This document shows, in pieces, positions 1 to 55,660 of a stretch of DNA of 55,660 bases. Position numbers and translations under genes: made by a program. The notes under the pieces are model-generated. The model did no database searches and had not been told where the DNA came from. It saw nothing but the letters and a program-made list of their open reading frames with translations. How positions within the stretch are numbered: position 1 is the first letter of the stretch; every line of letters starts with the position of its first letter. Where the stretch lies: IMG/VR virus record IMGVR_UViG_3300028794_000001, positions 1 to 55,660 of that record; one strand, written 5' to 3'. The DNA comes from a virus.

Positions 1-127
1 GGCTTCCTTCCCCTTGATCTCCAGCGCTCCGCCCGGTCCCTTGTTCTCGGGGGCGTTCGGATCCGGTTGACGGGGCGCCCCGCTCATCATCGGATCTGGT
101 TGAAGCCCGTTGGGCATTTCCGCGGGC
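1..127. repeat. Terminal direct repeat, identical copy at 55534..55660 (circular-contig overlap)
   Basis: The first 127 nt (GGCTTCCTTCCCCTTGATCTCC...CATTTCCGCGGGC) recur exactly as the last 127 nt. The repeat lies inside one continuous reading frame (portal). Confidence 0.9.
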
Positions 128-825
128 TTGCCAGCCGGGTTGTCCCCGCCCGCGCCCAAGGGCTTGTGCATCTGGTCGGGCGCATGGGGGTTGGCCGCGG
201 TCCGGTCGTCTGGGTTCTTGACCGGCTCGCCGGCCTTGGGGGCAGCAACCGCGGGGTCGCCCTCGGGCTTGGGCGCGGACGGATCACCCGGCTTGACGGT
301 TGGGTCTTTCGCCTGCGCCGCGGGGTCGTCGGGCGGCGGGTCAGTAGCGGGGTCCGCGCCGGGCTCGGCGGGGGGTTTGGCGTAGCGCCCTTCCTCGCCC
401 GGCTTCGGGGCTTCGCCCTCGCCCGGCGCGCCCTCAGGTCCGCCCTCGGGGTCAAGCCCGACCATCTCCGGCTTCAGCTTGTCGGCGTCGTCCGCGCACA
501 GCTCGAAGCCCTCGCGCGTCTCCTCATATGGGATCAGCTCAATGATCCGCGCCGCCATGTCGTCCGCGCGCCACATCACCTCCGCCGTGATCCAGTCGAT
601 CACATTCAGAGAGGGCTCGGCGGTAAGCCGCTTGTCCACGCCGAAGATTCCGAGCCCGCTGACGATGTTGTCCCATGAGTCCCCGCGGATGGGGCTGTCC
701 ACCCGGACGACTTCACCGGTTCGGGGGGTGACATTGCGTCGCAGTAGCGCAGTGGACTTGCCGGCCTCTGGCGCGGAAGCTGCTTTACTGTTAATCAATT
801 TGGCTTGGATGTTCTTGATCCCCAT
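1..825 (-). CDS. Portal protein, N-terminal part. Full gene = 825..128 joined to 55660..54034, about 774 aa
   Basis: The minus frame is open from ATG 825-823 to base 1 (275 codons) and is in phase with ORF 54034..55650 through the 127-nt overlap. The product MGIKNIQ...GDSWDNIVSGLGIFGVDKR...RIIELIPYEETREGFEL looks like a DUF1073-type portal N-terminus. The ORF is absent from the track because it runs off the window edge. Start 825 versus TTG 798 is unresolved. Confidence 0.8.
   Translation of the reverse strand, partial: MGIKNIQAKLINSKAASAPEAGKSTALLRRNVTPRTGEVVRVDSPIRGDSWDNIVSGLGIFGVDKRLTAEPSLNVIDWITAEVMWRADDMAARIIELIPYEETREGFELCADDADKLKPEMVGLDPEGGPEGAPGEGEAPKPGEEGRYAKPPAEPGADPATDPPPDDPAAQAKDPTVKPGDPSAPKPEGDPAVAAPKAGEPVKNPDDRTAANPHAPDQMHKPLGAGGDNPAGKPAEMPNGLQPDPMMSGAPRQPDPNAPENKGPGGALEIKGKEA
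784..794 (+). promoter_or_regulatory. Weak copy of the class I motif (cTTTACTGTTAA)
   Basis: It is one T short of the TTTTACTGT core shared by six intergenic copies. It lies inside the minus-strand portal ORF, about 180 nt upstream of ATG 973. Confidence 0.3.
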
Positions 826-851
826 GAGGCGAAAGGTACACCATCGGGGAA

Positions 852-873
852 TGGACTGGACGCGCGCACTCCA
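852..873. promoter_or_regulatory. Class II upstream element, copy a (TGGAC TGGAC GCGCGCACTCCA)
   Basis: The 17-mer TGGACGCGCGCACTCCA (857-873, arms TGGA/TCCA) recurs identically at 25283-25299 and 52155-52171. Confidence 0.6.
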
Positions 874-943
874 CATGCCCTGGAATCGGACGGTCTTGGC
901 GGTTTGCTTCGACGTAAAGGTCCTGAACTAGGTGAGGGACGGT

Positions 944-959
944 TGGCCCCTGTCCTGCA
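944..959 (+). promoter_or_regulatory. Sigma54-type -24/-12 element TGGCCC-CTGTC-CTGCA
   Basis: The GG and GC dinucleotides are spaced as in the consensus TGGCAC-N5-TTGCW. The block TGCAATAGATACCGAAC-ATG parallels the copies at 25201-25215 and 52064-52078. Confidence 0.5.
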
Positions 960-972
960 ATAGATACCGAAC

Positions 973-1101
973 ATGAACCCGACCATCCGGAACCTCGAAG
1001 CGCAAATCGCCGCGACCCCGGTCAGGGATCAAGCGTCCCTGCGCGCCCTCTACACCAAGCTGTCCCACGTCTACGCGGAGCTGCTCCGCCCTACCAGGTG
1101 A
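973..1101 (+). CDS. Small hypothetical protein (42 aa)
   Basis: ATG 973, TGA 1099-1101, GC-rich third positions. Product: MNPTIRNLEAQIAATPVRDQASLRALYTKLSHVYAELLRPTR. It is below the ORF-track size cutoff. Confidence 0.5.
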   Translation: MNPTIRNLEAQIAATPVRDQASLRALYTKLSHVYAELLRPTR

Positions 1102-1104
1102 CTT

Positions 1105-1371
1105 GTGCCCACGAAAAACGACTGGTTTATCAAGCAGGTAGCTACTGGTTCGCAAGGAACATTCGTGCGTCTGGTCACCCCGAGCACGAACGGACCTGGG
1201 TGGATGAGCGAAGCGGATGGCAAGCTCGCCGCGCAGGCGCCCGCGATGGCGAGGCTACTACTCGAGGCAACCGGCTATGACGGCGATTGCTGCATCTGCA
1301 GGTTGATCGGCAGGCACACGCCCGACTGTGAGCTAGCAGCGGTCCTCCGCGCGGCGGGGGCGCTCCCTTGA
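1105..1371 (+). CDS. Hypothetical small protein, paralog of 1368..1655 (Ea22-like C-terminal motif)
   Basis: GTG start. Shares ...AQAPAMARLLLEA...LRAAGALP with the next ORF. Stop overlaps the next start (TTGA). Confidence 0.65.
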   Translation: MPTKNDWFIKQVATGSQGTFVRLVTPSTNGPGWMSEADGKLAAQAPAMARLLLEATGYDGDCCICRLIGRHTPDCELAAVLRAAGALP

Positions 1372-1655
1372 AAGCTTACGAAGAAACGTGGGAGCTGGCT
1401 GGATCCGAAACCAATGAGACCTGCCTCAAGAAAGGGCATGTCCTCGGCATTCAGGTCAAAGGGAAGCCTTTCGACGAGGTGGTCACGACTGACTCGGGGG
1501 TCTATGGACCTACGTTGGAGCGCGCTCGACTGATCGTGCAGGCGCCTGCGATGGCGCGGTTGCTGCTGCGGTTAAGCCGCCAGCACCAAGCGCTCCCTGG
1601 CATCGGCAGCTCTGAAATAAACGACCTGCTGCGCGCGGCGGGGGTGCTGCCTTGA
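1368..1655 (+). CDS. Hypothetical small protein, paralog of 1105..1371
   Basis: TTG start within CCTTGA. Carries ERARLIVQAPAMARLLLRL...LLRAAGVLP, the same C-terminal module as the preceding ORF. Confidence 0.6.
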   Translation: MKAYEETWELAGSETNETCLKKGHVLGIQVKGKPFDEVVTTDSGVYGPTLERARLIVQAPAMARLLLRLSRQHQALPGIGSSEINDLLRAAGVLP

Positions 1656-1855
1656 CCCCCGAGCAAGTGACCCTCGGCGTGTTGGTGCGCGTTCGCGACG
1701 CACAAGACCATAGCCCCGGCGCGATCATCTCACCGCGAATCCTGGACCTGAACGTCTGGCGGCGTGGGGGATACGAAACGATCCCGTGTGTGCTCGTGTC
1801 CCTCCCGGCCAGAACGCAGTGGACTCCGCTCGAATACCTTGACCTCTACCCCTAG
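1652..1855 (+). CDS. Hypothetical protein (67 aa)
   Basis: TTG start overlaps the previous stop (CCTTGA again). The frame has GC-rich third positions. Confidence 0.5.
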   Translation: MTPEQVTLGVLVRVRDAQDHSPGAIISPRILDLNVWRRGGYETIPCVLVSLPARTQWTPLEYLDLYP

Positions 1856-1867
1856 TTTTACTGTAAA
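1839..1867 (+). promoter_or_regulatory. Class I motif: TTGACC-N14-TACTGT within TTTTACTGTAAA
   Basis: Intergenic, 21 nt upstream of the GGAGGA-ATG 1888 start. TTTTACTGT core at 1856-1864. Confidence 0.5.
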
Positions 1868-1887
1868 GTCCCGAACGGAGGAAGCCC

Positions 1888-2535
1888 ATGCCAGGTAAGC
1901 CGAAGAGCGTTACGAACGAAAGCTGTATCAAGATCGCTGAGGAGCGTGACGAGCTGGACAAGCGACTTACCGCTTCTCTGAAAACGGGGCGCGAGATCGC
2001 GGAGGAGCGAAACGAGCTAAAGCAGCTACTCGCAGACATGCACAAAGCGGTCATTCACCTGGAAAAAGGACGAGAAGAACTCGTCGATCAGGAAACAAAT
2101 CTGATGAAGGAGGTCGAGGCGCTCACCAAGCAGCGAGACATTCTGAAGAAGGAACGCGACGCTAAATATGAACTCATTGAAGAGACCACCGAGGAACGCG
2201 ACGAATTGAAGAAGGAACTTGCGGCGGAGCGCGAGTGCATCTTCCGCCTTCAGGAGCAACGCATCGAGCTGCGAAAAACAATCGAAACCCTCAAAGCAGA
2301 TCAGCCGCACAGCTACAAAGCCCACCCCTGGAAGGACATCAACCTGACCTGGAGCGCACTCCTCGCTGCGTCCCTCGACAACTCCCGGTTGGTCGGCGTC
2401 GAGATCGAGCTGGAGGGCGGGCATCGCTACCTCATCGGCGACGTGAACACCGACGGCGGTCAGTTCGGTCAGATGAACATGGCCTTCCACCGCGATGTGA
2501 TCGTGAAGCGGGCGCGTGTGATGGTGCGCCGGTGA
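1888..2535 (+). CDS. Coiled-coil protein with C-terminal globular domain
   Basis: GGAGGA precedes ATG 1888. The sequence is E/K/L-rich with heptad character (ERDELDKRL...EERNELKQLL...) and ends ...GGHRYLIGDVNTDGGQFGQMN. Confidence 0.75.
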   Translation: MPGKPKSVTNESCIKIAEERDELDKRLTASLKTGREIAEERNELKQLLADMHKAVIHLEKGREELVDQETNLMKEVEALTKQRDILKKERDAKYELIEETTEERDELKKELAAERECIFRLQEQRIELRKTIETLKADQPHSYKAHPWKDINLTWSALLAASLDNSRLVGVEIELEGGHRYLIGDVNTDGGQFGQMNMAFHRDVIVKRARVMVRR

Positions 2536-2741
2536 CCGACAAAGAGCAGATCGCGCACCTGCGCAAAGCGCTCGAAGCTGTGTGCGACGTCGGAATCGAC
2601 CGAGTCGACGAGTGCATCAGGTACGCGCAACGGGGATTGGATGGTATCGAAATCGACGATTGTCTCAAGCGCTACGGCAGGCCTTGGGAGCGCTGCACAA
2701 AACCCGTCGGGCATGACGGTGATTGCGGGTATGACGCGTGA
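2532..2741 (+). CDS. Small Cys/His-rich protein (69 aa)
   Basis: GTG 2532 overlaps TGA 2533-2535 (GTGA). Product VTDKEQIAHLRKALEAV...CTKPVGHDGDCGYDA carries a GHDGD motif like the MazG-fusion tail. Confidence 0.55.
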   Translation: MTDKEQIAHLRKALEAVCDVGIDRVDECIRYAQRGLDGIEIDDCLKRYGRPWERCTKPVGHDGDCGYDA

Positions 2742-2875
2742 TCGCCCGCATCCGCTGCTTCTTCGTCGGCCACTCGCCAGTCGACACCCGCGACTGGTAC
2801 CCTAAAATGGAGTACGTCCACCATACGTTCGTGTTCCCCATCGTCTGCTCCTGCTGTGACAAACAACTCAACTGA
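2738..2875 (+). CDS. Small Cys-rich protein (45 aa)
   Basis: GTG 2738 overlaps TGA 2739-2741. Product: VIARIRCFFVGHSPVDTRDWYPKMEYVHHTFVFPIVCSCCDKQLN. Not in the ORF track. Confidence 0.4.
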   Translation: MIARIRCFFVGHSPVDTRDWYPKMEYVHHTFVFPIVCSCCDKQLN

Positions 2876-2884
2876 AAGCCTGTC

Positions 2885-3316
2885 GTGATCCCGTTCCTCA
2901 AAACCCGCTGGTCAAAGCTCTCCCCAGGCATGCGCGTTACCTTCGCGGCCGTCATCTTCATCTGTATGATCCTGCCCGGCGGCTTCGTGCTGCTCGCTGC
3001 AAGGGCTGCGCTCGGACACGCGCGATCCCGGCGAGGCCAGGTAGATGCCCTGGCACTGGGCGCACTCGCGATGCTGGCTGTCGCGGGACTCGCGGTCGTC
3101 GGCTTCGCACAGGCGAACGTCGTCCTCTACGACTTGCGCTACCAAGAGGCGCGAGCCGAGCGCTGCGAAGCTCGCGCCTTGGGCTCAGATTCGGATGAGC
3201 TAGCTCCCCTGGTCCCCCCGCCCGAAGAACAGCCCAAGCCGGAACCCGCGCCCGCCCCGCCGCGCGAGCCCGATCCGCTCGTACCAGATCCACCGAAGCC
3301 CGAGGACAACCCCTAG
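2885..3316 (+). CDS. Membrane protein with Pro-rich tail
   Basis: Two hydrophobic segments (VTFAAVIFICMILPGGFVLLAA, ALGALAMLAVAGLAVVGFA), then PPPEEQPKPEPAPAPP. Its stop overlaps the convergent stop (CTAG). Confidence 0.6.
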   Translation: MIPFLKTRWSKLSPGMRVTFAAVIFICMILPGGFVLLAARAALGHARSRRGQVDALALGALAMLAVAGLAVVGFAQANVVLYDLRYQEARAERCEARALGSDSDELAPLVPPPEEQPKPEPAPAPPREPDPLVPDPPKPEDNP

Positions 3317-4176
3317 CCTCGACGCGCCACCCGGCGCAGCCGCTGCGCCTCGTAGGCGTCGACCCGCGAGGCTTGCGCCGAAGCCCGATGCACAGCGATG
3401 GGGATGACCTGCCCGCTTCCGACCAGCTGCCCTGAGACTCCCAACTGCCCGAGCCCTTCGCACGTCGGGGGCTCAGTGGTGCCGGTGCCCATCAGCGCCG
3501 ATGCAGCGCCTGCGAGCGCGCCCAGTCCGCCAACCGCGGGCGGACCATAGCCCTCGCTCCCGCCCGGAAGCCCTGCGAAGCCTGCCCCCATCTGCTCGAG
3601 CTGCACAAAGCCGCCCGGCGCTGGACTTGCGAGGACGCCCGCCCCAACAGCACCCCGCGCGCCCGAACCAATGAGCGAAGGGTCTGGAGCGCTCAAAGCC
3701 CCCATTCCCGCCGACCCGCGCATTCCCGCGCCCGCGATCCCCGCCGTCCCTGCGAAGCTCCCGGCCCCAGCTGCCCCGCGCGTCCCCGTCCCCGCGAGCG
3801 CTCCGCTTCCGGTCAAGACACTCGACCCCGCAACACCTTGCGCACCTACACCTACTAAGGATCCTTGTCCGGCCATCGAACCGGCGCCCGCCGCCCCGTG
3901 CGCGCCCGCGCCGATGAGCGCGCCTGAAGTGCCCGTAAGAGCACCTCCGCCAGCCTCCCCCCGCGCGCCCGCTCCGGATAGCGCGCCAGCTCCCGCCAAC
4001 GTCCCCGCTCCAGCTGCACCGGATGCTCCCGCCCCAGACAGCGCACTCGAGCCGCTCAATGAGGCCGAAGCGCTGACCCCGTGCGCGCCCACGCCCGCCA
4101 GCGGCGCAGTGCCCACGAGCGCGCCGTCCCCGATCACGGATGAGGCCTCGACCAGCGAGCGAAGCGCGACCAGCAT
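3313..4176 (-). CDS. Gly/Ala-rich protein with about 8 tandem ~20-aa repeats
   Basis: Repeats such as AGASGAAGAGTLAGAGALSG, AGARGEAGGGALTGTSGALIG and AGAHGAAGAGSMAGQGSLVG. ATG 4176 overlaps the upstream TGA by 1 nt. Confidence 0.65.
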   Translation of the reverse strand: MLVALRSLVEASSVIGDGALVGTAPLAGVGAHGVSASASLSGSSALSGAGASGAAGAGTLAGAGALSGAGARGEAGGGALTGTSGALIGAGAHGAAGAGSMAGQGSLVGVGAQGVAGSSVLTGSGALAGTGTRGAAGAGSFAGTAGIAGAGMRGSAGMGALSAPDPSLIGSGARGAVGAGVLASPAPGGFVQLEQMGAGFAGLPGGSEGYGPPAVGGLGALAGAASALMGTGTTEPPTCEGLGQLGVSGQLVGSGQVIPIAVHRASAQASRVDAYEAQRLRRVARRG

Positions 4177-4676
4177 CAGGGGCCCGTGTAGTAGGTGACC
4201 TGGATGCGCACGAGCCCACCCGTCCCGATGGCCGGCGCAACGATGGTGCTCGCGGTGTTGGCGACGGCGCTCTTCAGCGGGTAAGGGAAGGTCAGCGCCG
4301 CGACCCGGTCTTGCGCCGCGGCCGCAAGCAGGTTGCCGCAGTTCCAGGCCAGCCCGTTCAGGTTCGTGGACGTGAAGGCGAGGTTCGTCGCGGCGGCCGC
4401 GATGGCGGTGATCGTCGGGTTCAAGCGGGTGATCTCAATCGAGGTGAGGTAGTGGAACAGCCCCGCGCCCGTGGCGGGGAGCGTCGCAGTCACCGTCGTG
4501 TTGGCCGCGCTGATCGCACTCACCACCAGGGCCGCGACTGTCGGCAAGGCGTTGCCCGCGGAATCAACGGGGACAACCGCCTGCGCCTCGACGAGGTTCG
4601 CGCCGACGGTGTTCTCGAAGGTCTGCACCTTCTTGCCCGTCGAGTCTGGCGCGACCTGCACGATCCCGCTGGCCAT
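4176..4676 (-). CDS. Hypothetical virion-like protein (166 aa)
   Basis: I moved the start to ATG 4676 (MASGIVQVAPDSTGKKVQTFENTVG...), which overlaps the upstream TAA by 1 nt. The long N-terminal extension in the track is Arg-rich and looks like out-of-frame sequence. Confidence 0.7.
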   Translation of the reverse strand: MASGIVQVAPDSTGKKVQTFENTVGANLVEAQAVVPVDSAGNALPTVAALVVSAISAANTTVTATLPATGAGLFHYLTSIEITRLNPTITAIAAAATNLAFTSTNLNGLAWNCGNLLAAAAQDRVAALTFPYPLKSAVANTASTIVAPAIGTGGLVRIQVTYYTGP

Positions 4677-5074
4677 TACGCCCCGCCCTCGACGATCCCC
4701 AAGGAGTTGATCACCACGGGCCCACCCGAAACGATGGAAGTCGTATTCAGGTTTATATCCGCGCCCGACGCCCCGACCGTGCCCTGCGCAACGCAGGTCG
4801 TCCCGTCGGCCTTGTAGATGCGGAAGTGCGACGCCGTCCCGGTCGCGCTCGCGTTCACATTGGCGGGCGGGGTGAAGGCGCTGGTCCCTCCGCTTGCCGC
4901 GGGGGCGAGGGGCGAGCCCATGGTGTGCTGAGAAAGCAACGTCCCGGTCGCAGCTGCCGCACAATCCGCGGGAGGCGCCCCCATGTAAATGCGAAGCAGG
5001 CCCGCGTTTCCCACTGCCGTGGTGATCGCATCCGCGCGGGCGTTCCGGGCAGCTACCGAATATTGAGCAGTCAT
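4676..5074 (-). CDS. Hypothetical virion-like protein (132 aa)
   Basis: I moved the start to ATG 5074, preceded by GGGAG. Product: MTAQYSVAARNARADAITTAVGNAGLLRIYMGAPP... This is a recurrent phage family with no function that I know of. Confidence 0.7.
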   Translation of the reverse strand: MTAQYSVAARNARADAITTAVGNAGLLRIYMGAPPADCAAAATGTLLSQHTMGSPLAPAASGGTSAFTPPANVNASATGTASHFRIYKADGTTCVAQGTVGASGADINLNTTSIVSGGPVVINSLGIVEGGA

Positions 5075-5115
5075 TACAGTCTCCCTGTAACCATCCACCC
5101 TAGCACAGGGACAGC

Positions 5116-6678
5116 TTAGCGCCCGTCCTCCGCGCGCAATGTGCCCATCCGCCGGGCGAAGTCCAAGGCGCTGTTCGTCCAGATGCACTCGAGCTGCGAG
5201 CCGGCGTCGACGTCATCGTCGTGCGTTGCATTCGGGAACTGGGCGAACTCGTCGATCACATCCGACGTCCAAGCGTGGTGCTCGGGCAGGAACCAATGCC
5301 CGCTCTGCACCACCGGCTCCATGACCTCAGCACGCGCTTCCTTGCCGCTGTTCGACACCTCGTTCGGCACAGCGAGCACGCCGTGGTACTCGGCCTCCAG
5401 CGCCTCGATGATCGCGTCGCCGTTCGCCTTCGCCTCGATCCAGATGCGGCGGATCTTCGGCCAGCGCAGCTTGAGCGTCTTGATCCAGTCCACAGTCTTC
5501 ATGTACCCGACCGGCCCACTGAAGCGGTCGAGCACGTAGCGATCCATGCCCTTGCGTCCGACAACCCAGCAGACCGCGCGGTCCGCGTCCTTGCGCTTCT
5601 TGAAGTTCGAGTCGACGCTGAGGACGACCTCGTCGAAGCGGAACTTGTCGAGGTTCAGCACGGCCGAAGGGCTCGCGTCCTTGGTCGCGCAGCCATCCGG
5701 GCGCGCAAAGCCTACGCTCCCATCGGGCCGCCAGAAGCGCCACCACTCACGCTTGAAGCGGTTGCCCTCCGCCGCGCTGGGGCGCTGCTGGTAAAGGCTG
5801 ATCCATACACGCTCGAGCACACTTTTACGGATACGCTTCAGGGCCTCGTTGTCGTAGCGCTCGGGGTGGAGCGCGTCGCCTGCATTGCGCAGCGGGCGTT
5901 GGTCGATGTCCGAGACCTCATCCTTTTCAGCCACCGCGGGAAAGTTCAGCACGCGATAGGTCTCGCCCTCGCCGGTCTTCATGCGCGCGAGGATCTTCCC
6001 CGCGAGATCATTCTCATGCCAGCGCGTGAGGATGATCAGCACGCCCCCGCCGGGCATGAGGCGCGTGTACGCGGTGGAGCTGAACCAGTCCCAGACCTTC
6101 TCCTGGTACACCTCAGAGTTTGCCTGCTCGGCGTCCTTGACCGGGTCGTCGATGATCAGCACGTGCGCGCCCATGCCTGTGATTCCTCCGCCCACGCCCG
6201 CGCTGCGGTACACGCCCCCTAGACGCCTCCCGTCAGCGCCGCAGGTCTCGAAGATGTCGCTGTTCCGCAGCGGCTGCCCGTACGCCACCGTGCGCACGTT
6301 CGAGCCGTTCAAGCAGGTGTTCGGGAAGATCGGCTTGTAGCTGGGCGAGTCGATCACGTTCTGCACGTCGCGGTTCATGCGCGAGGCGAGGTCGTCCCCG
6401 TAGCTCGCGCCGATGAACTGCAGCGAAGGCGTCTTGCCCAGCGCCCACGCGGGGAAGCGCCTCGATACGATCTCGCTCTTGCCGTGGCGCGGGGGTGCAA
6501 AGAGCATGAGCCGCGGGGAGCGCTTGGCGATCACCTCCGCGTGGAACCATTCGAGAGCGCTGCAGACCTCGCGGTGAAACCAATTCGAGGTGTACTCGGG
6601 CATGGTGCGGTGGATGAACTCGAGCAAGTCGCGTCGCGCAAGCTCGCACTCCAAACTTTCAATTGAAGGTTCACGCAC
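5116..6678 (-). CDS. terL: Terminase large subunit
   Basis: Walker A FAPPRHGKSE, Walker B VLIIDDPV, coupling motif TRWHENDL, and a C-terminal nuclease-like region (VLSVDSNFK...HDDDVDA). Confidence 0.92.
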   Translation of the reverse strand: MREPSIESLECELARRDLLEFIHRTMPEYTSNWFHREVCSALEWFHAEVIAKRSPRLMLFAPPRHGKSEIVSRRFPAWALGKTPSLQFIGASYGDDLASRMNRDVQNVIDSPSYKPIFPNTCLNGSNVRTVAYGQPLRNSDIFETCGADGRRLGGVYRSAGVGGGITGMGAHVLIIDDPVKDAEQANSEVYQEKVWDWFSSTAYTRLMPGGGVLIILTRWHENDLAGKILARMKTGEGETYRVLNFPAVAEKDEVSDIDQRPLRNAGDALHPERYDNEALKRIRKSVLERVWISLYQQRPSAAEGNRFKREWWRFWRPDGSVGFARPDGCATKDASPSAVLNLDKFRFDEVVLSVDSNFKKRKDADRAVCWVVGRKGMDRYVLDRFSGPVGYMKTVDWIKTLKLRWPKIRRIWIEAKANGDAIIEALEAEYHGVLAVPNEVSNSGKEARAEVMEPVVQSGHWFLPEHHAWTSDVIDEFAQFPNATHDDDVDAGSQLECIWTNSALDFARRMGTLRAEDGR

Positions 6679-7285
6679 CGGTTGCCTCAGCGTCGATCAC
6701 CTCGGAGCTGGGCTTGGGCTGCTCGGGCGCGGCGACCGTGCGCGGAAGCATCTTGCGACGGAGCGCGAGGTAATCCTTCAGGTCTTGCGTGCTCAATTGC
6801 GTGATGTCCATCGCTTCCTCAGGCGCTGTGCCCTCGCCAAGTTTCTCGCCCGCGGACGTCACGTCGAAGCGCGCGACCTCTTTCCCGAATCCGCGTTCGG
6901 TCAGCCATTTGATCATTTCGAATTTGAGCGCGGCGCTGCACTCGATCTCCTCCCTCCAAAACTCACCGCTCCTGGTCACGCCCGAAACTACGGTCTTCAC
7001 CTCGCCGCGAAGCACGCCAATCGCCCACGCGATCAGCTCGAGCCCGTCGGCCGTTGCCTGGCGAATCATCCAACCCAGCGTAGGTGGGCGCCCTGGTCCT
7101 GCTGGGCAGCCCTTCACGAAGTACCCGCGATCGTCCCTGTAGCGCTTGGGAGGAGGGGCGGCACCCGCCGTGAAGTCGTTGGGCCCATCCGGCAAATCCG
7201 GAATTAAGTCAACCCCATCCACGGTACGAACGAGCGCGGTAGAGACCGGTTTACGCGGTGGGTCAAGAAGGTCAAATGGGTCCAT
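6671..7285 (-). CDS. Putative terminase small subunit
   Basis: Lies immediately upstream of terL and overlaps it by 8 nt. 204 aa with a basic N-terminus (GCPAGPGRPPT) and an acidic C-terminus. Assigned by position only. Confidence 0.5.
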   Translation of the reverse strand: MDPFDLLDPPRKPVSTALVRTVDGVDLIPDLPDGPNDFTAGAAPPPKRYRDDRGYFVKGCPAGPGRPPTLGWMIRQATADGLELIAWAIGVLRGEVKTVVSGVTRSGEFWREEIECSAALKFEMIKWLTERGFGKEVARFDVTSAGEKLGEGTAPEEAMDITQLSTQDLKDYLALRRKMLPRTVAAPEQPKPSSEVIDAEATGA

Positions 7286-7340
7286 AACGCCTCAGGGTAG
7301 GATCTAACCCTGCGAACTTTCAACCCGATGTAAGCAGCGC

Positions 7341-7369
7341 TTGACGCCTTCGAAGTAAGTAGATACTAA
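7341..7369 (+). promoter_or_regulatory. Sigma70-like promoter TTGACG-N17-TACTAA(T)
   Basis: Read in the divergent intergenic region between terS (-) and ORF 7422 (+). Confidence 0.35.
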
Positions 7370-7421
7370 TGCTGGGCCTACTTCCCGGGCGCTTCCCCCA
7401 CATCAAAAGGTGTAAGTCCTT

Positions 7422-7913
7422 ATGAAGAACCCGATCCTGATGCTGAAGCGTGAGTCTTCCCGAGCATTCCGCGTGGTGGTTGTTGGGGATACCTACCAGG
7501 GCCCCAAGCGCGGCATCCACTACCTCCCGAGCCAGCCTAGGAGGGGCCTCAGCAGGGCCAAGGCGCTCGCCCTGGCCTCTGAATGGACTCCGGCTAGGGT
7601 GGTCTCTTTCTGCGCCAAGCGGGAGGGCTCGTATGTCTACCCCTCCGTGCGCCCGCTCTTATCTCCCGTCACGAAGGTGATGAGAGGTGGGTTTAAGTTC
7701 GAGCGCTCGGCTGTTCCTACCATCGACACTAGGAAAAACGAGCGCTTAGCTGCTGTTCCTACTGCCGCTGACCTCATCATGAAGCGTCGCGAGGCTCTCC
7801 GAACGCTCAGCGAAATCGACGCAAAACTCGAAAAAATGCTGGAATTACGTGCGGTTAAGGCCATACAACGGGGGATGGCGGCGCCCTTGAACAACAGCAC
7901 GACACTACAATGA
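7422..7913 (+). CDS. Hypothetical early protein (163 aa)
   Basis: ATG 7422 follows AAAGGTG. Third-position GC falls toward the 3-prime end, and two iteron copies lie inside the ORF (AVPT repeats). Confidence 0.45.
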   Translation: MKNPILMLKRESSRAFRVVVVGDTYQGPKRGIHYLPSQPRRGLSRAKALALASEWTPARVVSFCAKREGSYVYPSVRPLLSPVTKVMRGGFKFERSAVPTIDTRKNERLAAVPTAADLIMKRREALRTLSEIDAKLEKMLELRAVKAIQRGMAAPLNNSTTLQ

Positions 7914-8136
7914 CGCGGCGCGGCTGTTCCTGCTCCTCCTTCATCCGGGCCTTTTCAACATCCTTAGCTTTTAAGTGCGTTAACACTACTCTCCAATGAT
8001 CTTATTTTACTCTATTAGTAGTAGGAACAGTAGGAACACCATAGTTAGCTCAACAAATACAAATGGTTCTACTGTTCCTGGTAGTGTTCCGGCCTGATCC
8101 TGCTCCTACTCACTTGCTTTTGGCGCGTGTTCCTGT
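7711..8136. repeat. Iteron cluster (8 copies of (C/G)TGTTCC(T/G)) around an AT-rich stretch
   Basis: Direct copies near 7712, 7754, 7925, 8073, 8085 (variant) and 8128. Two tandem inverted copies lie at 8023-8040 (TAGGAACAGTAGGAACAC). The AT-rich core is about 7960-8070. Confidence 0.6.
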
Positions 8137-8168
8137 AAAGCTTTAGGTCCTAGAAAAGGGGTTACATC

Positions 8169-8561
8169 GTGCTGATGAGCGTGAGTCTCGACGAAGTGAG
8201 CTACGAAGTGCTGGAGGGGTTCGGAGAGTCATACGACGCCCCGTTAAGCGCGGTCGCGGCCGGTCTGATCCGGGCCGCGCTTCGGGCGGGGCTTCAGCCG
8301 GAGAGCAACCCCCTGCCCATGGGGCGTCCGCGTTGTGACCCTAAGTCGGTCGTGTACCGACAGATCGCCAAGGAGCCTCGCGACTATGCGGAGCTGTGCG
8401 GCGCCACGGATCTTACAGCTGAGGCTACAGCACAGGCCGTGGCCGAGCTGCTCACCGAACAGCGAATCGAGATGGACGCTCAAGGCGTCTGCAGCACCGT
8501 GCCGAAGCTGATCCCCAAGCGGCGGATCTTCGCCCAGTGCAGCTACGTTGATGCAGATTGA
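8169..8561 (+). CDS. Hypothetical, possible DNA-binding protein (130 aa)
   Basis: GTG 8169 (or ATG 8175) follows AAAAGGGG. It is the first gene after the iteron region and precedes the primase-helicase. Function is guessed from position. Confidence 0.55.
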   Translation: MLMSVSLDEVSYEVLEGFGESYDAPLSAVAAGLIRAALRAGLQPESNPLPMGRPRCDPKSVVYRQIAKEPRDYAELCGATDLTAEATAQAVAELLTEQRIEMDAQGVCSTVPKLIPKRRIFAQCSYVDAD

Positions 8562-8638
8562 ACGTTTACAGGACAGGGGGACTAGACGATTGAGCCGCGC
8601 TGGGCGTACCGTCCGCGGACCTTCCCAGGGGACCCGCC

Positions 8639-11251
8639 TTGCGCGTTGCGTTCTACCATTCGAACAGAGACAACGTCCCGAAAAGCGCTGACCTCACATG
8701 GGGGCAGCTCGCAGAGGTTCTAACCCAGCATCAGATGACCCCCTGCGCGCCCTGTGGGGGGCATGACTGCGCGCTCAAGTTCGGCCGCGCATGGTCGCCC
8801 GCGGATCTGGACGTGCGACGTACTGAGCCCAATGTGCGCAGCATCGGCGCGCTGGTGCTGGACTTCGACGGGCTGAGCGAGACCCTCGCGCGTGACGCCT
8901 TGCAGCGCCTCAGCGCCTTCACGAACATCGTCTACACCACCCATTCGCACGCGGTGATGCAGCTCGAGCAGCCGCCGCGCTTCAGCTTCCGTGCAGTCAT
9001 TCAGCTGAGCCGATCCGTAGCGGCGGCGGACTGGCGCGGGTTCCTCGCGCGTGCAGTGACATACCTTGGTGTCGCGGCGTTCCCAGGCATCGCCGAGTGC
9101 GGCGATCTCTCACGCCTCTACTTCTTGCCGACCGCGTCAGTCGGCTCGCGCCCCGTCGCAGCGGCGCACGATGGCGTCGCGATGAACGTCGATGCGATCA
9201 TGGCGTTGCCCGCGCCTCCCATCGCGACCACAGCCCCCCGCGCGGTCGCAGCGGTGAACGTCCCGGGGATCGTCTGGCAGGACCCCGCTACGGTGGACCT
9301 GGAGGCCCTGCGTAAGGCCCTGCGCTCGGTCAGCAATGAGACCTCGAAGCCTTTGGCACAGGCAATCCTGAAGGGCGAGGCGGTGGGCTGGAGCGACGCG
9401 CAGCGCCGCCAGGGCGCGCCGCAGCTGGGCAGGGATCACGGCCTCCAGCGCGCGAGCAGCTTGGTGGCTTGGGCTTGCCCCCTCGGCACCCCGCTGCCCG
9501 CGCTATTCGAGTTGCTTCGCCCCACCTTCAATGGGATGGATCTCGCGCCCGAGGGCCCGGACTACTGGCGCGCGGAGATCGACGACATGCTGCGCCGCGC
9601 GGTGGCGCGCAAGGCTGAGGCCGAAGCTCGTGAGAATCTCGAGCACCAGCGGTTACTAGACGTCACCTTCGGTCCAGGGTTCGGCCCGGACAACAGCTTC
9701 AAGCCGGTGGGCAGTACGCCCAGCGCAGCGGGCGGCACGACGGGAAGCGTGCCTGTACCCGCGTTCGCGCCCCTTGGGGGCGCACCGGCCCTTTCGCCCG
9801 CCCCTGCGCGGGACTTGCTTGATGAGCTGTGCGCTCAGTACGCGGGGGCGGGCCCGCCGGTCCCTACCCCGGCCGTCGCTAGCCTCCCCGCGGCGCCGGT
9901 CGAATCAGAAGGGGACGCCAGCTGGACCAAGGCGCTGCTGTACAAGACCGACAAGAACGGCAATCAGACCGAGCTGCGCGGGTGCCCCGCCAATGCGAGC
10001 ACGATTCTGAGGCACGACACGCACTGGCGCGGGATGGTCCGCCGCAATGAGTTCACCGGAGCGGCGGAGATTTGGGGCGGACCTATCTTCCAGCAACAGC
10101 CTCCCAAGCCCCTGCCGGTGACCGACGAGCACGTGACGAAGATCGCCATGTGGCTGCAGCAACGTCCCGAGATAGCGATGAGGTTCGACATCAGCACCCA
10201 GTCCCTTTACGAGGTGATCAACGCGGTAGCGAGCGACCACAGCTACCACCCGATTCGCGACTATTGCGATGAGGTGGAGTGGGACGGCGCCCCCCGCCTT
10301 GACAGCTGGCTGGAGACCTACCTAGGGGCGAAGCTTTTAGATGCTGCGGGCGAGGACATTACCGCGTACGTGCGCGCCGCCGCCGCGAAATGGCTGATCG
10401 CCGCCGTGGCACGCGTCTACGAGCCTGGCTGCAAGGTCCAGAACGTATTGATCCTGGAAGGTGAGCAGGGGCTTCGTAAGAGCACAGCCTTCGAGGTATT
10501 GGCCTCGCGCCCATTCTTCACGGACCAAACGATGGATATCGGCCACAAGGACACCTCCATTGCCACGACGAAGAACTGGATTGTCGAGCTGGCCGAGCTG
10601 GACGCCTTCCGCAAGAGCGAGCACACCCAAGCCAAGGCATTCTTCACGCGCGATTGGGAGTCCTACCGGCCGCCTTACGGAAGGCACGAGATCAAGCGCC
10701 CGCGCGTCTGCATCTTCGGGGGCACCAGCAACCGCGATGACTACCTGACAGACCCTACAGGCAACAGGCGCTACTGGCCGGTGGTCTGTACGAAGGTCGA
10801 CGTGGCTGCGCTGGAACGCGACCGTGATCAGCTTTGGGCTGAGGCAGTGGCGCGCTACCAGGCGGGCAAGGCGGAGCGCAGCGATTGCCTGTGGTGGCTG
10901 ACGAAGGCGGAGGAGGAGATCGCGTTCCGTGCGGCGGAGGAGCGCGTCGCCCCTGACGATTGGGAGGACAAGATCCTGCGTTGGTGGGCGCAGGTTGCTG
11001 GACGCCCCATGGATGTGCGGATCGGCACGGTGCTGGAAATCGCTTTGGGGTTCACCGCGGACAAGATGCACCATGGGGTAAGCACCCGCGCGGGGGCGTG
11101 CCTGAAGAAGCTGGGCTTCACGCGGAAGCGGAAGCGCGAAGCAGGTCGCCTGTTGTGGTACTACGAGCCCGGGGGGGCGCTGGCAAACGTGCAAACGGCT
11201 ATACCCGCTGGGGTCATGGGGCATCTGTCTATGCTGCCCGGGGGGGCTTGA
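8639..11251 (+). CDS. Primase-polymerase fused to a VirE/D5-type P-loop helicase
   Basis: N-terminus: AEP-like LVLDFDG and YTTHSH. C-terminus: VLILEGEQGLRKST (Walker A) and IFGGTSNRDDYLTDPTGNRRYWPV, typical of the VirE family. TTG start is uncertain. Confidence 0.88.
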   Translation: MRVAFYHSNRDNVPKSADLTWGQLAEVLTQHQMTPCAPCGGHDCALKFGRAWSPADLDVRRTEPNVRSIGALVLDFDGLSETLARDALQRLSAFTNIVYTTHSHAVMQLEQPPRFSFRAVIQLSRSVAAADWRGFLARAVTYLGVAAFPGIAECGDLSRLYFLPTASVGSRPVAAAHDGVAMNVDAIMALPAPPIATTAPRAVAAVNVPGIVWQDPATVDLEALRKALRSVSNETSKPLAQAILKGEAVGWSDAQRRQGAPQLGRDHGLQRASSLVAWACPLGTPLPALFELLRPTFNGMDLAPEGPDYWRAEIDDMLRRAVARKAEAEARENLEHQRLLDVTFGPGFGPDNSFKPVGSTPSAAGGTTGSVPVPAFAPLGGAPALSPAPARDLLDELCAQYAGAGPPVPTPAVASLPAAPVESEGDASWTKALLYKTDKNGNQTELRGCPANASTILRHDTHWRGMVRRNEFTGAAEIWGGPIFQQQPPKPLPVTDEHVTKIAMWLQQRPEIAMRFDISTQSLYEVINAVASDHSYHPIRDYCDEVEWDGAPRLDSWLETYLGAKLLDAAGEDITAYVRAAAAKWLIAAVARVYEPGCKVQNVLILEGEQGLRKSTAFEVLASRPFFTDQTMDIGHKDTSIATTKNWIVELAELDAFRKSEHTQAKAFFTRDWESYRPPYGRHEIKRPRVCIFGGTSNRDDYLTDPTGNRRYWPVVCTKVDVAALERDRDQLWAEAVARYQAGKAERSDCLWWLTKAEEEIAFRAAEERVAPDDWEDKILRWWAQVAGRPMDVRIGTVLEIALGFTADKMHHGVSTRAGACLKKLGFTRKRKREAGRLLWYYEPGGALANVQTAIPAGVMGHLSMLPGGA

Positions 11252-11276
11252 CAGGTTCGGTCGTTTTACTGTTTAG
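11248..11276 (+). promoter_or_regulatory. Class I motif: TTGACA-N13-TACTGT within TTTTACTGTTTAG
   Basis: Intergenic, 32 nt upstream of ATG 11305. The TTGA contains the primase stop codon. Confidence 0.5.
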
Positions 11277-11304
11277 TTAGTCGTCAACTTCCCTGGGGCT
11301 GAAC

Positions 11305-11526
11305 ATGACGCGCAAGACATACGATCCCACCAAGATCAAGCTGACGTTTGCAGGCCAAGAGGTGAAGCCCGTGCGAGAGTTCCGCATCGTCTTCAAGCGC
11401 GGTCAGCCGTTTAACCTTGATAGGCTCGCCCGCTGGACCGTCAATGTGAATCCGTGGTTGTGGTGGGGAGTGACGGTGCTGGTCAGCGTCGGGGCCGGGC
11501 TTCTTTCTGTGCTGGTGCGTGGATGA
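11305..11526 (+). CDS. Small protein with C-terminal TM segment
   Basis: ATG 11305. C-terminus: WLWWGVTVLVSVGAGLLSVLV. Confidence 0.55.
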   Translation: MTRKTYDPTKIKLTFAGQEVKPVREFRIVFKRGQPFNLDRLARWTVNVNPWLWWGVTVLVSVGAGLLSVLVRG

Positions 11527-11819
11527 AATGCAAGACGTGCAAGCGACCGCTTCAGCCTTACTTGAAGGCTTCCTTTTGGAACGCGAAGCCCGGTTACCTC
11601 CCGTGTGCTACCTGCGACGTCCCAAAGGGCGCGACAACCTTTTGCGTGGACAATTCGACCTGGTTCCGGTTGCGCCACTGCGCGCAGCGGTACGAAGGGC
11701 CGGAGCCGGGGAACCCGAACGTGAAACACGTTCCTGGGATGGGATGGGTGGATATCTGGAGGGAGTATGAATTCATGCCATCTCCCGGCAGGTCCTTTAA
11801 GAATCGAGAACCGAGATGA
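11523..11819 (+). CDS. Zinc-ribbon protein (98 aa)
   Basis: I moved the start to ATG 11523, which overlaps TGA 11524-11526. Product: MKCKTCKRPL...LPCATCDVPKG (CxxC...CxxC). Confidence 0.6.
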   Translation: MKCKTCKRPLQPYLKASFWNAKPGYLPCATCDVPKGATTFCVDNSTWFRLRHCAQRYEGPEPGNPNVKHVPGMGWVDIWREYEFMPSPGRSFKNREPR

Positions 11820-12067
11820 GCGAGCGAGTCAAAGTGGTCGAGATTGAGTACCCCCGGAATCCGGGCGCGGAATTCGACACTGTAGAGGTCGGCCTGCTGG
11901 ACGTGCGCGCGGCTGATTCCATCAGGGTGAGTTACGATTTCGAGCGCGACGGCTGGTCTATCCAGCAGGCCCGGTATACCAAAGATGACATGGGCTATAT
12001 TGAGAGGGTGGGATGGGAAGAGGTCTCGTTCCATAAGGCGTGGGCTCTGGAACCGGACGCGGAATGA
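11816..12067 (+). CDS. Hypothetical protein (83 aa)
   Basis: ATGA overlap at both ends. GC-rich third positions. Confidence 0.6.
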   Translation: MSERVKVVEIEYPRNPGAEFDTVEVGLLDVRAADSIRVSYDFERDGWSIQQARYTKDDMGYIERVGWEEVSFHKAWALEPDAE

Positions 12068-12195
12068 AGCCCCCGGGCTGGAGATGGTACGAGTGTCAGC
12101 CTTGGAGCGATCTGCTTTTGCTGGCCGCGGGCTGGCTGTTGTTCGGTGCAATCGGAGCGTGCGCGGCGTTCTGCGCTTGGAGGAGCGGACGATGA
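12064..12195 (+). CDS. Small membrane protein (43 aa)
   Basis: ATG 12064 overlaps TGA 12065-12067. Product: MKPPGWRWYECQPWSDLLLLAAGWLLFGAIGACAAFCAWRSGR. Not in the ORF track. Confidence 0.45.
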   Translation: MKPPGWRWYECQPWSDLLLLAAGWLLFGAIGACAAFCAWRSGR

Positions 12196-12683
12196 GTGAT
12201 CATCTAGGGCTTGGGCGATGCAACGGATGCAAATCCGCGACCGGCTTTTGCGAACGCTGCATGAGTATCAGGGCGAGCGCGAGAGCCGAAGGCACCGCGC
12301 AGGAGCGGACGATGAGCGATCTAGTCAAGCGGCTTCGCCGACGCAACAGCGAGCTTCGTAAGCTGCTGATGAACCATCACGTTATTTACCGACGGGTCGC
12401 CCGGCAACAGGATCTGGACAAGGCCCGCGCTGAAGGAGCCGAGCCTTATGTGAGGGATCTAGCCGACCTGGAACTGCAGCGTCAAAAGGACGTAGCGCGC
12501 ATGCGGGAGGCGTGCGCGGTGTTGGCCGAAGAGACAGGCCACCGAAACTGTGGATGCCCGGACGATATCGCTTTCAGAATTCGAGCTGGGGGCGAAACGC
12601 CGAAGTGCGCAACGTGCGCTGGCTGGTGCGTCCGGGAGAGATGTCCTGGATGGCCAGCTTGTGAAGAAGCGAACCCTCCGTGA
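12192..12683 (+). CDS. Cys-rich hypothetical protein (163 aa) with an in-frame duplicate SD-ATG
   Basis: I moved the start to ATG 12192 (ATGA overlap). AGGAGCGGACGATGAG occurs at 12181 and again, in frame, at 12301. Cys clusters at both ends of the protein. Confidence 0.6.
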   Translation: MSDHLGLGRCNGCKSATGFCERCMSIRASARAEGTAQERTMSDLVKRLRRRNSELRKLLMNHHVIYRRVARQQDLDKARAEGAEPYVRDLADLELQRQKDVARMREACAVLAEETGHRNCGCPDDIAFRIRAGGETPKCATCAGWCVRERCPGWPACEEANPP

Positions 12684-14668
12684 CCGAACTCGACAAGCTT
12701 TTCGGCGACGAGCCCGGACGTGCGCCCTCCGTCGTCGACGGAGTGTGGAAGCAATCCAGCGTGACGCAACTGAAGTCGCTGAGCTTGTGCGTGCTGAAAT
12801 GGTGGCTGGAAAAGGTCAAACGCTACAAGCGCAAGCCAGCCAGCAAGGGGATGTTGGCCGGGCTGAAGGGACACACCGAGCTTGAGCACTACCTGAAGAC
12901 CGGGCAGGACGCGATGGGCCCAGAGGCGCGCGCGGGGAAGCTGTACTTGCCTTTGCCTGCGCGCGTGGAACTGGCCGCGGGGGCCTTCCAGGTGATCCCG
13001 GGATTGCTGATCGAGCACCGTTTCGACGGTCAGGCGAAGGGCGCGCCCTTCAACGCTGCCACCGCGCTGTTGAAGGCGGGAGACGTTCCCCTAGACGGCT
13101 TCATCGACGTCGTGAACGCCCGCTTTCTCGCCGAGGGCGGGGAACTCTACGGGACCGGGAATTGGGTGGATAAAGGGACGTTGGTCCTCAGCGATCACAA
13201 ATTCACGAAGGACGTAGACGCCTACGGGTCCCATGAGCACGAGCTGGTCTCGGTCGACTATGAGCACGGCATCCAGATGATCGGCTATGCGGAGTGGGCG
13301 CGGTTGATGCTCGCGACTGGGCTATTCCCCGCGTTCGAGCGCGTGTTGCTCCAGCACATTACGTATCAGTGGTATGGACGCCACATCGCCCGCCAGGTGT
13401 CGGCTTTGGTAGACCTTGCGCACGTCGAGCGAGAATGGTTTAAAGTAAATTCACTCGCCAGCACGGGAGTAGACGCCGCGAAGGAAACCGATGTTCTTAA
13501 GATCCCGTACAACGAAGGTGCTTGCAGCGCGTACGGGGGCTGTGACTTTCTGGGCGTTTGCCCAAGATCGCCGCTGAACCGCACCTTCAACAACCCAGGA
13601 AAGGAAGAAGACCCGATGAACATTCTCGATCAAATGTTTGGAGGCCCCCCAGGCGCTCCGCCCACCGAAGCGGCTCCCGTCGCGCCCCCGGCCCCACCCG
13701 TACCCGTCGTCCCGCCAGCGCCCCCCGCCCCGGTGCAGTCCCTTCCGCTGCCCGCGGGCTGGATTTACGCCGCGCACGCCCTGCCGGGACAGGTTTACTT
13801 CGTCCAGGCCTACGGCAAGCCGATGCGTTACGTGGGAGCCGATCCTGTTGGCACGCTGCTGTTCGAGACGGGCGATCACCGCGGCAATGTGCCCCTGAAC
13901 GCTGTCACGCACGTATTCCCCATCGCCGCGCCACCGGTCGCGCCGACCGCCACCCCAGGGACCGCCGTCGTCGGTGTGGGCGCGGATGGGCGTCCGCTGC
14001 CCGCGTTGCTGCCCCCGGACGCCCCCGCGTCCAACCCGCTGACCTCCAGCACACCCACGGTTCCGGTACCCCCGGACCCCGCGACCGAAGCGGCGAAGAA
14101 AGCCGAAAAGGAAGCGGTCAAGGCTGCGAAGAAGGCGGCCAAGGCTGCAGCCGCGCCGCAGCAGCTGCCGCCCATCGCCGGGACCGTCAGCTACAGCGCG
14201 CCCGCCGCGCCTCCGGTTCCGACAGTGGGCTTTCAAGCGCCTGCCGGACCGGTCCAGGCGTTCGAGCAGTCCACAGCACAGGCGCTCGACATCCCGACAT
14301 CTGCGCCGACATCCATCCCAGCGCCCGCTGCCCCCGTCGATTTCCTGCGCACGAAGCTTTATCTCGGGTGCCGGCCAGATGCGGGCGCGGTGCGGATCGA
14401 TGACTACGCGAACGGGCTCGTAGAGAAGCTCTGCGCGCGCTACGGCGTCGCTCATCCTCAGATCGTCCCGCGTGATGGGACCGGTGGGCAGGACAAAAAC
14501 CATCCCCTCGCGATGGGAGGATGGAAAGGGCTGCTCAGCGGCGTTGTTCGACTCGCACCGCCCCCGCCCGGTTCCTATTTCGTCGGGAGTTTCAGCGAGA
14601 CCACGGAAGTCATCGCGAACGCTTTGGCGGGACTTTTGCCCGCTGAGAACGTGATTCGCGCAGGGTAA
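12680..14668 (+). CDS. Cas4/RecB-like PD-(D/E)XK exonuclease fused to a P/A-rich linker, a K/A tract and a C-terminal domain
   Basis: GFIDVVN, LSDHKFTK and QMIGYA motifs, plus Cys at LSLCV and CSAYGGCDFLGVC (Fe-S style). Then PPAPPVPVVPPAPP, KKAEKEAVKAAKKAAKAAAA and a globular tail. An in-frame ATG at 13616 follows GGAAAGGAAGAAG. Confidence 0.7.
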   Translation: MTELDKLFGDEPGRAPSVVDGVWKQSSVTQLKSLSLCVLKWWLEKVKRYKRKPASKGMLAGLKGHTELEHYLKTGQDAMGPEARAGKLYLPLPARVELAAGAFQVIPGLLIEHRFDGQAKGAPFNAATALLKAGDVPLDGFIDVVNARFLAEGGELYGTGNWVDKGTLVLSDHKFTKDVDAYGSHEHELVSVDYEHGIQMIGYAEWARLMLATGLFPAFERVLLQHITYQWYGRHIARQVSALVDLAHVEREWFKVNSLASTGVDAAKETDVLKIPYNEGACSAYGGCDFLGVCPRSPLNRTFNNPGKEEDPMNILDQMFGGPPGAPPTEAAPVAPPAPPVPVVPPAPPAPVQSLPLPAGWIYAAHALPGQVYFVQAYGKPMRYVGADPVGTLLFETGDHRGNVPLNAVTHVFPIAAPPVAPTATPGTAVVGVGADGRPLPALLPPDAPASNPLTSSTPTVPVPPDPATEAAKKAEKEAVKAAKKAAKAAAAPQQLPPIAGTVSYSAPAAPPVPTVGFQAPAGPVQAFEQSTAQALDIPTSAPTSIPAPAAPVDFLRTKLYLGCRPDAGAVRIDDYANGLVEKLCARYGVAHPQIVPRDGTGGQDKNHPLAMGGWKGLLSGVVRLAPPPPGSYFVGSFSETTEVIANALAGLLPAENVIRAG

Positions 14669-14686
14669 GCGCGTGGGGACACGCGC
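14669..14686 (+). terminator. GC hairpin directly after the stop codon (no U tract)
   Basis: GCGCGTG-GGGA-CACGCGC: 7-bp stem and 4-nt loop, starting 1 nt after TAA 14666-14668. Confidence 0.3.
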
Positions 14687-14748
14687 CAGCCCCGTCCGCG
14701 CCAGGTGAGAGCGAGCGGGGCGTCTTGTCCGGTCGAAATAGACTGGGT

Positions 14749-14825
14749 GGTGTTCGAATCCCGATTGGTTCGGGAGTATGTCCCTTAGAGGGCAGGAGAC
14801 GCCGGTTCGAATCCGGCCGACATCG
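14749..14825 (+). other. tRNA-like element (perfect T-arm plus acceptor 3-prime half; cloverleaf incomplete)
   Basis: GCCGG-TTCGAAT-CCGGC at 14801-14817. The acceptor pairs 6 of 7 (GGTGTTC/CGACATC). D-like arm TCCCG-ATTGGTT-CGGGA. I found no convincing anticodon stem. A second GTTCGAATCC lies at 14752. Confidence 0.3.
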
Positions 14826-14830
14826 TTCAA

Positions 14831-15043
14831 ATGCAGACGGAGGCAAACGTGAGCAATAAGTTTGGAAGTCGACGCGATTCGAAACCGAAAGCAAAGCAGG
14901 ACTTGTACTTCAACAAGGAGCTGCTCGCGGAGATGGAAGCGGAGAGCAAGCGACTCAATCGCCCCTTGAGCTGGCTCGCTCGTGAATCCTGGAAGCTGGC
15001 GCGCGCCAAGGTCCAGAGCTTTCGCGCTCCCTCGACCATCTAG
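14831..15043 (+). CDS. Ribbon-helix-helix (CopG/Arc-like) protein
   Basis: Sequence ...QDLYFNKELLAEMEAESKRLNRPLSWLARESWKLA fits a beta-strand followed by two helices. The alternative start GTG 14849 has GGAGG 5 nt upstream. Confidence 0.55.
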   Translation: MQTEANVSNKFGSRRDSKPKAKQDLYFNKELLAEMEAESKRLNRPLSWLARESWKLARAKVQSFRAPSTI

Positions 15044-15046
15044 ACC

Positions 15047-17029
15047 ATGGCCGACCTGTTCGACGATCTGGCGGCAAAGGCCGCGCAAGCTTACGGGGGC
15101 GCGATTGACCTCGCGACTGCGGTCAGCTCGCCGACCATCGCGCTCCCGCCGAACAGGATCTTGATGGAAGGGAAGTACGCCGTCAGGGACAGCGAAGACC
15201 TGCGGAGGATCGAAGCGCTTCCAAGGCGCTCTGCGACGGTAGCCCCGGAGTCGAAGCACTGGCTGGAGCAAGTCGTCGAGTACATGACCGCGTCGCTCCG
15301 GATCGACAATCCGGCGTGTCAGTGCGCGGCGCTGGGGGCTGTGAAGAAAGACGGATCCCCGGACTGCATTCTGCGTCTGCTCCCCGTGCAGGCGGCGTAC
15401 CTCTATGAGGCGATGCTGATTGGCGGGATTCTCGGTCCAATCGGTGTAGGGCACGGCAAGACGGGGATCGACATCCTGCTCCCGATGGTCATCCCGGGAT
15501 GCAAGGTTGCGGTGTTGCTGCTCCCACCGCGCCTGGTGCCTCAGCTGAAGCACGATTTCAAGCTCTGGTCCCAGCACTTCAGGACACCGAACCTCGCCGG
15601 ATGCCCTCCCTTTCGCGCGGACGGTCGCCCCGTGCTCGAGCTGTTGCCCTACTCCATGCTGTCGACGAAAAGCGGCGCAGGCAAGCTGCTGGAGCTGCGC
15701 CCCGACGTGCTGATGATGGACGAATGCCACAACGCGAAGAAGCCGAAGCCGGGCGCGCGCCCGTCCGCGCGATGGGCGCGAATCGAGGACTTCAAGCGCG
15801 CCTACCCCGCTTGCCGCCACTACCGCCACAGTGGCACGGTCACCACGAAGAGCGTCTACGACTACCAGCACCATTCGGAGGACTGCTTGGGCGATCGCAG
15901 CATCCTCCCGCGCGACCCCGATGCGATGGCCGAATGGGCTGCGGCCCTAGATCCAGTCGACGACCCGGCACCCATCGGTGCGCTTCGCCGCCTGTGCCAG
16001 ATCGGCGAGAACGCTCGGCAGGGCTTCCGGAGGCGCCTGGTCGAGACCGCGGGGGTGGTGGCGACCGAGGAAAGCGCCATCGGGAATTCGCTGTTTTTCA
16101 CTGAACGCAAGGTATCGATCCCGAAAGTCATCGGTGACTTGATCGCGAAAACCCGTCTGAGCAACGAACGCCCGGACGGTGAGCCCTTTGCCGACGGGCT
16201 GCGCAAGGCGGCGTGCCTGCGCGAGCTGAGCGCCGGCTTCTATTACGTATGGTACTTCCCACCCATTGACGGCGTTCCGCAACGCGCTTCCGTGATCGAT
16301 CTCTGGCTGGAGCGACGCAAGGCTTACAACAAAGAACTGTACGCCCGGTTGCTGGCGCCGCAGCCCGGAATGGATTCGATGCTGCTCTGTTGGGAGGCTG
16401 CGACGCGCTGGCACGAGGGCTACGTTTGGATCGATGTGCACGGTCACCGGCACACTGAGCCTGCATATTCGACGAGGGGGCCTTACCCGGTCTGGGCGTC
16501 ACAGCACTTCGTCGGGTGGCGCGAGGTCAAAGACACGGTCGTAAAGCAGACCGTTCCAAAATGGGTGGACGATTTTCTGGTCGCGGACGCCCTCGTGTGG
16601 GCCCGCGCGGAGCCCGGGATCGTCTGGTTCGATCACCGCGCCTTTGGGCTGCGCATGCGCGAGCTTGCCCCGGACCTCGGTTTCTACGGCGGCGGGGACA
16701 AGGACGACGAGCGCATGATCGAGGAGCGTGCTAAGGTGTCGATCATCTGCTCAATTGATTCGCATGGTGAAGGTAAGAAACTTCAAAAGTTCTATCGGTC
16801 GTTGATGGGAAATTTCCCCAAAAACAAAACGCTTGAGCAGGTGATCGGCCGTACGCATCGGCAGGGGCAGCACGCCGACGAGGTGGAGATCTGCTGGTAC
16901 CGCCACACCGACGAATATTGTAAATTCTTTGACAACGCGTATGAGCAGGCGCGGTATGTCGACGAGACCCAGGCGAAGAGCGTCGGGGCTTCACAGAAAC
17001 TCCTGCTCGGATCGAAGGACTGGCGATGA
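15047..17029 (+). CDS. SNF2/DEAD-like superfamily 2 helicase
   Basis: Motif I GVGHGKTG, motif II LMMDECHN, motif VI QVIGRTHRQGQ. Confidence 0.85.
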   Translation: MADLFDDLAAKAAQAYGGAIDLATAVSSPTIALPPNRILMEGKYAVRDSEDLRRIEALPRRSATVAPESKHWLEQVVEYMTASLRIDNPACQCAALGAVKKDGSPDCILRLLPVQAAYLYEAMLIGGILGPIGVGHGKTGIDILLPMVIPGCKVAVLLLPPRLVPQLKHDFKLWSQHFRTPNLAGCPPFRADGRPVLELLPYSMLSTKSGAGKLLELRPDVLMMDECHNAKKPKPGARPSARWARIEDFKRAYPACRHYRHSGTVTTKSVYDYQHHSEDCLGDRSILPRDPDAMAEWAAALDPVDDPAPIGALRRLCQIGENARQGFRRRLVETAGVVATEESAIGNSLFFTERKVSIPKVIGDLIAKTRLSNERPDGEPFADGLRKAACLRELSAGFYYVWYFPPIDGVPQRASVIDLWLERRKAYNKELYARLLAPQPGMDSMLLCWEAATRWHEGYVWIDVHGHRHTEPAYSTRGPYPVWASQHFVGWREVKDTVVKQTVPKWVDDFLVADALVWARAEPGIVWFDHRAFGLRMRELAPDLGFYGGGDKDDERMIEERAKVSIICSIDSHGEGKKLQKFYRSLMGNFPKNKTLEQVIGRTHRQGQHADEVEICWYRHTDEYCKFFDNAYEQARYVDETQAKSVGASQKLLLGSKDWR

Positions 17030-17349
17030 AGGCACTTCCCGGAATGAGTTTGAAGGCGTACCGCGAGGAAGGCGACCGCGCGTTTCTGGGCGTGGTGCTG
17101 AAGGAGGCGGGCGGGAATATCGCCAAGGCCGCGCGACTGGCGGGGCTTTCGCGCACGGGCTTATACCGGCTGATGAGCAAGTATGGGATCGAAGTCGCTG
17201 AGAAAGGAGCCGAACCCATCGTTCCGGTCCTTGGAGAGCCGATGGTTTGCGAGCACGCAAACGAAGCCTCTGACATCTGCGAATGCGATGAGGAGTGCTA
17301 CTGCCGGAAGGGGCTGTGCTACATGCGCAGCGCTGAGGCGCGCGCGTGA
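17026..17349 (+). CDS. Stand-alone NtrC/Fis-type HTH (HTH_8-like) DNA-binding protein with Cys-rich tail
   Basis: LKEAGGNIAKAARLAGLSRTGLYRLMSKYGIE matches the pattern of the C-terminal HTH of Fis and sigma54 activators (..GN...AA..LG..R.TLYRK...YGI). No AAA+ domain. Tail: CEHANEASDICECDEECYCRKGLC. Confidence 0.75.
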   Translation: MKALPGMSLKAYREEGDRAFLGVVLKEAGGNIAKAARLAGLSRTGLYRLMSKYGIEVAEKGAEPIVPVLGEPMVCEHANEASDICECDEECYCRKGLCYMRSAEARA

Positions 17350-17498
17350 AGGCACTCGCCGGCAAGATTCTGGAGGCGCTGTGCGTGGCTGCGTTCACCA
17401 CTGTCGGCGCAGCTCTGGGAGCGAAGCTGCTGGAACGCGTCGTACCTCCAGAACCTCAGCCCGAACCCGTTCGTAAGGCACGAAGGAAACGCCGATGA
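17346..17498 (+). CDS. Small membrane protein (50 aa)
   Basis: GTG 17346 overlaps TGA 17347-17349. Product: VKALAGKILEALCVAAFTTVGAALGAKLL...RKARRKRR. Not in the ORF track. Confidence 0.45.
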   Translation: MKALAGKILEALCVAAFTTVGAALGAKLLERVVPPEPQPEPVRKARRKRR

Positions 17499-17698
17499 AA
17501 ATCGATTTGACCCCCGAGTGGCGGGCGGTGGGACTGGCCTTGAACGGTGCGGGCGCAGCGGTCGCCATCGGGCGCGCGCCTAATGGGGACGTGATCGGGC
17601 ACTGCTACGTGAACAACGTAGCTGTCGCCACTGTACCGGGAAAAGACGTTGCAATGCTGTTTCGAAACCTAGCTGTGTTGGTGGAGCAGACCAGATGA
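17495..17698 (+). CDS. Hypothetical protein (67 aa)
   Basis: ATGA overlaps at both ends. Confidence 0.5.
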   Translation: MKIDLTPEWRAVGLALNGAGAAVAIGRAPNGDVIGHCYVNNVAVATVPGKDVAMLFRNLAVLVEQTR

Positions 17699-17868
17699 GA
17701 ATCACCTACCCGGACCAAGACGAACGAATCGACCGCGTCGTCGAAATCCTAGAAGACGAGGGCGTCCCTTACATCGCGGCGTACCGTGCCGCTCGTCGAA
17801 TCGTCGAGTTGGGCCCGGTTGCGCGTCCTATGCGCGTCGTTCCTTTAGACCCCGTCGGTGACACGTGA
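17695..17868 (+). CDS. Hypothetical protein (57 aa)
   Basis: ATG 17695 overlaps TGA 17696-17698. Product: MRITYPDQDERIDRVVEILEDEGVPYIAAYRAARRIVELG... Not in the ORF track. Confidence 0.5.
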   Translation: MRITYPDQDERIDRVVEILEDEGVPYIAAYRAARRIVELGPVARPMRVVPLDPVGDT

Positions 17869-18089
17869 ACGACCTGGAACGGAATCGCGCGCTTAGGGAT
17901 GAGATACTGGAGCGGGCCGGGATCAGCTGCGCCGAGCGCGAGCGCCACCAACAGGAGATCCAGTTGCTGGAGTCACGCAACCGCCAGTTGGTCGAGTTGC
18001 TGCACTTCCATTTACGTCAGCAGGCTGAAGAGCCCATCACCTACGAGGACATCAACCGTGTCCTAGAAGCGTTCAATGCGTGTGGGTAG
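17865..18089 (+). CDS. Hypothetical coiled-coil protein (74 aa)
   Basis: GTG 17865 overlaps TGA 17866-17868. Confidence 0.55.
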   Translation: MNDLERNRALRDEILERAGISCAERERHQQEIQLLESRNRQLVELLHFHLRQQAEEPITYEDINRVLEAFNACG

Positions 18090-18200
18090 GTTTGACTATT
18101 ATTTTATTCGGCCTCATCCTCCGTCTCACGTTGATCCAAGTTCTCGCTCTTGGGTTCGCGTTCGTGATCTGCGAGTTCATCCGAATCAGAAAGTGAAATC

Positions 18201-19154
18201 ATGAGTAATCCTTACCCTGGTCAGTTTCCCCCCGCGCCCGCCGGACAACCGGCGGCGCCTCAGTATCCGCCGCAAGCCGGATGGGCGCCTACGCCCCCCG
18301 GTTACCCTCAGGCGCCCGCGCCCCAGGGTTACTACCCTCCCCAGCAGCCCGGGTACGCAGGCCCGCCCGGGTACGCACCCCAGCAGGCGCCGCCGCCCGG
18401 GTATCCCCAAGCACCGAATCCGTTCGGGGCGCCGCCTCAGCAGGGCGGAAGCGTCGTCGACGCGGTGATTCAGGCCGTGCTCGGCGCCGAGTCGTCCGAT
18501 GGTGGGTCGCGCTGGAGGCACGGTCGGTACCTCGTGCTGATCGAGCAACTCGTCTTCAAGCAAGGCAACGAGGGACCACTCTTCGTGCCGGAGTTCCGTG
18601 TCGAGCAGTCGCAGGCGGTCAACATCGTCAACCCCGACACCAACCAGGTGGATGGGCCTTTTGATCCGGGGACGACAATCGGCTTTCCCTGCAAGATGCA
18701 GAAGAAGCCCTCGGCATCGAACGCGCGCGGCTTCGTCCTCGCGATGCTCGAAAAGCCCGAGAACAAGCAGGACCCCGAACTCACCAAGCTGATCGGTGAG
18801 AAGATGGCGCAGTGGTCGCAGCCGGGGCAGCCGCTGCGCGGCTTCGCTGTGCTGATCGAGACGTACAACCACACGATTCGCAGCGGGCCAAACGCGGGCA
18901 AGAACATGATTCGGCTCAAGTTTAAGCGACTGCCGGGGCAGACCGCGGAAAGCGTCACCGCGAACCGGGCGAAGCTTGACCAGTTCGCCCCGCCCGCCGC
19001 GCGAGCTGCGCCGGGTGCTCCCGCGCCGCAGTACCCTCAGGCGCCCGCGCCCCAGGGCTACGCGCCCCCGCCGCTGCCTCCGATGCCCCCCGCTCCGCAG
19101 GCGCCCGGCGCGCCCCCGGCCGCCCCCGGCAATCCGTTTCAAGGTCTGCTGTAG
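18201..19154 (+). CDS. Protein with a globular core flanked by P/Q/Y-rich disordered termini
   Basis: N-terminus: PQYPPQAGWAPTPPGYPQAPAPQGYYPPQQPGY. C-terminus: APAPQYPQAPAPQGYAPPPLPPMPP. A 26-nt direct repeat lies at 18303-18328 and 19032-19057. Confidence 0.7.
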   Translation: MSNPYPGQFPPAPAGQPAAPQYPPQAGWAPTPPGYPQAPAPQGYYPPQQPGYAGPPGYAPQQAPPPGYPQAPNPFGAPPQQGGSVVDAVIQAVLGAESSDGGSRWRHGRYLVLIEQLVFKQGNEGPLFVPEFRVEQSQAVNIVNPDTNQVDGPFDPGTTIGFPCKMQKKPSASNARGFVLAMLEKPENKQDPELTKLIGEKMAQWSQPGQPLRGFAVLIETYNHTIRSGPNAGKNMIRLKFKRLPGQTAESVTANRAKLDQFAPPAARAAPGAPAPQYPQAPAPQGYAPPPLPPMPPAPQAPGAPPAAPGNPFQGLL

Positions 19155-19206
19155 TCCCTCGCGCCGCCCTCGTTCACCGGGGGCGGCGCTTCTTCCCGGA
19201 GTCCCG

Positions 19207-19527
19207 ATGAACACGATGCTCGAGCTTGTCGAAGACGCTTTGCTGAGCGCGCTTGAAGAGGCGGGTCCGAAGCTCCCTAAGGATTTCTCGATTCGGATTC
19301 CTGACAAGGCTTACGCCGCACTCGCGCACGCTGCACCGGCGCCGCATATGATCGCTGGCGGGTACACCATCAGGATCTACCCAGACAGCGCTCTCACATT
19401 GTTCGAAGACATGACGCTTGCCGAATGGATCGAGCACACCACAGCTACGGCGCTGAACGACGCGCCCGAAGACGACTTTCGACGAAGGGCCGCCGCAGCG
19501 CTCCGGAAGGTCAGGACCGGCAAGTGA
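19207..19527 (+). CDS. Hypothetical protein (106 aa)
   Basis: I moved the start to ATG 19207, after GGAG. Product: MNTMLELVEDALLSALEEAG... Confidence 0.6.
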   Translation: MNTMLELVEDALLSALEEAGPKLPKDFSIRIPDKAYAALAHAAPAPHMIAGGYTIRIYPDSALTLFEDMTLAEWIEHTTATALNDAPEDDFRRRAAAALRKVRTGK

Positions 19528-21740
19528 CCCCCGAGCGAAACTACTGGGCATTCGACCTAGAAACCGACCTCATTATGCCCGGGTTGCTGGCGCCCCCGCC
19601 GGTCTGCGCGTCGGTCTCGGACGCCAAGGGGGCTAAGAAGATCCTCGCCGATGCTGAGATCCTTCCATGGGTCGCGCACGAGTTGGACCGATCGATCTGG
19701 ATCGGCGCCAATATCGCCTACGACTTCGGAGTGATCGGCGCCTACTCCCCCTCCCTCGTGCGCTCGATCTTCAAGGCCTACAGGGAAGGCCGGGTCTTCG
19801 ACATTCAGATTGCACAGGCCCTCGATGCCATCGCCAAGGGCACCCTGTTCAAGGACCCGCGCACCGGGGGCGGGCTGAAGGACCCGACGACAGGCAAAAG
19901 CAAAAACCGCTACTCCTTGTCCATCGTGACGGACCTGGTACTTGGGCGAAAGGACGCCAAGGCAAATGACTGGGCGCGCTTGCGCTACTCGCTCTTCCGC
20001 GGCGTACCGCTCGCCGGCTGGACCGAGCATGCGCGGGCGCTCGGCTGCGTTGACCCCGAGGGCGTTACTCAGTACCCGCTGGATGATGCAGGCAATACGA
20101 TGAGCTGTGCGCTCGGGCAGCGCGGACACGAAAACCTTCAGGAAATGGCCGCGCAGTCCTACACCGCTTGGTGCATGCACCTTGGCTCGATGTGGGGTCG
20201 CCGAACGGATCCTGTAGCGGTTGCGAATCTGAAGACGATTATCGAAGCCAAGCACGCAAAGGCTGTGATCGATTTCAAGGCCTCCGGGCTGCTCGACGAG
20301 AACGGCGACGAAGACCAGATCGTCAAGAAGCGGATGGTCGCGACTGCGTACGGCGCAACGGGCATTTGCCCGGCGTGCGTCGGAAGCGGAAAGGTGATCA
20401 GCGAGAAGAGCGGCAACCCGATTCAGTGCAAGGTCTGCAGCGCGACGGGGCTCAACATTGCTTCCGCACCCACGCTCAAGCTGACGGACACCGGGGGCGT
20501 CTGCGCGGATCGCGATGCTCTTTCGGAGTCTGGCGATGATCTGCTAGAGAGCTACGCCGACGTTTCGAACATCAACAAGCTTCGCAACACCTACCTTCCT
20601 TTTCTTGAGCTTGGAACGAAGCAACCGGTCAACGTTCAACCTAATGTGATCGTCGAGAACGGGCGTACCTCGTATGAGGGGCTGATCCAGCTCATCCCGC
20701 GACAGGGAGGGATTCGCGAGTGCTTCCTTCCGCGCGAGGGTTGGCTTTACTGCTCGACCGATTACCCCGCCCTGGAAATGACGACGCTCGCACAGGTCTG
20801 CATGTGGATCGTGGGCTGGTCGCAGCTCCAACAGGCGATTGACGCCAAGCTGGATTTGCACAGCGCCTTCGCGGCGAAGCTGACCGGGAAGAGCTATGAC
20901 GAGTTCTACGCGCTGATCCTCGCGAAGGACAAATGGGCGAAGGGCATTCGCCAAGCCTGCAAGGCCGCTAATTTCGGCTTCCCCGGGTACATGGGCGCAG
21001 CCCGATTCGTTGCCTCCAAGCGCGCGCAGGAGAACTTACGGATCTGCATCTCATTGGGACAAGCCCCGAAGTGCGAGACCTGCCAAGGCGTCGAGGGTAT
21101 CGATTGCAAACGCTGCTACGGGCGCGGATTCCTTTGCGCTCTGGTCAAGGTTACCGAGTGGAACAACCGGAAGACCACCCCGACGTGTAAGCACTGCCTC
21201 GAGCTTGCCGAGGACCTGAAAAAGGGGTGGTTTGCCCAGTGGTCCGAGATGAAGTCCTATTTCGATTTCATCAAAAAGCAATGCGCGAGTCCCCTCGGGG
21301 GGAAGCTGCGTCAGTTCGTCAGCAACCGGTGGCGCGGCAACCTCGACGTCATGAATGGCGCGAACACGCTTTTCTCCGGCCTTGCCGCGGATCTGGCGAA
21401 ATACGCGCTGCGGCTGATCAGCGACGAAGCGTACACCGACGAGAACAGCGCACTTTGGGAGACACGTCCGCTCGAGCTGATCCACGACGAGGTGTTCAGC
21501 GAGATGCCCGAAGCCCGCGCACATGCGGCGGCTTGGCGCCAGGCGGAGCTGTGTGACCAAGCTCTGGCGCGCTATTGCCCCGACGTGAAGCCAAAGAATG
21601 TGGAGCCCGCGTTGATGCGGCGGTGGTCGAAAGACGCCGAGCGGGTCGATGGGCCGGACGGGAAGTTGATCCCCTGGACGCCGAAGCGGAAGCCGGGCGA
21701 GGTGTTCATGTGGGAACCGGGCTACACGGCCGCAGCTTGA
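19524..21740 (+). CDS. Family A DNA polymerase with 3-prime-5-prime exonuclease domain and Zn-finger insertions
   Basis: I moved the start to GTG 19524 (GTGA overlap). Exo I FDLETD, motif B RQACKAANFGFPGYMG, motif C LIHDEVFSE. Insertions: CPACVGSG...CKVCSATG and CETCQG...CKRCYGRG. Confidence 0.92.
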   Translation: MTPERNYWAFDLETDLIMPGLLAPPPVCASVSDAKGAKKILADAEILPWVAHELDRSIWIGANIAYDFGVIGAYSPSLVRSIFKAYREGRVFDIQIAQALDAIAKGTLFKDPRTGGGLKDPTTGKSKNRYSLSIVTDLVLGRKDAKANDWARLRYSLFRGVPLAGWTEHARALGCVDPEGVTQYPLDDAGNTMSCALGQRGHENLQEMAAQSYTAWCMHLGSMWGRRTDPVAVANLKTIIEAKHAKAVIDFKASGLLDENGDEDQIVKKRMVATAYGATGICPACVGSGKVISEKSGNPIQCKVCSATGLNIASAPTLKLTDTGGVCADRDALSESGDDLLESYADVSNINKLRNTYLPFLELGTKQPVNVQPNVIVENGRTSYEGLIQLIPRQGGIRECFLPREGWLYCSTDYPALEMTTLAQVCMWIVGWSQLQQAIDAKLDLHSAFAAKLTGKSYDEFYALILAKDKWAKGIRQACKAANFGFPGYMGAARFVASKRAQENLRICISLGQAPKCETCQGVEGIDCKRCYGRGFLCALVKVTEWNNRKTTPTCKHCLELAEDLKKGWFAQWSEMKSYFDFIKKQCASPLGGKLRQFVSNRWRGNLDVMNGANTLFSGLAADLAKYALRLISDEAYTDENSALWETRPLELIHDEVFSEMPEARAHAAAWRQAELCDQALARYCPDVKPKNVEPALMRRWSKDAERVDGPDGKLIPWTPKRKPGEVFMWEPGYTAAA

Positions 21741-21765
21741 CCGGCGGTTTCATTTTACTGTTAAA
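21737..21765 (+). promoter_or_regulatory. Class I motif: TTGACC-N13-TACTGT within TTTTACTGTTAAA
   Basis: Intergenic, 15 nt before ATG 21777 (with AGGAGG between). The TTGA contains the polymerase stop codon. Confidence 0.5.
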
Positions 21766-21776
21766 TAGGAGGCGTG

Positions 21777-21938
21777 ATGAAAACACTCAACCGCGACGTT
21801 CTTGCGAAAATGACTGCGACCGAGATTCGTTTGCGCCTCGGGCTGCCAGTGGCTGATTTGAGCGCCTGCAGCGTCGACGCCTTGGAGACGACCGTCGCGC
21901 TCGACTGCGCCGCGCTTGCGGCGAAGGCGGGGCGATGA
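21777..21938 (+). CDS. Small hypothetical protein (53 aa)
   Basis: AGGAGG precedes ATG 21777. The stop overlaps ATG 21935. Not in the ORF track. Confidence 0.5.
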   Translation: MKTLNRDVLAKMTATEIRLRLGLPVADLSACSVDALETTVALDCAALAAKAGR

Positions 21939-22579
21939 CCAGGTTCGTCTTCAACGTGGGCGACGGGCGTATCGTCACCCCCATCTCGCTCGGCGGCTAC
22001 CCGGTGATTTACTGGGATCCCCCATGGGGCTACGACGACCCCGGCACCGACGGCGGGGTCGGTCACGAATACCAGACGATGACCTTTGAGCAACTCGCTG
22101 CACTGCCTCTCGACACGCTCGCGGCGCCTACCTGCGCGATGTTCATGTGGGCCACGCGCCCGCGGATGGAAGAGGCGCTTGCATTGATCCGCGCGCACGG
22201 ATTCGAATACGTGAACGAGGCGTTCACCTGGGTCAAGACGAAGGGCACCAACGTTGACGGCTCCGGAAAGCCCTTCCTTGGGCTCGGGAGGATGACCCGC
22301 GGGAATACCGAGCCTTGCCTTTACGCGCGCCGCGGGAAGCCGAAGCGCGCCGACGCCGGGGTGTCTCAGGTCGTCGTGACGAACGAGCTGATTGTCGCCC
22401 CGCTCGGGCAGCACAGCGCGAAGCCCCCAGAAACCCGAGAGTTGATCGCCCGCTTGATGGGCGAGACCCCGCGCGTAGAGCTGTTCGCGCGCGACGCTGT
22501 CCCAGGCTGGGACGGATGGGGGAACCAGTACCCGATGCCGGCGGGACGCCCGGCGCTGACCTTGGAGGAAACAACATGA
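21935..22579 (+). CDS. MT-A70 family DNA N6-adenine methyltransferase
   Basis: VIYWDPPWGY (DPPW catalytic motif), EYQTMTFEQL, GQHSAKPPE. Confidence 0.85.
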   Translation: MTRFVFNVGDGRIVTPISLGGYPVIYWDPPWGYDDPGTDGGVGHEYQTMTFEQLAALPLDTLAAPTCAMFMWATRPRMEEALALIRAHGFEYVNEAFTWVKTKGTNVDGSGKPFLGLGRMTRGNTEPCLYARRGKPKRADAGVSQVVVTNELIVAPLGQHSAKPPETRELIARLMGETPRVELFARDAVPGWDGWGNQYPMPAGRPALTLEETT

Positions 22580-23511
22580 ACGAAATGGTGCAGAAGCTGA
22601 AGCAGGCGATTGACGCGGATCGTGCGCGGTTCAAACTCGACCCGATTTCAAACAACGCGGCTCGAGAGATCCTCGTGCAGATAGGCACCGAGGGGGCGCA
22701 ATGGATCATCAACGGCGGAGGCAACTCCGACAGCGCACATACCGGTCAGCGAATGACCGGGCTGAATCAGTACCAGCAGGAGGTCAAACGCACTTCGAAT
22801 CGCGACCTCAAGGCATATCCGGAATGCCTGCGCGCGGCCGTTGCGGCGATGGTACGCGCGGCCGACGGTATCGTAGGGCCCGATGACCCGTCTAAATTGC
22901 GCCAGCAGGCGCAGGAGCTGTTGAAGATCTGGGATCGGCTCATCTGGGGTTTGGGGTTGGCAGGCGAGGCGGGCGAGGTGACCGACGGGCTCAAGAAAAA
23001 ATACGGACATGGGAAGGCCGTTTCAGACGAATACTTCAAGCTCGAGCTTGGGGACGGCGGATGGTACGGCAATGCGCTGGCCGACAGTTTCGGCTTTACC
23101 GCAGAAGACGTCGCGACGGCGAATTCCGTCAAACTTCGCAAGCGGCACCCCGTGGGGTTCACCGTCGAATCAGCCAACGCGAAGGCCGATGAGGCTCCGC
23201 GTCAATTGACGCAACGCGAGCAGGAAGACGCTGAAGCACTCGCGCAACGTAAGCCTATGTGCTGGGCGACGGCTCCAGTACCCGGTCAATGGATGTGTAA
23301 CCGCGGCACAGGGCATCCGGGCGACCACATAGCGTCCAATGGATATGTAATCTTGGAACGCTGGGCCGCTCCCGCCGTGTTCCACGCATGCGGCGCGCGC
23401 GACCCGAGCCCCGGTCAGTTCCAGTCGAGCTTCCCTTGCAGGTTGACCGACGGTCACGACGGCGACCACATTAGCTCGGACGGGCAGTGGAGCCGGGAGC
23501 GTATCCGGTGA
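22576..23511 (+). CDS. MazG-like nucleotide pyrophosphohydrolase core fused to two C-terminal Cys/His modules
   Basis: I moved the start to ATG 22576 (ATGA overlap). GLAGEAGEVTDGLKKKYGHGK...ELGDGGWY is MazG-like. Tail modules: C..PGQW.C..GTGHPGDHIASNG and C..PGQF...C..TDGHDGDHISSDG. Confidence 0.65.
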   Translation: MNEMVQKLKQAIDADRARFKLDPISNNAAREILVQIGTEGAQWIINGGGNSDSAHTGQRMTGLNQYQQEVKRTSNRDLKAYPECLRAAVAAMVRAADGIVGPDDPSKLRQQAQELLKIWDRLIWGLGLAGEAGEVTDGLKKKYGHGKAVSDEYFKLELGDGGWYGNALADSFGFTAEDVATANSVKLRKRHPVGFTVESANAKADEAPRQLTQREQEDAEALAQRKPMCWATAPVPGQWMCNRGTGHPGDHIASNGYVILERWAAPAVFHACGARDPSPGQFQSSFPCRLTDGHDGDHISSDGQWSRERIR

Positions 23512-24011
23512 GGCTCTACGTCGCCAGCGCTTTCGTAAACAAGTTCGAAGTTCAAAAGGTCCAAAAGGCGCTGCGCAAGGACAGGCACACGATCACCCAC
23601 GACTGGACGAAAGAGAGCGCCGATCACTTGGAAGCCGGTTCGAAGGAATTCTTCGAGTACCTCTACAAGTGCGGCGACGCGGATTTCTTCGGCGTGCTGA
23701 ACGCCGATGCGCTGGTCGTCGTCGCGCATCCAGCTATGAGCGACACCAAAGCAGAGCTGGGGATCGCCCTCGGCGCCGGAATCCCGGTCTACGTGCTCTG
23801 GCCGGAGCGCCGTCAATGCGTCTTCTACGGACGCACGACGCGCTACACCGGCGAGCGCGCGCTGACCAATGTCAGGCGTTCGCTGAAGGTTAGGGAACGA
23901 CAACTGCACATCGGATGGTGCGGCAAACCGGACTATGCCGTACATATGCCTGCGGTTTTCAAGGCTACCGGGAACCGCCCGCCCTTCATCACGGCCGGGA
24001 ATCGGAAGTGA
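23508..24011 (+). CDS. Nucleoside 2-deoxyribosyltransferase-like protein
   Basis: I moved the start to GTG 23508 (GTGA overlap). RLYVASAF..., DADFFGVLNADALVVVAHP..SDTKAELGIALGAGIPVYVL resembles the NDT/Rcl fold pattern. Recalled from memory, not searched. Confidence 0.5.
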   Translation: MRLYVASAFVNKFEVQKVQKALRKDRHTITHDWTKESADHLEAGSKEFFEYLYKCGDADFFGVLNADALVVVAHPAMSDTKAELGIALGAGIPVYVLWPERRQCVFYGRTTRYTGERALTNVRRSLKVRERQLHIGWCGKPDYAVHMPAVFKATGNRPPFITAGNRK

Positions 24012-24310
24012 ACGATCCGATCGGTTCGAATTACGAGCGCGACTGGGGGCAATGCGCGCAGTGCGGTTCGCGTCGACCTGTAAGTAAACTGCAACCGGTT
24101 GCAGTCGACTTTCCAGATGGTCAACAGGCGTGCGCCGATAACTGGTGTGAAAGGTTAAGGGTTCAAAAATGCGTCTCTTCATCGATCCCGGCGCGAACGA
24201 CTTCGGGGCTGCGGTCTTCACCGAAACAGGGGGCGTCTATCGAGCGACGCTCGTTCGGAACGAAGTCGGCCCCGAAGCGTCGGCGCTCGCGCGCGGTGCC
24301 GGCGCGCTGA
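24008..24310 (+). CDS. Possible zinc-ribbon protein; 3-prime end uncertain
   Basis: GTG 24008 overlaps TGA 24009-24011. Product: VNDPIGSNYERDWGQCAQCGS...ACADNWCERL. The frame runs 140 nt into the RuvC-like gene, where the other frame looks coding. Confidence 0.3.
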   Translation: MNDPIGSNYERDWGQCAQCGSRRPVSKLQPVAVDFPDGQQACADNWCERLRVQKCVSSSIPARTTSGLRSSPKQGASIERRSFGTKSAPKRRRSRAVPAR

Positions 24311-24714
24311 ACGGCGTTCTGAACTGGCTGCGGAAGGTAGAGGTTCCCCTTCCGTCGATCATCTCGACGCTCGTGGAAATGCCCTTCGTCTACCCGGGGA
24401 AGAAGACCAAGAACCCGAATAGCGTGATGCTCACCGCGGCCATCGCGGGGGCGTTTGCAGCATTCGGGCTCGACAACCGCAAGGTGACCTCCGTCCTCCC
24501 GCGGGATTGGAAGGGAGGGATGGACGGAGAGGTGTTCATCAGGAAGGTGGTCCAGCCGTCCTGCGAGGACGGCGAGCGTTTGAAGATCGAGCACTGGACT
24601 GCCGCGTTTCCGGCCAGCTACCGGCACAACATCTGGGACGCTGTAGGGCTCGGGTTGTGGCAATTCAAGCGTCTCAAATCCGGGCGTGTTTTCCACGGAG
24701 CTGTTGACGGGTAG
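24169..24714 (+). CDS. RuvC-like Holliday junction resolvase
   Basis: MRLFIDPGANDFGAAVF (Asp), LVEMPFVYPG (Glu), HNIWDAVGLGLW (Asp). Confidence 0.75.
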   Translation: MRLFIDPGANDFGAAVFTETGGVYRATLVRNEVGPEASALARGAGALNGVLNWLRKVEVPLPSIISTLVEMPFVYPGKKTKNPNSVMLTAAIAGAFAAFGLDNRKVTSVLPRDWKGGMDGEVFIRKVVQPSCEDGERLKIEHWTAAFPASYRHNIWDAVGLGLWQFKRLKSGRVFHGAVDG

Positions 24715-24737
24715 CCAGCGACAGTTTTACTGTCAAG
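24704..24737 (+). promoter_or_regulatory. Class I motif: TTGACG-N18-TACTGT within TTTTACTGTCAAG
   Basis: TACTGT ends 6 nt before ATG 24740, which fits a leaderless transcript. Confidence 0.5.
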
Positions 24738-24739
24738 GC

Positions 24740-24979
24740 ATGAAGACCAAGAGCCAAAAGGAGAAACTCACGGAGGCGCTCGAAACGCTTCGCGCGACGC
24801 TTCGGGTGAATGCCCCGAAGCAGTGGACCGCGAAGCAACTTGCCAAGCGGCTGCGCTGCACCCGTGCGACGATCTACAACCGTCTCGAGGCGCTGCACGA
24901 CACGGGGTTCAAGCTGAAATGGGGTGAGAAGCGCGATGGTGCGCGCGGGCCTCTCAGTGCGACGGTCACCGCAGGCTGA
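24740..24979 (+). CDS. Winged-helix DNA-binding protein (79 aa)
   Basis: I moved the start to ATG 24740. WTAKQLAKRLRCTRATIYNRLEALHDTGFKL looks like an HTH_11-type motif. Confidence 0.6.
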   Translation: MKTKSQKEKLTEALETLRATLRVNAPKQWTAKQLAKRLRCTRATIYNRLEALHDTGFKLKWGEKRDGARGPLSATVTAG

Positions 24980-25187
24980 GTTCCAGCGGGTCCCAGATCT
25001 TGCTCGCCATCGCCGCGTCGGCCAACCGCAGCGCCTTCGTTTCAGCAAGCTCCAGGTCGGCGCGCAACGCATCGAACCGGCGCAGGGTGTCTGCAGTCGC
25101 GCGGGTCGAGAAGAGCGCGTGGAGGGCGTCGCGAAGCTCGAACACCTTCGCCTGTGCTGCTTTGGCTTCTGCGTTGATCTCGTTCAT
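24966..25187 (-). CDS. Coiled-coil small protein (73 aa), antisense to the surrounding block
   Basis: I moved the start to ATG 25187 (MNEINAEAKAAQAKVFELRDAL...). It converges on 24740..24979 and overlaps it by 14 bp. Confidence 0.5.
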   Translation of the reverse strand: MNEINAEAKAAQAKVFELRDALHALFSTRATADTLRRFDALRADLELAETKALRLADAAMASKIWDPLELSLR

Positions 25188-25200
25188 GCCCTCTTCTATA

Positions 25201-25215
25201 GCAAAGCCTAGGCCG
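25201..25215 (-). promoter_or_regulatory. Sigma54-type -24/-12 element CGGCCT-AGGCT-TTGC(T)
   Basis: GG-N10-GC register. TTGCTATAGAAGAGGGC-ATG 25187 parallels copies a and c. Confidence 0.5.
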
Positions 25216-25267
25216 TCGTTCAAATCCGCTGAACAATTACCGTGTGAACGCGACACCCACCTAAAGA

Positions 25268-25299
25268 TGGACTGGACTGGACTGGACGCGCGCACTCCA
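25268..25299. promoter_or_regulatory. Class II upstream element, copy b (four TGGAC pentamers + GCGCGCACTCCA)
   Basis: TGGACTGGACTGGACTGGACGCGCGCACTCCA. The identical 17-mer is at 25283-25299. Confidence 0.6.
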
Positions 25300-25335
25300 T
25301 CTGTCCTGATTCAGGACGAAGCGCAGGGGCGCCAG

Positions 25336-25599
25336 ATGAACGAAAGCAAGCAGATGGTCGACGGCACGCCGAGTGCTCGTCTCGCGGACATGAATCCATT
25401 GGTTCGAGCAGCACGCGTGCAGCATCTTCAGGCAGACATGGCGCTTCAGCTTGCGATCCGCAAGGGGCACATCGATGAGGTCGCGCTGCTCGCCCAGCAC
25501 AAAACCGAGTGCATCGATCAGCTGATCGAGATCATGAACGCCGTCGAGCCCGGGTGCTTCGATCTTCCGGAGATGTTCGAGATCGTGGAGGTTCCGTGA
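25336..25599 (+). CDS. Hypothetical protein (87 aa)
   Basis: I moved the start to ATG 25336 (MNESKQMVDGTPSARL...). The stop overlaps GTG 25596. Confidence 0.55.
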   Translation: MNESKQMVDGTPSARLADMNPLVRAARVQHLQADMALQLAIRKGHIDEVALLAQHKTECIDQLIEIMNAVEPGCFDLPEMFEIVEVP

Positions 25600-26303
25600 T
25601 CATCGGGATCGTAGGCAAGAGCGGGAGCGGCAAGGACACAGCGGCGGGCTTCGTACCGGGTGCCAAACGCTTCAGCTTCGCGGACCCGCTGAAGAAGTTC
25701 GCGGGCGAGGTCTTCGACTGGAGCGAGGAGACGCTTTACGGATCCAGTGAGCTGCGCAACGTGCCGGACAAGCGCTATCCGCGCGGACCTTGCACGGCTT
25801 GCTTCGGCGGGCCGCACAGTTACGCCTACGGCCCCTCCGGGAAGTGCAGCCGCTGCGAAGGCGCGGGCATCGAGTACCTCACCCCCCGCTATGCGCTGCA
25901 GACCCTCGGCACCGAGTGGGGGCGCAGCTGCTTCGCGGACACGTGGGCGGTCCTCGGGGTTCGCAAGGCAAAGGAGTGGCGTGAGCAAGTTACGCACGAG
26001 TACGGCTGCCCGCGCGATGGCGAGTGGGTCGAATGGGCTTGCGATCACAGGTGCCCTTCAATTGCGGTTTTCTCGGATTGTCGCTTCGTCAACGAGGCGA
26101 CGGCGATCAGGGCCGCGGGCGGGGTCGTTTGGCGGATCGTTCGTCCGGGCGTTGGTGCAGCGAGTAGCCACCCGTCTGAAACGGAACAGGATTCACCGGA
26201 GATGGAGCGGCTGATCGATTGGACCGTCAAAAATACAGGGTCGCTCGATGTTTTGAAGAGTCGCGTGCTCGAAGCATTCGCAGCCTGTAGGATGACCCCG
26301 TGA
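25596..26303 (+). CDS. Deoxynucleoside monophosphate kinase with Zn-finger insertion
   Basis: I moved the start to GTG 25596. P-loop IIGIVGKSGSGKDT, FADPLKKFA, YALQTLGTEWGR, VFSDCRFVNE. Insertion: CTACFGG...CSRCEGAG. Confidence 0.8.
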   Translation: MIIGIVGKSGSGKDTAAGFVPGAKRFSFADPLKKFAGEVFDWSEETLYGSSELRNVPDKRYPRGPCTACFGGPHSYAYGPSGKCSRCEGAGIEYLTPRYALQTLGTEWGRSCFADTWAVLGVRKAKEWREQVTHEYGCPRDGEWVEWACDHRCPSIAVFSDCRFVNEATAIRAAGGVVWRIVRPGVGAASSHPSETEQDSPEMERLIDWTVKNTGSLDVLKSRVLEAFAACRMTP

Positions 26304-26584
26304 GGCTCAGCGTTGAACGAAACGGTCACGATTTAGAGTATTCTCCGAAATGTACGCATTTGCGATGTACTTCCTGCAATTCTACTTTCCCTCTCTTTCA
26401 AACAGAATTCGCTCGCTGCCCGAACGCTACCCGTCCGGGAATCGCGCCGGTCGCGCGCAAGTCAGCACCGCGCTGCGTTCAGTGCTCGGTCGAGCTTTGC
26501 CCGGGACTCGATGACTACCATGGCCGAGACCTGCGACTCGTCGGCAAGTGCTCCCGCTGTCAGCGGAAGATCGTCAAGGGGTGA
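26300..26584 (+). CDS. Cys-rich hypothetical protein (94 aa)
   Basis: GTG 26300 overlaps TGA 26301-26303. Several CxxC pairs. A locally AT-richer stretch lies at about 26330-26410. Confidence 0.45.
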   Translation: MRLSVERNGHDLEYSPKCTHLRCTSCNSTFPLFQTEFARCPNATRPGIAPVARKSAPRCVQCSVELCPGLDDYHGRDLRLVGKCSRCQRKIVKG

Positions 26585-27203
26585 CTTTGCAGTCCTCAAC
26601 ATCGACGGCCGCGGCGTTCCAGTCCGTGTGCCCGCTCACTTCGCGGATTGCGCGGCGAAGCCCTCGCTTCCCCCAACGGCAGTGACCGCGGTGCCCTTCA
26701 AACACGTAGTCGATGGCGTGCCCCATCTCGTGCATGAGGGTGCTGGAAACCAGGTCTGCTGAAGGGGCGATCTCGAGCGCCTTCGTTTCTAGGTGTGCGT
26801 AGCCCCCGGCACAGAAGGGCTCGCCGTTCTCGAACCTGAACAGCACCCATCCGTTTCCGGTGCAAAGGGCTCGATCCTGGCCAGTGTAGAAGGGATGAAC
26901 GTGAACGCCCCAATCCTTCAGCGCCCGACACATTGCAGGGGCTTTCCAGCCCTTCACGCGTCGCGCGTAGCCTGCCAGTGCGCGATCTTCTACCTCCTGA
27001 AGCTCGGCGCAAGCGAAGTCCGTTGATCGCATGCCGCACCGGGTGATGCATTCAGGGACAGGCGGCGGTGCGACCCAGACCACCTCGAATGCCTGAGGTA
27101 AGGGCGGCTGCGCCGGGGTAGCGCACGCCGAGCAGCCTAGTGCCCACCATCCGAGCGCGAAGCCCGCTACCAGCCATCCGACGCGCTGTGCTCCGGGCGA
27201 CAT
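26574..27203 (-). CDS. Lipoprotein zinc metalloprotease (HExxH)
   Basis: Signal peptide with lipobox (WWALGCSAC), a HEMGH motif and six or more further Cys. ATG 27203 lies 1 nt after the upstream stop. Confidence 0.7.
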   Translation of the reverse strand: MSPGAQRVGWLVAGFALGWWALGCSACATPAQPPLPQAFEVVWVAPPPVPECITRCGMRSTDFACAELQEVEDRALAGYARRVKGWKAPAMCRALKDWGVHVHPFYTGQDRALCTGNGWVLFRFENGEPFCAGGYAHLETKALEIAPSADLVSSTLMHEMGHAIDYVFEGHRGHCRWGKRGLRRAIREVSGHTDWNAAAVDVEDCKVTP

Positions 27204-27204
27204 G

Positions 27205-28455
27205 TCAACGCACGAGGATCCCGCGCGAGCGATCCGGCCCGACCTTCTGCAGGCGCTCGACTTCGAAGTAGCTGCGGAAGGTGACGGAGAAGTCTCTCAT
27301 CGTCCCGTCTTCCGTCAAGCCCCACTGAAGCAGGGTCCCTCCGATGGAGGGGGCGCCGCCCAGCGACTTCGAAAACGCTGATCCGCCGCCCTGGAAGGTG
27401 CCACAAGCCATCGCGTTCACGCCGCGGACCTCGAGCAGCACGCGCGTGTGCCAGTGCCCCGCGAGCAGGATTTGCGGCTTCTCGCCGGGGGCGTACTTCT
27501 CGATTTGCTTCTGAAGCGCGTAGCTCAGCGCGTAGCTCGTGCCGCTGCGCGGGTGCCAGAGGTGAATCTTCGCCCCGAGGATGTCCAGGAAAGCGCCCCG
27601 GTCGCCGTAGAACCGGATGTCATCGCGCCCGCGCTTCGCGAAGTAGCCTTCGATGTAAGCGCCGACGTTGACGCCGCTTTTCTCGGTAAACGTGAAGTCA
27701 TGATTACCGGTGATCGCGTGGTAGCGCAGGCCCTTCTTTTTCGGAAGCACCTCAAACAGATCGCGCGTCTGGTCTTCGAGCCCCATGTGCGACATCTCGA
27801 ATTTGCCATGGCTGTAGTCGCCATCGGTCACGTCGCCGGGGTGAAGCACGTTGCGAACGCCTTGCGCGTACGCCCATTCGATGAAGTCGACGAGTTGCGC
27901 GCGCAGGCAGTATTTGGATCCTAGGTGCGTGTCGGAGATCACCGCCACCCGTTGAACGTCGCCGACGACCGGTGCGATCCCGGTTTGGTGGGTTCGCTCT
28001 TCGATGGTGCTCAAATCGAGCCCGACGTGGTCCCCGTTTACCTGGATGCGCATGCCCTGGCGTCGTGCGCCCTCGATCAGCCCGCGCAGCTTCGCCGGAG
28101 GGACGTCGAGCTTGTCGCAAAGCTGCTCGAAAGGCAGGGGAGACTTGCGCGTCAGGTCAACCAGGCGTTGCAGAAGCGCACCAGGGTCGCCTTCCCCCTT
28201 CGCATGCCTCCCATCCGGGACCTTCTCGCCCTGCGCGCGGCGGGCGCGCCGCTCGCGCACCTGCTTGGCTTTCTCGTTGTCGCAGACGCGACACCAATGG
28301 TTAAGTCCATCGTCACGCGTCTTGTCCCCGGAGAACGCTCCGAGCGCTTGGGGCTTGCCCTTCATCGGACAGGCCCGATTCGCGCAGATTTTGGTGAACC
28401 CGTTGACTTTGGTGCGGCGGGGAGTGGAGAGATCCGAGCTAAGACGACCTGGCAT
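27205..28455 (-). CDS. Zn-ribbon + winged-helix + calcineurin-like metallophosphoesterase
   Basis: CANRACP...WCRVCDN; FEQLCDKLDVPPAKLRGLIEGARRQGMRI; phosphoesterase motifs VISDTHLG, HPGDVTDG, ITGNHDF, HLWH, LAGHWH. Confidence 0.8.
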   Translation of the reverse strand: MPGRLSSDLSTPRRTKVNGFTKICANRACPMKGKPQALGAFSGDKTRDDGLNHWCRVCDNEKAKQVRERRARRAQGEKVPDGRHAKGEGDPGALLQRLVDLTRKSPLPFEQLCDKLDVPPAKLRGLIEGARRQGMRIQVNGDHVGLDLSTIEERTHQTGIAPVVGDVQRVAVISDTHLGSKYCLRAQLVDFIEWAYAQGVRNVLHPGDVTDGDYSHGKFEMSHMGLEDQTRDLFEVLPKKKGLRYHAITGNHDFTFTEKSGVNVGAYIEGYFAKRGRDDIRFYGDRGAFLDILGAKIHLWHPRSGTSYALSYALQKQIEKYAPGEKPQILLAGHWHTRVLLEVRGVNAMACGTFQGGGSAFSKSLGGAPSIGGTLLQWGLTEDGTMRDFSVTFRSYFEVERLQKVGPDRSRGILVR

Positions 28456-28480
28456 TTTTCACCTAGATGAGACGAGCCTT

Positions 28481-28514
28481 TAAACAGTAAAACGACGGGC
28501 TCGACGGGTGTCAA
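28481..28514 (-). promoter_or_regulatory. Class I motif: TTGACA-N19-TACTGT within TTTTACTGTTTA
   Basis: Read on the minus strand in the 63-bp gap upstream of ATG 28455 (28 nt from the motif). Confidence 0.5.
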
Positions 28515-28518
28515 TGCG

Positions 28519-28746
28519 CTAGAACGAGAGCTTTACACCAGCACCGGCCGACCATCCCAGTTTAGAGGAAACCTGGGCGAAACCGAAGCCGGCCAGCTCG
28601 GGGAGGAAGCGGTACTCAGCCTCGACTCTCCCAACAACGCCGGTGTCTTCGGACGCGAACACCAGCGCGGACAGGGTCCCTGTCCGCACCGGGACGTCCG
28701 AAAGCACCTTGTCAAGCCCCGTTCGTAAAGGTGCGAACGGATCCAA
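28519..28746 (-). CDS. Small protein with an outer-membrane beta-barrel-like C-terminus
   Basis: TTG start. Ends ...GFGFAQVSSKLGWSAGAGVKLSF (alternating hydrophobic residues and a terminal Phe). No signal peptide. Confidence 0.4.
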   Translation of the reverse strand: MDPFAPLRTGLDKVLSDVPVRTGTLSALVFASEDTGVVGRVEAEYRFLPELAGFGFAQVSSKLGWSAGAGVKLSF

Positions 28747-28751
28747 CGGGG

Positions 28752-29354
28752 CTACTTGGGGGACGCGGCGGCGGTTGCAGCGGCCTTCGCGGCTGCCGTG
28801 GCAACCACCTTGCCGAGCACGAAGTCGAGCATCGGACCGAAGGCGTCCTTCAGGGCCTCGAGGCCGTGGGCGGCGAGGGCCTTCTTAAGCGCGACGACCG
28901 CGTCCGCCTTCAGATCGGCCAGCTCCTCAGCATCGATCTTCCCATCTGCGGCGTCGGCTTCGATCTCACCCTTCAGCTCCCCGTAGACGTCGGCCCAGAC
29001 AGCCTCAGCGAAGTGCGGAAGGGCCGCAAGCGCCTTGGCCAGCTTGGATTCCCCCGCCTTCTCATCGGCCCAGCTGGAGAGCTTCCTCAGCGCCAGGGTC
29101 GCGACTACGCCGACCGCGGCGAGCACCGTCCCGAGGACCGCCTTGGCAAGCTCCTGCCAAAAGGGCACCGGCGCGGGAGCGGGCTCTTCAGCCTGCGCCA
29201 GGTAGGCAGAAGGCTGGTCGCCGAAGGTGATGACGTTGGACGTCGGGGATGCGAGGGAGGCGGCGCGCTCCGGCGCGCGCAGCTCAAACGTGTTCGGGCC
29301 GGCAAGCGCCGGTACAGCGAGCATCGAAAGCAAAGCGAGAAGTCGAGTCATCAT
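28752..29354 (-). CDS. Exported/membrane helical protein (possible holin-type)
   Basis: Signal peptide MMTRLLALLSMLAVPALAG, an internal TM segment AVLGTVLAAVGVVATLAL, then a helical D/E/K/A-rich region. Confidence 0.55.
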   Translation of the reverse strand: MMTRLLALLSMLAVPALAGPNTFELRAPERAASLASPTSNVITFGDQPSAYLAQAEEPAPAPVPFWQELAKAVLGTVLAAVGVVATLALRKLSSWADEKAGESKLAKALAALPHFAEAVWADVYGELKGEIEADAADGKIDAEELADLKADAVVALKKALAAHGLEALKDAFGPMLDFVLGKVVATAAAKAAATAAASPK

Positions 29355-29384
29355 GTGTGCAGCTCCTTTGGAACCGCGAACCTA

Positions 29385-29969
29385 TCAAGACGGGGTAGAG
29401 GCGTACAACTCAGACCAGGCAGTCTGAACCTGTGCCTTTACAGAAAGTTTTTGGGATCGTGCACGAAGTACAGGGGCACGAAGTATTTCCAGCTCCCGTC
29501 CTGTCACGAAGCCTGGCAACTGAAAATGGGGGCGGTCCTTGCGCGCCCAGCTCCCGCCCCACACGAGATCGTGCCGCTGGCACACATCCCCGAGCAGATC
29601 GTACGCGACGTTGCCCCATTCGGGCTGGAGTCCTGCGCGTGTCATGTCGGCGTCGGCACAGACATCGAAGGCGATCCCGAAGTTGTGCGCGGAGTACCCG
29701 CCGCGCGCGTCGGTGACGATCCGCAGCTGCTGGCCGGCGGCGTCGTAGACGCGGGTGCGCCCCTGCGCGAAGAGAGCGTCTTGCGCCTCCCAACTCCGGA
29801 ATCCGCCGCCGCTGTTCGGCCCGTTGAAGTCGGCGACGACGTAGTAGTTGCGCCCGTAGCGCTGGCATTCCGCGAGTACCGCAAGCGCGCGCTCAAGGAA
29901 CGGTGGGAAGACCAGGTCCAAATCGACCCTGAACTTCCCGGTAGCGTATTGGAGCAAGTCGACCGGCAC
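29385..29969 (-). CDS. Endolysin, peptidase M15 (VanY / L-Ala-D-Glu peptidase type)
   Basis: FRSWEAQDALF, YSAHNFGIAFDV (SxHxxGxAxD), WGGSW...DRPHF. Confidence 0.85.
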   Translation of the reverse strand: MPVDLLQYATGKFRVDLDLVFPPFLERALAVLAECQRYGRNYYVVADFNGPNSGGGFRSWEAQDALFAQGRTRVYDAAGQQLRIVTDARGGYSAHNFGIAFDVCADADMTRAGLQPEWGNVAYDLLGDVCQRHDLVWGGSWARKDRPHFQLPGFVTGRELEILRAPVLRARSQKLSVKAQVQTAWSELYASTPS

Positions 29970-29972
29970 GGC

Positions 29973-30101
29973 TTAGCGCCCCCGCCAAATTCGCCAAAGG
30001 ACCGCGGGCCACCCGTACCACGGGACGCGCACAATGAATACGGAGCCGCCACCCGGTCCGCGCTTGACGTCAACAAGCTTCAAATACCGGGGCAGTCGCA
30101 C
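29973..30101 (-). CDS. Possible small ORF (42 aa) between the membrane protein and the endolysin
   Basis: GTG 30101 overlaps TAG by 1 nt. Product: VRLPRYLKLVDVKRGPGGGSVFIVRVPWYGWPAVLWRIWRGR. Support is weak. Confidence 0.25.
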   Translation of the reverse strand: MRLPRYLKLVDVKRGPGGGSVFIVRVPWYGWPAVLWRIWRGR

Positions 30102-30412
30102 TAGCGCCCCCGCTGCTTAAGGTCCTTCACGTTTTGGCTGATTTCGCCGACCTTTTCGACGACGTACTGAAGCGCCTGCTTCGTCGCCTGCGAGTCCAGC
30201 CGCAGCGCCTCCGCCTCGCGTCGGGAGCGCTCTTCGCGCGCCTCTGCGCGGTCGCGGTCCGTGTCGCGGTCCCGCTCGAGCTTCGCGATCTTCTCACGCT
30301 GCTCTGCGGCTTCTGCGCGAGTAGTCCCGTACCCAATCGCGACCGGGACCGCCGCCACGAAGAACGAAACCACGATGTGCAAAGGAAGCTTCGACTTGGT
30401 GATGTCGGCCAT
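30101..30412 (-). CDS. N-terminally anchored coiled-coil membrane protein (holin or i-spanin-like)
   Basis: TM segment HIVVSFFVAAVPVAIGYG, then a charged helix EQREKIAKLERDRDTDRDRAEAREERSRREAE. Confidence 0.55.
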   Translation of the reverse strand: MADITKSKLPLHIVVSFFVAAVPVAIGYGTTRAEAAEQREKIAKLERDRDTDRDRAEAREERSRREAEALRLDSQATKQALQYVVEKVGEISQNVKDLKQRGR

Positions 30413-30415
30413 AGA

Positions 30416-31387
30416 TCACTGAGCCCCGAAAAACTGGATCGAAAAGGTCACATCCGTAGACGTGGGGTCGATGGTCGCGTCAGCTCCCGCGCCCCCTTCG
30501 GAGCGAAGCTTGAACTCGAAGTAGTCGCACTTGCCGGTGCCGTCATCGTGCCAGGCCCAATTCGTCATCTCGACGCTGGTGTTCTTCGCCGTCTCGAGCA
30601 CGCCATTCAAGAACGGCGCGACCAACAAGTTCGCGAATTTTTGCGTGAAGGTGACCCGAATCACATCGCTTCCGGGGAGCGTCACAGATGCGATGTTGGC
30701 CCCTGCAAGTACGCTCGCCGTCGTGTCGACGGTGACCAGCGCCCATGCCTTTGTGCAGAGCATCGCATTGAGTTCGTTTTGTGCGCCGACCGTGCTCGCC
30801 GGATTCGCCCCTGTGAATTTCAAGGTCCCGTCGGTGTCCAGCCCGACGGTTCCGCTCGAGCTGCCCTTTAGGAAGCGCCCGCCGGGGCCTGTTGCGCTTT
30901 GTCCGCGCGTACCCGCGCCGGTACCTACACCCGTCCCCTCCACGCCGTTGCCATTGCCCGCAGTGGCAAACCCAGCGACGCCGGGGCCGAAGGAAGCGCC
31001 GCCGCGCCCGATGACTCCAGTCGCGGTCCCAGTCCCGCCGTTGCCCTCTACGCCGCTTCCGCCCGCGCCGCCAAAGCCCTCTGCGCCCGGACCGGCGCTG
31101 CCTCCCGTGCCCTTGACCCCCGCATTGCCAGTCCCTGCGCCGATCCCGTGAAGGCCTACGTTGGCTGCGCCCGTGGCGCGCAGACCGATTCCGCTCGGTC
31201 CGCCGCTAAAGTCGCTTGAGATTACATAGTCCCACAGGTCCGACATGACCTCCCAGAACCAATTGAACCATTCAGCCGGAGGCTTGTCGCCGGGCGCGAA
31301 TCCGGCCAGCTTGTCGGCTGCAAGGGGCTCGACGATGAGCGCAGGATCTGTAGGATGCCAGTCGGGCTGATCTGTGGGCTTCGCCAT
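30416..31387 (-). CDS. Tail fibre protein (Gly-rich shaft)
   Basis: N-terminus PPAEWFNWFWEVMSDLWDY is typical of fibre N-termini. Followed by GxG-rich repeats and a C-terminal beta-rich domain. Confidence 0.7.
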   Translation of the reverse strand: MAKPTDQPDWHPTDPALIVEPLAADKLAGFAPGDKPPAEWFNWFWEVMSDLWDYVISSDFSGGPSGIGLRATGAANVGLHGIGAGTGNAGVKGTGGSAGPGAEGFGGAGGSGVEGNGGTGTATGVIGRGGASFGPGVAGFATAGNGNGVEGTGVGTGAGTRGQSATGPGGRFLKGSSSGTVGLDTDGTLKFTGANPASTVGAQNELNAMLCTKAWALVTVDTTASVLAGANIASVTLPGSDVIRVTFTQKFANLLVAPFLNGVLETAKNTSVEMTNWAWHDDGTGKCDYFEFKLRSEGGAGADATIDPTSTDVTFSIQFFGAQ

Positions 31388-31432
31388 GGCGGGGAGCCTA
31401 GCACCGGCCTGCCGCGGCTTGCCAACTGGCTA

Positions 31433-32071
31433 CTAGGGCGAGATCCCGGAGAGCTTACCTCCGATGTCCGCGTCCAGCACGCTCCCGAAGCCGGCACCAT
31501 CCCCGCCGTCGAAGCAGAAGGTTTCAGCCTCCGTCGACGTGATCCAGTGCAGCCCGCCCCAGACCCCCGCCGCGCGGGCTGCGCGCAGGAACCCGAGCAA
31601 CAAGGCAATCCCCGCGGCGCTGAAGCCCGACACCCCCAGGCGCAACCGGAAGCCCGCCGGATAGCGGGGGATGAACTGCAAGGTCGTACCGGCGGGCGTC
31701 ACCAAGCGGAAGATCTCGAGCAGCTCGGGGACGGTTCCGCTCGAGCGATTGAGCTTGACCTTCGCCCGGATGTGCAGCCGGTACTCATCGTCGTCGAAGC
31801 CCTGGCGGGCTTGCCCGACGACGCGCCCGAGCACGTTCAGCTGCTCGCCCACCGCGGATTCTAGCGTGCGCTCGGTGAACAGCCGCCACATCTCGTCCTC
31901 GACGCGCTGGATCCGGTTCGCGTAGGTCCGGATCAGCGAGACGAAGTTCGGCTTGTCGCGGTACTGCTCGATCAACCGGGACACGGCCGCGTCGGCGTGG
32001 TCGGTGATCTTCGAGAGCTGCTCGACCAGCACCTCGCCGAAGACGATGGGGACGTCGTAGGGGAATGGCAT
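31433..32071 (-). CDS. Baseplate/fibre-associated protein (DUF2612-like)
   Basis: LIEQYRDKPNFVSLIRTYANRIQRVEDEMWRL...GEQLNVLGRVVGQAR pattern. Family recalled from memory. Confidence 0.6.
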   Translation of the reverse strand: MPFPYDVPIVFGEVLVEQLSKITDHADAAVSRLIEQYRDKPNFVSLIRTYANRIQRVEDEMWRLFTERTLESAVGEQLNVLGRVVGQARQGFDDDEYRLHIRAKVKLNRSSGTVPELLEIFRLVTPAGTTLQFIPRYPAGFRLRLGVSGFSAAGIALLLGFLRAARAAGVWGGLHWITSTEAETFCFDGGDGAGFGSVLDADIGGKLSGISP

Positions 32072-32073
32072 TT

Positions 32074-34047
32074 TTAGACCCCCAATCGCTTGTGAGCGAC
32101 GGTGAAGGTGATCGACCCCGCGTTGATAGAGGCGATTGTACCGCCTCCAACCGTCAGCTTCACGCGGAGTTCATTCAGGTGATCGGCTTTGCTGACGTAC
32201 CCGGCCTTGGCCTGCAGCTGCGCGCCAAGCTCCGCATCGAGCGCGCCGAACGACGCAATCGCGGACCCGTCGAATTCGTCCACCAGTCCATCGACGTCAA
32301 TGTCGCCGCCACCCGAGCCGAACTTCACGCCCAGGGCAACGAGCGGGGTGGTGATCGCACCTCCCGACAGGCCGACCGTCACCTTGGCCATCGCGTGCTC
32401 TAGCCTCGTTTCATAATTCAACCGACCGATGATGATGTCGTTGGCCCCGGCGGCCGCGAAGACCGAGAACGGGACGCGCACCACGTAGCGCCCCGCGACG
32501 TCAGAGACGACCACCACACCGGAGGTGTTGTTGTCCGTGAGAATCTGGTCGCGAACGTCATCGTAATGCCCTGAGATGGTATCCCGAAGCTTGTTATCCA
32601 GCACGCCGGACACGCCGCCGGTTCCGGAGCTGGCGTTGTTGCGGCACCACACTTTGTTGTTGGCGACCGAGAGTTTCGCGTAGTCGCCGTTCGTCAACAG
32701 GTTGTTGCTGCCGTCGTACACCGGAGCGGTGGCGAGAGAGTTTGCCGTTTGAGTGACGAAACCAACGCCTTCAATCTCGACACCGACCGGGTTCGCCTGG
32801 ATCTTGAACGACTCGGCGCCGACGCGGTAATTGGGGCCCAGTTTGGAGTTGCGCACCTTCAATTGCCCGGCCGCCTTGATGATGTAGTCGTCGGCTGGAG
32901 TGATCGCCGCAGCATAAGCCGCGTCAACCTCCATGAGGCTGTTCGCGTGCGTCGACTCGGCGAGGCGGCAAGAGAAGCCAACGTCGCCACTCTCGAGTCC
33001 GACGCCGGAGATCTTCACGACGTCGGCGCCGCTGACGATGAGCGCGCCCGTCGTGCCTCCCGAGTAGCCGATGTTCGTCCCGAGCACGCCCTGGACGACC
33101 AAGAAGCCTGCGCCCGTCTTGATGCCGCGCAGAAGCTCCAGAAAGTAGCAGCTCCAGACCTCGAAATTCTTACAGTTGCCGTCCTCAAGCGCGAGGATTC
33201 CGTAGCCGCCATTGGCTCCGCCTGAGCCGTGAATGACGCACTCGAAGAACCTGACCTCTGACGTCTGGAAGGTGTTGCCAGCAGTGGCCTGACCGAGCGC
33301 GACGCATGCGCTTGTCGGGTCGGTCGAGTCCGGCTTGTAGACGGTGCAGCGGCGGACGTTGATGTTCTGGCAGGCCGCCAGGAGCGTAACGTCGTTGTTA
33401 CGGTACTCGCGGATGCGCAGCGGGTACTTGGCGAGCTGGTTTCCGTGCAGGAAAAGGTCGCAGATTTCGGAGTTGTTGCACCCGCGCAGGTCCAGCATCG
33501 TCCCGCCGGCCGCGCCCACCCATTTGAACCCGCTGCCCTTGGAGGCGCCGCGCGCCGAACCAACCGCGCCCATGAGCGCCACCGAGTTGGAGGCGTTGCT
33601 GATGAGTTCGCACGTTTCCTCAATCTCAAGCAGCGTTGAGTGCGTCGGGACGAACATTTTTCCGGTTGCCGTTGCGAGGTCCGCGAGAATGTCCTGGACG
33701 GCTCCGGTAGCGTTCACGGTCGTGCCTAGCTCGTAGCTGGTGTTCTCCCCCTCCGAAAGGAACTCTCGGACGTCCCTTACGTCATCGCTGTCAAGCACCC
33801 GCCGCCATCGGGAACTCGAAGGTTCGTAGATCTCGAGTCGGGCACTTCGCGCGCGCTGGCGAATCGAAGCCGCAGCCGCGACCTCGGTATCGCGGTTGCG
33901 AAGTTCACCGTTCAAGTGTGCGTTGCGAAGCTCATCAACGGCACTCACTACACGGTTGAACTCGTCGGCGCTCACCTCTTGCGTAGGCGTGACGACGGGG
34001 CGCTTGTTGCGCTTCGTGCTCGGGAGGATGAAGTCCAAAAAGCCCAT
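32074..34047 (-). CDS. Tailspike, right-handed beta-helix (pectate-lyase-like), paralog 2
   Basis: The N-terminal TKRNKRPVVTPTQEVSADEFN is shared with 34058..35815. The body has beta-helix-like repeats rich in N/G/C. Confidence 0.72.
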   Translation of the reverse strand: MGFLDFILPSTKRNKRPVVTPTQEVSADEFNRVVSAVDELRNAHLNGELRNRDTEVAAAASIRQRARSARLEIYEPSSSRWRRVLDSDDVRDVREFLSEGENTSYELGTTVNATGAVQDILADLATATGKMFVPTHSTLLEIEETCELISNASNSVALMGAVGSARGASKGSGFKWVGAAGGTMLDLRGCNNSEICDLFLHGNQLAKYPLRIREYRNNDVTLLAACQNINVRRCTVYKPDSTDPTSACVALGQATAGNTFQTSEVRFFECVIHGSGGANGGYGILALEDGNCKNFEVWSCYFLELLRGIKTGAGFLVVQGVLGTNIGYSGGTTGALIVSGADVVKISGVGLESGDVGFSCRLAESTHANSLMEVDAAYAAAITPADDYIIKAAGQLKVRNSKLGPNYRVGAESFKIQANPVGVEIEGVGFVTQTANSLATAPVYDGSNNLLTNGDYAKLSVANNKVWCRNNASSGTGGVSGVLDNKLRDTISGHYDDVRDQILTDNNTSGVVVVSDVAGRYVVRVPFSVFAAAGANDIIIGRLNYETRLEHAMAKVTVGLSGGAITTPLVALGVKFGSGGGDIDVDGLVDEFDGSAIASFGALDAELGAQLQAKAGYVSKADHLNELRVKLTVGGGTIASINAGSITFTVAHKRLGV

Positions 34048-34057
34048 GGCCGTTCCT

Positions 34058-35815
34058 TTACGGGAGCTGCTCGGTGATGACCCAGACGCTCACGGTACCC
34101 GCCGAAAGTCCGGACAAATTCCCGCTACTAGACGTGAGCCGAATCCGCGGATTGTACGCTCCGGACGAAACGTAACCCCCCTGCGACGCATCGGTCGTAA
34201 GGGCCGACCCGAGCGACGCCGGCAACCGGCCGTAACGATCTACCGTTTGGGAAACCGCGTCGAGCGTGTCCAACAGGAATTCCTGACCGCCGACGGTGCT
34301 CCCGACCCTGAATTTCAAAGTCCCGGCCGTACCGGTGAACCCGGAGTAGCTGAGGTAAACAGCGCACACCCGTTCGCCATCTCGCGGTTGGCATAGCACG
34401 AAGTCTTTTGTGAGCGCCGCTACTTGAAAGTCGGAGAAAGTGTAGTTGTACCTGGAAGCAGAACGCGTTGGCCGCCCCGTGTAGACCGGCGCTTTGGCGT
34501 GCTGCCTCGACGACAGGATGTCCGTGTCGACGAAAGGACCCACGTTGCGCAGGCGGCCCAAAGCCCCAGCGACGCCCCCGTAATCGAAAAGGCTGTTGAC
34601 CTGGTGCTCGACCTGCGCCGAGAAATCCGACCCGAGCAACTTGTTACCGCTCTGGTCATAGAAAGGCGCGACGTCAGAAGCGAACTGGAAAAAATTCCCG
34701 ACCGAGTGGATGGACCCCGGCCCGGCCGTGCCCGGTGAGGCTTGTGCAGCGCAAGCGATCCTTGGTTCGGAGCTTCCAGTGCGGTCGTTCCTGAAGCTGT
34801 TCCCGGTCAACGACAGAGCACCACCGACCGAGATCACGACATCATCCACATCGGTCTGGACATTCACATCGCATGCGCTGATGTCGTAGGCCGCGCTGTT
34901 GGCTCCGGCGCTACCGGTCAAGAAGCGTCCGAAGGTCTCGACCTCGACGGCATGGATCGAGAAAAAGCCATTGGGCCCGGTCTTGATGGCGTTGTCGCTG
35001 GTGCCTCCGATGAAAATCCCGTGCAACATGTACGAGCCGGACGAAAGTGCGAAATTGAATCCGATCTCAGAATAGGCGCAGCTACCCCCCATGAAGCGGA
35101 AATTCTTGCAGTTGCCGTTGTTGCGCTGCAGCACCGATTGAGTCGAGACACCGAACGCGCCCAGGAAATGGCACGAGTAGAAATCCAGTTCGCTGACCTG
35201 GTACGCGATGCCAGGCTCCCCCAATCCGAGGGGCGCCTTGTCGGCTCCGGTCGGGGAATTGCCGAACATGCAGTTATAGAATCTGTTATAGAAGCAGCCG
35301 CCGCCGTTTACTTGGTCGCTTGCCAGCAGATGCCCGAACCCTGCCAGCTGGTTAGCGTCGAAATAGATGTTCGAGAAGACCGAATTCGTCAACCCGCGCG
35401 ACGTCCACAGAGCCTCGTTGGTGGGGTCTCCTACATACTTAATCCGAACGCCGGTGTGAAGCGCAGCGCTCAAGCCCAAAAAAGCGGCGCCCTTGGTGGG
35501 CGACCCGCGCGCCGTGAGCGGGGTCGTAACGAGAGACACCCCCGGTGGGATTCGAATCAGGTCGGTATCGCCTGCATACACAGCTTCCAGCGCGTCCGTC
35601 CATCCACGCGTGTCATCTGTAGTCCCGTCAAGTTTGATCCCGAAATACTTCGCGTGCTTGCCCTCCCCCAGCAGAATACTCTGACGCAGATCGCGCGAAG
35701 CCTGCATCGCGACGTTGAATTCCTCGGCTGACACCTCGTAAAGAGGAGTGACAACGGCGCGCTTGTTCCTCTTATTGCCCGGAAGATCGGTCTGGTCGAA
35801 TACAAAATGGCTCAT
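34058..35815 (-). CDS. Tailspike, pectate-lyase-3-like beta-helix, paralog 1
   Basis: NKRNKRAVVTPLYEVSAEEFN, then YFGIKLDGTTDDTRGWTDALEAV, as in the N-termini of pectate lyase superfamily proteins. Confidence 0.72.
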   Translation of the reverse strand: MSHFVFDQTDLPGNKRNKRAVVTPLYEVSAEEFNVAMQASRDLRQSILLGEGKHAKYFGIKLDGTTDDTRGWTDALEAVYAGDTDLIRIPPGVSLVTTPLTARGSPTKGAAFLGLSAALHTGVRIKYVGDPTNEALWTSRGLTNSVFSNIYFDANQLAGFGHLLASDQVNGGGCFYNRFYNCMFGNSPTGADKAPLGLGEPGIAYQVSELDFYSCHFLGAFGVSTQSVLQRNNGNCKNFRFMGGSCAYSEIGFNFALSSGSYMLHGIFIGGTSDNAIKTGPNGFFSIHAVEVETFGRFLTGSAGANSAAYDISACDVNVQTDVDDVVISVGGALSLTGNSFRNDRTGSSEPRIACAAQASPGTAGPGSIHSVGNFFQFASDVAPFYDQSGNKLLGSDFSAQVEHQVNSLFDYGGVAGALGRLRNVGPFVDTDILSSRQHAKAPVYTGRPTRSASRYNYTFSDFQVAALTKDFVLCQPRDGERVCAVYLSYSGFTGTAGTLKFRVGSTVGGQEFLLDTLDAVSQTVDRYGRLPASLGSALTTDASQGGYVSSGAYNPRIRLTSSSGNLSGLSAGTVSVWVITEQLP

Positions 35816-35818
35816 GGG

Positions 35819-37162
35819 TTAGGGCGTCCCGGGCGTAGCGTTGACGGTGATCCGCGAGGTGTCGAACACGGCAAGCTGACGCAGGCTGATCGCGATGGTC
35901 GTGCGAAGCGTAGGCGAGGCGGTGATCTTGATCAGGCACTCCGCTTCGAGCACGCCGGGCACCTCGAAGCACGCCGCTTCCAGCCGCGAGGCAACGACGT
36001 TCTTCCCGGTGCGCTGAGCGTCCCCATACGCCACGATTGCTTCCTCTACCTGGGTGTCCCCGTCCAGCGGGTACTCGTTGGCGTTGACGATCAAATTCGC
36101 GGTCACGTAGATCGTGATCTCGGTCGGTCGGGAGAACTGAATCACGTGCGACGTGCCCTCAGCGTCTTCCGCCGCACCTGTCTCGGTCCCGTAGCTGCGA
36201 ATCCCGCCCGCCACGGCCGCCAAGAGCGCGTCATAGATGTCCTGGTCATCCCCGCCCACCACGAGCGCCTCGACCGCGTGCGGAGGGATCCCGTCCCCGT
36301 CGGTCGTGTCGGTGACGTTCTCGAAGACCGTCACCTGGGTGACATCGTCGACCAGCAACACCTTCGCGCGGATGGCGTCCAGCGCGGCGTTCGCGGGCGC
36401 GCGCAGCTCGTCCTCGCGGCGCAGGCGCAGCGTCGCGTCGTTCTCTTCCGAGGCTCCGAGCGTCGCGTCAAGATTGTTGATTACGCCCGCCCACCCGCTG
36501 ATGGGGGTCTCGATCACGGTCAGCGTTCGCGACAGCGCGAGGATCGGGGCGCTTTCCTCTGAAGCCATCTCGACGTCTACCGCCGCGACGCCAGGCCCCA
36601 GGTACTTCCAAACGACGGTGTTGTCGGTGATCGCGTCCCCGGTAGTAGAGGGCCCGCCGCTTCCCGCTGAAGTCCCCGGGGTGACCACCTCGTATACGTT
36701 GCTGCTGTTCTTGTGCCGAGCCCCCGCGGTCGGGTACGAGGTCGCAGCTGTCCATGCTGTCACGGCAACGAGGGTAGCATCAGCCAGGGTCACGAAGCGC
36801 GCGCCGGTATCCACCACGCTGGCCGCGCTGTCCTCAGGGACGACGGTCGCAGCCGTCCCGGTCAACGTCCCTGTCACCTCGGAAGGCCCGCCGCCGTCGC
36901 GCCGAGTGCCCGTCAGCGCCCCGACGTTGTCGAGGCTAGCGCCGGTAGCTGCATCCGGATCGGTCGCGCGGTAGGTCGCCTGCAGCGCCTGCCAGAAAAG
37001 GAACTCGCGCTCAGCGCGGATCACCGCCTCTTGCCCGAACGGACTGGCCGCGGTGAGGTCTACGTTCTCGCCATACGCGGCGCGAAACTCGGCGTAATGC
37101 TCGTCGATCAATTCGTTCAGCGTCGGCATTACGAAGCCGTCGTCGGTCAGTCCGTAAGCCAT
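35819..37162 (-). CDS. Baseplate J-like protein
   Basis: MAYGLTDDGFVMPTLNELIDEHYAEFRAAYGENVDLTAASPFGQ... is typical of the Baseplate_J family. Position lies between wedge and fibre genes. Confidence 0.85.
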   Translation of the reverse strand: MAYGLTDDGFVMPTLNELIDEHYAEFRAAYGENVDLTAASPFGQEAVIRAEREFLFWQALQATYRATDPDAATGASLDNVGALTGTRRDGGGPSEVTGTLTGTAATVVPEDSAASVVDTGARFVTLADATLVAVTAWTAATSYPTAGARHKNSSNVYEVVTPGTSAGSGGPSTTGDAITDNTVVWKYLGPGVAAVDVEMASEESAPILALSRTLTVIETPISGWAGVINNLDATLGASEENDATLRLRREDELRAPANAALDAIRAKVLLVDDVTQVTVFENVTDTTDGDGIPPHAVEALVVGGDDQDIYDALLAAVAGGIRSYGTETGAAEDAEGTSHVIQFSRPTEITIYVTANLIVNANEYPLDGDTQVEEAIVAYGDAQRTGKNVVASRLEAACFEVPGVLEAECLIKITASPTLRTTIAISLRQLAVFDTSRITVNATPGTP

Positions 37163-37165
37163 GGC

Positions 37166-37531
37166 CTAGATCTCCACCGTTTCGCTGATCAGCTTGCCTG
37201 AATCGACCGTCGCTTTGTACGTAACCGAAAGCGCACGCCCGGCGTTGTCGTAGACGAATTGGATCTCGTCGATGGAGACGACGCCGCGTGTGCTCTCAAT
37301 CGCGTTCGTGAACTCAGCCTCGACCGCATTGCGACTGGTGCCCTTCACGTTTACAACGTCGAAGTAGTCGACGCCTTGGGAGACATCGAAAGGCCATTCG
37401 CCTTTAATCAAGCGCAGGTTGTAGCGGATCGATTGCGCGATTGCCTCAGCACCTTCGACGAGCTGAGGGCGACCGGCAACGAACACCAGGTCGCCCGTGT
37501 CCTCGTCGATCTTGTAGGCCCGGATGGTCAT
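37166..37531 (-). CDS. Baseplate wedge protein (gp25/XkdS-like)
   Basis: I moved the start to ATG 37531 (1-nt overlap with the upstream TGA). Product: MTIRAYKIDEDTGDLV...GAEAIAQSIRYNLRLIKGEWPFD. Confidence 0.68.
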   Translation of the reverse strand: MTIRAYKIDEDTGDLVFVAGRPQLVEGAEAIAQSIRYNLRLIKGEWPFDVSQGVDYFDVVNVKGTSRNAVEAEFTNAIESTRGVVSIDEIQFVYDNAGRALSVTYKATVDSGKLISETVEI

Positions 37532-38253
37532 CACTTCACCTTGACGGTCGTCGAGAGCGCGGAGGTGGCGCTGCTGTTGAAAACGCCCAGCGCCGTGGTG
37601 ATCGCGGTCGCGAACGCCGCTGCTTGCGTCCCCGTCACTGGCGTTGGCGTCCCCCCATTCGACATCGTGACCGCCGCCGCGGCGATGGAGGCGACCAGCG
37701 TGTTGAGCGCGGCGTTCAACGATTGGCCCTTGGCCACGCCCTCGGTCGCGGTCCCGTCGCCTAGCTTGATGTCGGTCGACCCGAAATGGATTTGCGGCCC
37801 GCCGTCCTTCCCCGCGGTCATCGCGCTGGTGCTGATCCCGGACCACGGCGCATTGAAGGGGAGCAGCCCGGAGATCGCCACGGCGTCGGACGGATTGAAC
37901 ATCCGGGTATCAGCGGGGTCAACCTCCCCCCCGTAGGACTTCCATTTGTCGAGCGAACGGCGCGCGAATACAAGCAGCACGGTGTCCCCGGCGGCTACCG
38001 GGTACGTGGTGCGGAAGCCCCCGCCGCCCGCCATCACGACAGGCACGCCAGGCACCACGGGGATGGAGACCAGCTGAACGGTCCCGTCTTCCTTGGTCCG
38101 GTAGTCTTTGATCAGCGGCTTCACGTCCGCGCTGCACTTCGAGGCGTCGAAGGATTCGACGCGCCCGGGCAGCGCCGTGAAGACGTTCTCCCGCATCCAC
38201 GCTTCGAGCGCGTCACTCAGCAGTCCAGCAAGGGGCAGTCCGGGTGCGCTCAT
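37531..38253 (-). CDS. Baseplate central spike (Gp138 N-terminal / gpV-like)
   Basis: LPGRVESFDASKCSADVKPLI...IPVVPGVPVVMAGGGGF...AAGDTVLLVFARRSLDKW pattern. Confidence 0.72.
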   Translation of the reverse strand: MSAPGLPLAGLLSDALEAWMRENVFTALPGRVESFDASKCSADVKPLIKDYRTKEDGTVQLVSIPVVPGVPVVMAGGGGFRTTYPVAAGDTVLLVFARRSLDKWKSYGGEVDPADTRMFNPSDAVAISGLLPFNAPWSGISTSAMTAGKDGGPQIHFGSTDIKLGDGTATEGVAKGQSLNAALNTLVASIAAAAVTMSNGGTPTPVTGTQAAAFATAITTALGVFNSSATSALSTTVKVK

Positions 38254-38311
38254 CTCGCTGGATCCTAGACCGAAACGGGCGGGGCGGCTACCTGCGCCCG
38301 CCCGCGCAAGC

Positions 38312-39133
38312 TCATGTGGTCACTGGCAAAGCGTCGACCGTCGTGTACCAATTGCCGCCCGCGGTGTCCCCCTCGTGCTCGACGGTCACAGCCCGGAACG
38401 TCCCCTTGACGGAGATCGAATCGAGCTTGATCTTCCCGCCGGGGCGTATTTGGGGTTGAAGCAGGGACTTGATCTTCAGATAGGAGGGCCCCCCTTTCTT
38501 GTCGGGGGTCCCGAATTCGGGGGAGCCGACCAGCCCGCTCTTCGCGGACAGCACCGTGATGGTGCTCGTGGTGGCGGTCTGTCCCAAGATCTGCAGGCGC
38601 CCGTCCTGCACGGACCACGCGAACCCGCGCCCCTTCAGCAGTCGTTCCAGCTCGGTAGCAGCGCGCCCGTGCGCGACGTACCCGTTCAGGAAGGACTCGC
38701 TGATCGTCACGTCGCGCGAGTTGCCGGGGTCGATTCCGAGCGCCGCGACGACGTCGTTCAGGACGGTACGAACGGGCGTATTTGCGCCGTAGCTCTTCGA
38801 GATCTGCCCGAACAGGTAGGCGCGTTCACCGTCGCCGCAGCGGAGGATGGTGCTCCAGTCGCCTTTGTCGTGCTCGTGAACGTGGGTGATAACCCGGGCG
38901 TCACCCGCGAAGATCTGCGAGACCGTCCCAACGTAGCCCGCCTGCAGCACGACGCGCGCGCCCTTCGCCTTCATCGCCGCTCGCGTCTGCTGGGACAGGT
39001 TGGTGATTGTGATCTCTGCGCTGTTCGGCTCCTTGCGCGAGGTCTTTTTCACCTTGTACTGGACGCGCAGATCCGTCACCAACAGGCCATCAACGGCGAC
39101 GGAAACCCGGCGATCTCGGAGTTGGTTAGCCAC
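38312..39133 (-). CDS. Baseplate hub protein (gpD/XkdQ-like)
   Basis: NSAEITITNLSQQTRAAMKAKGARVVLQAGYVG pattern and its position after the tape measure genes. Confidence 0.68.
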   Translation of the reverse strand: MANQLRDRRVSVAVDGLLVTDLRVQYKVKKTSRKEPNSAEITITNLSQQTRAAMKAKGARVVLQAGYVGTVSQIFAGDARVITHVHEHDKGDWSTILRCGDGERAYLFGQISKSYGANTPVRTVLNDVVAALGIDPGNSRDVTISESFLNGYVAHGRAATELERLLKGRGFAWSVQDGRLQILGQTATTSTITVLSAKSGLVGSPEFGTPDKKGGPSYLKIKSLLQPQIRPGGKIKLDSISVKGTFRAVTVEHEGDTAGGNWYTTVDALPVTT

Positions 39134-39136
39134 AGG

Positions 39137-39472
39137 TCACGACCCCGGGAACTCGGACGATTCGTAGTAGACGAGCTGGATGCGAACGCCGAGATCGTGC
39201 GCGCCGGGTTCCGCGCCGGTGTTGCTGGTGTCCACCGCGAACAGTTGCCCCGGCGGGCGTCGGGCGCTCGCGATGGAGAGGAACAACGGGAAGTCGAGCA
39301 CGAGCTTCACGCCCGCGCGCAGGGTCACACCCTCCCCGTCCAGCAGATCAAAATACCAACTACCCTCGCGGTCGTTCCACCGAAAGACGAAGCCGTAGCT
39401 GACGCCTTCGAGGTCTACCTGAAACCCGTAGTTCGGCAAGTCGGGGCGCATCGGGAGGGTCACGATTGCCAT
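39137..39472 (-). CDS. Tail/baseplate-associated small protein
   Basis: Conserved-looking YGFQVDLEGVSYGFVFRWNDREGSWYFDL. ATG overlaps the upstream stop. Confidence 0.55.
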   Translation of the reverse strand: MAIVTLPMRPDLPNYGFQVDLEGVSYGFVFRWNDREGSWYFDLLDGEGVTLRAGVKLVLDFPLFLSIASARRPPGQLFAVDTSNTGAEPGAHDLGVRIQLVYYESSEFPGS

Positions 39473-40098
39473 TACTTCAACCCCACTGCGTCGAAGAGTC
39501 GACCGCCAACTTGCTCGAGTTTGCCGAGTATGTTCTTCCCAATTTCGGAATCTGCGCCCTTCGCGAGCACCGACTTTTTCCGGGTCGCTTCGTCGGTCGG
39601 CTTGGTGGATTGCTTTCCGAGATCCTTCGTCCCGGGCTTGTAGCTGATGGTTGTGGGTTCCTCAATCGTGAGGTTTTCCACCACGGCCACAGCGCTGAAC
39701 GACGCGCTGAAGTTCAGCACATCCCCGGTGGTAGCATCCCGCGGCGCGGACAGCCGGCGCAGCGTCATATTGGAGTAGACGCGAAGCTCGGTCTCAATCG
39801 TCACCAGTCGACCGACGAGCTTCGCGAGAAAGTCGTAGGCCTCGCGCGGGCGGGCGGCCTGCTTCTCTTGCGTCTCGGCGCGCTGGGCTTCGTTGAGGGG
39901 CGTCGCGGATTGCACCCCCTCAATCGTCAACGTGACGGGCTTCTCGCGGATGTGGTCGGTCGGCGATGCCCCCTGTTCAACCGGGTGTTCGGTCGCGTCG
40001 ATCTCGATCACCGGCTCGTACGCGATCACGGCGTCAATCTCGAAGCCGTCGATCTTCACGCGCTTGGCGGGCGTTCCTCTGTGGATTGAGTCGCTCAT
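39472..40098 (-). CDS. Tail protein distal to the tape measure
   Basis: EHPVEQGASPTDHIREKPVTLTIEG pattern. Overlaps the tape measure stop by 4 nt. Confidence 0.55.
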   Translation of the reverse strand: MSDSIHRGTPAKRVKIDGFEIDAVIAYEPVIEIDATEHPVEQGASPTDHIREKPVTLTIEGVQSATPLNEAQRAETQEKQAARPREAYDFLAKLVGRLVTIETELRVYSNMTLRRLSAPRDATTGDVLNFSASFSAVAVVENLTIEEPTTISYKPGTKDLGKQSTKPTDEATRKKSVLAKGADSEIGKNILGKLEQVGGRLFDAVGLK

Positions 40099-41603
40099 GG
40101 AACCCCCATACCAGCCGCGGCTTCGGTGAAGACGCGCTCGAGCGCCTTCGCGTTTTCGTCGGCGATCATCTTGGAGAAGCGATCAGCGCTGACCCCCATC
40201 GGCGAGGCCTCGACGGTCGTGGTTATGCTCGGGCTAAAGACGAGTCCCGGCCTTTGGCCGCCACTGCTGACCCCCGCCGCCGCAGCGGGGGAGGCCGCGC
40301 CCCCGCCAAACAACCGCCCGACACCCCCGAACATCTCTTGAGCCAGGCCGCGGTTGACGTTCATCACCGTGCCGGCCGCCGATTCGATTTTCGAACCTTT
40401 TTGGAGACCAAGCACGTCCTGGAAGAACTTGTCCGAGGACATCTCTCCCTTGAGGTAACGCCACGAGGATTGGAGATCCCCCATCACGCGCAGGCCGACT
40501 TTCAGCCACGTCAACCAATCAGGATCGGTCGGGTGAGGCTCGGTCAAATCGTCCAGCAGCTTGACCCATTTTTCTCCCCAGCGCTGGGTAAGTGATTCGC
40601 CCCCGGTGAGGAATTGATAGATGTCCTCGACGACCAGCGCCACGATTGCCGCGAGCGCAAACCACGCCAGCCCGATTGCGGTCGAGCTGCTCGCAAGGTT
40701 CTTGAACCCCTTGTACAGCTCGGGCAGCTGGCCGACGATCCCGCCGATTGCGTTCCCGACCTGCGACGCAAGCACAATCGCAAGGGCGATAAGCGCCGCG
40801 CGCAGCACCCAGGTATTGGTGGCCAGGTACTTGACGATCTCGACGAAGGGCTTCGCGAGTTGCCAGAGGTTCTTGAGCGCGCGAGCTACCAGCCCCAGCG
40901 CGGCATGCACGCGCGCGGCGATCAGCTTCCGGTTCACCTTCATCCACTCGATGAAGACGTTCACCGCTTTGGTAAGAGGCTCGAGCAGCGGCTTCGCGAT
41001 GGTGTAGGCCAACCCGCGGAACGATGCGTTCGCGACGTCGATCCGGTCGCCCAGCTCGTCGGTCGCCTTGATCGTGCTCTCGTCCAGCACGAGCCCGAGG
41101 TCATCGAACTCTTGAGCGAGCTGCGCGATCTTCTCGGAGCCTTCGCGCAGGAACGGCACGAGTGCGGCACCGCTGCGCCCGAAGCGCTCCATTGCGAGCT
41201 TCGCCGCTTCAGCGCCCTTCCCCTTTTCGGTGAGCGCCTTGATCTTGTCGGCGACCTTCGAGATCTCAGCGCCGACGTCCTTCACCCCGTTCTTGCGAAC
41301 GGCGAAATTCATCGCCTGCGCCAGCTCTTCGAAGCCCACCCCCGACAGTGACGCCACGTGGCCGAGCTTCTGCAGGTCCGTGGTAGCCGTGCCGGTGCGC
41401 GCGGCGAGATCGTTGATCTTCGACCCGTAATCGACGGTCGATTTGACCATCCCCGCCAGCGCGACGGTCAGCCCTCCCGCCACTGCGCCGATGGCCAGCA
41501 GGCCCGTCTTGAGCCCGCCTATAGCTGCGACGGCATGCCCCAGGCCCGACTCGTCGACGTCGATCCCCAGCTTGGCGAACAGCTCGGTTACTGGCACCGA
41601 CAC
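40095..41603 (-). CDS. Tail tape measure protein (502 aa)
   Basis: GSKINDLAARTGTATTDLQKLGHVASLSGVGFEELAQAMNF core, helical with hydrophobic segments, positioned after the chaperone pair. Confidence 0.85.
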   Translation of the reverse strand: MSVPVTELFAKLGIDVDESGLGHAVAAIGGLKTGLLAIGAVAGGLTVALAGMVKSTVDYGSKINDLAARTGTATTDLQKLGHVASLSGVGFEELAQAMNFAVRKNGVKDVGAEISKVADKIKALTEKGKGAEAAKLAMERFGRSGAALVPFLREGSEKIAQLAQEFDDLGLVLDESTIKATDELGDRIDVANASFRGLAYTIAKPLLEPLTKAVNVFIEWMKVNRKLIAARVHAALGLVARALKNLWQLAKPFVEIVKYLATNTWVLRAALIALAIVLASQVGNAIGGIVGQLPELYKGFKNLASSSTAIGLAWFALAAIVALVVEDIYQFLTGGESLTQRWGEKWVKLLDDLTEPHPTDPDWLTWLKVGLRVMGDLQSSWRYLKGEMSSDKFFQDVLGLQKGSKIESAAGTVMNVNRGLAQEMFGGVGRLFGGGAASPAAAAGVSSGGQRPGLVFSPSITTTVEASPMGVSADRFSKMIADENAKALERVFTEAAAGMGVP

Positions 41604-41607
41604 AGGG

Positions 41608-41886
41608 TCACCTCTCCGGGAGCGAGTCTACCGCCGCGCTCGCCCGCTTGCGAGCGTCGGCCAGGGCGTCAAACGCCTCGTTCATGTTGGCGACATCCTC
41701 CAGGGAGTACCAGGTCTGCACTTCCTGAAGCGTGGCTAGGCGCTCGAGGACGAGTCGGTAGCAGGCCCAGCGCTCTTCAAGCTCTCCGGAAACGCGAACT
41801 TCCGCACCGCCGCTCTCACCAGGTCGCCCACGGCGCTTGGCAAGGCGGCTTCGGAAAAACCGAAGTTGAGCCCCACCGCGGCCCAA
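41608..41886 (-). CDS. Downstream (-1) frame of the tail assembly chaperone (gpT-like part)
   Basis: No plausible own start. It overlaps the last 150 nt of 41736..42275 in the -1 frame. The protein-like part is ELEERWACYRLVLERLATLQEVQTWYSLEDVANMNEAF. Confidence 0.5.
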   Translation of the reverse strand: MGRGGAQLRFFRSRLAKRRGRPGESGGAEVRVSGELEERWACYRLVLERLATLQEVQTWYSLEDVANMNEAFDALADARKRASAAVDSLPER

Positions 41887-42275
41887 AGCACCGGGAAGAT
41901 CGCGAACACGCGACCCGAGAACAGGATGTCGAAGTTCGTGAAGTTCGATCCCTTCATCTTCCCGAGCAGCGCGCCGACCGCTCCCGGTTCGTCGCCCTCC
42001 GCGGCGCGCGTGAAGGTTGACTCGGCCAAGAGCTTCTCGCGCAGCGCGCGGAACTCCGCCGCGGGCAGGTGCTTGAAGAGCTGCTCGAGCGCCTCCGGAA
42101 ACACCTTCAGGTCCAGCTCGTTCCCGTCGTTCTCGAGCGCGCGAATGAACGTCCCGAACGCCGGACCGAGGGCGCTCGACAGGCGGTACATCACATCGCT
42201 CGCTTCGGTGGCGGGAAGCGCCTTGATTGTCACGGTCAAGCGTTCGTCGATCTGCACTTCTTTCGTCTTCAGCAT
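41736..42275 (-). CDS. Tail assembly chaperone (gpG-like)
   Basis: Lies between the tube and tape measure genes. 179 aa. Confidence 0.7.
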   Translation of the reverse strand: MLKTKEVQIDERLTVTIKALPATEASDVMYRLSSALGPAFGTFIRALENDGNELDLKVFPEALEQLFKHLPAAEFRALREKLLAESTFTRAAEGDEPGAVGALLGKMKGSNFTNFDILFSGRVFAIFPVLWAAVGLNFGFSEAALPSAVGDLVRAAVRKFAFPESLKSAGPATDSSSSA

Positions 42276-42286
42276 GAAACCCCCGG

Positions 42287-42341
42287 GTAAAGAAACGCCG
42301 CGTCCCGATTCGGTAGATCGGGACCTCCCGGCTTTACCGGG
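42287..42341 (-). terminator. Tandem hairpins plus T-rich tract after the tube gene
   Basis: Minus strand: CCCGG-TAAAG-CCGGG, then GTCCCGAT-CTACCGA-ATCGGGAC, followed by GCGGCGTTTCTTTACC. Confidence 0.45.
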
Positions 42342-42371
42342 CGCTCTCCTCTGAGCTAACGCGGCACAAAG

Positions 42372-42797
42372 CTACGGCGTCGCACCGCCGTGGAATTCGA
42401 TCCACTCCTCGCCGTCGATCACCCACTCGCGCTCGCCCGCGTCCTTCGCGAAGGCTGCATGTGGGCGGTCGGAAATCCAGGCGTTCTTGGAGCTGAGGAG
42501 GGTTGTCCCGTTCGCGTCCTTGACCATGAAGGGAAGCACGCCGGACCCGGTGAGCTGGTCCGCCGCCGCCACAGCGGAAAGGAAGTCGTTGACCTGGGAC
42601 GACTGCAGGCACGACAGCTTGAACGAGCCGCTGCGGTTGCGCGAGCGCACGCGCACGACCTCGCCGCTGGCGCCGACCTTCTTCGTGAACAGCACGTCGG
42701 CCGGGTCGAACTCGAGGAACGAGTCCTCTCCGAAGCCCGGCGTCAAAGCCAAGCTCCCGAAGGTCACAATCACAGCGCCGGGGTCGTAGGTCTTCAT
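42372..42797 (-). CDS. Tail tube protein (DUF3277-like)
   Basis: MKTYDPGAVIVTFGSLALTPGFGEDSFLEF... and its position immediately after the sheath gene. Confidence 0.8.
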   Translation of the reverse strand: MKTYDPGAVIVTFGSLALTPGFGEDSFLEFDPADVLFTKKVGASGEVVRVRSRNRSGSFKLSCLQSSQVNDFLSAVAAADQLTGSGVLPFMVKDANGTTLLSSKNAWISDRPHAAFAKDAGEREWVIDGEEWIEFHGGATP

Positions 42798-42825
42798 CGG
42801 GTCGGTGTCCTTGAACTGGGTTGAA

Positions 42826-44187
42826 TTACTCGACCAGCGTGCCGCGGATCGTAGTCTGCAGGATCGCGCCGGCCAGCGTCGCGATGAATACGACGTCGTT
42901 CAGGGTGCGCGCCGCCTTGTCTGCGTCGGACACGTCGGCGACGTCCGGCACGTTGACCACGGGCGCCGGACTGGCGGAGAGGAACTTGGACTTGACCGAG
43001 ACCGTGCCGGAGAACAGCTCCCCGCGCACCGCCGATTGGATCGCGCCGATGCCGTCGTTCGTGAAGGCGAGCTTGTCGCTGCCCGAGATCACGTCGTAGG
43101 CCGCCGCCTGGATGTTGGTGATCAGCGCCTCGCTGCCGATGATGATGTCGACCCACTCCCCGCCGGCGGTCTTCCCATTGCGCGTGCGCCCGACGAGTCC
43201 GAGCCGCTCGTAGATCCCGATGTTGCGCGAGGTGAGGTTCGCGCGCTGGGTCGACGTGAGCGAGTAGTAGTCGACGCCCGCCAGGTTCTTGTCGCTCCAA
43301 GTCGCCGAGCCCGGGTCGGTGGGCAGGAGGCGGCCTGCCTCCGCCGCGCCGAAGAACTTGTCGTTCTGAGGGTGGTAGACCAGCCGCGTCTTGGTGTACC
43401 CGTTCGCCTTCAGGTACTCGCCCACGTCGTCGGTCCCGCTGATGGTGTTCTGAGCGTTCAGGCTGTCCTGCGTCTGGCACAGGGCGAGCTTCTTGTTCGC
43501 TTGCGCGTAGACCGCCAGCGCGGTGTTGATCACCTTCGAATGCCAGGGCGCGCAGACCGCGTACCAATCGTTGTCGAACACGGCGATGGCGGCGAGGTCC
43601 GCGGCGAGGCCGGGGTCCGTGGTGTCCTCGAGCACGGCCAGCCGGTCGTACATCACAGGCTCGACCTTCACGGAGAGGAACGTGCCCGCGGCCATGTCAA
43701 GGTCGAGATCCGTCGCGCCGTCGGTCGTGGTGATCCCGGAGATGGACAGGGCAGTGATGTCCGACTCCAGCCCGGTGTTGATCTCCTGCGCGGTCCCGCT
43801 TCCGTCAGAGGTGTAGGCGATGGGGTTGCCGTTCACCTCGAAAGCGTAGTCGGTCGTGTTGCCCGCGACCGGGGTGATCTTGAATGAAGGCGCGGCGCGG
43901 TTCAGGCACTTGCCGACCTTCACCCGATCCGGACAGGGGTTCTGCGCGAAGAAAGCGGTAGCGATCAGGACTTCGGGGCCGGTCGCGCTGAAGCCATCGG
44001 TCACCATGTCGTCGGTGTTCTCGTACTCGCGCACGCGATCCGCGAAGAGCTGGTGCGAGGAAAGGATCAACGGAATCCCATACCCCACGCGCGGGAAGCC
44101 CGCTCCGGAGATCGAGATCGTGACGTCAACGATGCTGGAAATGGGCACGTGCGCGCTCCGTGAGTAAAGACCCCCGGAGCCTAGCAA
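42826..44187 (-). CDS. Tail sheath protein (DUF3383-like)
   Basis: 453 aa. N-terminal ...VPISSIVDVTISISGAG pattern. Precedes the tube gene. Confidence 0.8.
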   Translation of the reverse strand: MLGSGGLYSRSAHVPISSIVDVTISISGAGFPRVGYGIPLILSSHQLFADRVREYENTDDMVTDGFSATGPEVLIATAFFAQNPCPDRVKVGKCLNRAAPSFKITPVAGNTTDYAFEVNGNPIAYTSDGSGTAQEINTGLESDITALSISGITTTDGATDLDLDMAAGTFLSVKVEPVMYDRLAVLEDTTDPGLAADLAAIAVFDNDWYAVCAPWHSKVINTALAVYAQANKKLALCQTQDSLNAQNTISGTDDVGEYLKANGYTKTRLVYHPQNDKFFGAAEAGRLLPTDPGSATWSDKNLAGVDYYSLTSTQRANLTSRNIGIYERLGLVGRTRNGKTAGGEWVDIIIGSEALITNIQAAAYDVISGSDKLAFTNDGIGAIQSAVRGELFSGTVSVKSKFLSASPAPVVNVPDVADVSDADKAARTLNDVVFIATLAGAILQTTIRGTLVE

Positions 44188-44203
44188 GGCCGGGAGCGGT
44201 TGG

Positions 44204-44773
44204 CTAGACGACTACGTCATCGGTGTCGAAGGTCCGGGCGATGTCGATTCCGCCGGGGTTATCCAGGGTTCCGGAACCGGTCACCCGTTCGATGAAGGGG
44301 GTCACCTCAGAGATGGTCTCGGCGACGTAGAAGCCGACGACCAGCAGAGCGCGTCCCTCAAAGTCGGCGTCAAGCACGGTGGACACCTCGCGCACGAGCC
44401 CGCGGTCATAGGGGGAGAGGCCGACCGCGCGCAGCGCCGCGCGCACGGAAGGGAGCGCGAGAGAGGCTTGCACCTGGGAGAGCACCGAGCGCGCAGCGGT
44501 TGAGCCCGTCGTTCCCGTAGTGGACGCCTGGATGCTGAGCGGGAGCGCGCGCTGCCCGACGACCGTTGTGGTGAGGGTGCCGGAGCCGGCGGGGTTGTAC
44601 GCGCGGCGGCGCTCGTCGGTAGCGCCCAACGAAACGAGGTCCCCGAACGCCAGGGTGATGAGCGGGCGCGCGGGCTTCTGCCCGTTCTGCCGCGCCCAGA
44701 TCACGTTGTAGCCTGACGCTTGGGCCTTCACCCAAGCTGCGACCGCGCTCTGGATTGTGGACCAGGCGATCAT
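44204..44773 (-). CDS. Neck / tail terminator-like protein
   Basis: Lies immediately upstream of the sheath gene. Product: MIAWSTIQSAVAAWVKAQ...VIWARQNGQKPARPLITL. Confidence 0.55.
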   Translation of the reverse strand: MIAWSTIQSAVAAWVKAQASGYNVIWARQNGQKPARPLITLAFGDLVSLGATDERRRAYNPAGSGTLTTTVVGQRALPLSIQASTTGTTGSTAARSVLSQVQASLALPSVRAALRAVGLSPYDRGLVREVSTVLDADFEGRALLVVGFYVAETISEVTPFIERVTGSGTLDNPGGIDIARTFDTDDVVV

Positions 44774-45526
44774 CTAGGGGTTGAAGACGCGAGCGCTGAA
44801 GGTCCCGGAAGCAGGGTCGCATGATGTCCCGGCCTGGCAGCAATGCCGAACGCTGACGGTATCGGTGGCCGAGACCCACCCCTGAAACTGCGACCCTGCC
44901 GCCATCGAAGCGTTCGGGACGCCGATAGAGACCTCGGTTCCGGCGGTCGCCCCGGTGGCTGTGATCGTAAGGTCCGCGGAACACGCCCCGACAAGCGCGC
45001 TTGCGAAGTCGAGCGTCCCTGTGCCGCGAATGGACGCGCTGATCAGCGTTCCGGTCAAACCTACTTTTAGTGTTCCGGTCTGAAGCGCCCCGTCACAATC
45101 AGTCCCTGTCGTGTTGCCCACACATACCGCGTCGTCGTCGAATAGACGCAGTTGATATGTGCTGGTGTCGTTGGTGATGTAGTTAAACTGTCCGCGCACA
45201 TACAAAATCCCCGTCGATTCCAGATACGAGGGCACAGTCAACCCGGTGATAGTAGAGCCCGAAGTAGCGACCGTGAGCGAGGTCCCTGTAAGGGTCAACG
45301 TCGTCCCGTTGCTGCTGAAATACTTCGAGCCGGTGGCGCCGTCGAGGTTGAACCGGGCCCCCTGGGTCATCTCAAACGCGCTGGTGCCGGTCCCCGCTTG
45401 GGCAACGTACTTCAGAGCGGTCGCGCTGGTAGACGGGGTGATAGGCGGCGGGTACAGCGCGGCCCCGCCCTCCTGCGCAGCGGCGGGCAGCGCAAGGCAA
45501 AGCAGCGCCAGAGCGAACGCACGCAT
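44774..45526 (-). CDS. Secreted protein (Sec signal peptide), T/G-rich beta protein
   Basis: MRAFALALLCLALPAAAQ-EGG signal peptide. The mature part is rich in T/G/S with 7 Cys. Tightly coupled to its neighbours. Confidence 0.65.
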   Translation of the reverse strand: MRAFALALLCLALPAAAQEGGAALYPPPITPSTSATALKYVAQAGTGTSAFEMTQGARFNLDGATGSKYFSSNGTTLTLTGTSLTVATSGSTITGLTVPSYLESTGILYVRGQFNYITNDTSTYQLRLFDDDAVCVGNTTGTDCDGALQTGTLKVGLTGTLISASIRGTGTLDFASALVGACSADLTITATGATAGTEVSIGVPNASMAAGSQFQGWVSATDTVSVRHCCQAGTSCDPASGTFSARVFNP

Positions 45527-45906
45527 TACGGGACCTCCAACACGCGCGTCGCAGCGCCTGCGTCTTGCCCGGCTGTGAGCGCGGCGCAGAACATCCGTGG
45601 CGCACCGGCGACGTACATCGCGCCGCCCGCGACAATCTCAATCCCGACGGTTGTCGCTCCGCTCCCGCCATCCGCCTGCGCGCCGGTGGTCACCTTCACC
45701 GAGTAGAGCCCGCCGTTCTGAATCAGCGCGCCGCGCCGGGTCGGGTGGCGCACCAGCAGCTCGGTCGAACCCGCGTCCGCGGGGCAGATGAACTCCTCCG
45801 TGAAGTCGCCCGCCGCTGCGCGCGCGGGCTCGGAGGGGAGCGCGAGCAACGCGCACGTCGCCAGCGCGATGAACCCGACCACTCGAACCGTCGTCTTCCA
45901 GCTCAT
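45526..45906 (-). CDS. Secreted small protein (Sec signal peptide)
   Basis: MSWKTTVRVVGFIALATCALLALPSEPARA-AAGD. 1-nt TAATG overlap with the next gene. Confidence 0.6.
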   Translation of the reverse strand: MSWKTTVRVVGFIALATCALLALPSEPARAAAGDFTEEFICPADAGSTELLVRHPTRRGALIQNGGLYSVKVTTGAQADGGSGATTVGIEIVAGGAMYVAGAPRMFCAALTAGQDAGAATRVLEVP

Positions 45907-45907
45907 G

Positions 45908-46264
45908 TCAGCCTCCGACCTTCAGCAAGGTCGCCTTGTAGTAGCTGCCCAGCGTACCCCAAGCCTCGACGTTGGACACCTCCCAGGTGTCCCCATCGGC
46001 GGCGAGCGTGTCGGGCTCCCCGACGTCGCACCGCAACAGCGTGGGCGTAAAGAAGACCCGCGCCTCGCGCGTCCGCATGCCCTCAGGCAGGCGCTGCAGG
46101 TCGCGCCCGCTGGCGGGTTGAAGCGAACCGGTCGCGCTCAGCGTCGAAGTCGTGGGCGCTGTCAGAAGCCCGTCCGTGTCGTAGGCCGAAGCGGTCCGTC
46201 GGGTCACGGTGTACGTGCCCGAGCTGAGCGCCAGCACTACGGAGGACAGGTCCATCAGGCTCAT
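45908..46264 (-). CDS. Head-tail joining protein (head-closure/stopper-like)
   Basis: Position in the connector cluster. Pattern: LQRLPEGMRTREARVFFT...DTWEVSNVEAW. Confidence 0.55.
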   Translation of the reverse strand: MSLMDLSSVVLALSSGTYTVTRRTASAYDTDGLLTAPTTSTLSATGSLQPASGRDLQRLPEGMRTREARVFFTPTLLRCDVGEPDTLAADGDTWEVSNVEAWGTLGSYYKATLLKVGG

Positions 46265-46413
46265 CGAAATCTCGAGGCGGCGCAGTGAATCCAGCCGATT
46301 GAACTCTTCACCTTCAGCACGCCTCGCGCCGCGGTTCGGAACACGTTGTAGATCTCACCCTCGATCAGGTAACCCTCGAACCCCTCGGCATCGACACAGA
46401 TCTTCTCGGTCAT
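46261..46413 (-). CDS. Small hypothetical protein (50 aa)
   Basis: ATGA overlaps at both ends. Product: MTEKICVDAEGFEGYLIEGEIYNVFRTAARGVLKVKSSIGWIHCAASRFR. Not in the ORF track. Confidence 0.45.
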   Translation of the reverse strand: MTEKICVDAEGFEGYLIEGEIYNVFRTAARGVLKVKSSIGWIHCAASRFR

Positions 46414-46922
46414 TCGTCACCTCGTAGCACGACCGCCGAGCTGATGCTGTTCACGAGTTGCCCGGTGTCCACCAACGGGCGGGAGCTTCCCTTGCGGTCA
46501 ATCGTCTCCTGCTTAAGGGGCGGCGGAATCCCGTCGCCCGTGGTGACCCTCCGCTTCATGTCGTTCTCGATCTGCAATCCGATCAGCTTCAGCCCCGCCT
46601 CAATCGTCCCGCGCCCTTCGTACACCCCGCGCACGACGTTGCGCAGCTGGCTCATGTACTTCGGCTTGTTCGCCTCGAAGGTCGCCCGGATGAAGCTGCG
46701 CTCTGGGATGTTCGCCGAGGGCGCGCCGAACTCGTGAATCGCCGCCAGCTGGGTGTTGGTGATCGGCTTCCCGTTCACCTCGCCGTGCTCTTCCTCCGCC
46801 TTCGCGCCGATCACGCCCGCCTTCACGTACGCGCCCTGATCGCGAATCGCCTTCAGCACATGCCCGAGCTTGTCGAAGCCCCGGTCGATCTCGCGAACGC
46901 TAAACTTGACGCGGGTTTTCAC
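46410..46922 (-). CDS. HK97 gp10-like tail completion / neck protein
   Basis: I moved the start to GTG 46922 (GTGA overlap). AAIHEFGAPSANIPERSFIRATF matches the gp10-family HEFG...P.RPF pattern. Confidence 0.7.
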   Translation of the reverse strand: MKTRVKFSVREIDRGFDKLGHVLKAIRDQGAYVKAGVIGAKAEEEHGEVNGKPITNTQLAAIHEFGAPSANIPERSFIRATFEANKPKYMSQLRNVVRGVYEGRGTIEAGLKLIGLQIENDMKRRVTTGDGIPPPLKQETIDRKGSSRPLVDTGQLVNSISSAVVLRGDE

Positions 46923-47284
46923 GGGACCCAGGGCCCCCCGAAGCTCAGCCGCTTCAGACGCAGGTACTCCTTGCCGTACCCGGTGGAGTCGAGTGGGTTC
47001 GAGCCCTGCGCCACGCTGAGCGCGTACATCCGGGAGACGCTCCCGACGGTCTCGCTCTGCACCGGTCCGCGCGCGCCCGCGTTCTGAGCGGACGCCATCG
47101 CACCCAGATGCGCGGCGAGCGCGCGGCGCGCGCGGTCCGCCTTGGCCGTGCTGGGCCAAGTCGCGTCGTGGATCTCCTCGTCGTTGACCTGCGCAAGGAT
47201 GTCGTTCTGCGTCCCGACGGCGAGCGCCGCAAGCGCCGCGTCCCCGGGGTACGCCGTCGTGACTTGAGCCCACGTGATGCTCAT
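46919..47284 (-). CDS. Head-tail connector (gp6/DUF4054-like)
   Basis: First gene after the capsid terminator. Sequence ...STGYGKEYLRLKRL. Family recalled from memory. Confidence 0.6.
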   Translation of the reverse strand: MSITWAQVTTAYPGDAALAALAVGTQNDILAQVNDEEIHDATWPSTAKADRARRALAAHLGAMASAQNAGARGPVQSETVGSVSRMYALSVAQGSNPLDSTGYGKEYLRLKRLSFGGPWVP

Positions 47285-47295
47285 CTAGGACCTCC

Positions 47296-47333
47296 AAAAA
47301 GAAAAACGCCGCGCTCCGGGGGGGACGCGCGGC
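47296..47333 (-). terminator. Rho-independent terminator after the major capsid gene
   Basis: Minus strand: GCCGCGCGTC-CCCCC-GGAGCGCGGC (10-bp stem) followed by GTTTTTCTTTTTGG. Confidence 0.7.
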
Positions 47334-47371
47334 GCCGAGGTGCGGAGCGCGAGCGCCCCCGTCCTCTCCGA

Positions 47372-48307
47372 CTAGGCCGGGGTGATACCATCCCCATAAA
47401 TTACGGACTTGGGATACGGAGCTACCACACCGCCGGTCTTCAGGCGAGCGTTGACCACGTAGACGAAGTTCTTCTGCTGGGGCGCCAGCTGCTCGTACTC
47501 GATGGACATCAGCAGGTGGAGGTTCTGCAGCTTGGGATCGTACGCGACCATCCGACCGTCGCTCGACCCGCCTGCGGCGGAGTTGCGCTCCCACCCGACA
47601 ACCTCGACGTCGGTCCGGGTGCCCTTGAAGAACTCCAGGATCGTGGTGTCGCTGGTCGAGCTGCGCGCGGTGTTGCTGATGTACTGCAGCGCCGCGGTCG
47701 GCAGCACGAGCCGCTTGGGGGACTCGACTTCCTTCGTGTCGGTGATCACCTGGGAGATCATCCCGTTCATGTCCCGGAGGATCTGATCGGGAGTCTTCGT
47801 GGTCCAGAGCTTCGAAGAGCCCGTACCGTCAGCGGGGACCGTGTAGGTCGCCGTGCTGGCGATGTTGAGCAGCCCCTTCAGGCCAAACGTGCTGTCGCCA
47901 GTGGCGCAGACGTCGTCGAGGTACTGCGCCAGACCCTGGCGGGTGGCGTAGGCGCGCTCGCGCTCGAGCGGGCGCCCGCCCTTCATCGCGGCCTGGATCT
48001 CATCGAGGGAGTAGCTGAACGCGAGGCCGAAGCTGCGCAGGGAAAAGCTGAACTCAGTTCCCTTGGTGTTGGCCAGCGGCAGGTCATCCGCCATGTCGAT
48101 CATCGGCGCCGGCTTCGCCCGCCAGTCGTACTGACGGTAAGTGTACGTCTCGGCCCCTGCGGCGAGCTGCTTGGTGGGCAGGAACTTCCGGCCCTTCAGC
48201 TCGGCGTACTTCACATCGAAGGACTCCGCCGCGATCTCCTCCAGCTGGCGCTGGAAAAAGACGTTCTCGGCGGCGTCGAGCGACTCGATCTTTCGGTAAT
48301 GGAACAT
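47372..48307 (-). CDS. Major capsid protein (DUF2184 / encapsulin-like HK97 fold)
   Basis: FFQRQLEEIAAESFDVKYAELKGRKFLP...GAETYTYRQYDWRAKPAPMIDMADDLP is typical of this capsid family. Followed by a strong terminator. Confidence 0.88.
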   Translation of the reverse strand: MFHYRKIESLDAAENVFFQRQLEEIAAESFDVKYAELKGRKFLPTKQLAAGAETYTYRQYDWRAKPAPMIDMADDLPLANTKGTEFSFSLRSFGLAFSYSLDEIQAAMKGGRPLERERAYATRQGLAQYLDDVCATGDSTFGLKGLLNIASTATYTVPADGTGSSKLWTTKTPDQILRDMNGMISQVITDTKEVESPKRLVLPTAALQYISNTARSSTSDTTILEFFKGTRTDVEVVGWERNSAAGGSSDGRMVAYDPKLQNLHLLMSIEYEQLAPQQKNFVYVVNARLKTGGVVAPYPKSVIYGDGITPA

Positions 48308-48346
48308 GGCGTTTCGGGTCCTTGCTGTGAGAGGGGCTGCGAAGGG

Positions 48347-49213
48347 TTACGCGTAGGTCAGCTTGAGGGTAGCGGGCTTCGCCCCGTTGACCTGAACAAC
48401 GACGAGCGTGTCTTCGGCGACGGTGTTGGCGACCGCGACCTGGAACAGCCCGGCCGAGGTGGAAGTCATCCATGCGAAGGTGGGCGCGTTGGTCGCGGCG
48501 GAAGCGCGGTTCAGCGTCCCGTTCCCGCCGTCGGTGAGCGCGCCTTGGCCGGCGGTCACAGGGACGGCCGTGATGAAGACCTCCTTCGTCGCGGACACCG
48601 CCTTGCCCCGCTTGTCGGTGATCACGCCCGAGACGGTGATCGAGTTGGAGGCCTCGGCGGCCGCGGTCAGGGTGACCAGCAGCTCAACCTCATCGGCCTG
48701 CTCGCTCGCCCAGTTGACCGCGGCGTCGAACTCGACCAGCGCAGGCTGAGTGGTGGTCCCGCCGAAGAGCACGCGAGCGCCGGGCACCAGAACGCACTTG
48801 CCCGAGTCGCTGTCATTGCGGATCTTCCCGAGCTGGGTGTTGCTCCCGCCATCGGAAGTGATCCGGCAGTAGACCGAGTCGCCAACGGCCATCGTCTCTT
48901 CGACGGCCATGTAGACCCGGCCCCACTCGGCCACGTTGCAGGCCGCGCCGGACTTGATCGCAGCCTCGCCCGTGAGCGAATCTGGATCGCGCGCGAAGCT
49001 GTTCACCACGATCCCGGCGATAGTGTCGCCAGCGTCCGCGGGGAGATCGCACTTCTTGTACTGCCCGGACTCGGACTTGAAGGCGACGAACACGCCCGAC
49101 GGGATGTCCGCGCCCTGGTCATTGACGTACGTGCCCAGGCGTCTCGGACCGGTATCGCCGAGCTGGCCCGAAAACGCGCCGGAGAAAGAGCGGGAGTAGG
49201 TGGTCTGCGACAT
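48347..49213 (-). CDS. Head decoration protein (DUF2190-like N-terminus) with Ig-like C-terminal domain
   Basis: Lies between the scaffold and capsid genes. IPSGVFVAFKSESGQYKKCDLPADAGDTIAGIVVN pattern, then a T/A/V-rich beta domain. Confidence 0.68.
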   Translation of the reverse strand: MSQTTYSRSFSGAFSGQLGDTGPRRLGTYVNDQGADIPSGVFVAFKSESGQYKKCDLPADAGDTIAGIVVNSFARDPDSLTGEAAIKSGAACNVAEWGRVYMAVEETMAVGDSVYCRITSDGGSNTQLGKIRNDSDSGKCVLVPGARVLFGGTTTQPALVEFDAAVNWASEQADEVELLVTLTAAAEASNSITVSGVITDKRGKAVSATKEVFITAVPVTAGQGALTDGGNGTLNRASAATNAPTFAWMTSTSAGLFQVAVANTVAEDTLVVVQVNGAKPATLKLTYA

Positions 49214-49249
49214 GGTCGGCTGTCCTTGTTCGTGAAAGGCGAGAGTGGG

Positions 49250-50356
49250 TTACTTGGTAGCGAGGGCGGCGTTGTACTTCGCGGTCGCAGCGGCGACCAG
49301 GTTGGTCGGCGAACCGGAACCCGGGGCGGGCGGCGTGGTGGAGTCCGAGCGCGGGTTGGAGGAGGCGACGCGGAGCGCGGCGAGCGCGGGGTTCACGCGA
49401 GCGTGCGCGGCCAGCTCCGCGTCAAAGCGAGCCTCGACGTAGGCGGCGGACTTGCCCTCTGGCATTTCGCCCGCGAGCTTCTCAATCACCGCGAGGCGCA
49501 CGGCGTTGTCGTCCTTCCCATCGAAGCTGGCCTCAGCCCCGACGATCTCCTTCGCCTTGGACTCGAGCGCGGCGCGCGCGGTCGCGGCGGCCAGCGCCTT
49601 CGCGGGCGCCTCCGCCAGCTGCGCGGTCAGGCTGGCGACCTGCTTCTCTGCGGCGTCGGCGCGCGCGCGCTGCGCGTCGCCCTTCGCCTGGGTCTGCTCG
49701 AACAGCACCGCGACCGCCTCGTCAACCTCGATCTCGGTTCCGCTGTCCAGCTTGATCTTGCGCTTCATGGGCTCGGGCTCCAGTGCATCAGGTGGTGAAA
49801 TGGCGGAATCGGACGCTAGCATCGCCGCGTCTTCGGTGTCCATCTTGACCCGGATCTCGGGTCCAGCTCGACCCACGTCGACGATGGCCGCATGATTCCC
49901 GCGGATGTTCCGCTGAATCGCGTCGTATTTCTCACCGTCGGGAGTGACCCCGGAAGTCATCTCGAGATCGCACACGTAGCCGAGGGAGATTTGGGTCTTG
50001 CCCTTTTCGACCGCGGCGATCACCTTTGCGTCGGTGAGCATGATCGACCCGCGCATCTTACTGTCTTCGCGCGCGGGCGCGCCCACGGTTCCGACCTGGA
50101 ATTGATGAGTGTTTCCGGGGGTCAGCAGCCCGACCGGCGGATGGTCATTCGTCACTGGCATCAGGTCGAAGGAAGCGACCGAGTCGGTGTTGAAGACTTC
50201 ATCAGGTGGGCGGTACTCGCGGGTGGTCGCGCCGTCGCGCGTGCGGCGGTAGGTGAACACGCCCGCTCGAGTGAGGTACGCGTCAACGCGCAAATAGCCG
50301 TTGTCCAGTCGGACTGGCTTGCGCAGTTCACCGCGATCAGAACGAAAAACACCCAT
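49250..50356 (-). CDS. Head scaffolding / maturation protein (DUF2213-like)
   Basis: DNGYLRVDAYLTRAGVFTYRRTRDGATTREYRPPDEVF...MPVTNDHP, then an Ala-rich coiled-coil C-terminal half. Confidence 0.75.
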   Translation of the reverse strand: MGVFRSDRGELRKPVRLDNGYLRVDAYLTRAGVFTYRRTRDGATTREYRPPDEVFNTDSVASFDLMPVTNDHPPVGLLTPGNTHQFQVGTVGAPAREDSKMRGSIMLTDAKVIAAVEKGKTQISLGYVCDLEMTSGVTPDGEKYDAIQRNIRGNHAAIVDVGRAGPEIRVKMDTEDAAMLASDSAISPPDALEPEPMKRKIKLDSGTEIEVDEAVAVLFEQTQAKGDAQRARADAAEKQVASLTAQLAEAPAKALAAATARAALESKAKEIVGAEASFDGKDDNAVRLAVIEKLAGEMPEGKSAAYVEARFDAELAAHARVNPALAALRVASSNPRSDSTTPPAPGSGSPTNLVAAATAKYNAALATK

Positions 50357-50400
50357 GAGGTCGAGTTGACCCCATGGGTGGCTGTTACGTCAAGGCGACC

Positions 50401-50610
50401 CTACCGACCGGCGTCCGGCTTCAGCGCAGCACACCCACGAAGGCAAGCATCAACCGCGACCGGATCCGTGTACCGACCGCACACTTCCCGGACGCATGTC
50501 TGGTACCGCTGCTCACGGTCGCTTCCGAAGGCGCACCACGCAAGCGTCATGTGGAGAGCCCCGAAGAACAAAGCGGCGCCCGAAGCTACAGCCAACGTGC
50601 CGCGGTTCAT
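50401..50610 (-). CDS. Small exported Cys-rich protein (69 aa)
   Basis: I moved the start to ATG 50610 (ATGA overlap). Product: MNRGTLAVASGAALFFGALHMTLAWC... with 6 Cys. Confidence 0.5.
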   Translation of the reverse strand: MNRGTLAVASGAALFFGALHMTLAWCAFGSDREQRYQTCVREVCGRYTDPVAVDACLRGCAALKPDAGR

Positions 50611-51200
50611 GGGAGCACCTCGCACGCGCCGATGTGCGGCGCACCGATCCTACAGCCGGGAAGGCACTTCGGTGTTTCGTAACTGAACGGGGCTCCTAGT
50701 GCGCACTCCTTGAACACGAAGTTCCCTTGTTCGTCGGGCGTGAACGGGGCGCCCGTCATGTGTAGCTCATGGAACTGACCGGGGGGTGAGTTCCCAGCTC
50801 CCCCCGGCGGGCTTTCGGCGAAAGAGGCGAGCGCGCGCTCGAGCGGGCTTCCCGGCGGGGCGATTGGAGGCGCCTCGATTCGAAGATCCGCCAGGATCAT
50901 GGTGACGTGATCGATCCTCACATTGAGCGCGCTGTCCTCGAGATCGCTCATGGCGATTGTGGTCGCCTCGATGCACTCGTCGATGGTGTCATTGCGCAAG
51001 TCGGCCAGCGTCCCCCCGTCTGGCGCGAAGCGGGTGTTGACCGTGAGCCACTGCGCGAATTGGCGCTGCGCGTCCCGTCCGCCGTCCAGCTCGAGCGCTG
51101 CGGCGAGGATCAGCAGCGCCTCGCTGCGAATCAGGATTGAGGGGGCGTCTTGCGCGACCAGTCGCAACAGCCGTTCACCGCGATTCTTGAGCTTGTTCAC
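50607..51200 (-). CDS. Hypothetical protein (197 aa)
   Basis: I moved the start to GTG 51200, which overlaps TGA 51197-51199. The longer track ORF would overlap the upstream gene by 37 nt. Confidence 0.55.
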   Translation of the reverse strand: MNKLKNRGERLLRLVAQDAPSILIRSEALLILAAALELDGGRDAQRQFAQWLTVNTRFAPDGGTLADLRNDTIDECIEATTIAMSDLEDSALNVRIDHVTMILADLRIEAPPIAPPGSPLERALASFAESPPGGAGNSPPGQFHELHMTGAPFTPDEQGNFVFKECALGAPFSYETPKCLPGCRIGAPHIGACEVLP

Positions 51201-51559
51201 TTGCCACCCGCCTTGGCGAGGATTGCGCGGCAATCGGTCTCAGCCGCTTCAGCGTACTTCTTAAATTGAGCCGCGGTAGGTCCTTTTGCATTATGTATGT
51301 TATTAAACACCCAGATAGCAGACTCGCACACCCGAAGTGCCTCTCCCAGCAGGTCCGCCTCCGCGCACTCAACGGCGCGCGGGCCGCAGTGCTTGTCGTA
51401 GGAATTCACGGCGGCGACGATTAGATCGCCGTCATTCCCGTCCATGAACGGACGATCGCAGAGCACGGTTGCGCCGTTCGAAGCCGTGAACGCTGGACTG
51501 GACTCCTCACCGTCTGCATTTCTGTCGTACTTCCAAGGCGGCGGCGTGTACTTGCTCAC
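51197..51559 (-). CDS. Hypothetical protein, PPWKY-type (Ea22-like class)
   Basis: GTG start (GTGA overlap). Product: MSKYTPPPWKYDRNADGEE...GDLIVAAVNSYDKH. Confidence 0.6.
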   Translation of the reverse strand: MSKYTPPPWKYDRNADGEESSPAFTASNGATVLCDRPFMDGNDGDLIVAAVNSYDKHCGPRAVECAEADLLGEALRVCESAIWVFNNIHNAKGPTAAQFKKYAEAAETDCRAILAKAGGK

Positions 51560-51795
51560 AGCGCCCTCCCGCCGTCGGTCTTTTGTGGCTCAGCGACCAA
51601 GCAGTCCGGGCCGGAGTTCCGCTGCAGCTTCGCGGTCCCCGCGTCGACCGGGCACACCGACTTGTAGACGATTTTGTACGGGCCGGTCTGCGGCGTTCCG
51701 TCGTCGCAGGGCTCCCCGGTAGCGGGGTCGACGGGGCAACCGCAAGCGGCGACGAGGACCAACGGAAGCAACAGGACGAATCGAAGGGTTCTCAT
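51556..51795 (-). CDS. Small lipoprotein (79 aa)
   Basis: MRTLRFVLLLPLVLVAAC: signal peptide plus lipobox. 5 further Cys. Confidence 0.65.
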   Translation of the reverse strand: MRTLRFVLLLPLVLVAACGCPVDPATGEPCDDGTPQTGPYKIVYKSVCPVDAGTAKLQRNSGPDCLVAEPQKTDGGRAL

Positions 51796-51863
51796 GAAGG
51801 CTCCTTACATTTCAATACTGAACGTTTGTTCAGGTGAGCGACTACTTCCGCCCACCTCGGCTA

Positions 51864-51885
51864 CCGGGCCGCCGAGGCGGCCCGG
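51864..51885. terminator. Perfect 9-bp GC hairpin 6 nt after the stop of 51892..52050
   Basis: CCGGGCCGC-CGAG-GCGGCCCGG. The T-rich tail (TTCGTTTT) is on the plus strand only. Confidence 0.35.
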
Positions 51886-51891
51886 TTCGTT

Positions 51892-52050
51892 TTAGAACCC
51901 CTGTGCCTTCAGCCAGTCGGAAAGGGAGGCGGTCTCACCCTTGGCTTTCGCCGCATACCAGGCCGACACCCGCGCCTGCTGGGCCCGCTCTTCGGTACCG
52001 CGGGGGGCCACGTTCTTCCCGGTGCGCTTCTTCTTCTCGGTCTCAGTCAT
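51892..52050 (-). CDS. Small basic protein (52 aa)
   Basis: ATG 52050, TAA 51892-51894. Product: MTETEKKKRTGKNVAPRGTEERAQQARVSAWYAAKAKGETASLSDWLKAQGF. Not in the ORF track. Confidence 0.5.
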   Translation of the reverse strand: MTETEKKKRTGKNVAPRGTEERAQQARVSAWYAAKAKGETASLSDWLKAQGF

Positions 52051-52063
52051 GCCCGTATCTATA

Positions 52064-52078
52064 GCAACCTCGGGGCCA
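52064..52078 (-). promoter_or_regulatory. Sigma54-type -24/-12 element TGGCCC-CGAGG-TTGC(T)
   Basis: The best match of the three to TGGCAC-N5-TTGCW. 13 nt separate the GC from ATG 52050. Confidence 0.55.
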
Positions 52079-52149
52079 AGTTGAGGCTTCGGCCAACCGC
52101 TCTGAAATCCTCAAGGTAACTTTAAAACCACACGCGGCCAGGGCAAAAT

Positions 52150-52171
52150 TGGATTGGACGCGCGCACTCCA
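52150..52171. promoter_or_regulatory. Class II upstream element, copy c (TGGAT TGGAC GCGCGCACTCCA)
   Basis: The identical 17-mer is at 52155-52171. It lies between the Mu-F-like gene stop (52188) and the sigma54-like element. Confidence 0.6.
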
Positions 52172-52187
52172 CATGTCCGAAGTTCGG

Positions 52188-53168
52188 TCAGTCTTCGCCG
52201 GCCGGCGGCCCCTCCGAAGCCGCGAACAGATCGTCTAGCACCGGGTCGGCGAAGCATCGGCACTGGTAGTCGTCGCCGGGGTGTCCGGTCTCACCGGTGC
52301 GCGAGCTGATCACCGGAGGGTCATCCCAACGCTGCAAGGTTCCATCCAGCTCCGCGTGATCATCACGTACGCGCGAGTCGTTCACGGTGCGCCAGATGTA
52401 CGAGTCGACGCCCAGCGCCTGCTGGCGCGAAGCGTTCAGCTCGCCGTAGAACTTCAGCGTTTGATCTCGGGCGATCAGCTTGGCGCGGGACTCGCTCACC
52501 TCGTACCGGTCCTCTATCTCCGCGACCATCTGCTCGTGGCGCTCGCCCGTGCGGATCCCGTTAATCACCCGCTGCTCGACTTGATCAAAAAACTGCTGAG
52601 GGATCGACTTGATCAGCGCCACGTTCTCGGCCGTGAAGTCCTTGATCCGCTGGGTCAGCCCCGGCTCGGCGATCACCGGGTCGATTCCGAGCTTCGCCTG
52701 GATCTGCTTCCCGAGCTGCTCGCGCTGGAAGGTGGACGTCCGTTCGGCGTACTTGCGCGCGAGCTTGGCAAGATCGCTCGGCGCCCATGCGCGATAGAAC
52801 TGTTCGCTGATCCGGTCGAGCATCTTGTTCACGCGCTTGCCCGGGTCCATTGCGTCGAGCCGGAAGCGCGCGGGGAAGCGAAGGATCGCTTCGTGGTACC
52901 CCATCAGCTCACCGTCGATTCGCACCGAGTCGCCGCGACGCTCCGCCGCGCGCTCGGTCAGCTCCGGCAGAAGGGGGATCAACCGCGCGTTGACCAGCAC
53001 CTTCGCACTGGCGATGACCTCGCGCAGCTCGGCGAAGTAGGCGAGCTGGATCGCGGTGGGCGTGAGCGGCCTGTATTGCCCGCGCGGCGGGCGCAGCCTG
53101 CGCCGCGCCGCTACTTGCTCAGCGAGGCTACGTACTCGACGCGCCATCGAAGGTCTCCAGGAACTCAT
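52188..53168 (-). CDS. Head morphogenesis protein (Mu F / SPP1 gp7-like)
   Basis: YIWRTVNDSRVRDDHAELDGTLQRWDDPP...GHPGDDYQCRCF. The alternative start ATG 53147 would shorten the overlap with the upstream gene. Confidence 0.85.
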   Translation of the reverse strand: MSSWRPSMARRVRSLAEQVAARRRLRPPRGQYRPLTPTAIQLAYFAELREVIASAKVLVNARLIPLLPELTERAAERRGDSVRIDGELMGYHEAILRFPARFRLDAMDPGKRVNKMLDRISEQFYRAWAPSDLAKLARKYAERTSTFQREQLGKQIQAKLGIDPVIAEPGLTQRIKDFTAENVALIKSIPQQFFDQVEQRVINGIRTGERHEQMVAEIEDRYEVSESRAKLIARDQTLKFYGELNASRQQALGVDSYIWRTVNDSRVRDDHAELDGTLQRWDDPPVISSRTGETGHPGDDYQCRCFADPVLDDLFAASEGPPAGED

Positions 53169-53412
53169 TCACGACGCAGGCGACGCATTCAGAATCGCAA
53201 TAGCGCAAGTCATGGTCATGCTCCAGTGACTCAGCCTTACGCCCGAGGTCAAACGCCCAGCCGCAAGCGACGGACGCGATGTGTTCTTGACGGTACTTCC
53301 GAGAACGATGGAGATTCAGCACATGCGTATCAGTGGCTCGTCTGTAATCCCCCCAAAGTCTGCAGGCTGTTCGGTACTCTTCGCGTAGGGCTTCGAAATC
53401 GTCCGACCCCAT
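53128..53412 (-). CDS. Hypothetical protein (94 aa)
   Basis: ATG 53412 overlaps the upstream TGA by 1 nt. Confidence 0.55.
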   Translation of the reverse strand: MGSDDFEALREEYRTACRLWGDYRRATDTHVLNLHRSRKYRQEHIASVACGWAFDLGRKAESLEHDHDLRYCDSECVACVVNEFLETFDGASST

Positions 53413-54008
53413 CAGAGCCCTCCGCCGTCTCCAGGAACCTCGAACGCCTTCAAGTTATGCTTCAACGCCTCGTTGCGCTCGCGCTCTGTCCGGAACTTTT
53501 CCACGTACTCGCGGCGCGAGGCTCGCACGATCTCGAGCGCGTCCTTCAACGACTCGCGCTCAGCCAGCGCTCGGTTGAACTGCAACGACGCCTGCTCGAG
53601 CAGCTCCCGCGCGCGGTCGCGCTCGTACAGAAGCGTCGCGTTCTTCTCGCGGATGTCCTCGCCCGCGCGCTCGGTCTCGAGCAAACGACGGCGCAAATCG
53701 GCGATCTCGTCGCAGCGCTTCGCGTACTCCGCCTGGTTGAACTCGGCGTTCTTCGCGAGGGAGAGCGCGCACCCGAGGGCGGTGCGCGCTTCGTCTCGCT
53801 CCTTCAGAAGCTGTTCAAGGACGGCGTGCGCTTCGTCCAGATTCGCTTGCAGCGCGCTGATGTAGTTATGAACAGGCGTCCCGGGTGCTGTTACGACTCC
53901 CTCGATGACCCCGGTAGGGGCCGGGGTACTCAGAACTTCGGCGATTTTAGTGGCCAACCGTTCCTTCATGGCGTCGCGTTCTTCTTCGTAGGTCATGGCC
54001 AAGTACAT
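53412..54008 (-). CDS. Coiled-coil protein (198 aa)
   Basis: E/R/L/A-rich heptad-like sequence. ATG 54008 abuts the class I motif. An alternative ATG lies at 53996. Confidence 0.6.
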   Translation of the reverse strand: MYLAMTYEEERDAMKERLATKIAEVLSTPAPTGVIEGVVTAPGTPVHNYISALQANLDEAHAVLEQLLKERDEARTALGCALSLAKNAEFNQAEYAKRCDEIADLRRRLLETERAGEDIREKNATLLYERDRARELLEQASLQFNRALAERESLKDALEIVRASRREYVEKFRTERERNEALKHNLKAFEVPGDGGGL

Positions 54009-54033
54009 TAAACAGTAAAACGGCCGGGGTCAA
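54008..54033 (-). promoter_or_regulatory. Class I motif: TTGACC-N10-TACTGT within TTTTACTGTTTAA
   Basis: Read on the minus strand in the 25-bp gap between the portal stop (54034) and ATG 54008. Confidence 0.5.
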
Positions 54034-55660
54034 CTACTTTCCGAAGCCCCCGGGCTTTTTCCCGAATCCGCCTCCTCCGGATGGAGGCTTACCTTTCGCG
54101 ACCGGCTTCCCGCCGAACCCTCCTGGCTTGCCCCCGCTCTTGGGCGGGAAGCCTCCGCCGCCCGGCGCGCCACCCGCCTTGGCTGCCTCCAGGTTCATCT
54201 GAGCGGCCTCGTCGTCCGCGGCCTTGCGCTCGGCCGCCATCGCCGAACGGTCGGAGGTCGCCAGCTTGATCTCCGCACTGAAGGTGTCACCGCCCCACAG
54301 GGACACCGCCCCCTCCTCAGGGGTGATCATCTGGTTGGTAATCGCGAGTGCCACCATCTCGACCACAGCCTTCCGACGCTGCGCTTCTTGCAACTCGTCG
54401 AGTTGCCACAGCGGCTTCCATTTGATCGACCATTTCTCGGGCAGCTTCAGGCCCATCGCTTGCGCCTTCAGCTCGCAGACCTTGCGCACGATCTTGGAGA
54501 GATCTCTGACCTGCCCGGCCTTCACGTCGTCGTAGAACCAGCGGATATTGGCGTCGCCCGTCGCGTTCAGCCCCGCGGGGGATTCGCCCATGAGCTTCGA
54601 CACAGGGATGCGCGCGGCTGCGGCGAGCCTCGTAGCGAAGCGGTCGAGCAAGTCCGGCAGGCCTGTAACCGTGGTGGTCTTGCGCTCGAAGTCTTCGCCG
54701 TCCGCGTCGAGCATCACGGAGTTCAGCACCGAGCGCGAGTAGTCCGCCGCGCGCACGCGGTTGCGGAAGCGCTGCGCGTCCTCGGGATCCTCGCTGGCGA
54801 CGAGGTCAGCCAGACCTTTCATCTTGAAGATCGTCTGGGAAAAGTCCTGCATCAGCACGCCGGTCGCGGCCCAGCTGGATTGGAAGTCCCGGACAATCTC
54901 CCAGCAACGGGTGAGCGTCGAATCCCCCCACCCATTGACCGACTCCCGCCGATGGCGCTTCGACACCACCACCCCGTCGAACCGGACGATCCGGGACTCG
55001 TGGACGATTTGCGTTCCGACCAATCGCCCGAGTCCATCCATATTGTCCGGGGTCAGGTAGTAGGTCTCGATCTCGCCGTACTTCGGCGCACCGGGATCGC
55101 CATACCAGGTGGCAGGGGAAAGCTCGCGCGGATGCAAGACGTTGATCCACTCGAATGCCCTCACGCGCTTCGGGTCCAGAGGCTTGCTCATGTCCCGCTG
55201 TCCGTCGTCGGCGCCGAGCAGCCACGCCCCTCCCCCATACGCGCGCGCGTAGGTGCGCGCCTCGTAGATCTTGGAGAGCAGCTCCATCTCGTCCAGTGCG
55301 TGCTCGATTTCCTCGAGCGGGTCGGGCCCCTCGGGCTGCGGCGCGCCGGGGGCGCCCGGGGGCTGGCCCTGCTTCACAAAGGGCGGGGGTTTGGCGGGCT
55401 GCAGCCCGCCCCCCGCGGCGGGGGTTTCCTCGCCCGGGCGCACAGGCTGCGCGTCGGGGTCCTTGGGGGGCGGGGCGCCCTCGCCCGGTTTCGCTTCCGG
55501 ATTGGGCGTCTCCCCGGGCTTCTCGGAGCCTGCGGCTTCCTTCCCCTTGATCTCCAGCGCTCCGCCCGGTCCCTTGTTCTCGGGGGCGTTCGGATCCGGT
55601 TGACGGGGCGCCCCGCTCATCATCGGATCTGGTTGAAGCCCGTTGGGCATTTCCGCGGGC
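54034..55660 (-). CDS. Portal protein, C-terminal part (continues from 128..825 across the circular junction)
   Basis: EARTYARAYGGGAWLLGADDGQ..., a DUF1073-like core and a G/K/P-rich C-terminal tail. The frame has no stop upstream of 55650 and joins the 1..825 frame. Confidence 0.9.
   Translation of the reverse strand, partial: PAEMPNGLQPDPMMSGAPRQPDPNAPENKGPGGALEIKGKEAAGSEKPGETPNPEAKPGEGAPPPKDPDAQPVRPGEETPAAGGGLQPAKPPPFVKQGQPPGAPGAPQPEGPDPLEEIEHALDEMELLSKIYEARTYARAYGGGAWLLGADDGQRDMSKPLDPKRVRAFEWINVLHPRELSPATWYGDPGAPKYGEIETYYLTPDNMDGLGRLVGTQIVHESRIVRFDGVVVSKRHRRESVNGWGDSTLTRCWEIVRDFQSSWAATGVLMQDFSQTIFKMKGLADLVASEDPEDAQRFRNRVRAADYSRSVLNSVMLDADGEDFERKTTTVTGLPDLLDRFATRLAAAARIPVSKLMGESPAGLNATGDANIRWFYDDVKAGQVRDLSKIVRKVCELKAQAMGLKLPEKWSIKWKPLWQLDELQEAQRRKAVVEMVALAITNQMITPEEGAVSLWGGDTFSAEIKLATSDRSAMAAERKAADDEAAQMNLEAAKAGGAPGGGGFPPKSGGKPGGFGGKPVAKGKPPSGGGGFGKKPGGFGK
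55534..55660. repeat. Terminal direct repeat, second copy of 1..127
   Basis: Exact identity to bases 1-127. Confidence 0.9.

Follow-up and report, generated by a model that had tools for sequence, protein, structure and literature searches.

Three places in this phage genome carry the same 17-mer, and they raise two connected questions: what is this sequence for, and how are the genes beside it switched on? The sequence-only reading proposed that each copy is an upstream activator site paired with a sigma-54-style (-24/-12) promoter. We followed this proposal through the window, meaning the whole stretch of 55,660 nt that was analyzed, and through related phage sequences. The proposal gains support from the promoters of the relatives, from the distance between promoter and ATG, and from an upstream block.

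Candidate promoters and their start codons

The -24/-12 sequences proposed for cassettes a, b and c, and their GG-N10-GC register, are confirmed at 944-959, 25215-25200 and 52078-52063 (Table 1). A fourth candidate promoter, Pb-plus, was newly found on the far side of the 17-mer, 63 nt away; it lies opposite Pb-minus, so that cassette b is a divergent promoter pair with one common upstream site. At the window sites the GG and GC doublets are exactly 10 bp apart within TGGCAC-N5-TTGCW, with departures from consensus at -21/-20 (TGGCCC, CGGCCT), and TGCWATAGA is common to a, b and c. At the cassettes we found no sigma-70-type site by consensus scan, no conserved A/T-rich -10 (TAnnnT or TATAAATA) 6-8 nt from the start, and no Rfam families or terminators. 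The phage has a separate, ordinary promoter class, TTGAC(A/C)-N17-TACTGT, and TTTACTGT occurs in 7 copies (0.26 expected); one promoter of this sigma-70 type is itself leaderless, with 6 nt between TACTGT and ATG 24740, where the gene of an HTH_11 protein (24740-24979) starts.

Table 1. Positions of the candidate promoters, the reading frames behind them, the upstream elements and the HTH_8 gene in the window.
Feature	Positions	Strand	Sequence or remark
Pa	944-959	+	TGGCCC-CTGTC-CTGCA; GG 945-946, GC 957-958; 9/11 consensus bases
Pb-minus	25200-25215	-	CGGCCT-AGGCT-TTGCT; 8/11 consensus bases
Pb-plus	25362-25377	+	CGGCAC-GCCGA-GTGCT; 9/11 consensus bases
Pc	52063-52078	-	TGGCCC-CGAGG-TTGCT; 10/11 consensus bases, best match in window
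First ORF behind Pa	973-1101	+	42 aa, MNPTIRNLEAQ...; third-position GC 0.85; in-frame stop directly upstream
ORF behind Pb-minus	24966-25187	-	73 aa; lone - strand gene inside + strand early block
ORF behind Pb-plus	25390-25599	+	69 aa, MNPLVRAAR...; then dNMP kinase gene (25596-26303)
First ORF behind Pc	51892-52050	-	52 aa; heads - strand structural block
Upstream element, cassette a	852-873		TGGAC (852-856) + exact 17-mer; reads TGGAGTGCGCGCGTCCAGTCCA on - strand
Upstream element, cassette b	25268-25299		(TGGAC)x4 then GCGCGCACTCCA; extra TGGAC 25268-25282
Upstream element, cassette c	52150-52171		TGGAT (52150-52154) + 17-mer, exact match
Dyad beside cassette b element	25303-25317		GTCCTGA-T-TCAGGAC, perfect
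Fis/NtrC-type HTH_8 protein	17026-17349	+	107 aa, stand-alone; Pfam HTH_8

The short gap between GC and start codon, put at 13-14 nt by the sequence-only reading, measures 14 (a), 13 (b) and 13 (c), and it is again 13 at Pb-plus. All four window promoters are followed by an ATG start codon (973, 25187, 25390 and 52050 for Pa, Pb-minus, Pb-plus and Pc). With the ATG 13-14 nt after the GC there is no space for a leader, and at ATG 973, only 14 nt after it, a ribosome-binding site cannot fit. Thus the mRNAs from Pa, Pb-minus, Pb-plus and Pc would apparently be leaderless or nearly so.

The first reading frames behind the promoters show coding signal. The one behind Pa heads a block of small genes on the + strand that extends to ~3316 and sits between the terminase and portal genes. 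The block behind Pc contains the head protease (49250-50356), a decoration protein, the major capsid protein (47372-48307) and tail genes, and the Pfam families of syntenic relatives agree with these assignments.

Comparison with shuffled sequence, proposed earlier as a check, gave a divided answer. The loose consensus (≤3 mismatches) shows no enrichment over the window (181 vs 200 expected), but a strict set, which combines ≥9/11 consensus bases with an ATG 13-14 nt further on, exceeds dinucleotide shuffles in the window (3 observed vs 0.25 expected) and in the relatives L003 (4 vs 0.05), L005 (2 vs 0.015) and L007 (2 vs 0.01). Ten window sites have at least 9/11 consensus bases, and only three of them have an ATG at 13-14 nt. 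Each of these three strict sites is no more than 90 bp away from a 17-mer. The window sites and the inspected sites of the relatives are intergenic, at called or in-frame gene starts. With the ATG constraint, then, the sites are both more frequent than chance and placed as promoters would be.

The upstream element

The 17-mer TGGACGCGCGCACTCCA was said to be identical at three loci, and it matches exactly at 857-873, 25283-25299 and 52155-52171, always on the + strand, with no degenerate further copies within the window. Since ~1e-5 exact 17-mers are expected by chance in 55.7 kb, three copies are far above chance. The additional pentamers described beside each copy are present: one TGGAC in a, three TGGAC in b and one TGGAT in c. 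The description of the 17-mer as a palindrome holds for its 4-bp arms, TGGA/TCCA, but the dyad is weak, with GCGCGC off-centre. The 89-98 bp quoted between the two parts are obtained only when measured to the GC; the 17-mer is 63-76 bp from the -24 element edge to edge, and its centre is 72-86 bp from the GG at the window promoters (80 bp for Pa). Its orientation relative to transcription does differ between cassette a and cassettes b and c as described: all copies are on the + strand, like Pa, while Pb-minus and Pc are on the - strand.

The conserved block is larger than the 17-mer, as a stretch of 49 nt is 80% identical between copies a and c. The cassette a element is placed between the start of the portal gene (ATG 825, - strand) and Pa, the cassette b element is flanked by the two divergent -24/-12 promoters, and the cassette c element begins 17 nt past the stop codon of a MuF-like head-morphogenesis gene (52188-53168, - strand). 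The perfect dyad beside the cassette b element has a counterpart in cassette c, CCGAAGTTCGG at 52177-52187, and a related locus, L006, has GTCCGAAGTTCGGAC in the same position. The distance of the upstream site from the promoters and its occurrence in both orientations are those of a bacterial enhancer (~70-150 bp, orientation-independent), although it resembles no activator motif that we can name.

Conservation in relatives

Relatives were located through the MuF-like protein (63-74% identity). The cassette that was to be searched for in related phage genomes is there: the closest metagenomic relatives have near-canonical TGGCAC-N5-CTGCA at the same ATG distance. Their post-MuF sites read TGGCAC-cggag-CTGCA, TGGCAC-ctgtt-CTGCA, TGGCAA-atgaa-TTGCT and TGGTAC-cggaa-CTGCA, more such sites occur within their small-gene block, and the relatives' sites have 9-10 of 11 consensus bases. 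Across window and relatives, GG and TGC are found at 12/12 sites, of which GG and GC were imposed by the scan and only the T is independent; an ATG stands 13-14 nt past the GC at 12/12 sites, a position that the scan itself required. The relatives' sites were chosen by requiring GG, GC and ATG, so that their presence is partly by construction, a point that the shuffle test addresses.

A footprint alignment of five post-MuF regions shows conservation in the upstream block, in TGG...TGC.A and in the ATG, and nowhere else. The cassette c upstream element is conserved in L012, L003, L005 and L006 and is kept in the form GGACA-N2-TGGAG-N7-GTCCAGTCCA, while the DNA that separates it from the promoter block cannot be aligned. 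The spacer between TGGAG and GTCCAGTCCA varies (TGCGCGC, TACGCAC, CGCGCCT, AGCGCCC), and in four relatives the post-MuF element is centred ~65-81 bp from the GG. An enhancer would be expected to keep its half-sites and leave the spacer free, as is seen in this small sample of ~5 genomes. Both L003 copies of the upstream element have the same absolute orientation. The A/T-rich 'ATAGATA' tail of the window is not conserved; in its place the relatives have ATAACTGT, ATGTCTAT, GGAGCTTC and AAACTAAA.

The distant L151 and L153 have the same promoter-plus-ATG design with another upstream dyad, TATCGG-N5-6-CCGATA, as would be expected of a universal promoter combined with a lineage-specific activator site. 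Promoter sites are absent from the more distant L008 and L009, and 1.06 Mb of distant relatives show no overall enrichment of sites. IMG/VR scans with the MuF protein, the 17-mer and extended patterns returned nothing related (two 17-mer matches, L001 and L002). None of 53 matches in a metagenome-wide scan for TGGAKNNCGCNNGTCCARTCCA has a -24/-12 element and start codon in the expected register; these matches are mostly coding-like, and their count is about that predicted by chance.

Activator and host

The phage had been said to lack an AAA+ activator, and we too found none among the proteins scanned, with no GAFTGA motif; GAFTGA is also absent from all fetched relative loci. A host activator would therefore be used. 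An 'FTGA' in the VapE primase (~10052) lies outside the ATPase domain and was treated as chance.

The predicted stand-alone NtrC/Fis-type HTH protein is real as a family member (Pfam HTH_8, E = 2.9e-8) and is similar to the DNA-binding domains at the C-termini of FleQ, NtrX, GlrR and PrsR. Close homologues were not found, as the indexed search returned only the protein itself; the matches of an exhaustive search were for the most part small HTH_8 proteins that stand alone (≤ ~250 aa), together with a few activator C-termini, and the relatives' available early-region fragments contain no HTH_8 homologue after the helicase gene. The idea that this protein binds the upstream element is unsupported.

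No RNA polymerase or sigma domain was detected in any protein scanned. The 660-aa protein adjoining the HTH_8 gene was considered as part of a split activator and rejected: it is part of a widespread family of SF2 helicases in which DEAD/ResIII matches are seen, one member also having an intein, and it lacks the GxxxxGK[ST] P-loop. A 662-aa protein was likewise rejected as a polymerase, since a homologue of it shows a cysteine cluster and a faint match to PD-(D/E)XK nucleases. These two large proteins of unassigned function appear, from their homologies, to be replication or repair enzymes.

The searches allow no host call. Megablast of 6 kb against isolated phages gave no match, and tblastn of portal, capsid and terminase found relatives at ≤40% identity only, which are distant and come from many hosts. 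GTDB genomes scanned with the MuF alignment gave distant matches only, in many phyla; cluster names indicate no host, and no tRNA genes were found. In its structural proteins the phage resembles phages that infect Gram-negative bacteria.

Discussion

A model for promoter control

Our results make it probable that this ~55.5-kb uncultured phage and its closest relatives start several gene blocks from sigma-54-type promoters of the host. From the motifs, their spacing and their conservation, we infer that host RNA polymerase with sigma-54 (RpoN) would recognize Pa, Pb-minus, Pb-plus and Pc, and that each would require an activator bound at the common upstream site, GGACA-N2-TGGAG-N7-(GTCCA)n. 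This site would function in either orientation and, in cassette b, on both sides simultaneously. The units under such control would be the head and tail block (Pc), the small-gene block between terminase and portal (Pa) and two small divergent units (b). The sigma-54 holoenzyme does not leave its closed state without remodelling by an AAA+ activator, so before the activator acts these units would be silent. Transcription is predicted to start 11-14 nt past the GC, hence on the ATG or 1-2 nt before it, giving leaderless or nearly leaderless mRNAs.

A more elaborate version, to which we give little credence, has lineage-specific enhancers (TGGAG-N7-(GTCCA)n in this phage, TATCGG-N5-6-CCGATA in L151 and L153) read by a phage DNA-binding adaptor such as the HTH_8 protein, with sigma-54 driving late genes and the small-gene block through obligatorily leaderless transcripts; a host AAA+ activator without a site of its own would be hijacked, or the complex would be opened by an undescribed route.

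Comparison with known systems

The classical sigma-54 promoters with upstream activating sequences (glnAp2/NtrC, nifH/NifA) share with these cassettes the GG and GC exactly 10 bp apart, the lack of -35/-10 boxes, and a repeated or dyad element, here centred ~90-115 bp upstream of the expected start. They share also its independence of orientation, by which in cassette b it would serve two divergent promoters. Unlike them, this phage has no cognate AAA+ activator gene, nearby or elsewhere, and its ATG keeps a fixed distance of 13-14 nt from the GC, apparently leaving no leader or ribosome-binding site, whereas cellular sigma-54 genes usually carry leaders. We know of no description of such a fixed, leaderless spacing for sigma-54 promoters, and the literature searched contained no description of sigma-54-driven leaderless genes.

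Leaderless mRNAs as such are familiar from lambda cI transcribed from PRM, and they are common in Actinobacteria, Deinococcus and some alphaproteobacteria. As there, the promoter here abuts the start codon; however, the cases known to us all have sigma-70-family promoters with a -10 box ~7 nt from the ATG, while the element abutting the ATG here is the -12 box. Leaderless mRNAs have a 5'-AUG requirement (PMC3616915), which the ATG at the four window promoters fits, the relatives' ATG having been required by the scan.

Sigma-54 control of phage genes is rare but not unprecedented, and to our knowledge the Pseudomonas phage YuA is the only phage documented with morphogenesis genes behind sigma-54 promoters. 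The earlier statement that no phage had been described with its own set of sigma-54 promoters and enhancers must thus be narrowed: YuA promoters are known (PMC10914365; NC_010116), but no conserved upstream element is annotated there. YuA transcription is reported to depend on sigma-70 and sigma-54; nine promoters have a conserved motif, four of them, reported earlier, were inactive in vivo, and a need for additional, possibly phage-encoded, factors was suggested (PMC10914365). YuA is like the present phage in its virulent type, size (~56-59 kb), 64% GC, lack of its own polymerase and mixture of sigma-70 and sigma-54 promoters, and in having sigma-54 sites among the morphogenesis genes, where one site directly follows the head-morphogenesis (MuF-like) gene (NC_010116 annotation; PMC10914365). 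In contrast, YuA is a siphovirus and this phage has myovirus-type tail genes. In YuA, by our reading, a candidate site upstream of gp55, TGGCGG-gtgat-CCGCC, is ~19 nt away from the ATG; a GAGGA ribosome-binding site is present, so this site is not leaderless. The YuA precedent is unrelated by descent: when the 68 predicted proteins were all compared with YuA by tblastn, no match had an E value under 0.02. The features that look new in the present phage are a defined enhancer and a promoter-to-ATG spacing that is fixed and apparently leaderless.

The T4 late promoters, with the consensus TATAAATA and dependence on gp55/gp33 plus the sliding clamp, are likewise a late-gene class of a phage that has no -35 box and is activated from a distance, and the window's TATAGATA resembles their consensus. 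This resemblance is limited to the present genome and lost in the relatives, homologues of gp55 and gp33 were not found in this phage, and conservation here falls on the -24/-12-type GG and TGC.

Alternative explanations

Could the promoters belong to something other than sigma-54? The GG-N10-GC pattern might be the promoter of a phage-specified transcription system (a sigma-like factor, a specificity-changing protein or a polymerase) that merely resembles sigma-54, the 17-mer being the site of a phage activator. We regard this as unlikely. Such a system would account for the missing activator ATPase, could reside among the many phage proteins without assigned function, and would fit both the 'TATAG' that follows TTGC in the window, L151 and L153, beyond what the sigma-54 consensus includes, and the additional factors suggested for the inactive YuA promoters (PMC10914365). 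Yet the match to TGGCAC-N5-TTGCW is specific and becomes better in relatives, the TATAG tail is missing in the closest of them, no polymerase or sigma domain was detected, and the two large proteins that might have supplied one appear to be replication or repair enzymes. We consider it very unlikely that these are instead sigma-70-family promoters, with leaderless mRNAs, with the A/T-rich stretch acting either as extended -10 (TGC-TATAGA) or, at -13 to -6, as a TATAGATA of T4-late type, and with the 17-mer as the operator of a phage repressor or activator. It is true that TGCWATAGA is present in a, b and c, that TATAGATA is one base off TATAAATA at a suitable distance from the ATG, and that a sigma-70-type promoter of this same phage (ATG 24740) is leaderless. 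However, a TAnnnT -10 pattern is seen in 0/3 reading frames, the relatives replace the A/T stretch while having GG and TGC at every site, the consensus scan gave no sigma-70 site at the cassettes, and the phage's true sigma-70 class is very different.

The doubt may also be directed at the upstream element alone: the 17-mer could be a site of replication, packaging, recombination or polar DNA binding, carried next to promoters within duplicated intergenic DNA. The constant absolute orientation of the three window copies and both L003 copies, the 49 nt that a and c share, and a number of GTCCA units that varies (2, 4, 2) as in slippage-prone repeats would suit this origin, which we nevertheless judge quite unlikely. 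All three window copies lie 63-76 bp from a -24/-12 element, the centre-to-GG distance is ~65-81 bp in four relatives despite unalignable intervening DNA, and the cassette b copy is midway between two divergent promoters. Moreover, the phages differ in the spacer but agree in the half-sites, the pattern expected where a protein binds, and distant phages carry a different dyad at the equivalent place.

Significance

Returning to host sigma-54 control, promoters of this kind are fully off until an ATP-driven activator acts, and they would provide a very tight late switch for head, tail and accessory genes that hinges on a host (or unknown phage) activator. Beyond what YuA offers, this phage has a clearly delimited candidate enhancer, a divergent pair sharing it, and start codons at the expected transcript start. 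If the model is correct, the cassettes would be a compact natural sigma-54 enhancer-promoter module and an example of leaderless translation from sigma-54 transcripts, and rpoN together with one activator would be the host factor that predicts host range and routes of resistance for this group of phages.

Putative sigma-54-type promoters and their upstream element

The window is a phage genome of ~64% GC, whose first 127 nucleotides exactly repeat positions 55534-55660, indicating a circular or permuted molecule whose unit is 55,533 bp long. Sequence searches with this genome matched no close isolated phage. The convergent zone between the small-gene block behind Pa and the terminase block holds a candidate gene rich in Gly, Ala and Ser (…GAGALSGAGARGEAGGGALTG…), whose coding signal is weak and which matches no family.

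Our analysis confirmed that the 17-mer TGGACGCGCGCACTCCA is present in three exact copies, each on the plus strand with one to three TGGAC/TGGAT units ahead of it, and that a GG-N10-GC element followed by ATG after 13-14 nt accompanies every copy (Pa, Pb-minus and Pc, the candidate -24/-12 promoters of cassettes a, b and c). No further degenerate 17-mer copies were found in the window. The sequence-only reading had called the 17-mer palindromic; it does have inverted 4-bp arms, but the palindrome is weak. The repeat extends beyond these 17 nt: cassettes a (852-900) and c (52150-52198) are 80% identical over 49 nt of the plus strand, a likeness suggesting that the element may have spread through duplication. 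In c, this common stretch takes in part of the MuF gene at its 3' end.

A further site, Pb-plus, was found on the other side of copy b, making cassette b a divergent promoter pair with one common upstream element. The distance from element centre to GG is 65-86 bp. All copies of the element in the window, like the two in the related locus L003, share one absolute orientation, so that the element points away from Pa, toward Pc, and lies between Pb-minus and Pb-plus, a placement that would be expected of an orientation-independent enhancer. A short dyad adjoins some copies, its arms varying from copy to copy while complementarity is kept; it is not seen in cassette a or L003, and could form a hairpin or serve as another protein site.

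Features of the phage genome and of related loci
Feature	Position	Strand	Details
Large terminase	5116-6678	-	
VapE-type primase	8639-11251	+	
Family-A DNA polymerase	19425-21740	+	
MuF-like head-morphogenesis protein	52188-53168	-	
Portal	825 down to 1, then 55533 down to 54034	-	774-codon ORF across contig junction; ATG 825
Candidate gene	3313-4176	-	
660-aa protein	15047-17029	+	upstream of HTH_8 gene
HTH_11 protein	24740-24979	+	79 aa; E = 1.8e-8; beside cassette b
17-mer	857-873, 25283-25299, 52155-52171	+	cassettes a, b, c
Pa	944-959	+	9/11 vs TGGCAC-N5-TTGCW; ATG 14 nt on
Pb-minus	25215-25200	-	8/11; ATG 13 nt on
Pb-plus	25362-25377	+	CGGCAC-GCCGA-GTGCT; ATG 25390; 63 nt from 17-mer, side opposite Pb-minus
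Pc	52078-52063	-	10/11; ATG 13 nt on
Dyad, cassette b	25303-25317		GTCCTGA/TCAGGAC
Dyad, cassette c	52177-52187		CCGAA/TTCGG
Dyad, L006	3134-3148		GTCCGAA/TTCGGAC
TTTACTGT	1857-1864, 11265-11272, 21754-21761, 24726-24733, 784-791	+	
TTTACTGT	28484-28491, 54012-54019	-	
L003 site	after MuF stop codon		TGGCAC-cggag-CTGCA; ATG 13 nt
L005 site	after MuF stop codon		TGGCAC-ctgtt-CTGCA; ATG 13 nt
L006 site	after MuF stop codon		TGGCAA-atgaa-TTGCT; ATG 13 nt
L012 site	after MuF stop codon		TGGTAC-cggaa-CTGCA; ATG 14 nt
Upstream element, L012			TGGAGTACGCACGTCCAGTCCA; GGACA ahead
Upstream element, L003			TGGAGCGCGCCTGTCCAGTCCA; GGACA ahead
Upstream element, L005			TGGATAGCGCCCGTCCAGTCCA; GGACA ahead
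Upstream element, L006			looser version; GGACA ahead
L151 sites	~8330-8400, 7520-7540	-	
L153 site	7800-7835		

Scans against shuffled controls gave a divided result: matches to the sigma-54 consensus alone, allowing three mismatches at most, are no commoner in the window than expected (181 versus ~200), whereas the composite feature (at least 9/11 matches, GG and GC present, ATG 13-14 nt downstream) occurs three times, compared with 0.25 in dinucleotide shuffles. Ten sites in the window reach at least 9/11, but only three have an ATG at 13-14 nt, and all three lie less than 90 bp from a 17-mer; the newly found Pb-plus is one of them. Another 9/11 site (TGGCGC-GGAAG-CTGCT, 769-784, plus strand) lies ~75 nt from the cassette a 17-mer, antisense inside the portal gene near its 5' end, and overlaps a copy of TTTACTGT; it lacks an ATG 13-14 nt downstream and could be a chance match or a non-coding start.

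Pc heads the minus-strand block of head protease, decoration protein, major capsid and tail genes, while Pa heads the small-gene block between portal and terminase, which has no recognisable functions. Towards the end of the early block, Pb-minus and Pb-plus each head a short unit: a 73-aa ORF (minus strand) for Pb-minus, and a 69-aa ORF with a dNMP kinase gene behind it (plus strand) for Pb-plus.

Conservation in related phages

A search of related genomes, reached through homologues of the MuF-like protein on contigs of other samples (L003/L004, L005, L006/L007, L012, L013), recovered -24/-12 elements of the same type and, in L003, L005, L006 and L012, the upstream block. Gene order is also the same: terminase, opposite-strand small-gene block, portal, MuF, small genes, protease, decoration protein and capsid. 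Besides the sites after the MuF stop codon, there are others in the small-gene block: L003 has three there, L007 has one, and L005 has its second. GG and TGC are present in 12/12 non-redundant sites, partly by construction because the scan demanded GG, GC and ATG; the following base is A or T, and ATG lies at 13-14 nt throughout. Composite counts are far above those in shuffles (4 versus 0.05 in L003, 2 versus 0.015 in L005, 2 versus 0.01 in L007). When the five post-MuF regions are aligned, only the upstream block, the TGG...TGC.A block and the ATG are conserved, and the intervening DNA is unalignable. Two neighbouring L003 promoters, at 7609 and 7273 (minus strand), have in common ATCTACCCATCYTCYCTGGASCGT ~36-38 nt upstream of the -24 element; this further block with TGGA(C/G) is possibly a paralogous activator site.

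Could these sites belong to another promoter class? The ATAGATAC tail of the window sites might suggest a -10 element or a T4-late-like promoter, but relatives carry ATAACTGT, ATGTCTAT, GGAGCTTC or AAACTAAA there, which removes the main support for either reading. A standard sigma-70 scan found nothing at cassettes a, b or c. The window does contain a sigma-70-type class: TTTACTGT occurs seven times versus 0.26 expected, and in 6/7 cases it forms the -10 part of TTGAC(A/C)-N17-TACTGT directly upstream of a gene (no clear -35 box precedes the copy at 784). Thus there are two distinct promoter types, of which GG-N10-GC is the second. At the promoter at 24726 the ATG follows after 6 nt, which may make the HTH_11 gene leaderless as well.

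No overall enrichment was seen across 1.06 Mb of more distant sequence, taken from 80 MuF-bearing IMG/VR loci (8 sites versus 5.9 expected). Two sites in L151 and one in L153 read TGGTAT/TGGCCC-N5-TTGCTCTATAG-N7-8-ATG; they lie in the corresponding small-gene block, downstream of another kind of dyad, TATCGG-N5-6-CCGATA. The GC contents of these loci (47% and 57%, respectively) indicate that their hosts are probably not that of this phage. A common promoter design with differing upstream dyads fits a universal sigma factor with lineage-specific activator sites.

Candidate activators

Sigma-54 promoters need an AAA+ enhancer-binding protein, a requirement also given in PMC4641369. As the sequence-only reading held, the phage has no such activator: the window yielded no Sigma54_activat match and no GAFTGA motif in six frames, and the motif is absent from every fetched relative locus. 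We infer, as the simplest reading, that a host activator would be used.

The 660-aa protein was rejected as activator because it is one of many uncharacterised phage proteins in an SF2 helicase family, some with DEAD/ResIII matches. Protein P0126 (L135, 3363-6434) was noted alongside it, and one homologue is split by an intein with a LAGLIDADG endonuclease. A 662-aa protein has a homologue that shows a faint PD-(D/E)XK match. The stand-alone HTH_8 protein (17026-17349), proposed earlier to bind the upstream element, resembles the C-terminal DNA-binding domains of the activators FleQ, NtrX, GlrR and PrsR. Close homologues were not found, the early-region fragments of relatives carry no HTH_8 homologue after the helicase gene, and we regard it as an improbable binder of the 17-mer block. 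The HTH_11 protein is a second candidate regulator; its gene is convergent with the small gene driven by Pb-minus, overlaps its end, and has a homologue at the end of L135.

Relation to known phage promoters

The sequence-only reading knew of no described phage with its own set of sigma-54 promoters and enhancers. PMC10914365 reports that transcription of Pseudomonas phage YuA relies on sigma-70 and sigma-54 alike, and in the YuA GenBank record the morphogenesis region already bears three annotated "-24/-12 consensus" promoters, one of them directly after the head-morphogenesis gene, so phage use of sigma-54 is not new; what stands is that the literature searched contained no report of a phage-encoded sigma-54 activator, nor of sigma-54-driven leaderless genes. 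YuA has no protein-level relation to this phage, and its candidate site before gp55 has, in our reading of the sequence, a ~19-nt leader with a ribosome-binding site, unlike the apparently leaderless geometry here.

The cassettes are real, and a sigma-54 promoter with an upstream element is their best-supported interpretation. We consider it probable that the promoters are sigma-54-dependent, and hold with somewhat less confidence that the 17-mer block is an activator site. Judged from sequence, these are predicted sigma-54 promoter-plus-enhancer modules of an uncultured phage lineage, set apart by the lack of a phage activator and by their fixed, apparently leaderless geometry.

What the first reader, a model, noticed from the sequence alone, without database searches (positions are those of the whole stretch)
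17026..17349. Stand-alone NtrC/Fis-type HTH protein: candidate binder of the 17-bp class II element or decoy for host sigma54 activators
The 107-aa product contains SLKAYREEGDRAFLGVVLKEAGGNIAKAARLAGLSRTGLYRLMSKYGIE. This matches the pattern of the C-terminal DNA-binding domain of Fis and of NtrC-family enhancer-binding proteins. It lacks receiver and AAA+ domains and ends in a Cys-rich tail (CEHANEASDICECDEECYCRKGLC).

NtrC-type dimers bind 17-bp inverted repeats, and the class II element is a 17-bp TGGA-N9-TCCA repeat.

Two hypotheses:
- the protein recruits or positions a host activator at phage promoters;
- it competes with host activators at their own sites.
Basis: inference. Interest (0 to 1): 0.65.

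Follow-up and report, generated by a model that had tools for sequence, protein, structure and literature searches.

The report
Phage enhancer-binding-type HTH with Cys tail
A phage gene encodes only the DNA-binding end of a bacterial sigma-54 activator, fused to an undescribed cysteine-rich module, and the same genome has three sigma-54-type promoters, each with an identical upstream repeat that this protein may bind.

Summary
ORF 17026-17349 (+) is a real 107-aa gene. Residues ~7-57 are a Fis/NtrC-type HTH (Pfam HTH_8, 33.7 bits against a cut-off of 22). The AF2 model has pLDDT 95-98 there and superposes on the NtrC4 DNA-binding domain at 0.7-0.9 Å. NCBIfam matches only the last ~50 positions of enhancer-binding-protein (EBP) models, not Fis.

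- **No activator machinery:** the phage encodes no AAA+/GAFTGA activator and no RpoN.
- **Cys tail:** it is a conserved, undescribed module (C-x-HANE-x4-C-x-C-x3-CYC-x4-5-C). It occurs in 15 other small proteins; the four contigs examined look like phage early or replication gene arrays. It is absent from Pfam and PHROGs.
- **The repeat:** the "17-mer" is real (3 exact copies) but is the core of a 22-28 bp element.
- **New finding:** each copy lies 72-86 bp upstream of a -24/-12 (sigma-54-type) motif, which sits 14-15 nt before an ATG. None of 20,000 random triples reproduced this.
- **Origin:** the gene is a lineage-specific cassette. It is absent from relatives and flanked by a duplicated gene 5' end.

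Best reading (confidence ~0.4): a DBD-only EBP mimic that occupies phage enhancers and modulates host-EBP-driven sigma-54 transcription. Binding is untested, and a second phage HTH (HTH_11, 24686-24979) and host EBPs are rival binders.

The parts
17026..17349 (+). Gene for the 107-aa HTH_8 + Cys6His protein. It is translationally coupled to the upstream helicase gene (ATGA overlap) and to the downstream small ORF (GTGA overlap).
17044..17196 (+). Fis/NtrC-type DNA-binding domain, residues ~7-57: a long helix (9-28) followed by the helix-turn-helix (32-39 and 43-53).
   Evidence: Pfam HTH_8, 33.7 bits. AF2 pLDDT 95-98. Foldseek best matches are the NtrC4, NtrC1, NtrX and Fis DNA-binding domains. 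NCBIfam matches only the C-terminal ends of EBP models.
17248..17319 (+). Cys6His 'CxHANE' module, residues 75-98: CEHANEASDICECDEECYCRKGLC.
   Evidence: The pattern C-x-HANE-x4-C-x-C-x3-CYC-x4/5-C is invariant in 16 proteins. No Pfam or PHROG family matches it. The structure model is of low confidence.
852..880 (+). Copy 1 of the conserved 22-28 bp element (17-mer core 857-873). It lies in the divergent intergenic region between the portal gene (- strand, ATG 826 or 876) and gene 973 (+).
944..959 (+). Sigma-54-type -24/-12 motif P1: TGGCCCCTGTCCTGCA. Predicted +1 is about 970; the ATG is at 973.
973..1101 (+). First gene downstream of P1 (42 aa, no family match).
25278..25306 (+). Copy 2 of the element (core 25283-25299), preceded by extra GGACT repeats. 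It lies in the long intergenic region after the HTH_11 gene.
25362..25377 (+). Sigma-54-type motif P2: CGGCACGCCGAGTGCT. Predicted +1 is about 25388; an in-frame ATG is at 25390.
25390..25599 (+). First gene downstream of P2 (69 aa if it starts at 25390; an alternative ATG at 25336 has a Shine-Dalgarno-like AGGGG). A dNMP kinase gene follows.
52150..52178 (+). Copy 3 of the element (core 52155-52171), in the intergenic region between two - strand genes. It is inverted relative to its promoter.
52063..52078 (-). Sigma-54-type motif P3: TGGCCCCGAGGTTGCT. Predicted +1 is about 52052; the ATG is at 52050.
51892..52050 (-). Gene downstream of P3 (52 aa). A strong hairpin terminator at 51863-51886 follows it.
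24686..24979 (+). Second phage HTH protein (97 aa, HTH_11), immediately upstream of element copy 2. It is a rival candidate binder.
   Evidence: Pfam HTH_11, E = 3e-8, 33.9 bits against a cut-off of 25.

Best explanation
The gene encodes a 'DNA-binding-domain-only' relative of bacterial sigma-54 enhancer-binding proteins.

**What the sequence shows**
- The protein has a Fis/NtrC-type three-helix domain whose long first helix is the dimerisation helix in NtrC4 and Fis.
- The domain is followed by a linker and a conserved Cys6His module.

**Proposed mechanism (inferred)**
- The protein binds as a dimer to the 22-28 bp element that contains the 17-mer.
- That element sits about 100 bp upstream of three sigma-54-type promoters in the phage genome.
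- The phage has no AAA+ activator and no sigma-54 of its own. Open-complex formation at these promoters must therefore depend on host sigma-54 RNA polymerase and a host AAA+ activator.
- By occupying the enhancer, the phage protein most likely gates that activation. It would compete with the host activator, acting as a timing or shut-off switch produced from the replication operon.
- Less likely, it tethers a host ATPase through the Cys module.
- The Cys6His module probably binds metal and supplies the oligomerisation or stability that full-length activators get from their AAA+ ring.

**Status of each step**
- Shown: the domain identity, the fold, the absence of AAA+ and RpoN, the repeat, and the promoter-like motifs with their geometry.
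- Inferred: DNA binding to this element, the sign of the regulation, metal binding, and the use of host sigma-54.
For: **Domain identity**
- HTH_8 scores above the Pfam threshold.
- The AF2 model has pLDDT 95-98 over residues 9-53.
- It superposes on the NtrC4 DNA-binding domain at rmsd 0.7-0.9 Å over 51 columns. NtrC1, NtrX, ZraR and Fis follow.
- NCBIfam hits are only to positions ~394-452 of the PrsR, GlrR and NtrX models, which is the DNA-binding end of EBPs. No Fis model matches.
- This is the only HTH_8 ORF in the genome.

**No phage activator**
- No GAFTGA motif, no EBP Walker A and no RpoN box appear in any of the six frames.

**The element**
- Three identical 17-mers occur against 0.41 expected. 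They sit within 22-28 bp of conserved sequence whose flanks are otherwise unrelated.
- All three lie in intergenic regions.
- They do not form RNA structures better than shuffled sequence (z = -0.1 to +1.3), which favours a DNA-level protein site.

**The promoters**
- I used an a priori consensus, TGGCACG-N4-TTGCW, with GG and GC fixed and at least 5 of the 8 other positions matching. It gives 31 hits genome-wide.
- Each 17-mer has one hit 72-86 bp away that points away from it. None of 20,000 random triples of positions did so.
- The -12 C lies 14-15 nt before an ATG in all three cases, and the 17-mer centre falls at -105, -97 and -111.
- At site 3 the element is inverted relative to the promoter, as expected for an orientation-independent enhancer.

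**Consistency with NtrC sites**
- The element spans 17 bp with outer bases TGnA...TnCA, as in the enteric NtrC site TGCACC-N5-GGTGCA. This rests on established knowledge; the match itself is only partial.
Against: - No binding data exist, and no co-variation test is possible. The protein has no full-length homologue among 5.8 billion clusters or 1.84 billion representatives. The 21-mer of the element is absent from the metagenome and genome collections.
- A second phage HTH (HTH_11) is encoded right next to element copy 2. That is the classic position for a regulator and its operator.
- A host EBP could bind the element with no phage protein involved.
- The host is unknown, so the presence of rpoN is unverified.
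- Sigma-54-like motifs are not enriched genome-wide (33 observed against 54 expected at up to 2 mismatches). The distance window used was chosen after seeing the data.
- The predicted 5' UTRs are only 2-3 nt, which requires leaderless translation.
- The gene has no promoter or operator of its own, and it sits in a replication module.
- Small stand-alone HTH_8 proteins are common (95 of 149 best hits are 130 aa or shorter). Most presumably have nothing to do with sigma-54.
Confidence: 0.4

Rival explanations
1. The protein is a generic small phage transcription regulator or repressor. It happens to use an HTH_8 fold and binds sites other than the 17-mer, for example host promoters or phage early promoters. 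The 22-28 bp elements are bound by a host enhancer-binding protein alone, or by the phage HTH_11 protein.
For: - Stand-alone HTH_8 proteins of 50-130 aa are abundant in metagenomes. The two closest ones examined lie in phage-like arrays of small genes with no evident sigma-54 link.
- The HTH_11 gene at 24686-24979 abuts element copy 2.
- Weak PHROG hits include a 'transcriptional repressor' family.
- The Aca1 phage autorepressor is also listed with an HTH_8 match (PMC9410906).
Against: - This leaves unexplained why a genome with three enhancer-plus-sigma-54-type promoter modules also carries the one domain family specific to sigma-54 activators.
- NCBIfam similarity is specifically to EBP C-termini.
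- The arrangement is not Aca-like: the gene has no promoter or inverted repeat of its own and is translationally coupled to the helicase gene.
Confidence: 0.3
2. The protein is an adaptor activator. The HTH_8 dimer binds the phage enhancer, and the Cys6His module recruits a host AAA+ activator (or sigma-54 holoenzyme) that lacks affinity for phage DNA. Host ATPase activity is thereby redirected to phage promoters.
For: - The geometric evidence is the same as for the best explanation.
- The Cys6His module occurs on its own as small proteins, and the four contigs examined are phage early/replication gene arrays. That fits a protein-interaction or host-takeover module.
- EBPs that lack DNA-binding domains and act from solution are known (FlgR of Helicobacter, CtcC of Chlamydia; established knowledge).
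Against: - No precedent was found for a separate DBD polypeptide recruiting an EBP.
- The Cys module could not be modelled with confidence.
- The module occurs in AT-rich phages of evidently different hosts, which argues against a specific EBP partner.
Confidence: 0.15
3. The protein is a Fis-like architectural or nucleoid-associated factor. It acts in phage DNA replication, recombination or packaging rather than in transcription, and the sigma-54-like motifs are coincidental.
For: - The gene sits inside the replication module, between the SNF2-like helicase and DNA polymerase A.
- Fis structures are among the fold matches.
Against: - The N-terminal beta-hairpin arms of Fis are absent.
- NCBIfam Fis models do not match at E <= 1e-3, whereas EBP models do.
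- Relatives with the same replication module lack the gene, so it is not a core replication factor.
- The co-location of the 17-mers with -24/-12 motifs is very unlikely by chance.
Confidence: 0.1

Closest known systems
C-terminal DNA-binding domains of bacterial sigma-54 enhancer-binding proteins (NtrC4, NtrC1, NtrX, GlrR, PrsR; Pfam HTH_8)
   Same: - Same fold: rmsd 0.7-0.9 Å to NtrC4 DBD entries 3e7l and 4fth.
- Same sequence motif: GGN..KAA..LG.SR..LYR.
- Same long dimerisation helix before the HTH.
- A candidate target about 100 bp upstream of -24/-12 promoters.
   Different: - No receiver or sensor domain and no AAA+ sigma-54-interaction domain, so it cannot itself remodel the closed complex.
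- It carries a C-terminal Cys6His module that none of the matched EBP or Fis structures and models carries.
- It is encoded by a phage.
Fis (factor for inversion stimulation)
   Same: A small stand-alone HTH_8 protein with the same helix B-C-D core.
   Different: - It lacks the N-terminal beta-hairpin arms.
- Fis-specific NCBIfam models do not match.
- The candidate site has a GC-rich centre (CGCGCGC), unlike the AT-rich centre that Fis prefers (established knowledge).
CopY-type metal-switch repressors (DNA-binding domain plus C-terminal CxCx4CxC motif)
   Same: The architecture is analogous: an N-terminal DNA-binding domain followed by a C-terminal CxC...CxC cysteine cluster. This is recalled knowledge and was not tested here.
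   Different: - The DNA-binding fold is different (winged helix of the BlaI/MecI type).
- The spacing is different: CxCx3CxC here, plus an invariant C-x-HANE and a sixth Cys.
- There is no sequence homology.
Small stand-alone HTH_8 proteins of metagenomic phages and mobile elements (for example P0012, and P0018 with a different Cys-rich tail)
   Same: - 45-51% identity over the HTH, including the N-terminal YREEGD(R/K)A(F/Y)L motif.
- They are encoded in arrays of small co-directional genes next to replication genes.
   Different: - None has the CxHANE module.
- None is functionally characterised.
- L013 shows no repeated element or sigma-54 motif.

Membership tests
Pfam HTH_8 (Fis/NtrC-type DNA-binding domain) | Profile HMM score above the curated gathering threshold | tested here: met
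   33.7 bits against 22, E = 2.9e-8, residues 18-53.
Pfam HTH_8 (Fis/NtrC-type DNA-binding domain) | Three-helix fold: a long dimerisation helix followed by the helix-turn-helix | tested here: met
   AF2 helices at 9-28, 32-39 and 43-53 with pLDDT 95-98. Foldseek TM (target-normalised) about 0.8 and rmsd 0.7-0.9 Å to the NtrC4 DBD.
Pfam HTH_8 (Fis/NtrC-type DNA-binding domain) | Sequence-specific DNA binding as a dimer | not testable with these tools
   This needs EMSA or footprinting. No dimer or DNA-complex modelling tool was available.
Bacterial enhancer-binding protein (bEBP) | Central AAA+ sigma-54-interaction domain with a GAFTGA loop | tested here: not met
   The protein is 107 aa with no AAA+ domain. 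No GAFTGA-like motif or EBP Walker A appears in any frame of the window.
Bacterial enhancer-binding protein (bEBP) | C-terminal HTH_8 DNA-binding domain | tested here: met
   NCBIfam matches only to positions ~394-452 of the PrsR, GlrR and NtrX models.
Fis (nucleoid-associated protein) | Match to Fis equivalog models, and N-terminal beta-hairpin arms | tested here: not met
   No Fis model (NF001659, NF002517) matches at E <= 1e-3. The HTH domain begins by residue 9, leaving only an 8-residue unstructured N-terminus.
Sigma-54-dependent promoter with upstream enhancer | GG and GC dinucleotides separated by 10 nt, within a TGGCACG-N4-TTGCW-like context | tested here: met
   The three sites at 944-959 (+), 25362-25377 (+) and 52063-52078 (-) match 9-10 of the 12 specified positions.
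Sigma-54-dependent promoter with upstream enhancer | Activator binding site about 80-150 bp upstream, orientation-independent | tested here: met
   The identical repeat is centred at -105, -97 and -111 and is inverted at site 3. That it is bound by an activator is not shown.
Sigma-54-dependent promoter with upstream enhancer | Transcription start about 12 nt after the GC, and dependence on rpoN and an AAA+ activator | not testable with these tools
   The host is unknown. This needs TSS mapping and an rpoN mutant.
Anti-CRISPR-associated (Aca-like) autorepressor | HTH gene at the end of a short operon with its own promoter carrying inverted-repeat operators | tested here: not met
   The gene overlaps the helicase stop codon and there is no intergenic region or promoter upstream.
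'CxHANE' Cys6His module (undescribed; defined here) | C-x-H-A-N-E-x4(5)-C-x-C-x3-C-Y-C-x4(5)-C | tested here: met
   The motif is invariant in the window protein and 15 other proteins, 17 copies in all. No Pfam or PHROG model matches.

The most novel reading that the evidence does not exclude
A lytic-type phage runs part of its programme through host sigma-54. Three phage promoters of the -24/-12 type each carry an identical enhancer. The phage supplies only a detached enhancer-binding DNA-binding domain, fused to a new metal-binding Cys6His module. That protein either gates a host AAA+ activator or tethers it to the enhancer. This would be the first phage-encoded 'split' or dominant-negative enhancer-binding protein, and the first enhancer-dependent phage promoter set.
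Probability: 0.3. Interest if true: 0.8.

Novelty: new variant of a known kind. Interest (0 to 1): 0.6.

Why it matters
Sigma-54 transcription is the one bacterial system that strictly needs an ATP-driven enhancer-binding activator. My keyword searches of the literature found no phage reported to carry sigma-54 promoters or enhancers, or a detached EBP DNA-binding domain.

If the reading is right, three things follow:
- Phages can plug into, or jam, host enhancer-dependent signalling with a 107-aa protein.
- It would be a natural example of a DBD-only competitor or adaptor for EBPs.
- The CxHANE Cys6His module, found in small proteins of phage-like contigs and so far unnamed, would gain its first functional context.

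Even on the conservative reading, the three-part arrangement of repeat, -24/-12 motif and near-leaderless ATG is a compact set of predictions that can be tested directly.

Tried and rejected
- **Full-length homologues.** None was found in the 5.8-billion-cluster word search, the exhaustive 1.84-billion-representative phmmer search, IMG/VR or INPHARED tblastn.
- **Synteny test.** Relatives found through the adjacent helicase have another small gene, or nothing, in this slot. They share 71%, 62% and 54% identity (contigs L008-L012) and 36% (MW202816). No co-variation of gene and element can therefore be scored.
- **The element in public data.** The 17-mer gave two hits in IMG/VR, at about the number expected by chance; I did not inspect those loci. 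The 21-mer gave no hit in metagenome or genome contigs.
- **Host identification.** It failed. Terminase hits are scattered over many taxa. DNA polymerase hits only MW202816. The primase found no prophage relative.
- **RNA-structure reading of the element.** Rejected: fold energies are no better than shuffled sequence.
- **Sigma-70 extended -10 reading of 'TGCwATAGAT'.** It fits P1 and P3 but fails at P2 (TGCTCGTCT), whereas the -24/-12 reading fits all three.
- **The element as the start of a small ORF ('MWSARVQS').** Rejected: the frame is not kept at site 2.
- **Phage-encoded AAA+ activator or RpoN.** None found.
- **Structure of the Cys module.** Two AF2 runs stayed at pLDDT 56-65, too low for a fold search.
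- **Rosetta-stone test.** No HTH_8 gene neighbours the CxHANE genes in four other loci.
- **Enteric NtrC site consensus.** It is not enriched, and the 17-mers do not match it within 3 mismatches.
Full report
**1. The observation**

The ORF at 17026-17349 (+) encodes the 107-aa protein exactly as quoted. Several features mark it as a real gene:
- GC by codon position is 0.64/0.47/0.75, as in neighbouring genes.
- An AAGGA lies 6 nt before the ATG.
- The ATG overlaps the stop codon of the upstream 660-aa SNF2-like helicase gene. Its own stop overlaps the GTG of the next small ORF.

The window is a complete circular phage genome of 55,533 bp with a 127-bp assembly overlap. Its layout is:
- a + strand replication module: VapE-type primase-helicase, a 662-aa protein, the SNF2-like helicase, the HTH gene, DNA polymerase A, an MT-A70 methylase, MazG and a dNMP kinase;
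- - strand structural genes, with the terminase gene among them.

**2. The HTH domain**

- Pfam HTH_8 is matched above threshold: 33.7 bits against 22, E = 2.9e-8.
- An AF2 model built on 41 sequences gives pLDDT 95-98 for helices 9-28, 32-39 and 43-53.
- Foldseek against the PDB returns the NtrC4 DBD first (3e7l and 4fth; rmsd 0.7-0.9 Å over 51 columns). NtrC1, NtrX, ZraR and Fis follow.
- NCBIfam matches only the last ~50 positions of the enhancer-binding-protein models PrsR, GlrR and NtrX. No Fis model matches.
- A local HMM finds no second HTH_8 ORF in the genome.

The protein is therefore an EBP-type DNA-binding domain standing alone. No GAFTGA loop, EBP Walker A or RpoN box occurs in any reading frame. 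The phage thus has neither an activator ATPase nor a sigma-54 of its own.

**3. The Cys-rich tail**

The exhaustive phmmer search found 169 hits at E <= 1e-3. Most are small stand-alone HTH_8 proteins: 95 of the best 149 are 130 aa or shorter. A few hits matched the tail instead of the HTH.

- Together with a profile search, 16 proteins (17 copies) share the invariant pattern C-x-HANE-x4(5)-C-x-C-x3-CYC-x4(5)-C.
- They are mostly proteins of 57-163 aa with unrelated N-termini.
- Where context is available, they lie in phage-like arrays of small genes next to DnaB, primase, UDG, NUDIX or His_Phos_1 genes.
- Neither Pfam nor PHROGs has a model for the motif. A literature search for the motif found nothing relevant.
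- Two structure predictions stayed at low confidence, showing only a beta-hairpin at CYC...C.

Six Cys plus one His in 24 residues of an intracellular protein most likely bind metal. That is an inference. The CxC-x3-CxC core recalls the CopY/Mac1-type CxC clusters, which I cite from memory and did not test.

The fusion to an HTH_8 is unique to this window. No HTH_8 gene neighbours the module elsewhere.

**4. The repeat**

TGGACGCGCGCACTCCA occurs three times, identically and always on the + strand, against 0.41 expected.
- The conserved block is longer than 17 bp: TGGAyTGGACGCGCGCACTCCAynTGyCC.
- The flanking sequence is otherwise unrelated, so the block itself is under selection.
- All copies are intergenic: between the portal gene (which crosses the window junction) and gene 973; after the HTH_11 gene; and between two - strand head genes.
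- The element does not fold better than shuffled sequence as RNA.

**5. Sigma-54-type promoters (new)**

Scanning with the standard -24/-12 consensus showed a match beside each repeat.

| Site | Motif | Coordinates (strand) |
|---|---|---|
| P1 | TGGCCCCTGTCCTGCA | 944-959 (+) |
| P2 | CGGCACGCCGAGTGCT | 25362-25377 (+) |
| P3 | TGGCCCCGAGGTTGCT | 52063-52078 (-) |

- With an a priori score (GG and GC fixed, at least 5 of the other 8 positions matching) there are 31 hits in the genome.
- Every repeat has one hit 72-86 bp away, pointing away from it. This happened in 0 of 20,000 random triples.
- I chose the distance window after seeing the data. A broader window would still give a rough estimate of p < 1e-3, which I did not compute.
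- The -12 C is 14-15 nt before an ATG in all three cases. The predicted starts at about 970, 25388 and 52052 give 2-3 nt leaders. The repeat is centred at -105, -97 and -111.
- At P3 the repeat is inverted relative to the promoter.
- A sigma-70 extended -10 reading fits P1 and P3 but not P2.

This is the anatomy of enhancer-dependent promoters. The TTGGCCC form of the -24 box resembles what I recall for Caulobacter flagellar promoters, but I could not verify that here.

**6. The link between protein and element**

*For the link*
- HTH_8 is the DNA-binding family of the activators that bind such enhancers.
- The protein is the only HTH_8 in the genome.
- The 17-bp span with outer TGnA...TnCA matches the frame of NtrC sites.

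*Against the link*
- Nothing demonstrates binding.
- A second regulator (HTH_11, E = 3e-8) is encoded immediately upstream of copy 2.
- A host activator might suffice on its own.

*Co-variation cannot be tested*
- The gene is absent from all relatives found through the helicase.
- The only complete relative, MW202816, lacks the gene and shows no comparable multi-copy element by a partial check of repeated 14-mers. That is a single, distant data point.

*The gene is a recent cassette*
- Its first 33 nt (MKALPGMSLKA) are 25/33 identical to the start of the downstream ORF (MKALAGKILEA).
- The insertion therefore duplicated the gene boundary.

**7. Mechanism and verdict**

*Best-supported reading (confidence ~0.4)*
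- The protein is a DBD-only EBP mimic that binds the phage enhancers as a dimer.
- Lacking an ATPase, it modulates activation by a host EBP and sigma-54 holoenzyme, most simply by competition.
- The Cys6His module would provide metal-dependent stability or oligomerisation.

*Rivals*
- A generic HTH regulator unrelated to the element: 0.3.
- An adaptor that recruits a host ATPase: 0.15.
- A Fis-like architectural factor: 0.1.

*Verdict*
- The protein is not a bEBP, because the AAA+ domain is absent.
- It is not Fis.
- It is a member of HTH_8.
- Keyword searches found no report of phage sigma-54 promoter/enhancer modules or detached EBP DNA-binding domains in phages. That is a lack of hits, not proof of absence.
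- I rate it a new variant of a known kind, with interest 0.6.

Noticed in passing
window 1-127 and 55534-55660: An exact 127-bp terminal duplication: the window is a circularly assembled genome of 55,533 bp. The portal gene (- strand) crosses the junction. Its open frame runs from 927 through position 1 to 54037, with likely ATG at 826 or 876, so ORF lists of the linear window truncate it.
   Followed up: yes
window 17026-17058 and 17346-17378: The first 33 nt of the HTH gene are 25/33 identical to the first 33 nt of the next ORF (MKALPGMSLKA against MKALAGKILEA). The closest relative's downstream gene also starts MKA at the same helicase-stop overlap. This looks like a duplicated gene boundary left by cassette insertion at a mosaic joint.
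   Followed up: partly
window 24686-24979 (+): A 97-aa protein with an HTH_11 winged-helix match (E = 3e-8). It is followed by an unusually long non-coding stretch (about 24980-25335) that holds element copy 2.
   Followed up: partly
P0025, P0040, P0100, P0121, P0127, P0130, P0151-P0159; loci L002, L003, L006, L007: An undescribed Cys6His mini-domain (C-x-HANE-x4-C-x-C-x3-CYC-x4-C) occurs in small proteins; the four contigs examined carry phage-like early or replication gene arrays. P0040 carries two copies. No Pfam or PHROG family covers it.
   Followed up: partly
P0018 in L013:3752-4027: A 91-aa stand-alone HTH_8 protein with nearly the same N-terminal motif (YREEGDKAYL) but a different C-terminal Cys cluster (C-x4-C-x11-C-x2-C). 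It lies next to an AAA_25 helicase gene in a phage-like contig. HTH_8 plus a Cys tail may be a recurring architecture.
   Followed up: partly
P0002, P0009, P0014, P0003, P0005: Proteins with tandem HTH_8 repeats, 2-6 matched stretches per protein. One is a 1423-aa SecA-like protein with a C-terminal array of HTH_8 units.
   Followed up: no
window 25261-25282: Element copy 2 is preceded by extra GGACT units (GGACTGGACTGGACTGGAC), so the TGGAC half-site is reiterated as a short tandem array only at this site.
   Followed up: no
window 51863-51886: A strong 10-bp GC-rich hairpin with a T-run (ACCGGGCCGCCGAGGCGGCCCGGT TCGTTTT) lies immediately after the 52-aa gene driven by P3. It isolates that gene as a one-gene unit inside the head-gene cluster.
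   Followed up: no
window 18303-18349 and 19032-19078 (gene 18201-19154): The 317-aa protein downstream has Pro/Gln-rich low-complexity ends that repeat each other (47 nt, 83% identity). Its counterpart in MW202816 is a 210-aa protein without them.
   Followed up: no
L011/L012:3363-6434: The helicase homologue at 54% identity carries an intein with a LAGLIDADG homing endonuclease.
   Followed up: no
window 19425-21740: The DNA polymerase A has a Cys-rich insertion around residues 300-343, with weak DnaJ CXXCXGXG-like hits. The insertion is also visible in the MW202816 polymerase (CPECDGGG...CKPCQGTG).
   Followed up: no

Follow-up and report, generated by a model that had tools for sequence, protein, structure and literature searches.

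The three repeat cassettes of this phage are best read as host sigma-54 enhancer-dependent promoters that drive leaderless accessory genes, a reading to which we assign a probability of about 0.6. The window, i.e. the whole stretch of 55,660 nucleotides that was analysed, holds a circular, myovirus-like phage genome of 55.5 kb that was assembled from a metagenome; the phage is probably virulent, and neither an integrase nor a repressor was found in it. Each of the cassettes (A, b and C) joins an enhancer-like repeat to one or, in cassette b, two promoter-like elements (Table 1). The original prediction had described for cassette b a sigma-54-like element that drives a leftward gene overlapping a convergent neighbour. 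These points are supported by the present analysis, but the proposal that the intergenic gap also feeds the rightward gene is not.

Table 1. Positions in the window of the putative enhancers (UAS), the sigma-54-type elements (P) and the genes discussed in the text.
Feature	Position	Strand	Description
UAS-A	852..891		TGGAC x2 + 17-mer + GCCC-N7-GGAC, remnant of second dyad
P_A	944..959	+	TGGCCC-ctgtc-CTGCA, 13 nt, ATG 973; GG 80 bp from dyad centre
107-aa HTH_8 protein, NtrC/FleQ/Fis type	17026..17349	+	Pfam HTH_8, E 2.9e-8; PDB matches to FleQ/NtrC/Fis HTH
Winged-helix HTH_11 gene (wHTH)	24740..24979	+	Pfam HTH_11, E 1.8e-8; dN/dS 0.25
73-aa gene	24966..25187	-	Codon-position GC, source contig gene call, one homolog (P0123)
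P_B-left	25200..25215	-	CGGCCT-aggct-TTGCT (CGGCCTAGGCTTTGCT); GC 13 nt before ATG 25187; GG 77 bp from dyad centre
UAS-B, putative enhancer	25268..25317	n/a	TGGAC x4 (25268-25287) + two dyads
UAS-B first dyad	25283-25299		17-mer, TGGAC-N7-CTCCA
UAS-B second dyad	25303-25317		GTCC-N7-GGAC
P_B-right	25362..25377	+	CGGCAC-gccga-GTGCT, 12 nt, ATG 25390; GG 72 bp from dyad centre; previously unnoticed
Rightward small gene	25390..25599	+	69 aa from ATG 25390; 87 aa from in-frame ATG 25336
52-aa basic ORF, candidate P_C target	51892..52050	-	Two strong hairpins after it (51800-51890)
P_C	52063..52078	-	TGGCCC-cgagg-TTGCT, 12 nt, ATG 52050; GG 86 bp from dyad centre
UAS-C	52150..52189		TGGAT+TGGAC, 17-mer, GTCC-N7-GGTC; abuts Mu-F stop codon

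The repeat and the adjoining promoter-like elements

The 17-mer TGGACGCGCGCACTCCA occurs exactly three times in the genome (at 857, 25283 and 52155), always on the plus strand, and forms the core of a 40-50 bp site built from GGAC/GTCC half-sites, a putative upstream activating sequence (UAS). Read toward the promoter, the site is GGACA-nn-TGGAG-N7-GTCCA-GTCCA. About 29 nt around the 17-mer are common to all three copies, and copies A and C share 49 nt at 80%. As predicted, the pentamer array and 17-mer of cassette b occupy 25268-25299 (TGGACTGGACTGGACTGGACGCGCGCACTCCA), and a single extra unit precedes each of the other two 17-mers, namely TGGAC in copy A and TGGAT in copy C. The four TGGAC units (x4.0 by TRF) make up the only perfect short-period array with at least four copies in the genome; the same site in the related phage L093 has three units and all other sites have two. 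UAS-A lies 32 nt from the ATG of the portal gene (825, minus strand), a start confirmed by the related phage L058 (MGIKD...).

The UAS sequence is private to this phage clade. Its 17-mer gives 35 scattered single matches in 596 Gb of bacterial genomes and two in IMG/VR, all with unrelated flanks, which argues that it is not a host-wide motif; as a negative control, none of these 37 unrelated occurrences has a promoter-like element at 50-115 bp. Neither the UAS consensus nor the composite pattern of UAS and promoter matched anything in IMG/VR, and the 22-mer form of the repeat found no match in metagenome contigs. The composite pattern did return 25 matches in those contigs, but all of them lack the dyad and are thus attributed to chance. 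The DNA of the region has no similarity match in the phage collection, and no Rfam family was detected in the window. On either strand, the predicted RNA structure of the motif is no better than that of shuffled sequences. A GANTC methylation site in the UAS flank was also considered and rejected, being present at A and B and absent at C.

Each UAS copy is situated 72-86 bp from a GG-N10-GC element, with an ATG 13-14 nt after the GC. The string GGCC[CT][CA]N4[CT]TGC[AT]ATAGA has exactly three occurrences in the genome, each adjoining a 17-mer. A looser pattern that includes the start codon, xGG-N8-xTGC[AT]-N11-14-ATG, occurs four times on both strands of the 55.5-kb genome against a chance expectation of 0.01-0.05, and all four matches flank the three UAS copies at 72-86 bp, pointing away from them. 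The generic consensus by itself is not discriminating in this GC-rich genome: against TGGCAC-N5-TTGCW the window sites score 8-10/12, while 31 genome sites reach at least 9/12. It is the addition of the ATG spacing that makes the pattern exclusive to the UAS flanks. Within the window the -24 boxes are weak, TGGCCC and CGGCCT departing from TGGCAC. The orientation of the 17-mer is constant while the promoters face either way, the copy A element lying on the plus strand and pointing right. No usable Shine-Dalgarno sequence is present at these sites, and a consensus scan detected no sigma-70-type promoter near any copy.

Conservation among related phages

In related phage contigs the layout is the same and the spacers have diverged, and the promoter reads TGGCAC-N5-YTGCW, the sigma-54 consensus. 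At all four window sites and at the orthologous sites in L058, L060, L061, L088 and L093, the GG and GC doublets are exactly 10 nt apart. Orthologous sites downstream of Mu-F are found in L058/L059, L060, L061 and L088, and in a position-based alignment of five phages the UAS, TGG, TGC.A and ATG are the sole invariants of this interval. The corresponding promoters are TGGCAC-cggag-CTGCA (L058), TGGCAC-ctgtt-CTGCA (L060), TGGTAC-cggaa-CTGCA (L061) and TGGCAA-atgaa-TTGCT (L088). TGGCAC is matched 6/6 in L058, L060 and L089, and as GGCAC (5/6) in L093; the TATAGA of the window is not kept. Several sites in relatives were found by a regular expression that requires GG and TGC and are subject to ascertainment bias, from which the position-defined post-Mu-F and L093 sites are free. 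Because the related phages have common ancestors, their sites do not count as fully independent. The L062 contig stops short of any post-Mu-F site, and an 'island' match in L091, with a GTG start and a 16-aa ORF, is probably false.

Spacing is conserved as well. The dyad centre of the 17-mer lies 72-86 bp from the GG in the window, whichever way the site faces, and 65-87 bp from it in relatives. Where the GTCCA repeats face the promoter, the distances are 65 (L093), 65, 66, 75, 77, 86, 86 and 87 bp, falling into three classes separated by about 10.5 bp, i.e. one helical turn; two extra pentamers add 10 bp. Phasing is less neat at the three or four sites of opposite orientation (72, 80, 81 and 86 bp). 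The GC-to-ATG distance is 13-14 nt at all sites but the doubtful one in L091.

Cassette b is preserved in L093 with both divergent promoters, a three-unit array and the 14-nt overlap with the HTH_11 gene. Its UAS-B ortholog has three GTCCA units and the same GGACA-nn-TGGAG-N7-GTCCA core. The P_B-left ortholog reads cGGCAC-gagag-TTGCT, its GC 13 nt from the ATG and its GG 65 bp from the dyad, and the P_B-right ortholog is aGGCAC-gggcc-GTGCT-N12-ATGAACCC.

The promoter/UAS slot is kept between phages while the cargo genes differ. These genes are missing from MW202816.1 and L003, both distant relatives. L003 has no cassette B at the syntenic wHTH-dNMP kinase junction, and MW202816.1 shares the architecture but has TTGACA-N17-TATAAT promoters and a TCCGWCGGA motif instead. 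When dNMP kinase was used as a query for relatives, only distant phages without the motifs were recovered, and Mu-F gave no match in IMG/VR.

Genes of the cassettes

The leftward 73-aa gene of cassette b, as predicted, is real: it has one homolog, a dN/dS of 0.33 and the codon statistics of a true gene (GC1/2/3 = 0.68/0.46/0.81). By codon-position GC it is the sole minus-strand gene between 7422 and 26303, in agreement with the claim of a single leftward gene in the early block, and its convergent overlap with the wHTH gene is 14 bp (24966-24979). The protein is modelled as a two-helix hairpin with a disordered tail (AF2 pLDDT 86); a fold search with this model returned only generic helical hairpins (best E 0.65), and a word-based protein search matched only the ORF itself. 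The minus-strand CGGCCT-N5-TTGCT element had been placed at 25201-25215, one base short of its true span of 25215..25200. Its assignment to the sigma-54 class is supported by the orthologous sites in related phages, which read TGGCAC-N5-CTGCA or cGGCAC-N5-TTGCT. Judging from the position of the start codon, the 73-aa gene is probably translated from a leaderless mRNA.

On the right side, the gap of 148 bp (25188-25335) is correctly described, but it is probably not the source of transcription for the rightward gene. A second sigma-54-type element lies within the annotated 5' end of the rightward ORF (25362-25377), with its own ATG at 25390, and is kept in the relative; cassette b would therefore consist of one shared enhancer and two divergent promoters. 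The rightward product is likewise a predicted two-helix hairpin, and in the source contig gene call the dNMP kinase gene starts at 25596, overlapping the stop of the rightward gene. Purifying selection acts on both genes of cassette b: dN/dS is 0.33 for the 73-aa gene and 0.31 for the rightward gene, the latter measured against L093. No terminator-like structure was found after the 73-aa ORF, which makes antisense read-through plausible. Taken together, cassette b appears to fire both ways, its leftward transcript running antisense into the replication-gene block.

The other cassettes are simpler. P_A points right, into a small-gene island (973-3316) whose first product (42 aa) is 56% identical to that of an L058 island gene bearing its own promoter copy. 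Cassette C comprises a promoter, the 52-aa ORF and two strong hairpins (fold z = -4.06; 0/200 shuffles fold as well), with a terminator-like match at 51863-51886; the left side of cassette B has no terminator. The portal/Mu-F operon has no promoter of this sigma-54 type, and Pfam and PHROGs scans of the cargo proteins gave no family above threshold.

No AAA+ sigma-54 activator (Sigma54_activat) domain was detected by Pfam in the phage proteins, a scan that covered all but a few ORFs of at most 50 aa. Since such activators are normally encoded by unlinked host genes, this absence in the phage lowers the certainty of the assignment but does not exclude the sigma-54 class. The HTH_8 domain is the only DNA-binding domain of the NtrC/FleQ/Fis type in the phage, and the protein carrying it is a candidate UAS binder; a word-based search for homologs matched only the protein itself. 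Weak evidence on the host comes from the closest cultured phages, whose hosts are Proteobacteria, and from one distant homolog that was binned with Steroidobacteraceae. These groups normally carry rpoN.

Competing explanations, mechanism and known systems

The blocks might instead be sigma-70 extended -10 promoters (TGnTATAGA) with leaderless transcripts, like lambda PRM; the 17-mer/pentamer site would then be an operator at which the phage's HTH_11 protein, encoded next to cassette b, or its HTH_8 protein acts as a classical activator or repressor. Indeed, TGCTATAGA in B-left and C can be read as TGn followed by a -10-like hexamer, 7 nt ahead of the ATG; two small HTH proteins and no bEBP are encoded by the phage, and UAS-A is placed where an operator of the portal promoter could act. 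However, TGCTATAGA is confined to B-left and C in the window, with TGCAATAGA at A, and is kept neither at B-right, where CGTCTC is found, nor at the orthologous sites, where TATAGA is replaced by ATAACT, ATGTCT, ATGTAC, AAACTA or CTGATC, whereas TGG at -24 and TGC at -12 are invariant. Moreover, a class I/II sigma-70 activator would have to act from rather far, the site being centred about 100 bp upstream, the consensus scan was negative, and the HTH_11 gene occurs in L003 without any cassette, leaving this explanation unlikely. We give much less credence to promoters of a phage-specific polymerase or sigma factor, in which a 20-26 nt block including CTATAGAAGAG would act as in the SP6 promoter and the 17-mer would be accessory. 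Three near-identical blocks do occur in one genome, CTATAGAAGAG is present in B-left, where we take it to resemble the -5..+6 region of the SP6 promoter, and two large early proteins have no Pfam family. Both of these, however, are homologous to MW202816.1 proteins named 'cas system-associated protein' and 'ATP dependent chromatin remodeling protein', and no protein of the phage matches an RNA polymerase or sigma family. The conserved block falls into two parts around a variable N4-5 centre, unlike a promoter of the T7/SP6 type, and the TATAG core is not kept in relatives.

That the repeats have no regulatory role, being recombination scars or module boundaries from moron insertion with neutral slippage of the pentamers, is improbable. 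It would accommodate the variable cargo and its absence in distant relatives, the 49 nt shared by A and C on either flank of the portal/Mu-F module, and the pentamer number of four versus three between phages. Yet in at least five phages the spacers have diverged freely while the two elements, the helical phase and the ATG spacing are kept, the 17-mer has one orientation with promoters facing either way, and the resemblance to one particular known promoter class would have to be coincidental. Hardly credible to us is a pentamer tract acting as a contingency (phase-variation) tract in a rightward ORF that starts at ATG 25267 (N-terminus MDWTGLDARTPS...), whose frame would change with each 5-nt unit gained or lost. 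The frame is open from 25267, the source contig gene call spans 25267-25599 (110 aa), and the unit count of four in the window versus three in L093 is a difference between phages. Against coding, no ribosome-binding site precedes 25267, the conserved start contexts are those of ATG 25390/25336 and 25187, and copies A and C of the site clearly lie outside coding sequence. In L093 the gene caller extends an opposite-strand ORF across the same DNA, which indicates that such extensions are artefacts of open GC-rich frames.

We infer that the sigma-54 promoters would operate as follows. The 17-mer and pentamers would be the core of the UAS, or enhancer, and host RNA polymerase with sigma-54 (host rpoN being assumed) would wait on the elements in a closed complex, with GG at -24 and GC at -12, firing only once an enhancer-bound ATPase activator loops to the promoter. 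The activator is presumably a host enhancer-binding protein, since the phage encodes none. Because the ATG is fixed 13-14 nt past the -12 GC, transcripts would begin on the start codon itself or 1-3 nt ahead of it, yielding leaderless mRNAs for small, fast-changing accessory genes set between core phage genes. In cassette b, a single enhancer with a four-pentamer array may serve two promoters: P_B-left would transcribe the 73-aa helical-hairpin gene, with its unterminated transcript going on in antisense across the wHTH gene and the replication-gene block, and P_B-right would transcribe the ORF at 25390 and probably also the dNMP kinase gene.

A bolder version of the sigma-54 reading, which we hold only tentatively and consider unlikely as a whole, is that in a clade of virulent-type myoviruses the clade-private enhancer wires swappable accessory genes to host sigma-54 as leaderless transcripts, that the stand-alone NtrC-type HTH_8 protein is possibly an adaptor or competitor at the enhancer, and that the bidirectional copy, with its longer pentamer array, is a true switch. 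Expression would then be tied to the activity of a host AAA+ activator, and activation would send antisense transcription into the replication-gene operon, against the wHTH gene and those upstream of it, and at the same time raise expression of the nucleotide-kinase genes downstream. Sigma-54 promoters are wholly silent without an activated ATPase and usually belong to host stress, nitrogen, flagellar or envelope circuits. If the sigma-54 reading is confirmed, the phage would have a way to gate its accessory genes on the signalling state of the host without encoding a polymerase, sigma factor or activator, and the gated genes could serve host takeover or anti-defence. Confirmation would further give studies of short-range looping a small bidirectional enhancer of natural origin, with 5-bp units and conserved helical phase, and would add a set of sigma-54 promoters yielding leaderless mRNAs.

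In the searchable literature, we found no description of a phage with its own multi-copy enhancer/sigma-54 cassettes, and the known systems resemble the present one in part. The late-gene activators Mu C and P2 Ogr/P4 Delta bind at about -40 to -55 of sigma-70 promoters that drive structural operons. Here, too, a dyad activator site is common to a few promoters of one phage, none of them with a good -35, but the site lies at about -100 of -24/-12 promoters and accessory genes are driven. Morons are autonomous accessory transcription units of lambdoid and other phages, with ordinary sigma-70 promoters and typically expressed from the prophage. The cassettes behave as such units, being small non-core genes between core genes with their own promoter and a cargo that varies among relatives, and cassette C has its own terminator-like hairpins, whereas cassette B lacks a terminator on its left side. 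Unlike classical morons, the units all have the same type of enhancer and a promoter of the sigma-54 type, in a phage where integrase and repressor were not found.

The closest parallels are bacterial. In the Ps/Pr region of the TOL plasmid, a divergent promoter pair is served by one sigma-54 UAS bound by XylR, and the cassette b enhancer similarly lies between two divergently transcribed units; in contrast to Ps/Pr, both promoters are of the sigma-54 type, one would fire antisense into the upstream operon, and the enhancer array is expanded. Enhancer-dependent sigma-54 promoters with NtrC-family activators, such as glnAp2/NtrC, nifH/NifA and pspA/PspF, have several features in common with the phage sites: a core of the TGGCAC-N5-TTGCW type with GG-N10-GC spacing, an activator site that consists of a 17-bp dyad plus additional half-sites and has its centre some 90-110 bp upstream of the start, the occurrence of this site in either orientation with conservation of the face of the helix, and the absence of -35/-10 elements. 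Unlike those systems, the present sites occur in a probably virulent phage, in three copies (four promoters) with a clade-private UAS and no accompanying activator gene. Leaderless mRNAs from sigma-54 promoters are unusual, and with the ATG fixed 13-14 nt past the GC the phage mRNAs would be of this kind; the half-sites, moreover, are tandem pentamers with 5-bp spacing and variable count.

The arrangement of cassette b

The original prediction described cassette b, the region of the second 17-mer copy, as a TGGAC array with a sigma54-like element driving an antisense 73-aa gene. The four TGGAC units are indeed present at 25268-25287, running into the 17-mer (25283-25299), and a single extra unit accompanies each of the remaining two copies (TGGAC at 852, TGGAT at 52150). 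The CGGCCT-N5-TTGCT element, the leftward ORF, its 14-bp overlap with the wHTH (HTH_11) gene and the 148-bp intergenic gap were likewise found, and the ORF carries the codon signature of real genes (0.68/0.46/0.81), which its mirror frame lacks. As for the rightward gene placed at 25336, the gap size was right, but a newly found promoter-like element, P_B-right, and its ATG lie inside the 5' end of that gene. Cassette b is thus more aptly seen as a single enhancer shared by two divergent promoters.

An exhaustive HMMER search returned one homolog of the 73-aa protein, on a 1.4-kb contig (L093) whose sample also contains a relative with 66% Mu-F identity. This contig repeats the whole cassette b arrangement. 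The dN/dS values of the 73-aa gene (0.33), the rightward gene (0.31) and the HTH_11 gene (0.25) indicate purifying selection, so the leftward gene is real. Since an in-frame ATG 18 codons 5' of the rightward start is kept in both phages, a longer isoform might be made from read-through transcripts; the residues conserved over these 18 codons fall at GGCAC and GTGCT. Both cassette b products are confidently predicted as two-helix hairpins with disordered tails, and fold searches with these models gave non-specific results.

Two strong hairpins lie downstream of cassette C (z = -4.1), whereas the DNA behind the 73-aa gene has no structure of that kind (z = +0.6), so that a transcript from P_B-left, the leftward element, would run on antisense through the wHTH gene and further. 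Firing of the cassette would thus entail antisense read-through to the left and, to the right, higher expression of the downstream kinase genes. The switch supposed for this point is an idea drawn purely from that geometry.

Features of the window and of related contigs
Feature	Position	Strand	Description
P_B-left	25215-25200	-	CGGCCT-N5-TTGCT
73-aa ORF	25187-24966	-	
HTH_11 gene	24740-24979	+	
P_B-right	25362-25377	+	CGGCAC-gccga-GTGCT; ATG 25390; 72 bp from dyad centre; newly found fourth site
L093 HTH_11 gene			converges on 73-aa homolog; overlap 14 nt
L093 enhancer			CCGGACAtaTGGAGTGCGCCTGTCCAGTCCAGTCCc; 3 pentamers
L093 leftward-type element			cGGCAC-gagag-TTGCT-N12-ATGAACGAGATCAA; toward 73-aa homolog
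L093 second element		other strand	aGGCAC-gggcc-GTGCT-N12-ATGAACCC
L058 post-Mu-F element			TGGCAC-cggag-CTGCA; then ATG at 12-13 nt
L060 post-Mu-F element			TGGCAC-ctgtt-CTGCA; then ATG at 12-13 nt
L061 post-Mu-F element			TGGTAC-cggaa-CTGCA; then ATG at 12-13 nt
L088 post-Mu-F element			TGGCAA-atgaa-TTGCT; then ATG at 12-13 nt
Rightward block	7422-26303	+	VapE-type primase/helicase, family A DNA polymerase, MT-A70 methylase, MazG, RuvC-like protein, dNMP kinase
Leftward block	55650-26574	-	portal, Mu-F, protease, cement, capsid, sheath, tube, baseplate, M15 endolysin
Terminase genes	7285-5116	-	
Portal gene N-terminus	ORF 876..1	-	in frame over circular junction

Promoter type and enhancer geometry

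Copies B and C have TTGCTATAGA in common, directly 5' of each ATG, and copy A carries the same element on the plus strand, TTGGCCCCTGTCCTGCAATAGATACCGAACATG, directed right toward gene 973. The pattern GGCC[CT][CA]N4[CT]TGC[AT]ATAGA occurs exactly three times in the genome, each 77-86 bp from a 17-mer. Matches to the generic sigma-54 consensus abound in the GC-rich genome (31 sites reach 9/12 or more). The window sequence alone leaves the promoter type undecided, and it is the relatives that appear to decide it.

These were reached via Mu-F homologs of 74-56% identity (contigs L058/L059, L060, L061 and L088/L089). The post-Mu-F order in every one of these phages is GGACA-nn-TGGAG-N7-GTCCAGTCCA, a spacer varying in length and sequence, the promoter element and ATG. 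When the regions were aligned with position as the guide and the motif unused, the upstream site, TGG, TGC.A and ATG proved invariant and the remaining columns had drifted. In the window, TGCTATAGA might be read as an extended -10 element and CTATAGAAGAG resembles an SP6-type core, but TATAGA is not conserved among the relatives. The invariant columns are what sigma-54 promoters of the -24/-12 type would show if served by an upstream activating sequence (UAS), and they argue against both the extended -10 and the phage-polymerase readings. Comparative evidence therefore supports the sigma-54 reading beyond resemblance alone, although the AAA+ activator that sigma-54 requires was absent from the phage proteins scanned.

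A search of both strands for GG-N10-GC containing TGC[AT] and followed by an ATG 12-15 nt beyond the GC yielded only four sites genome-wide even at the loosest threshold (chance expectation 0.01-0.05), and 4/4 flank the three enhancers, directed away from them. The GC-to-ATG spacing is 13-14 nt at all sites but a doubtful one in L091, and no usable Shine-Dalgarno sequence is present at these units, implying that the mRNAs would begin at the ATG or 1-3 nt from it. No leftward promoter for the portal gene is evident in the divergent gap 826-972. The portal ATG lies just ~20-32 nt from the enhancer (window 826-972; L058 7581-7719).

The 17-mer is embedded in a cluster of GGAC/GTCC half-sites that reads TGGAC(n)-GCGCGCA-CTCCA-nnn-GTCC-N7-GGAC; its RNA structure is not above shuffled controls, and the window has no Rfam match. 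The 17-mer keeps a constant orientation and the promoter-like element faces either direction, which is the behaviour of an enhancer or operator. Inversion of a whole cassette would look different. When the GTCCA repeats face the promoter, the dyad centre stands 65, 65, 66, 75, 77, 86, 86 and 87 bp from the -24 GG (one value from L093), which makes three classes spaced about one helical turn despite spacer indels; in the opposite orientation (72, 80, 81 and 86 bp) the phasing is less clean. Cassette b has two pentamers more than copies A and C, and these 10 bp keep the helical phase. The orthologous L093 site, with its three pentamers, falls in the 65-bp class, and arrays of >2 pentamers are confined to the bidirectional site in both phages. 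At 37 unrelated occurrences of the 17-mer in other genomes, no such element lies 50-115 bp away. The composite UAS-promoter pattern gave nothing but chance matches in metagenome contigs, so public data hold few members of this phage clade.

Cargo genes and genomic setting

The cargo of these promoters is non-core. Its genes have no counterparts in the distant relative MW202816.1, the wHTH gene is joined directly to the dNMP kinase gene in the syntenic L003, and the post-Mu-F cargo differs in each phage. The sole cargo with a homolog is the 42-aa product of P_A (the element at copy A), whose L058 homolog stands behind its own promoter copy. The P_A island genes 1105-1371 and 1368-1655 are adjacent paralogs with common QAPAMARLLL...LRAAGxLP C-terminal halves. 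Behind the 52-aa ORF, and amid the head genes, 51556-51890 holds two strong hairpins and then a 79-aa lipoprotein-like gene (MRTLRFVLLLPLVLVAAC...), which has an AAGGAG ribosome-binding site to itself.

The 14-kb L058 has the window's layout, including an opposite-strand small-gene island that separates the terminase module from the portal gene. Its four sigma-54-type promoter-ATG units lie at 4881-4925, 7244-7290, 7581-7625 and 11740-11770, two sharing identical first codons (ATGAACGCAAAC); the paralogous upstream regions of its isl1 and isl2 promoters suggest cassette duplication. MW202816.1 has clear TTGACA-N17-TATAAT early promoters and another recurrent palindrome, TCCGWCGGA, with A/T runs on its flanks, in at least 10 copies (e.g. 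9311, 9784, 19786, 22449, 39800 and 40368).

The window derives from an ENA metagenome contig. Its ends are identical over 127 bp (1-127 = 55534-55660), which makes it a circular assembly of some 55,533 bp, with ~64% G+C and no tRNA genes. Real genes were told from shadow ORFs by codon-position G+C, and Pfam and PHROGs assignments point to a myovirus-like phage. No integrase, repressor, RNA polymerase or sigma factor was found among the phage proteins scanned. The portal ORF spans the junction (54034..55533 + 1..825, about 774 aa) and starts at ATG 825, as a relative confirms (MGIKN/MGIKD); a long Pro/Gly/Ala/Glu-rich low-complexity insertion lies behind its N-terminal segment. The rightward block also contains homologs of MW202816.1 genes annotated 'cas system-associated protein' and 'ATP dependent chromatin remodeling protein'.

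Where the putative small-terminase gene and the first rightward gene diverge, the gap contains TTGACG-N17-TACTAA (7330-7365), which could plausibly serve as an early promoter of the sigma-70 type. An AT-rich gap at 7913-8169 (also 7700-7760), dense in GTTCCT/AGGAAC hexamers of both orientations (AGTAGGAAC twice at 8020-8038), resembles an array of iterons or operators and may be an origin or a region bound by a repressor. On the minus strand, 3313-4176 encodes a 287-aa Gly/Ala/Ser-rich ORF with internal ~60-nt repeats (families D2 and D6). This ORF has unusual codon statistics and is doubtful as a real collagen-like fibre gene.

Candidate regulator and host

The only NtrC/Fis-type DNA-binding domain in the phage is the N-terminal HTH_8 (NtrC/FleQ/Fis-type) of a stand-alone 107-aa protein (17026-17349), for which no homologs were detected in 5.8 billion proteins. 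There is a 4-nt overlap between the start of its gene and the stop codon of the 660-aa gene ahead of it (15047-17029). The searchable literature yielded no account of enhancer/sigma-54 cassettes carried by a phage. Proteobacteria are the hosts of the nearest cultured phages, and a single distant homolog falls in a Steroidobacteraceae bin; short of proof, these hints fit an rpoN-bearing host.
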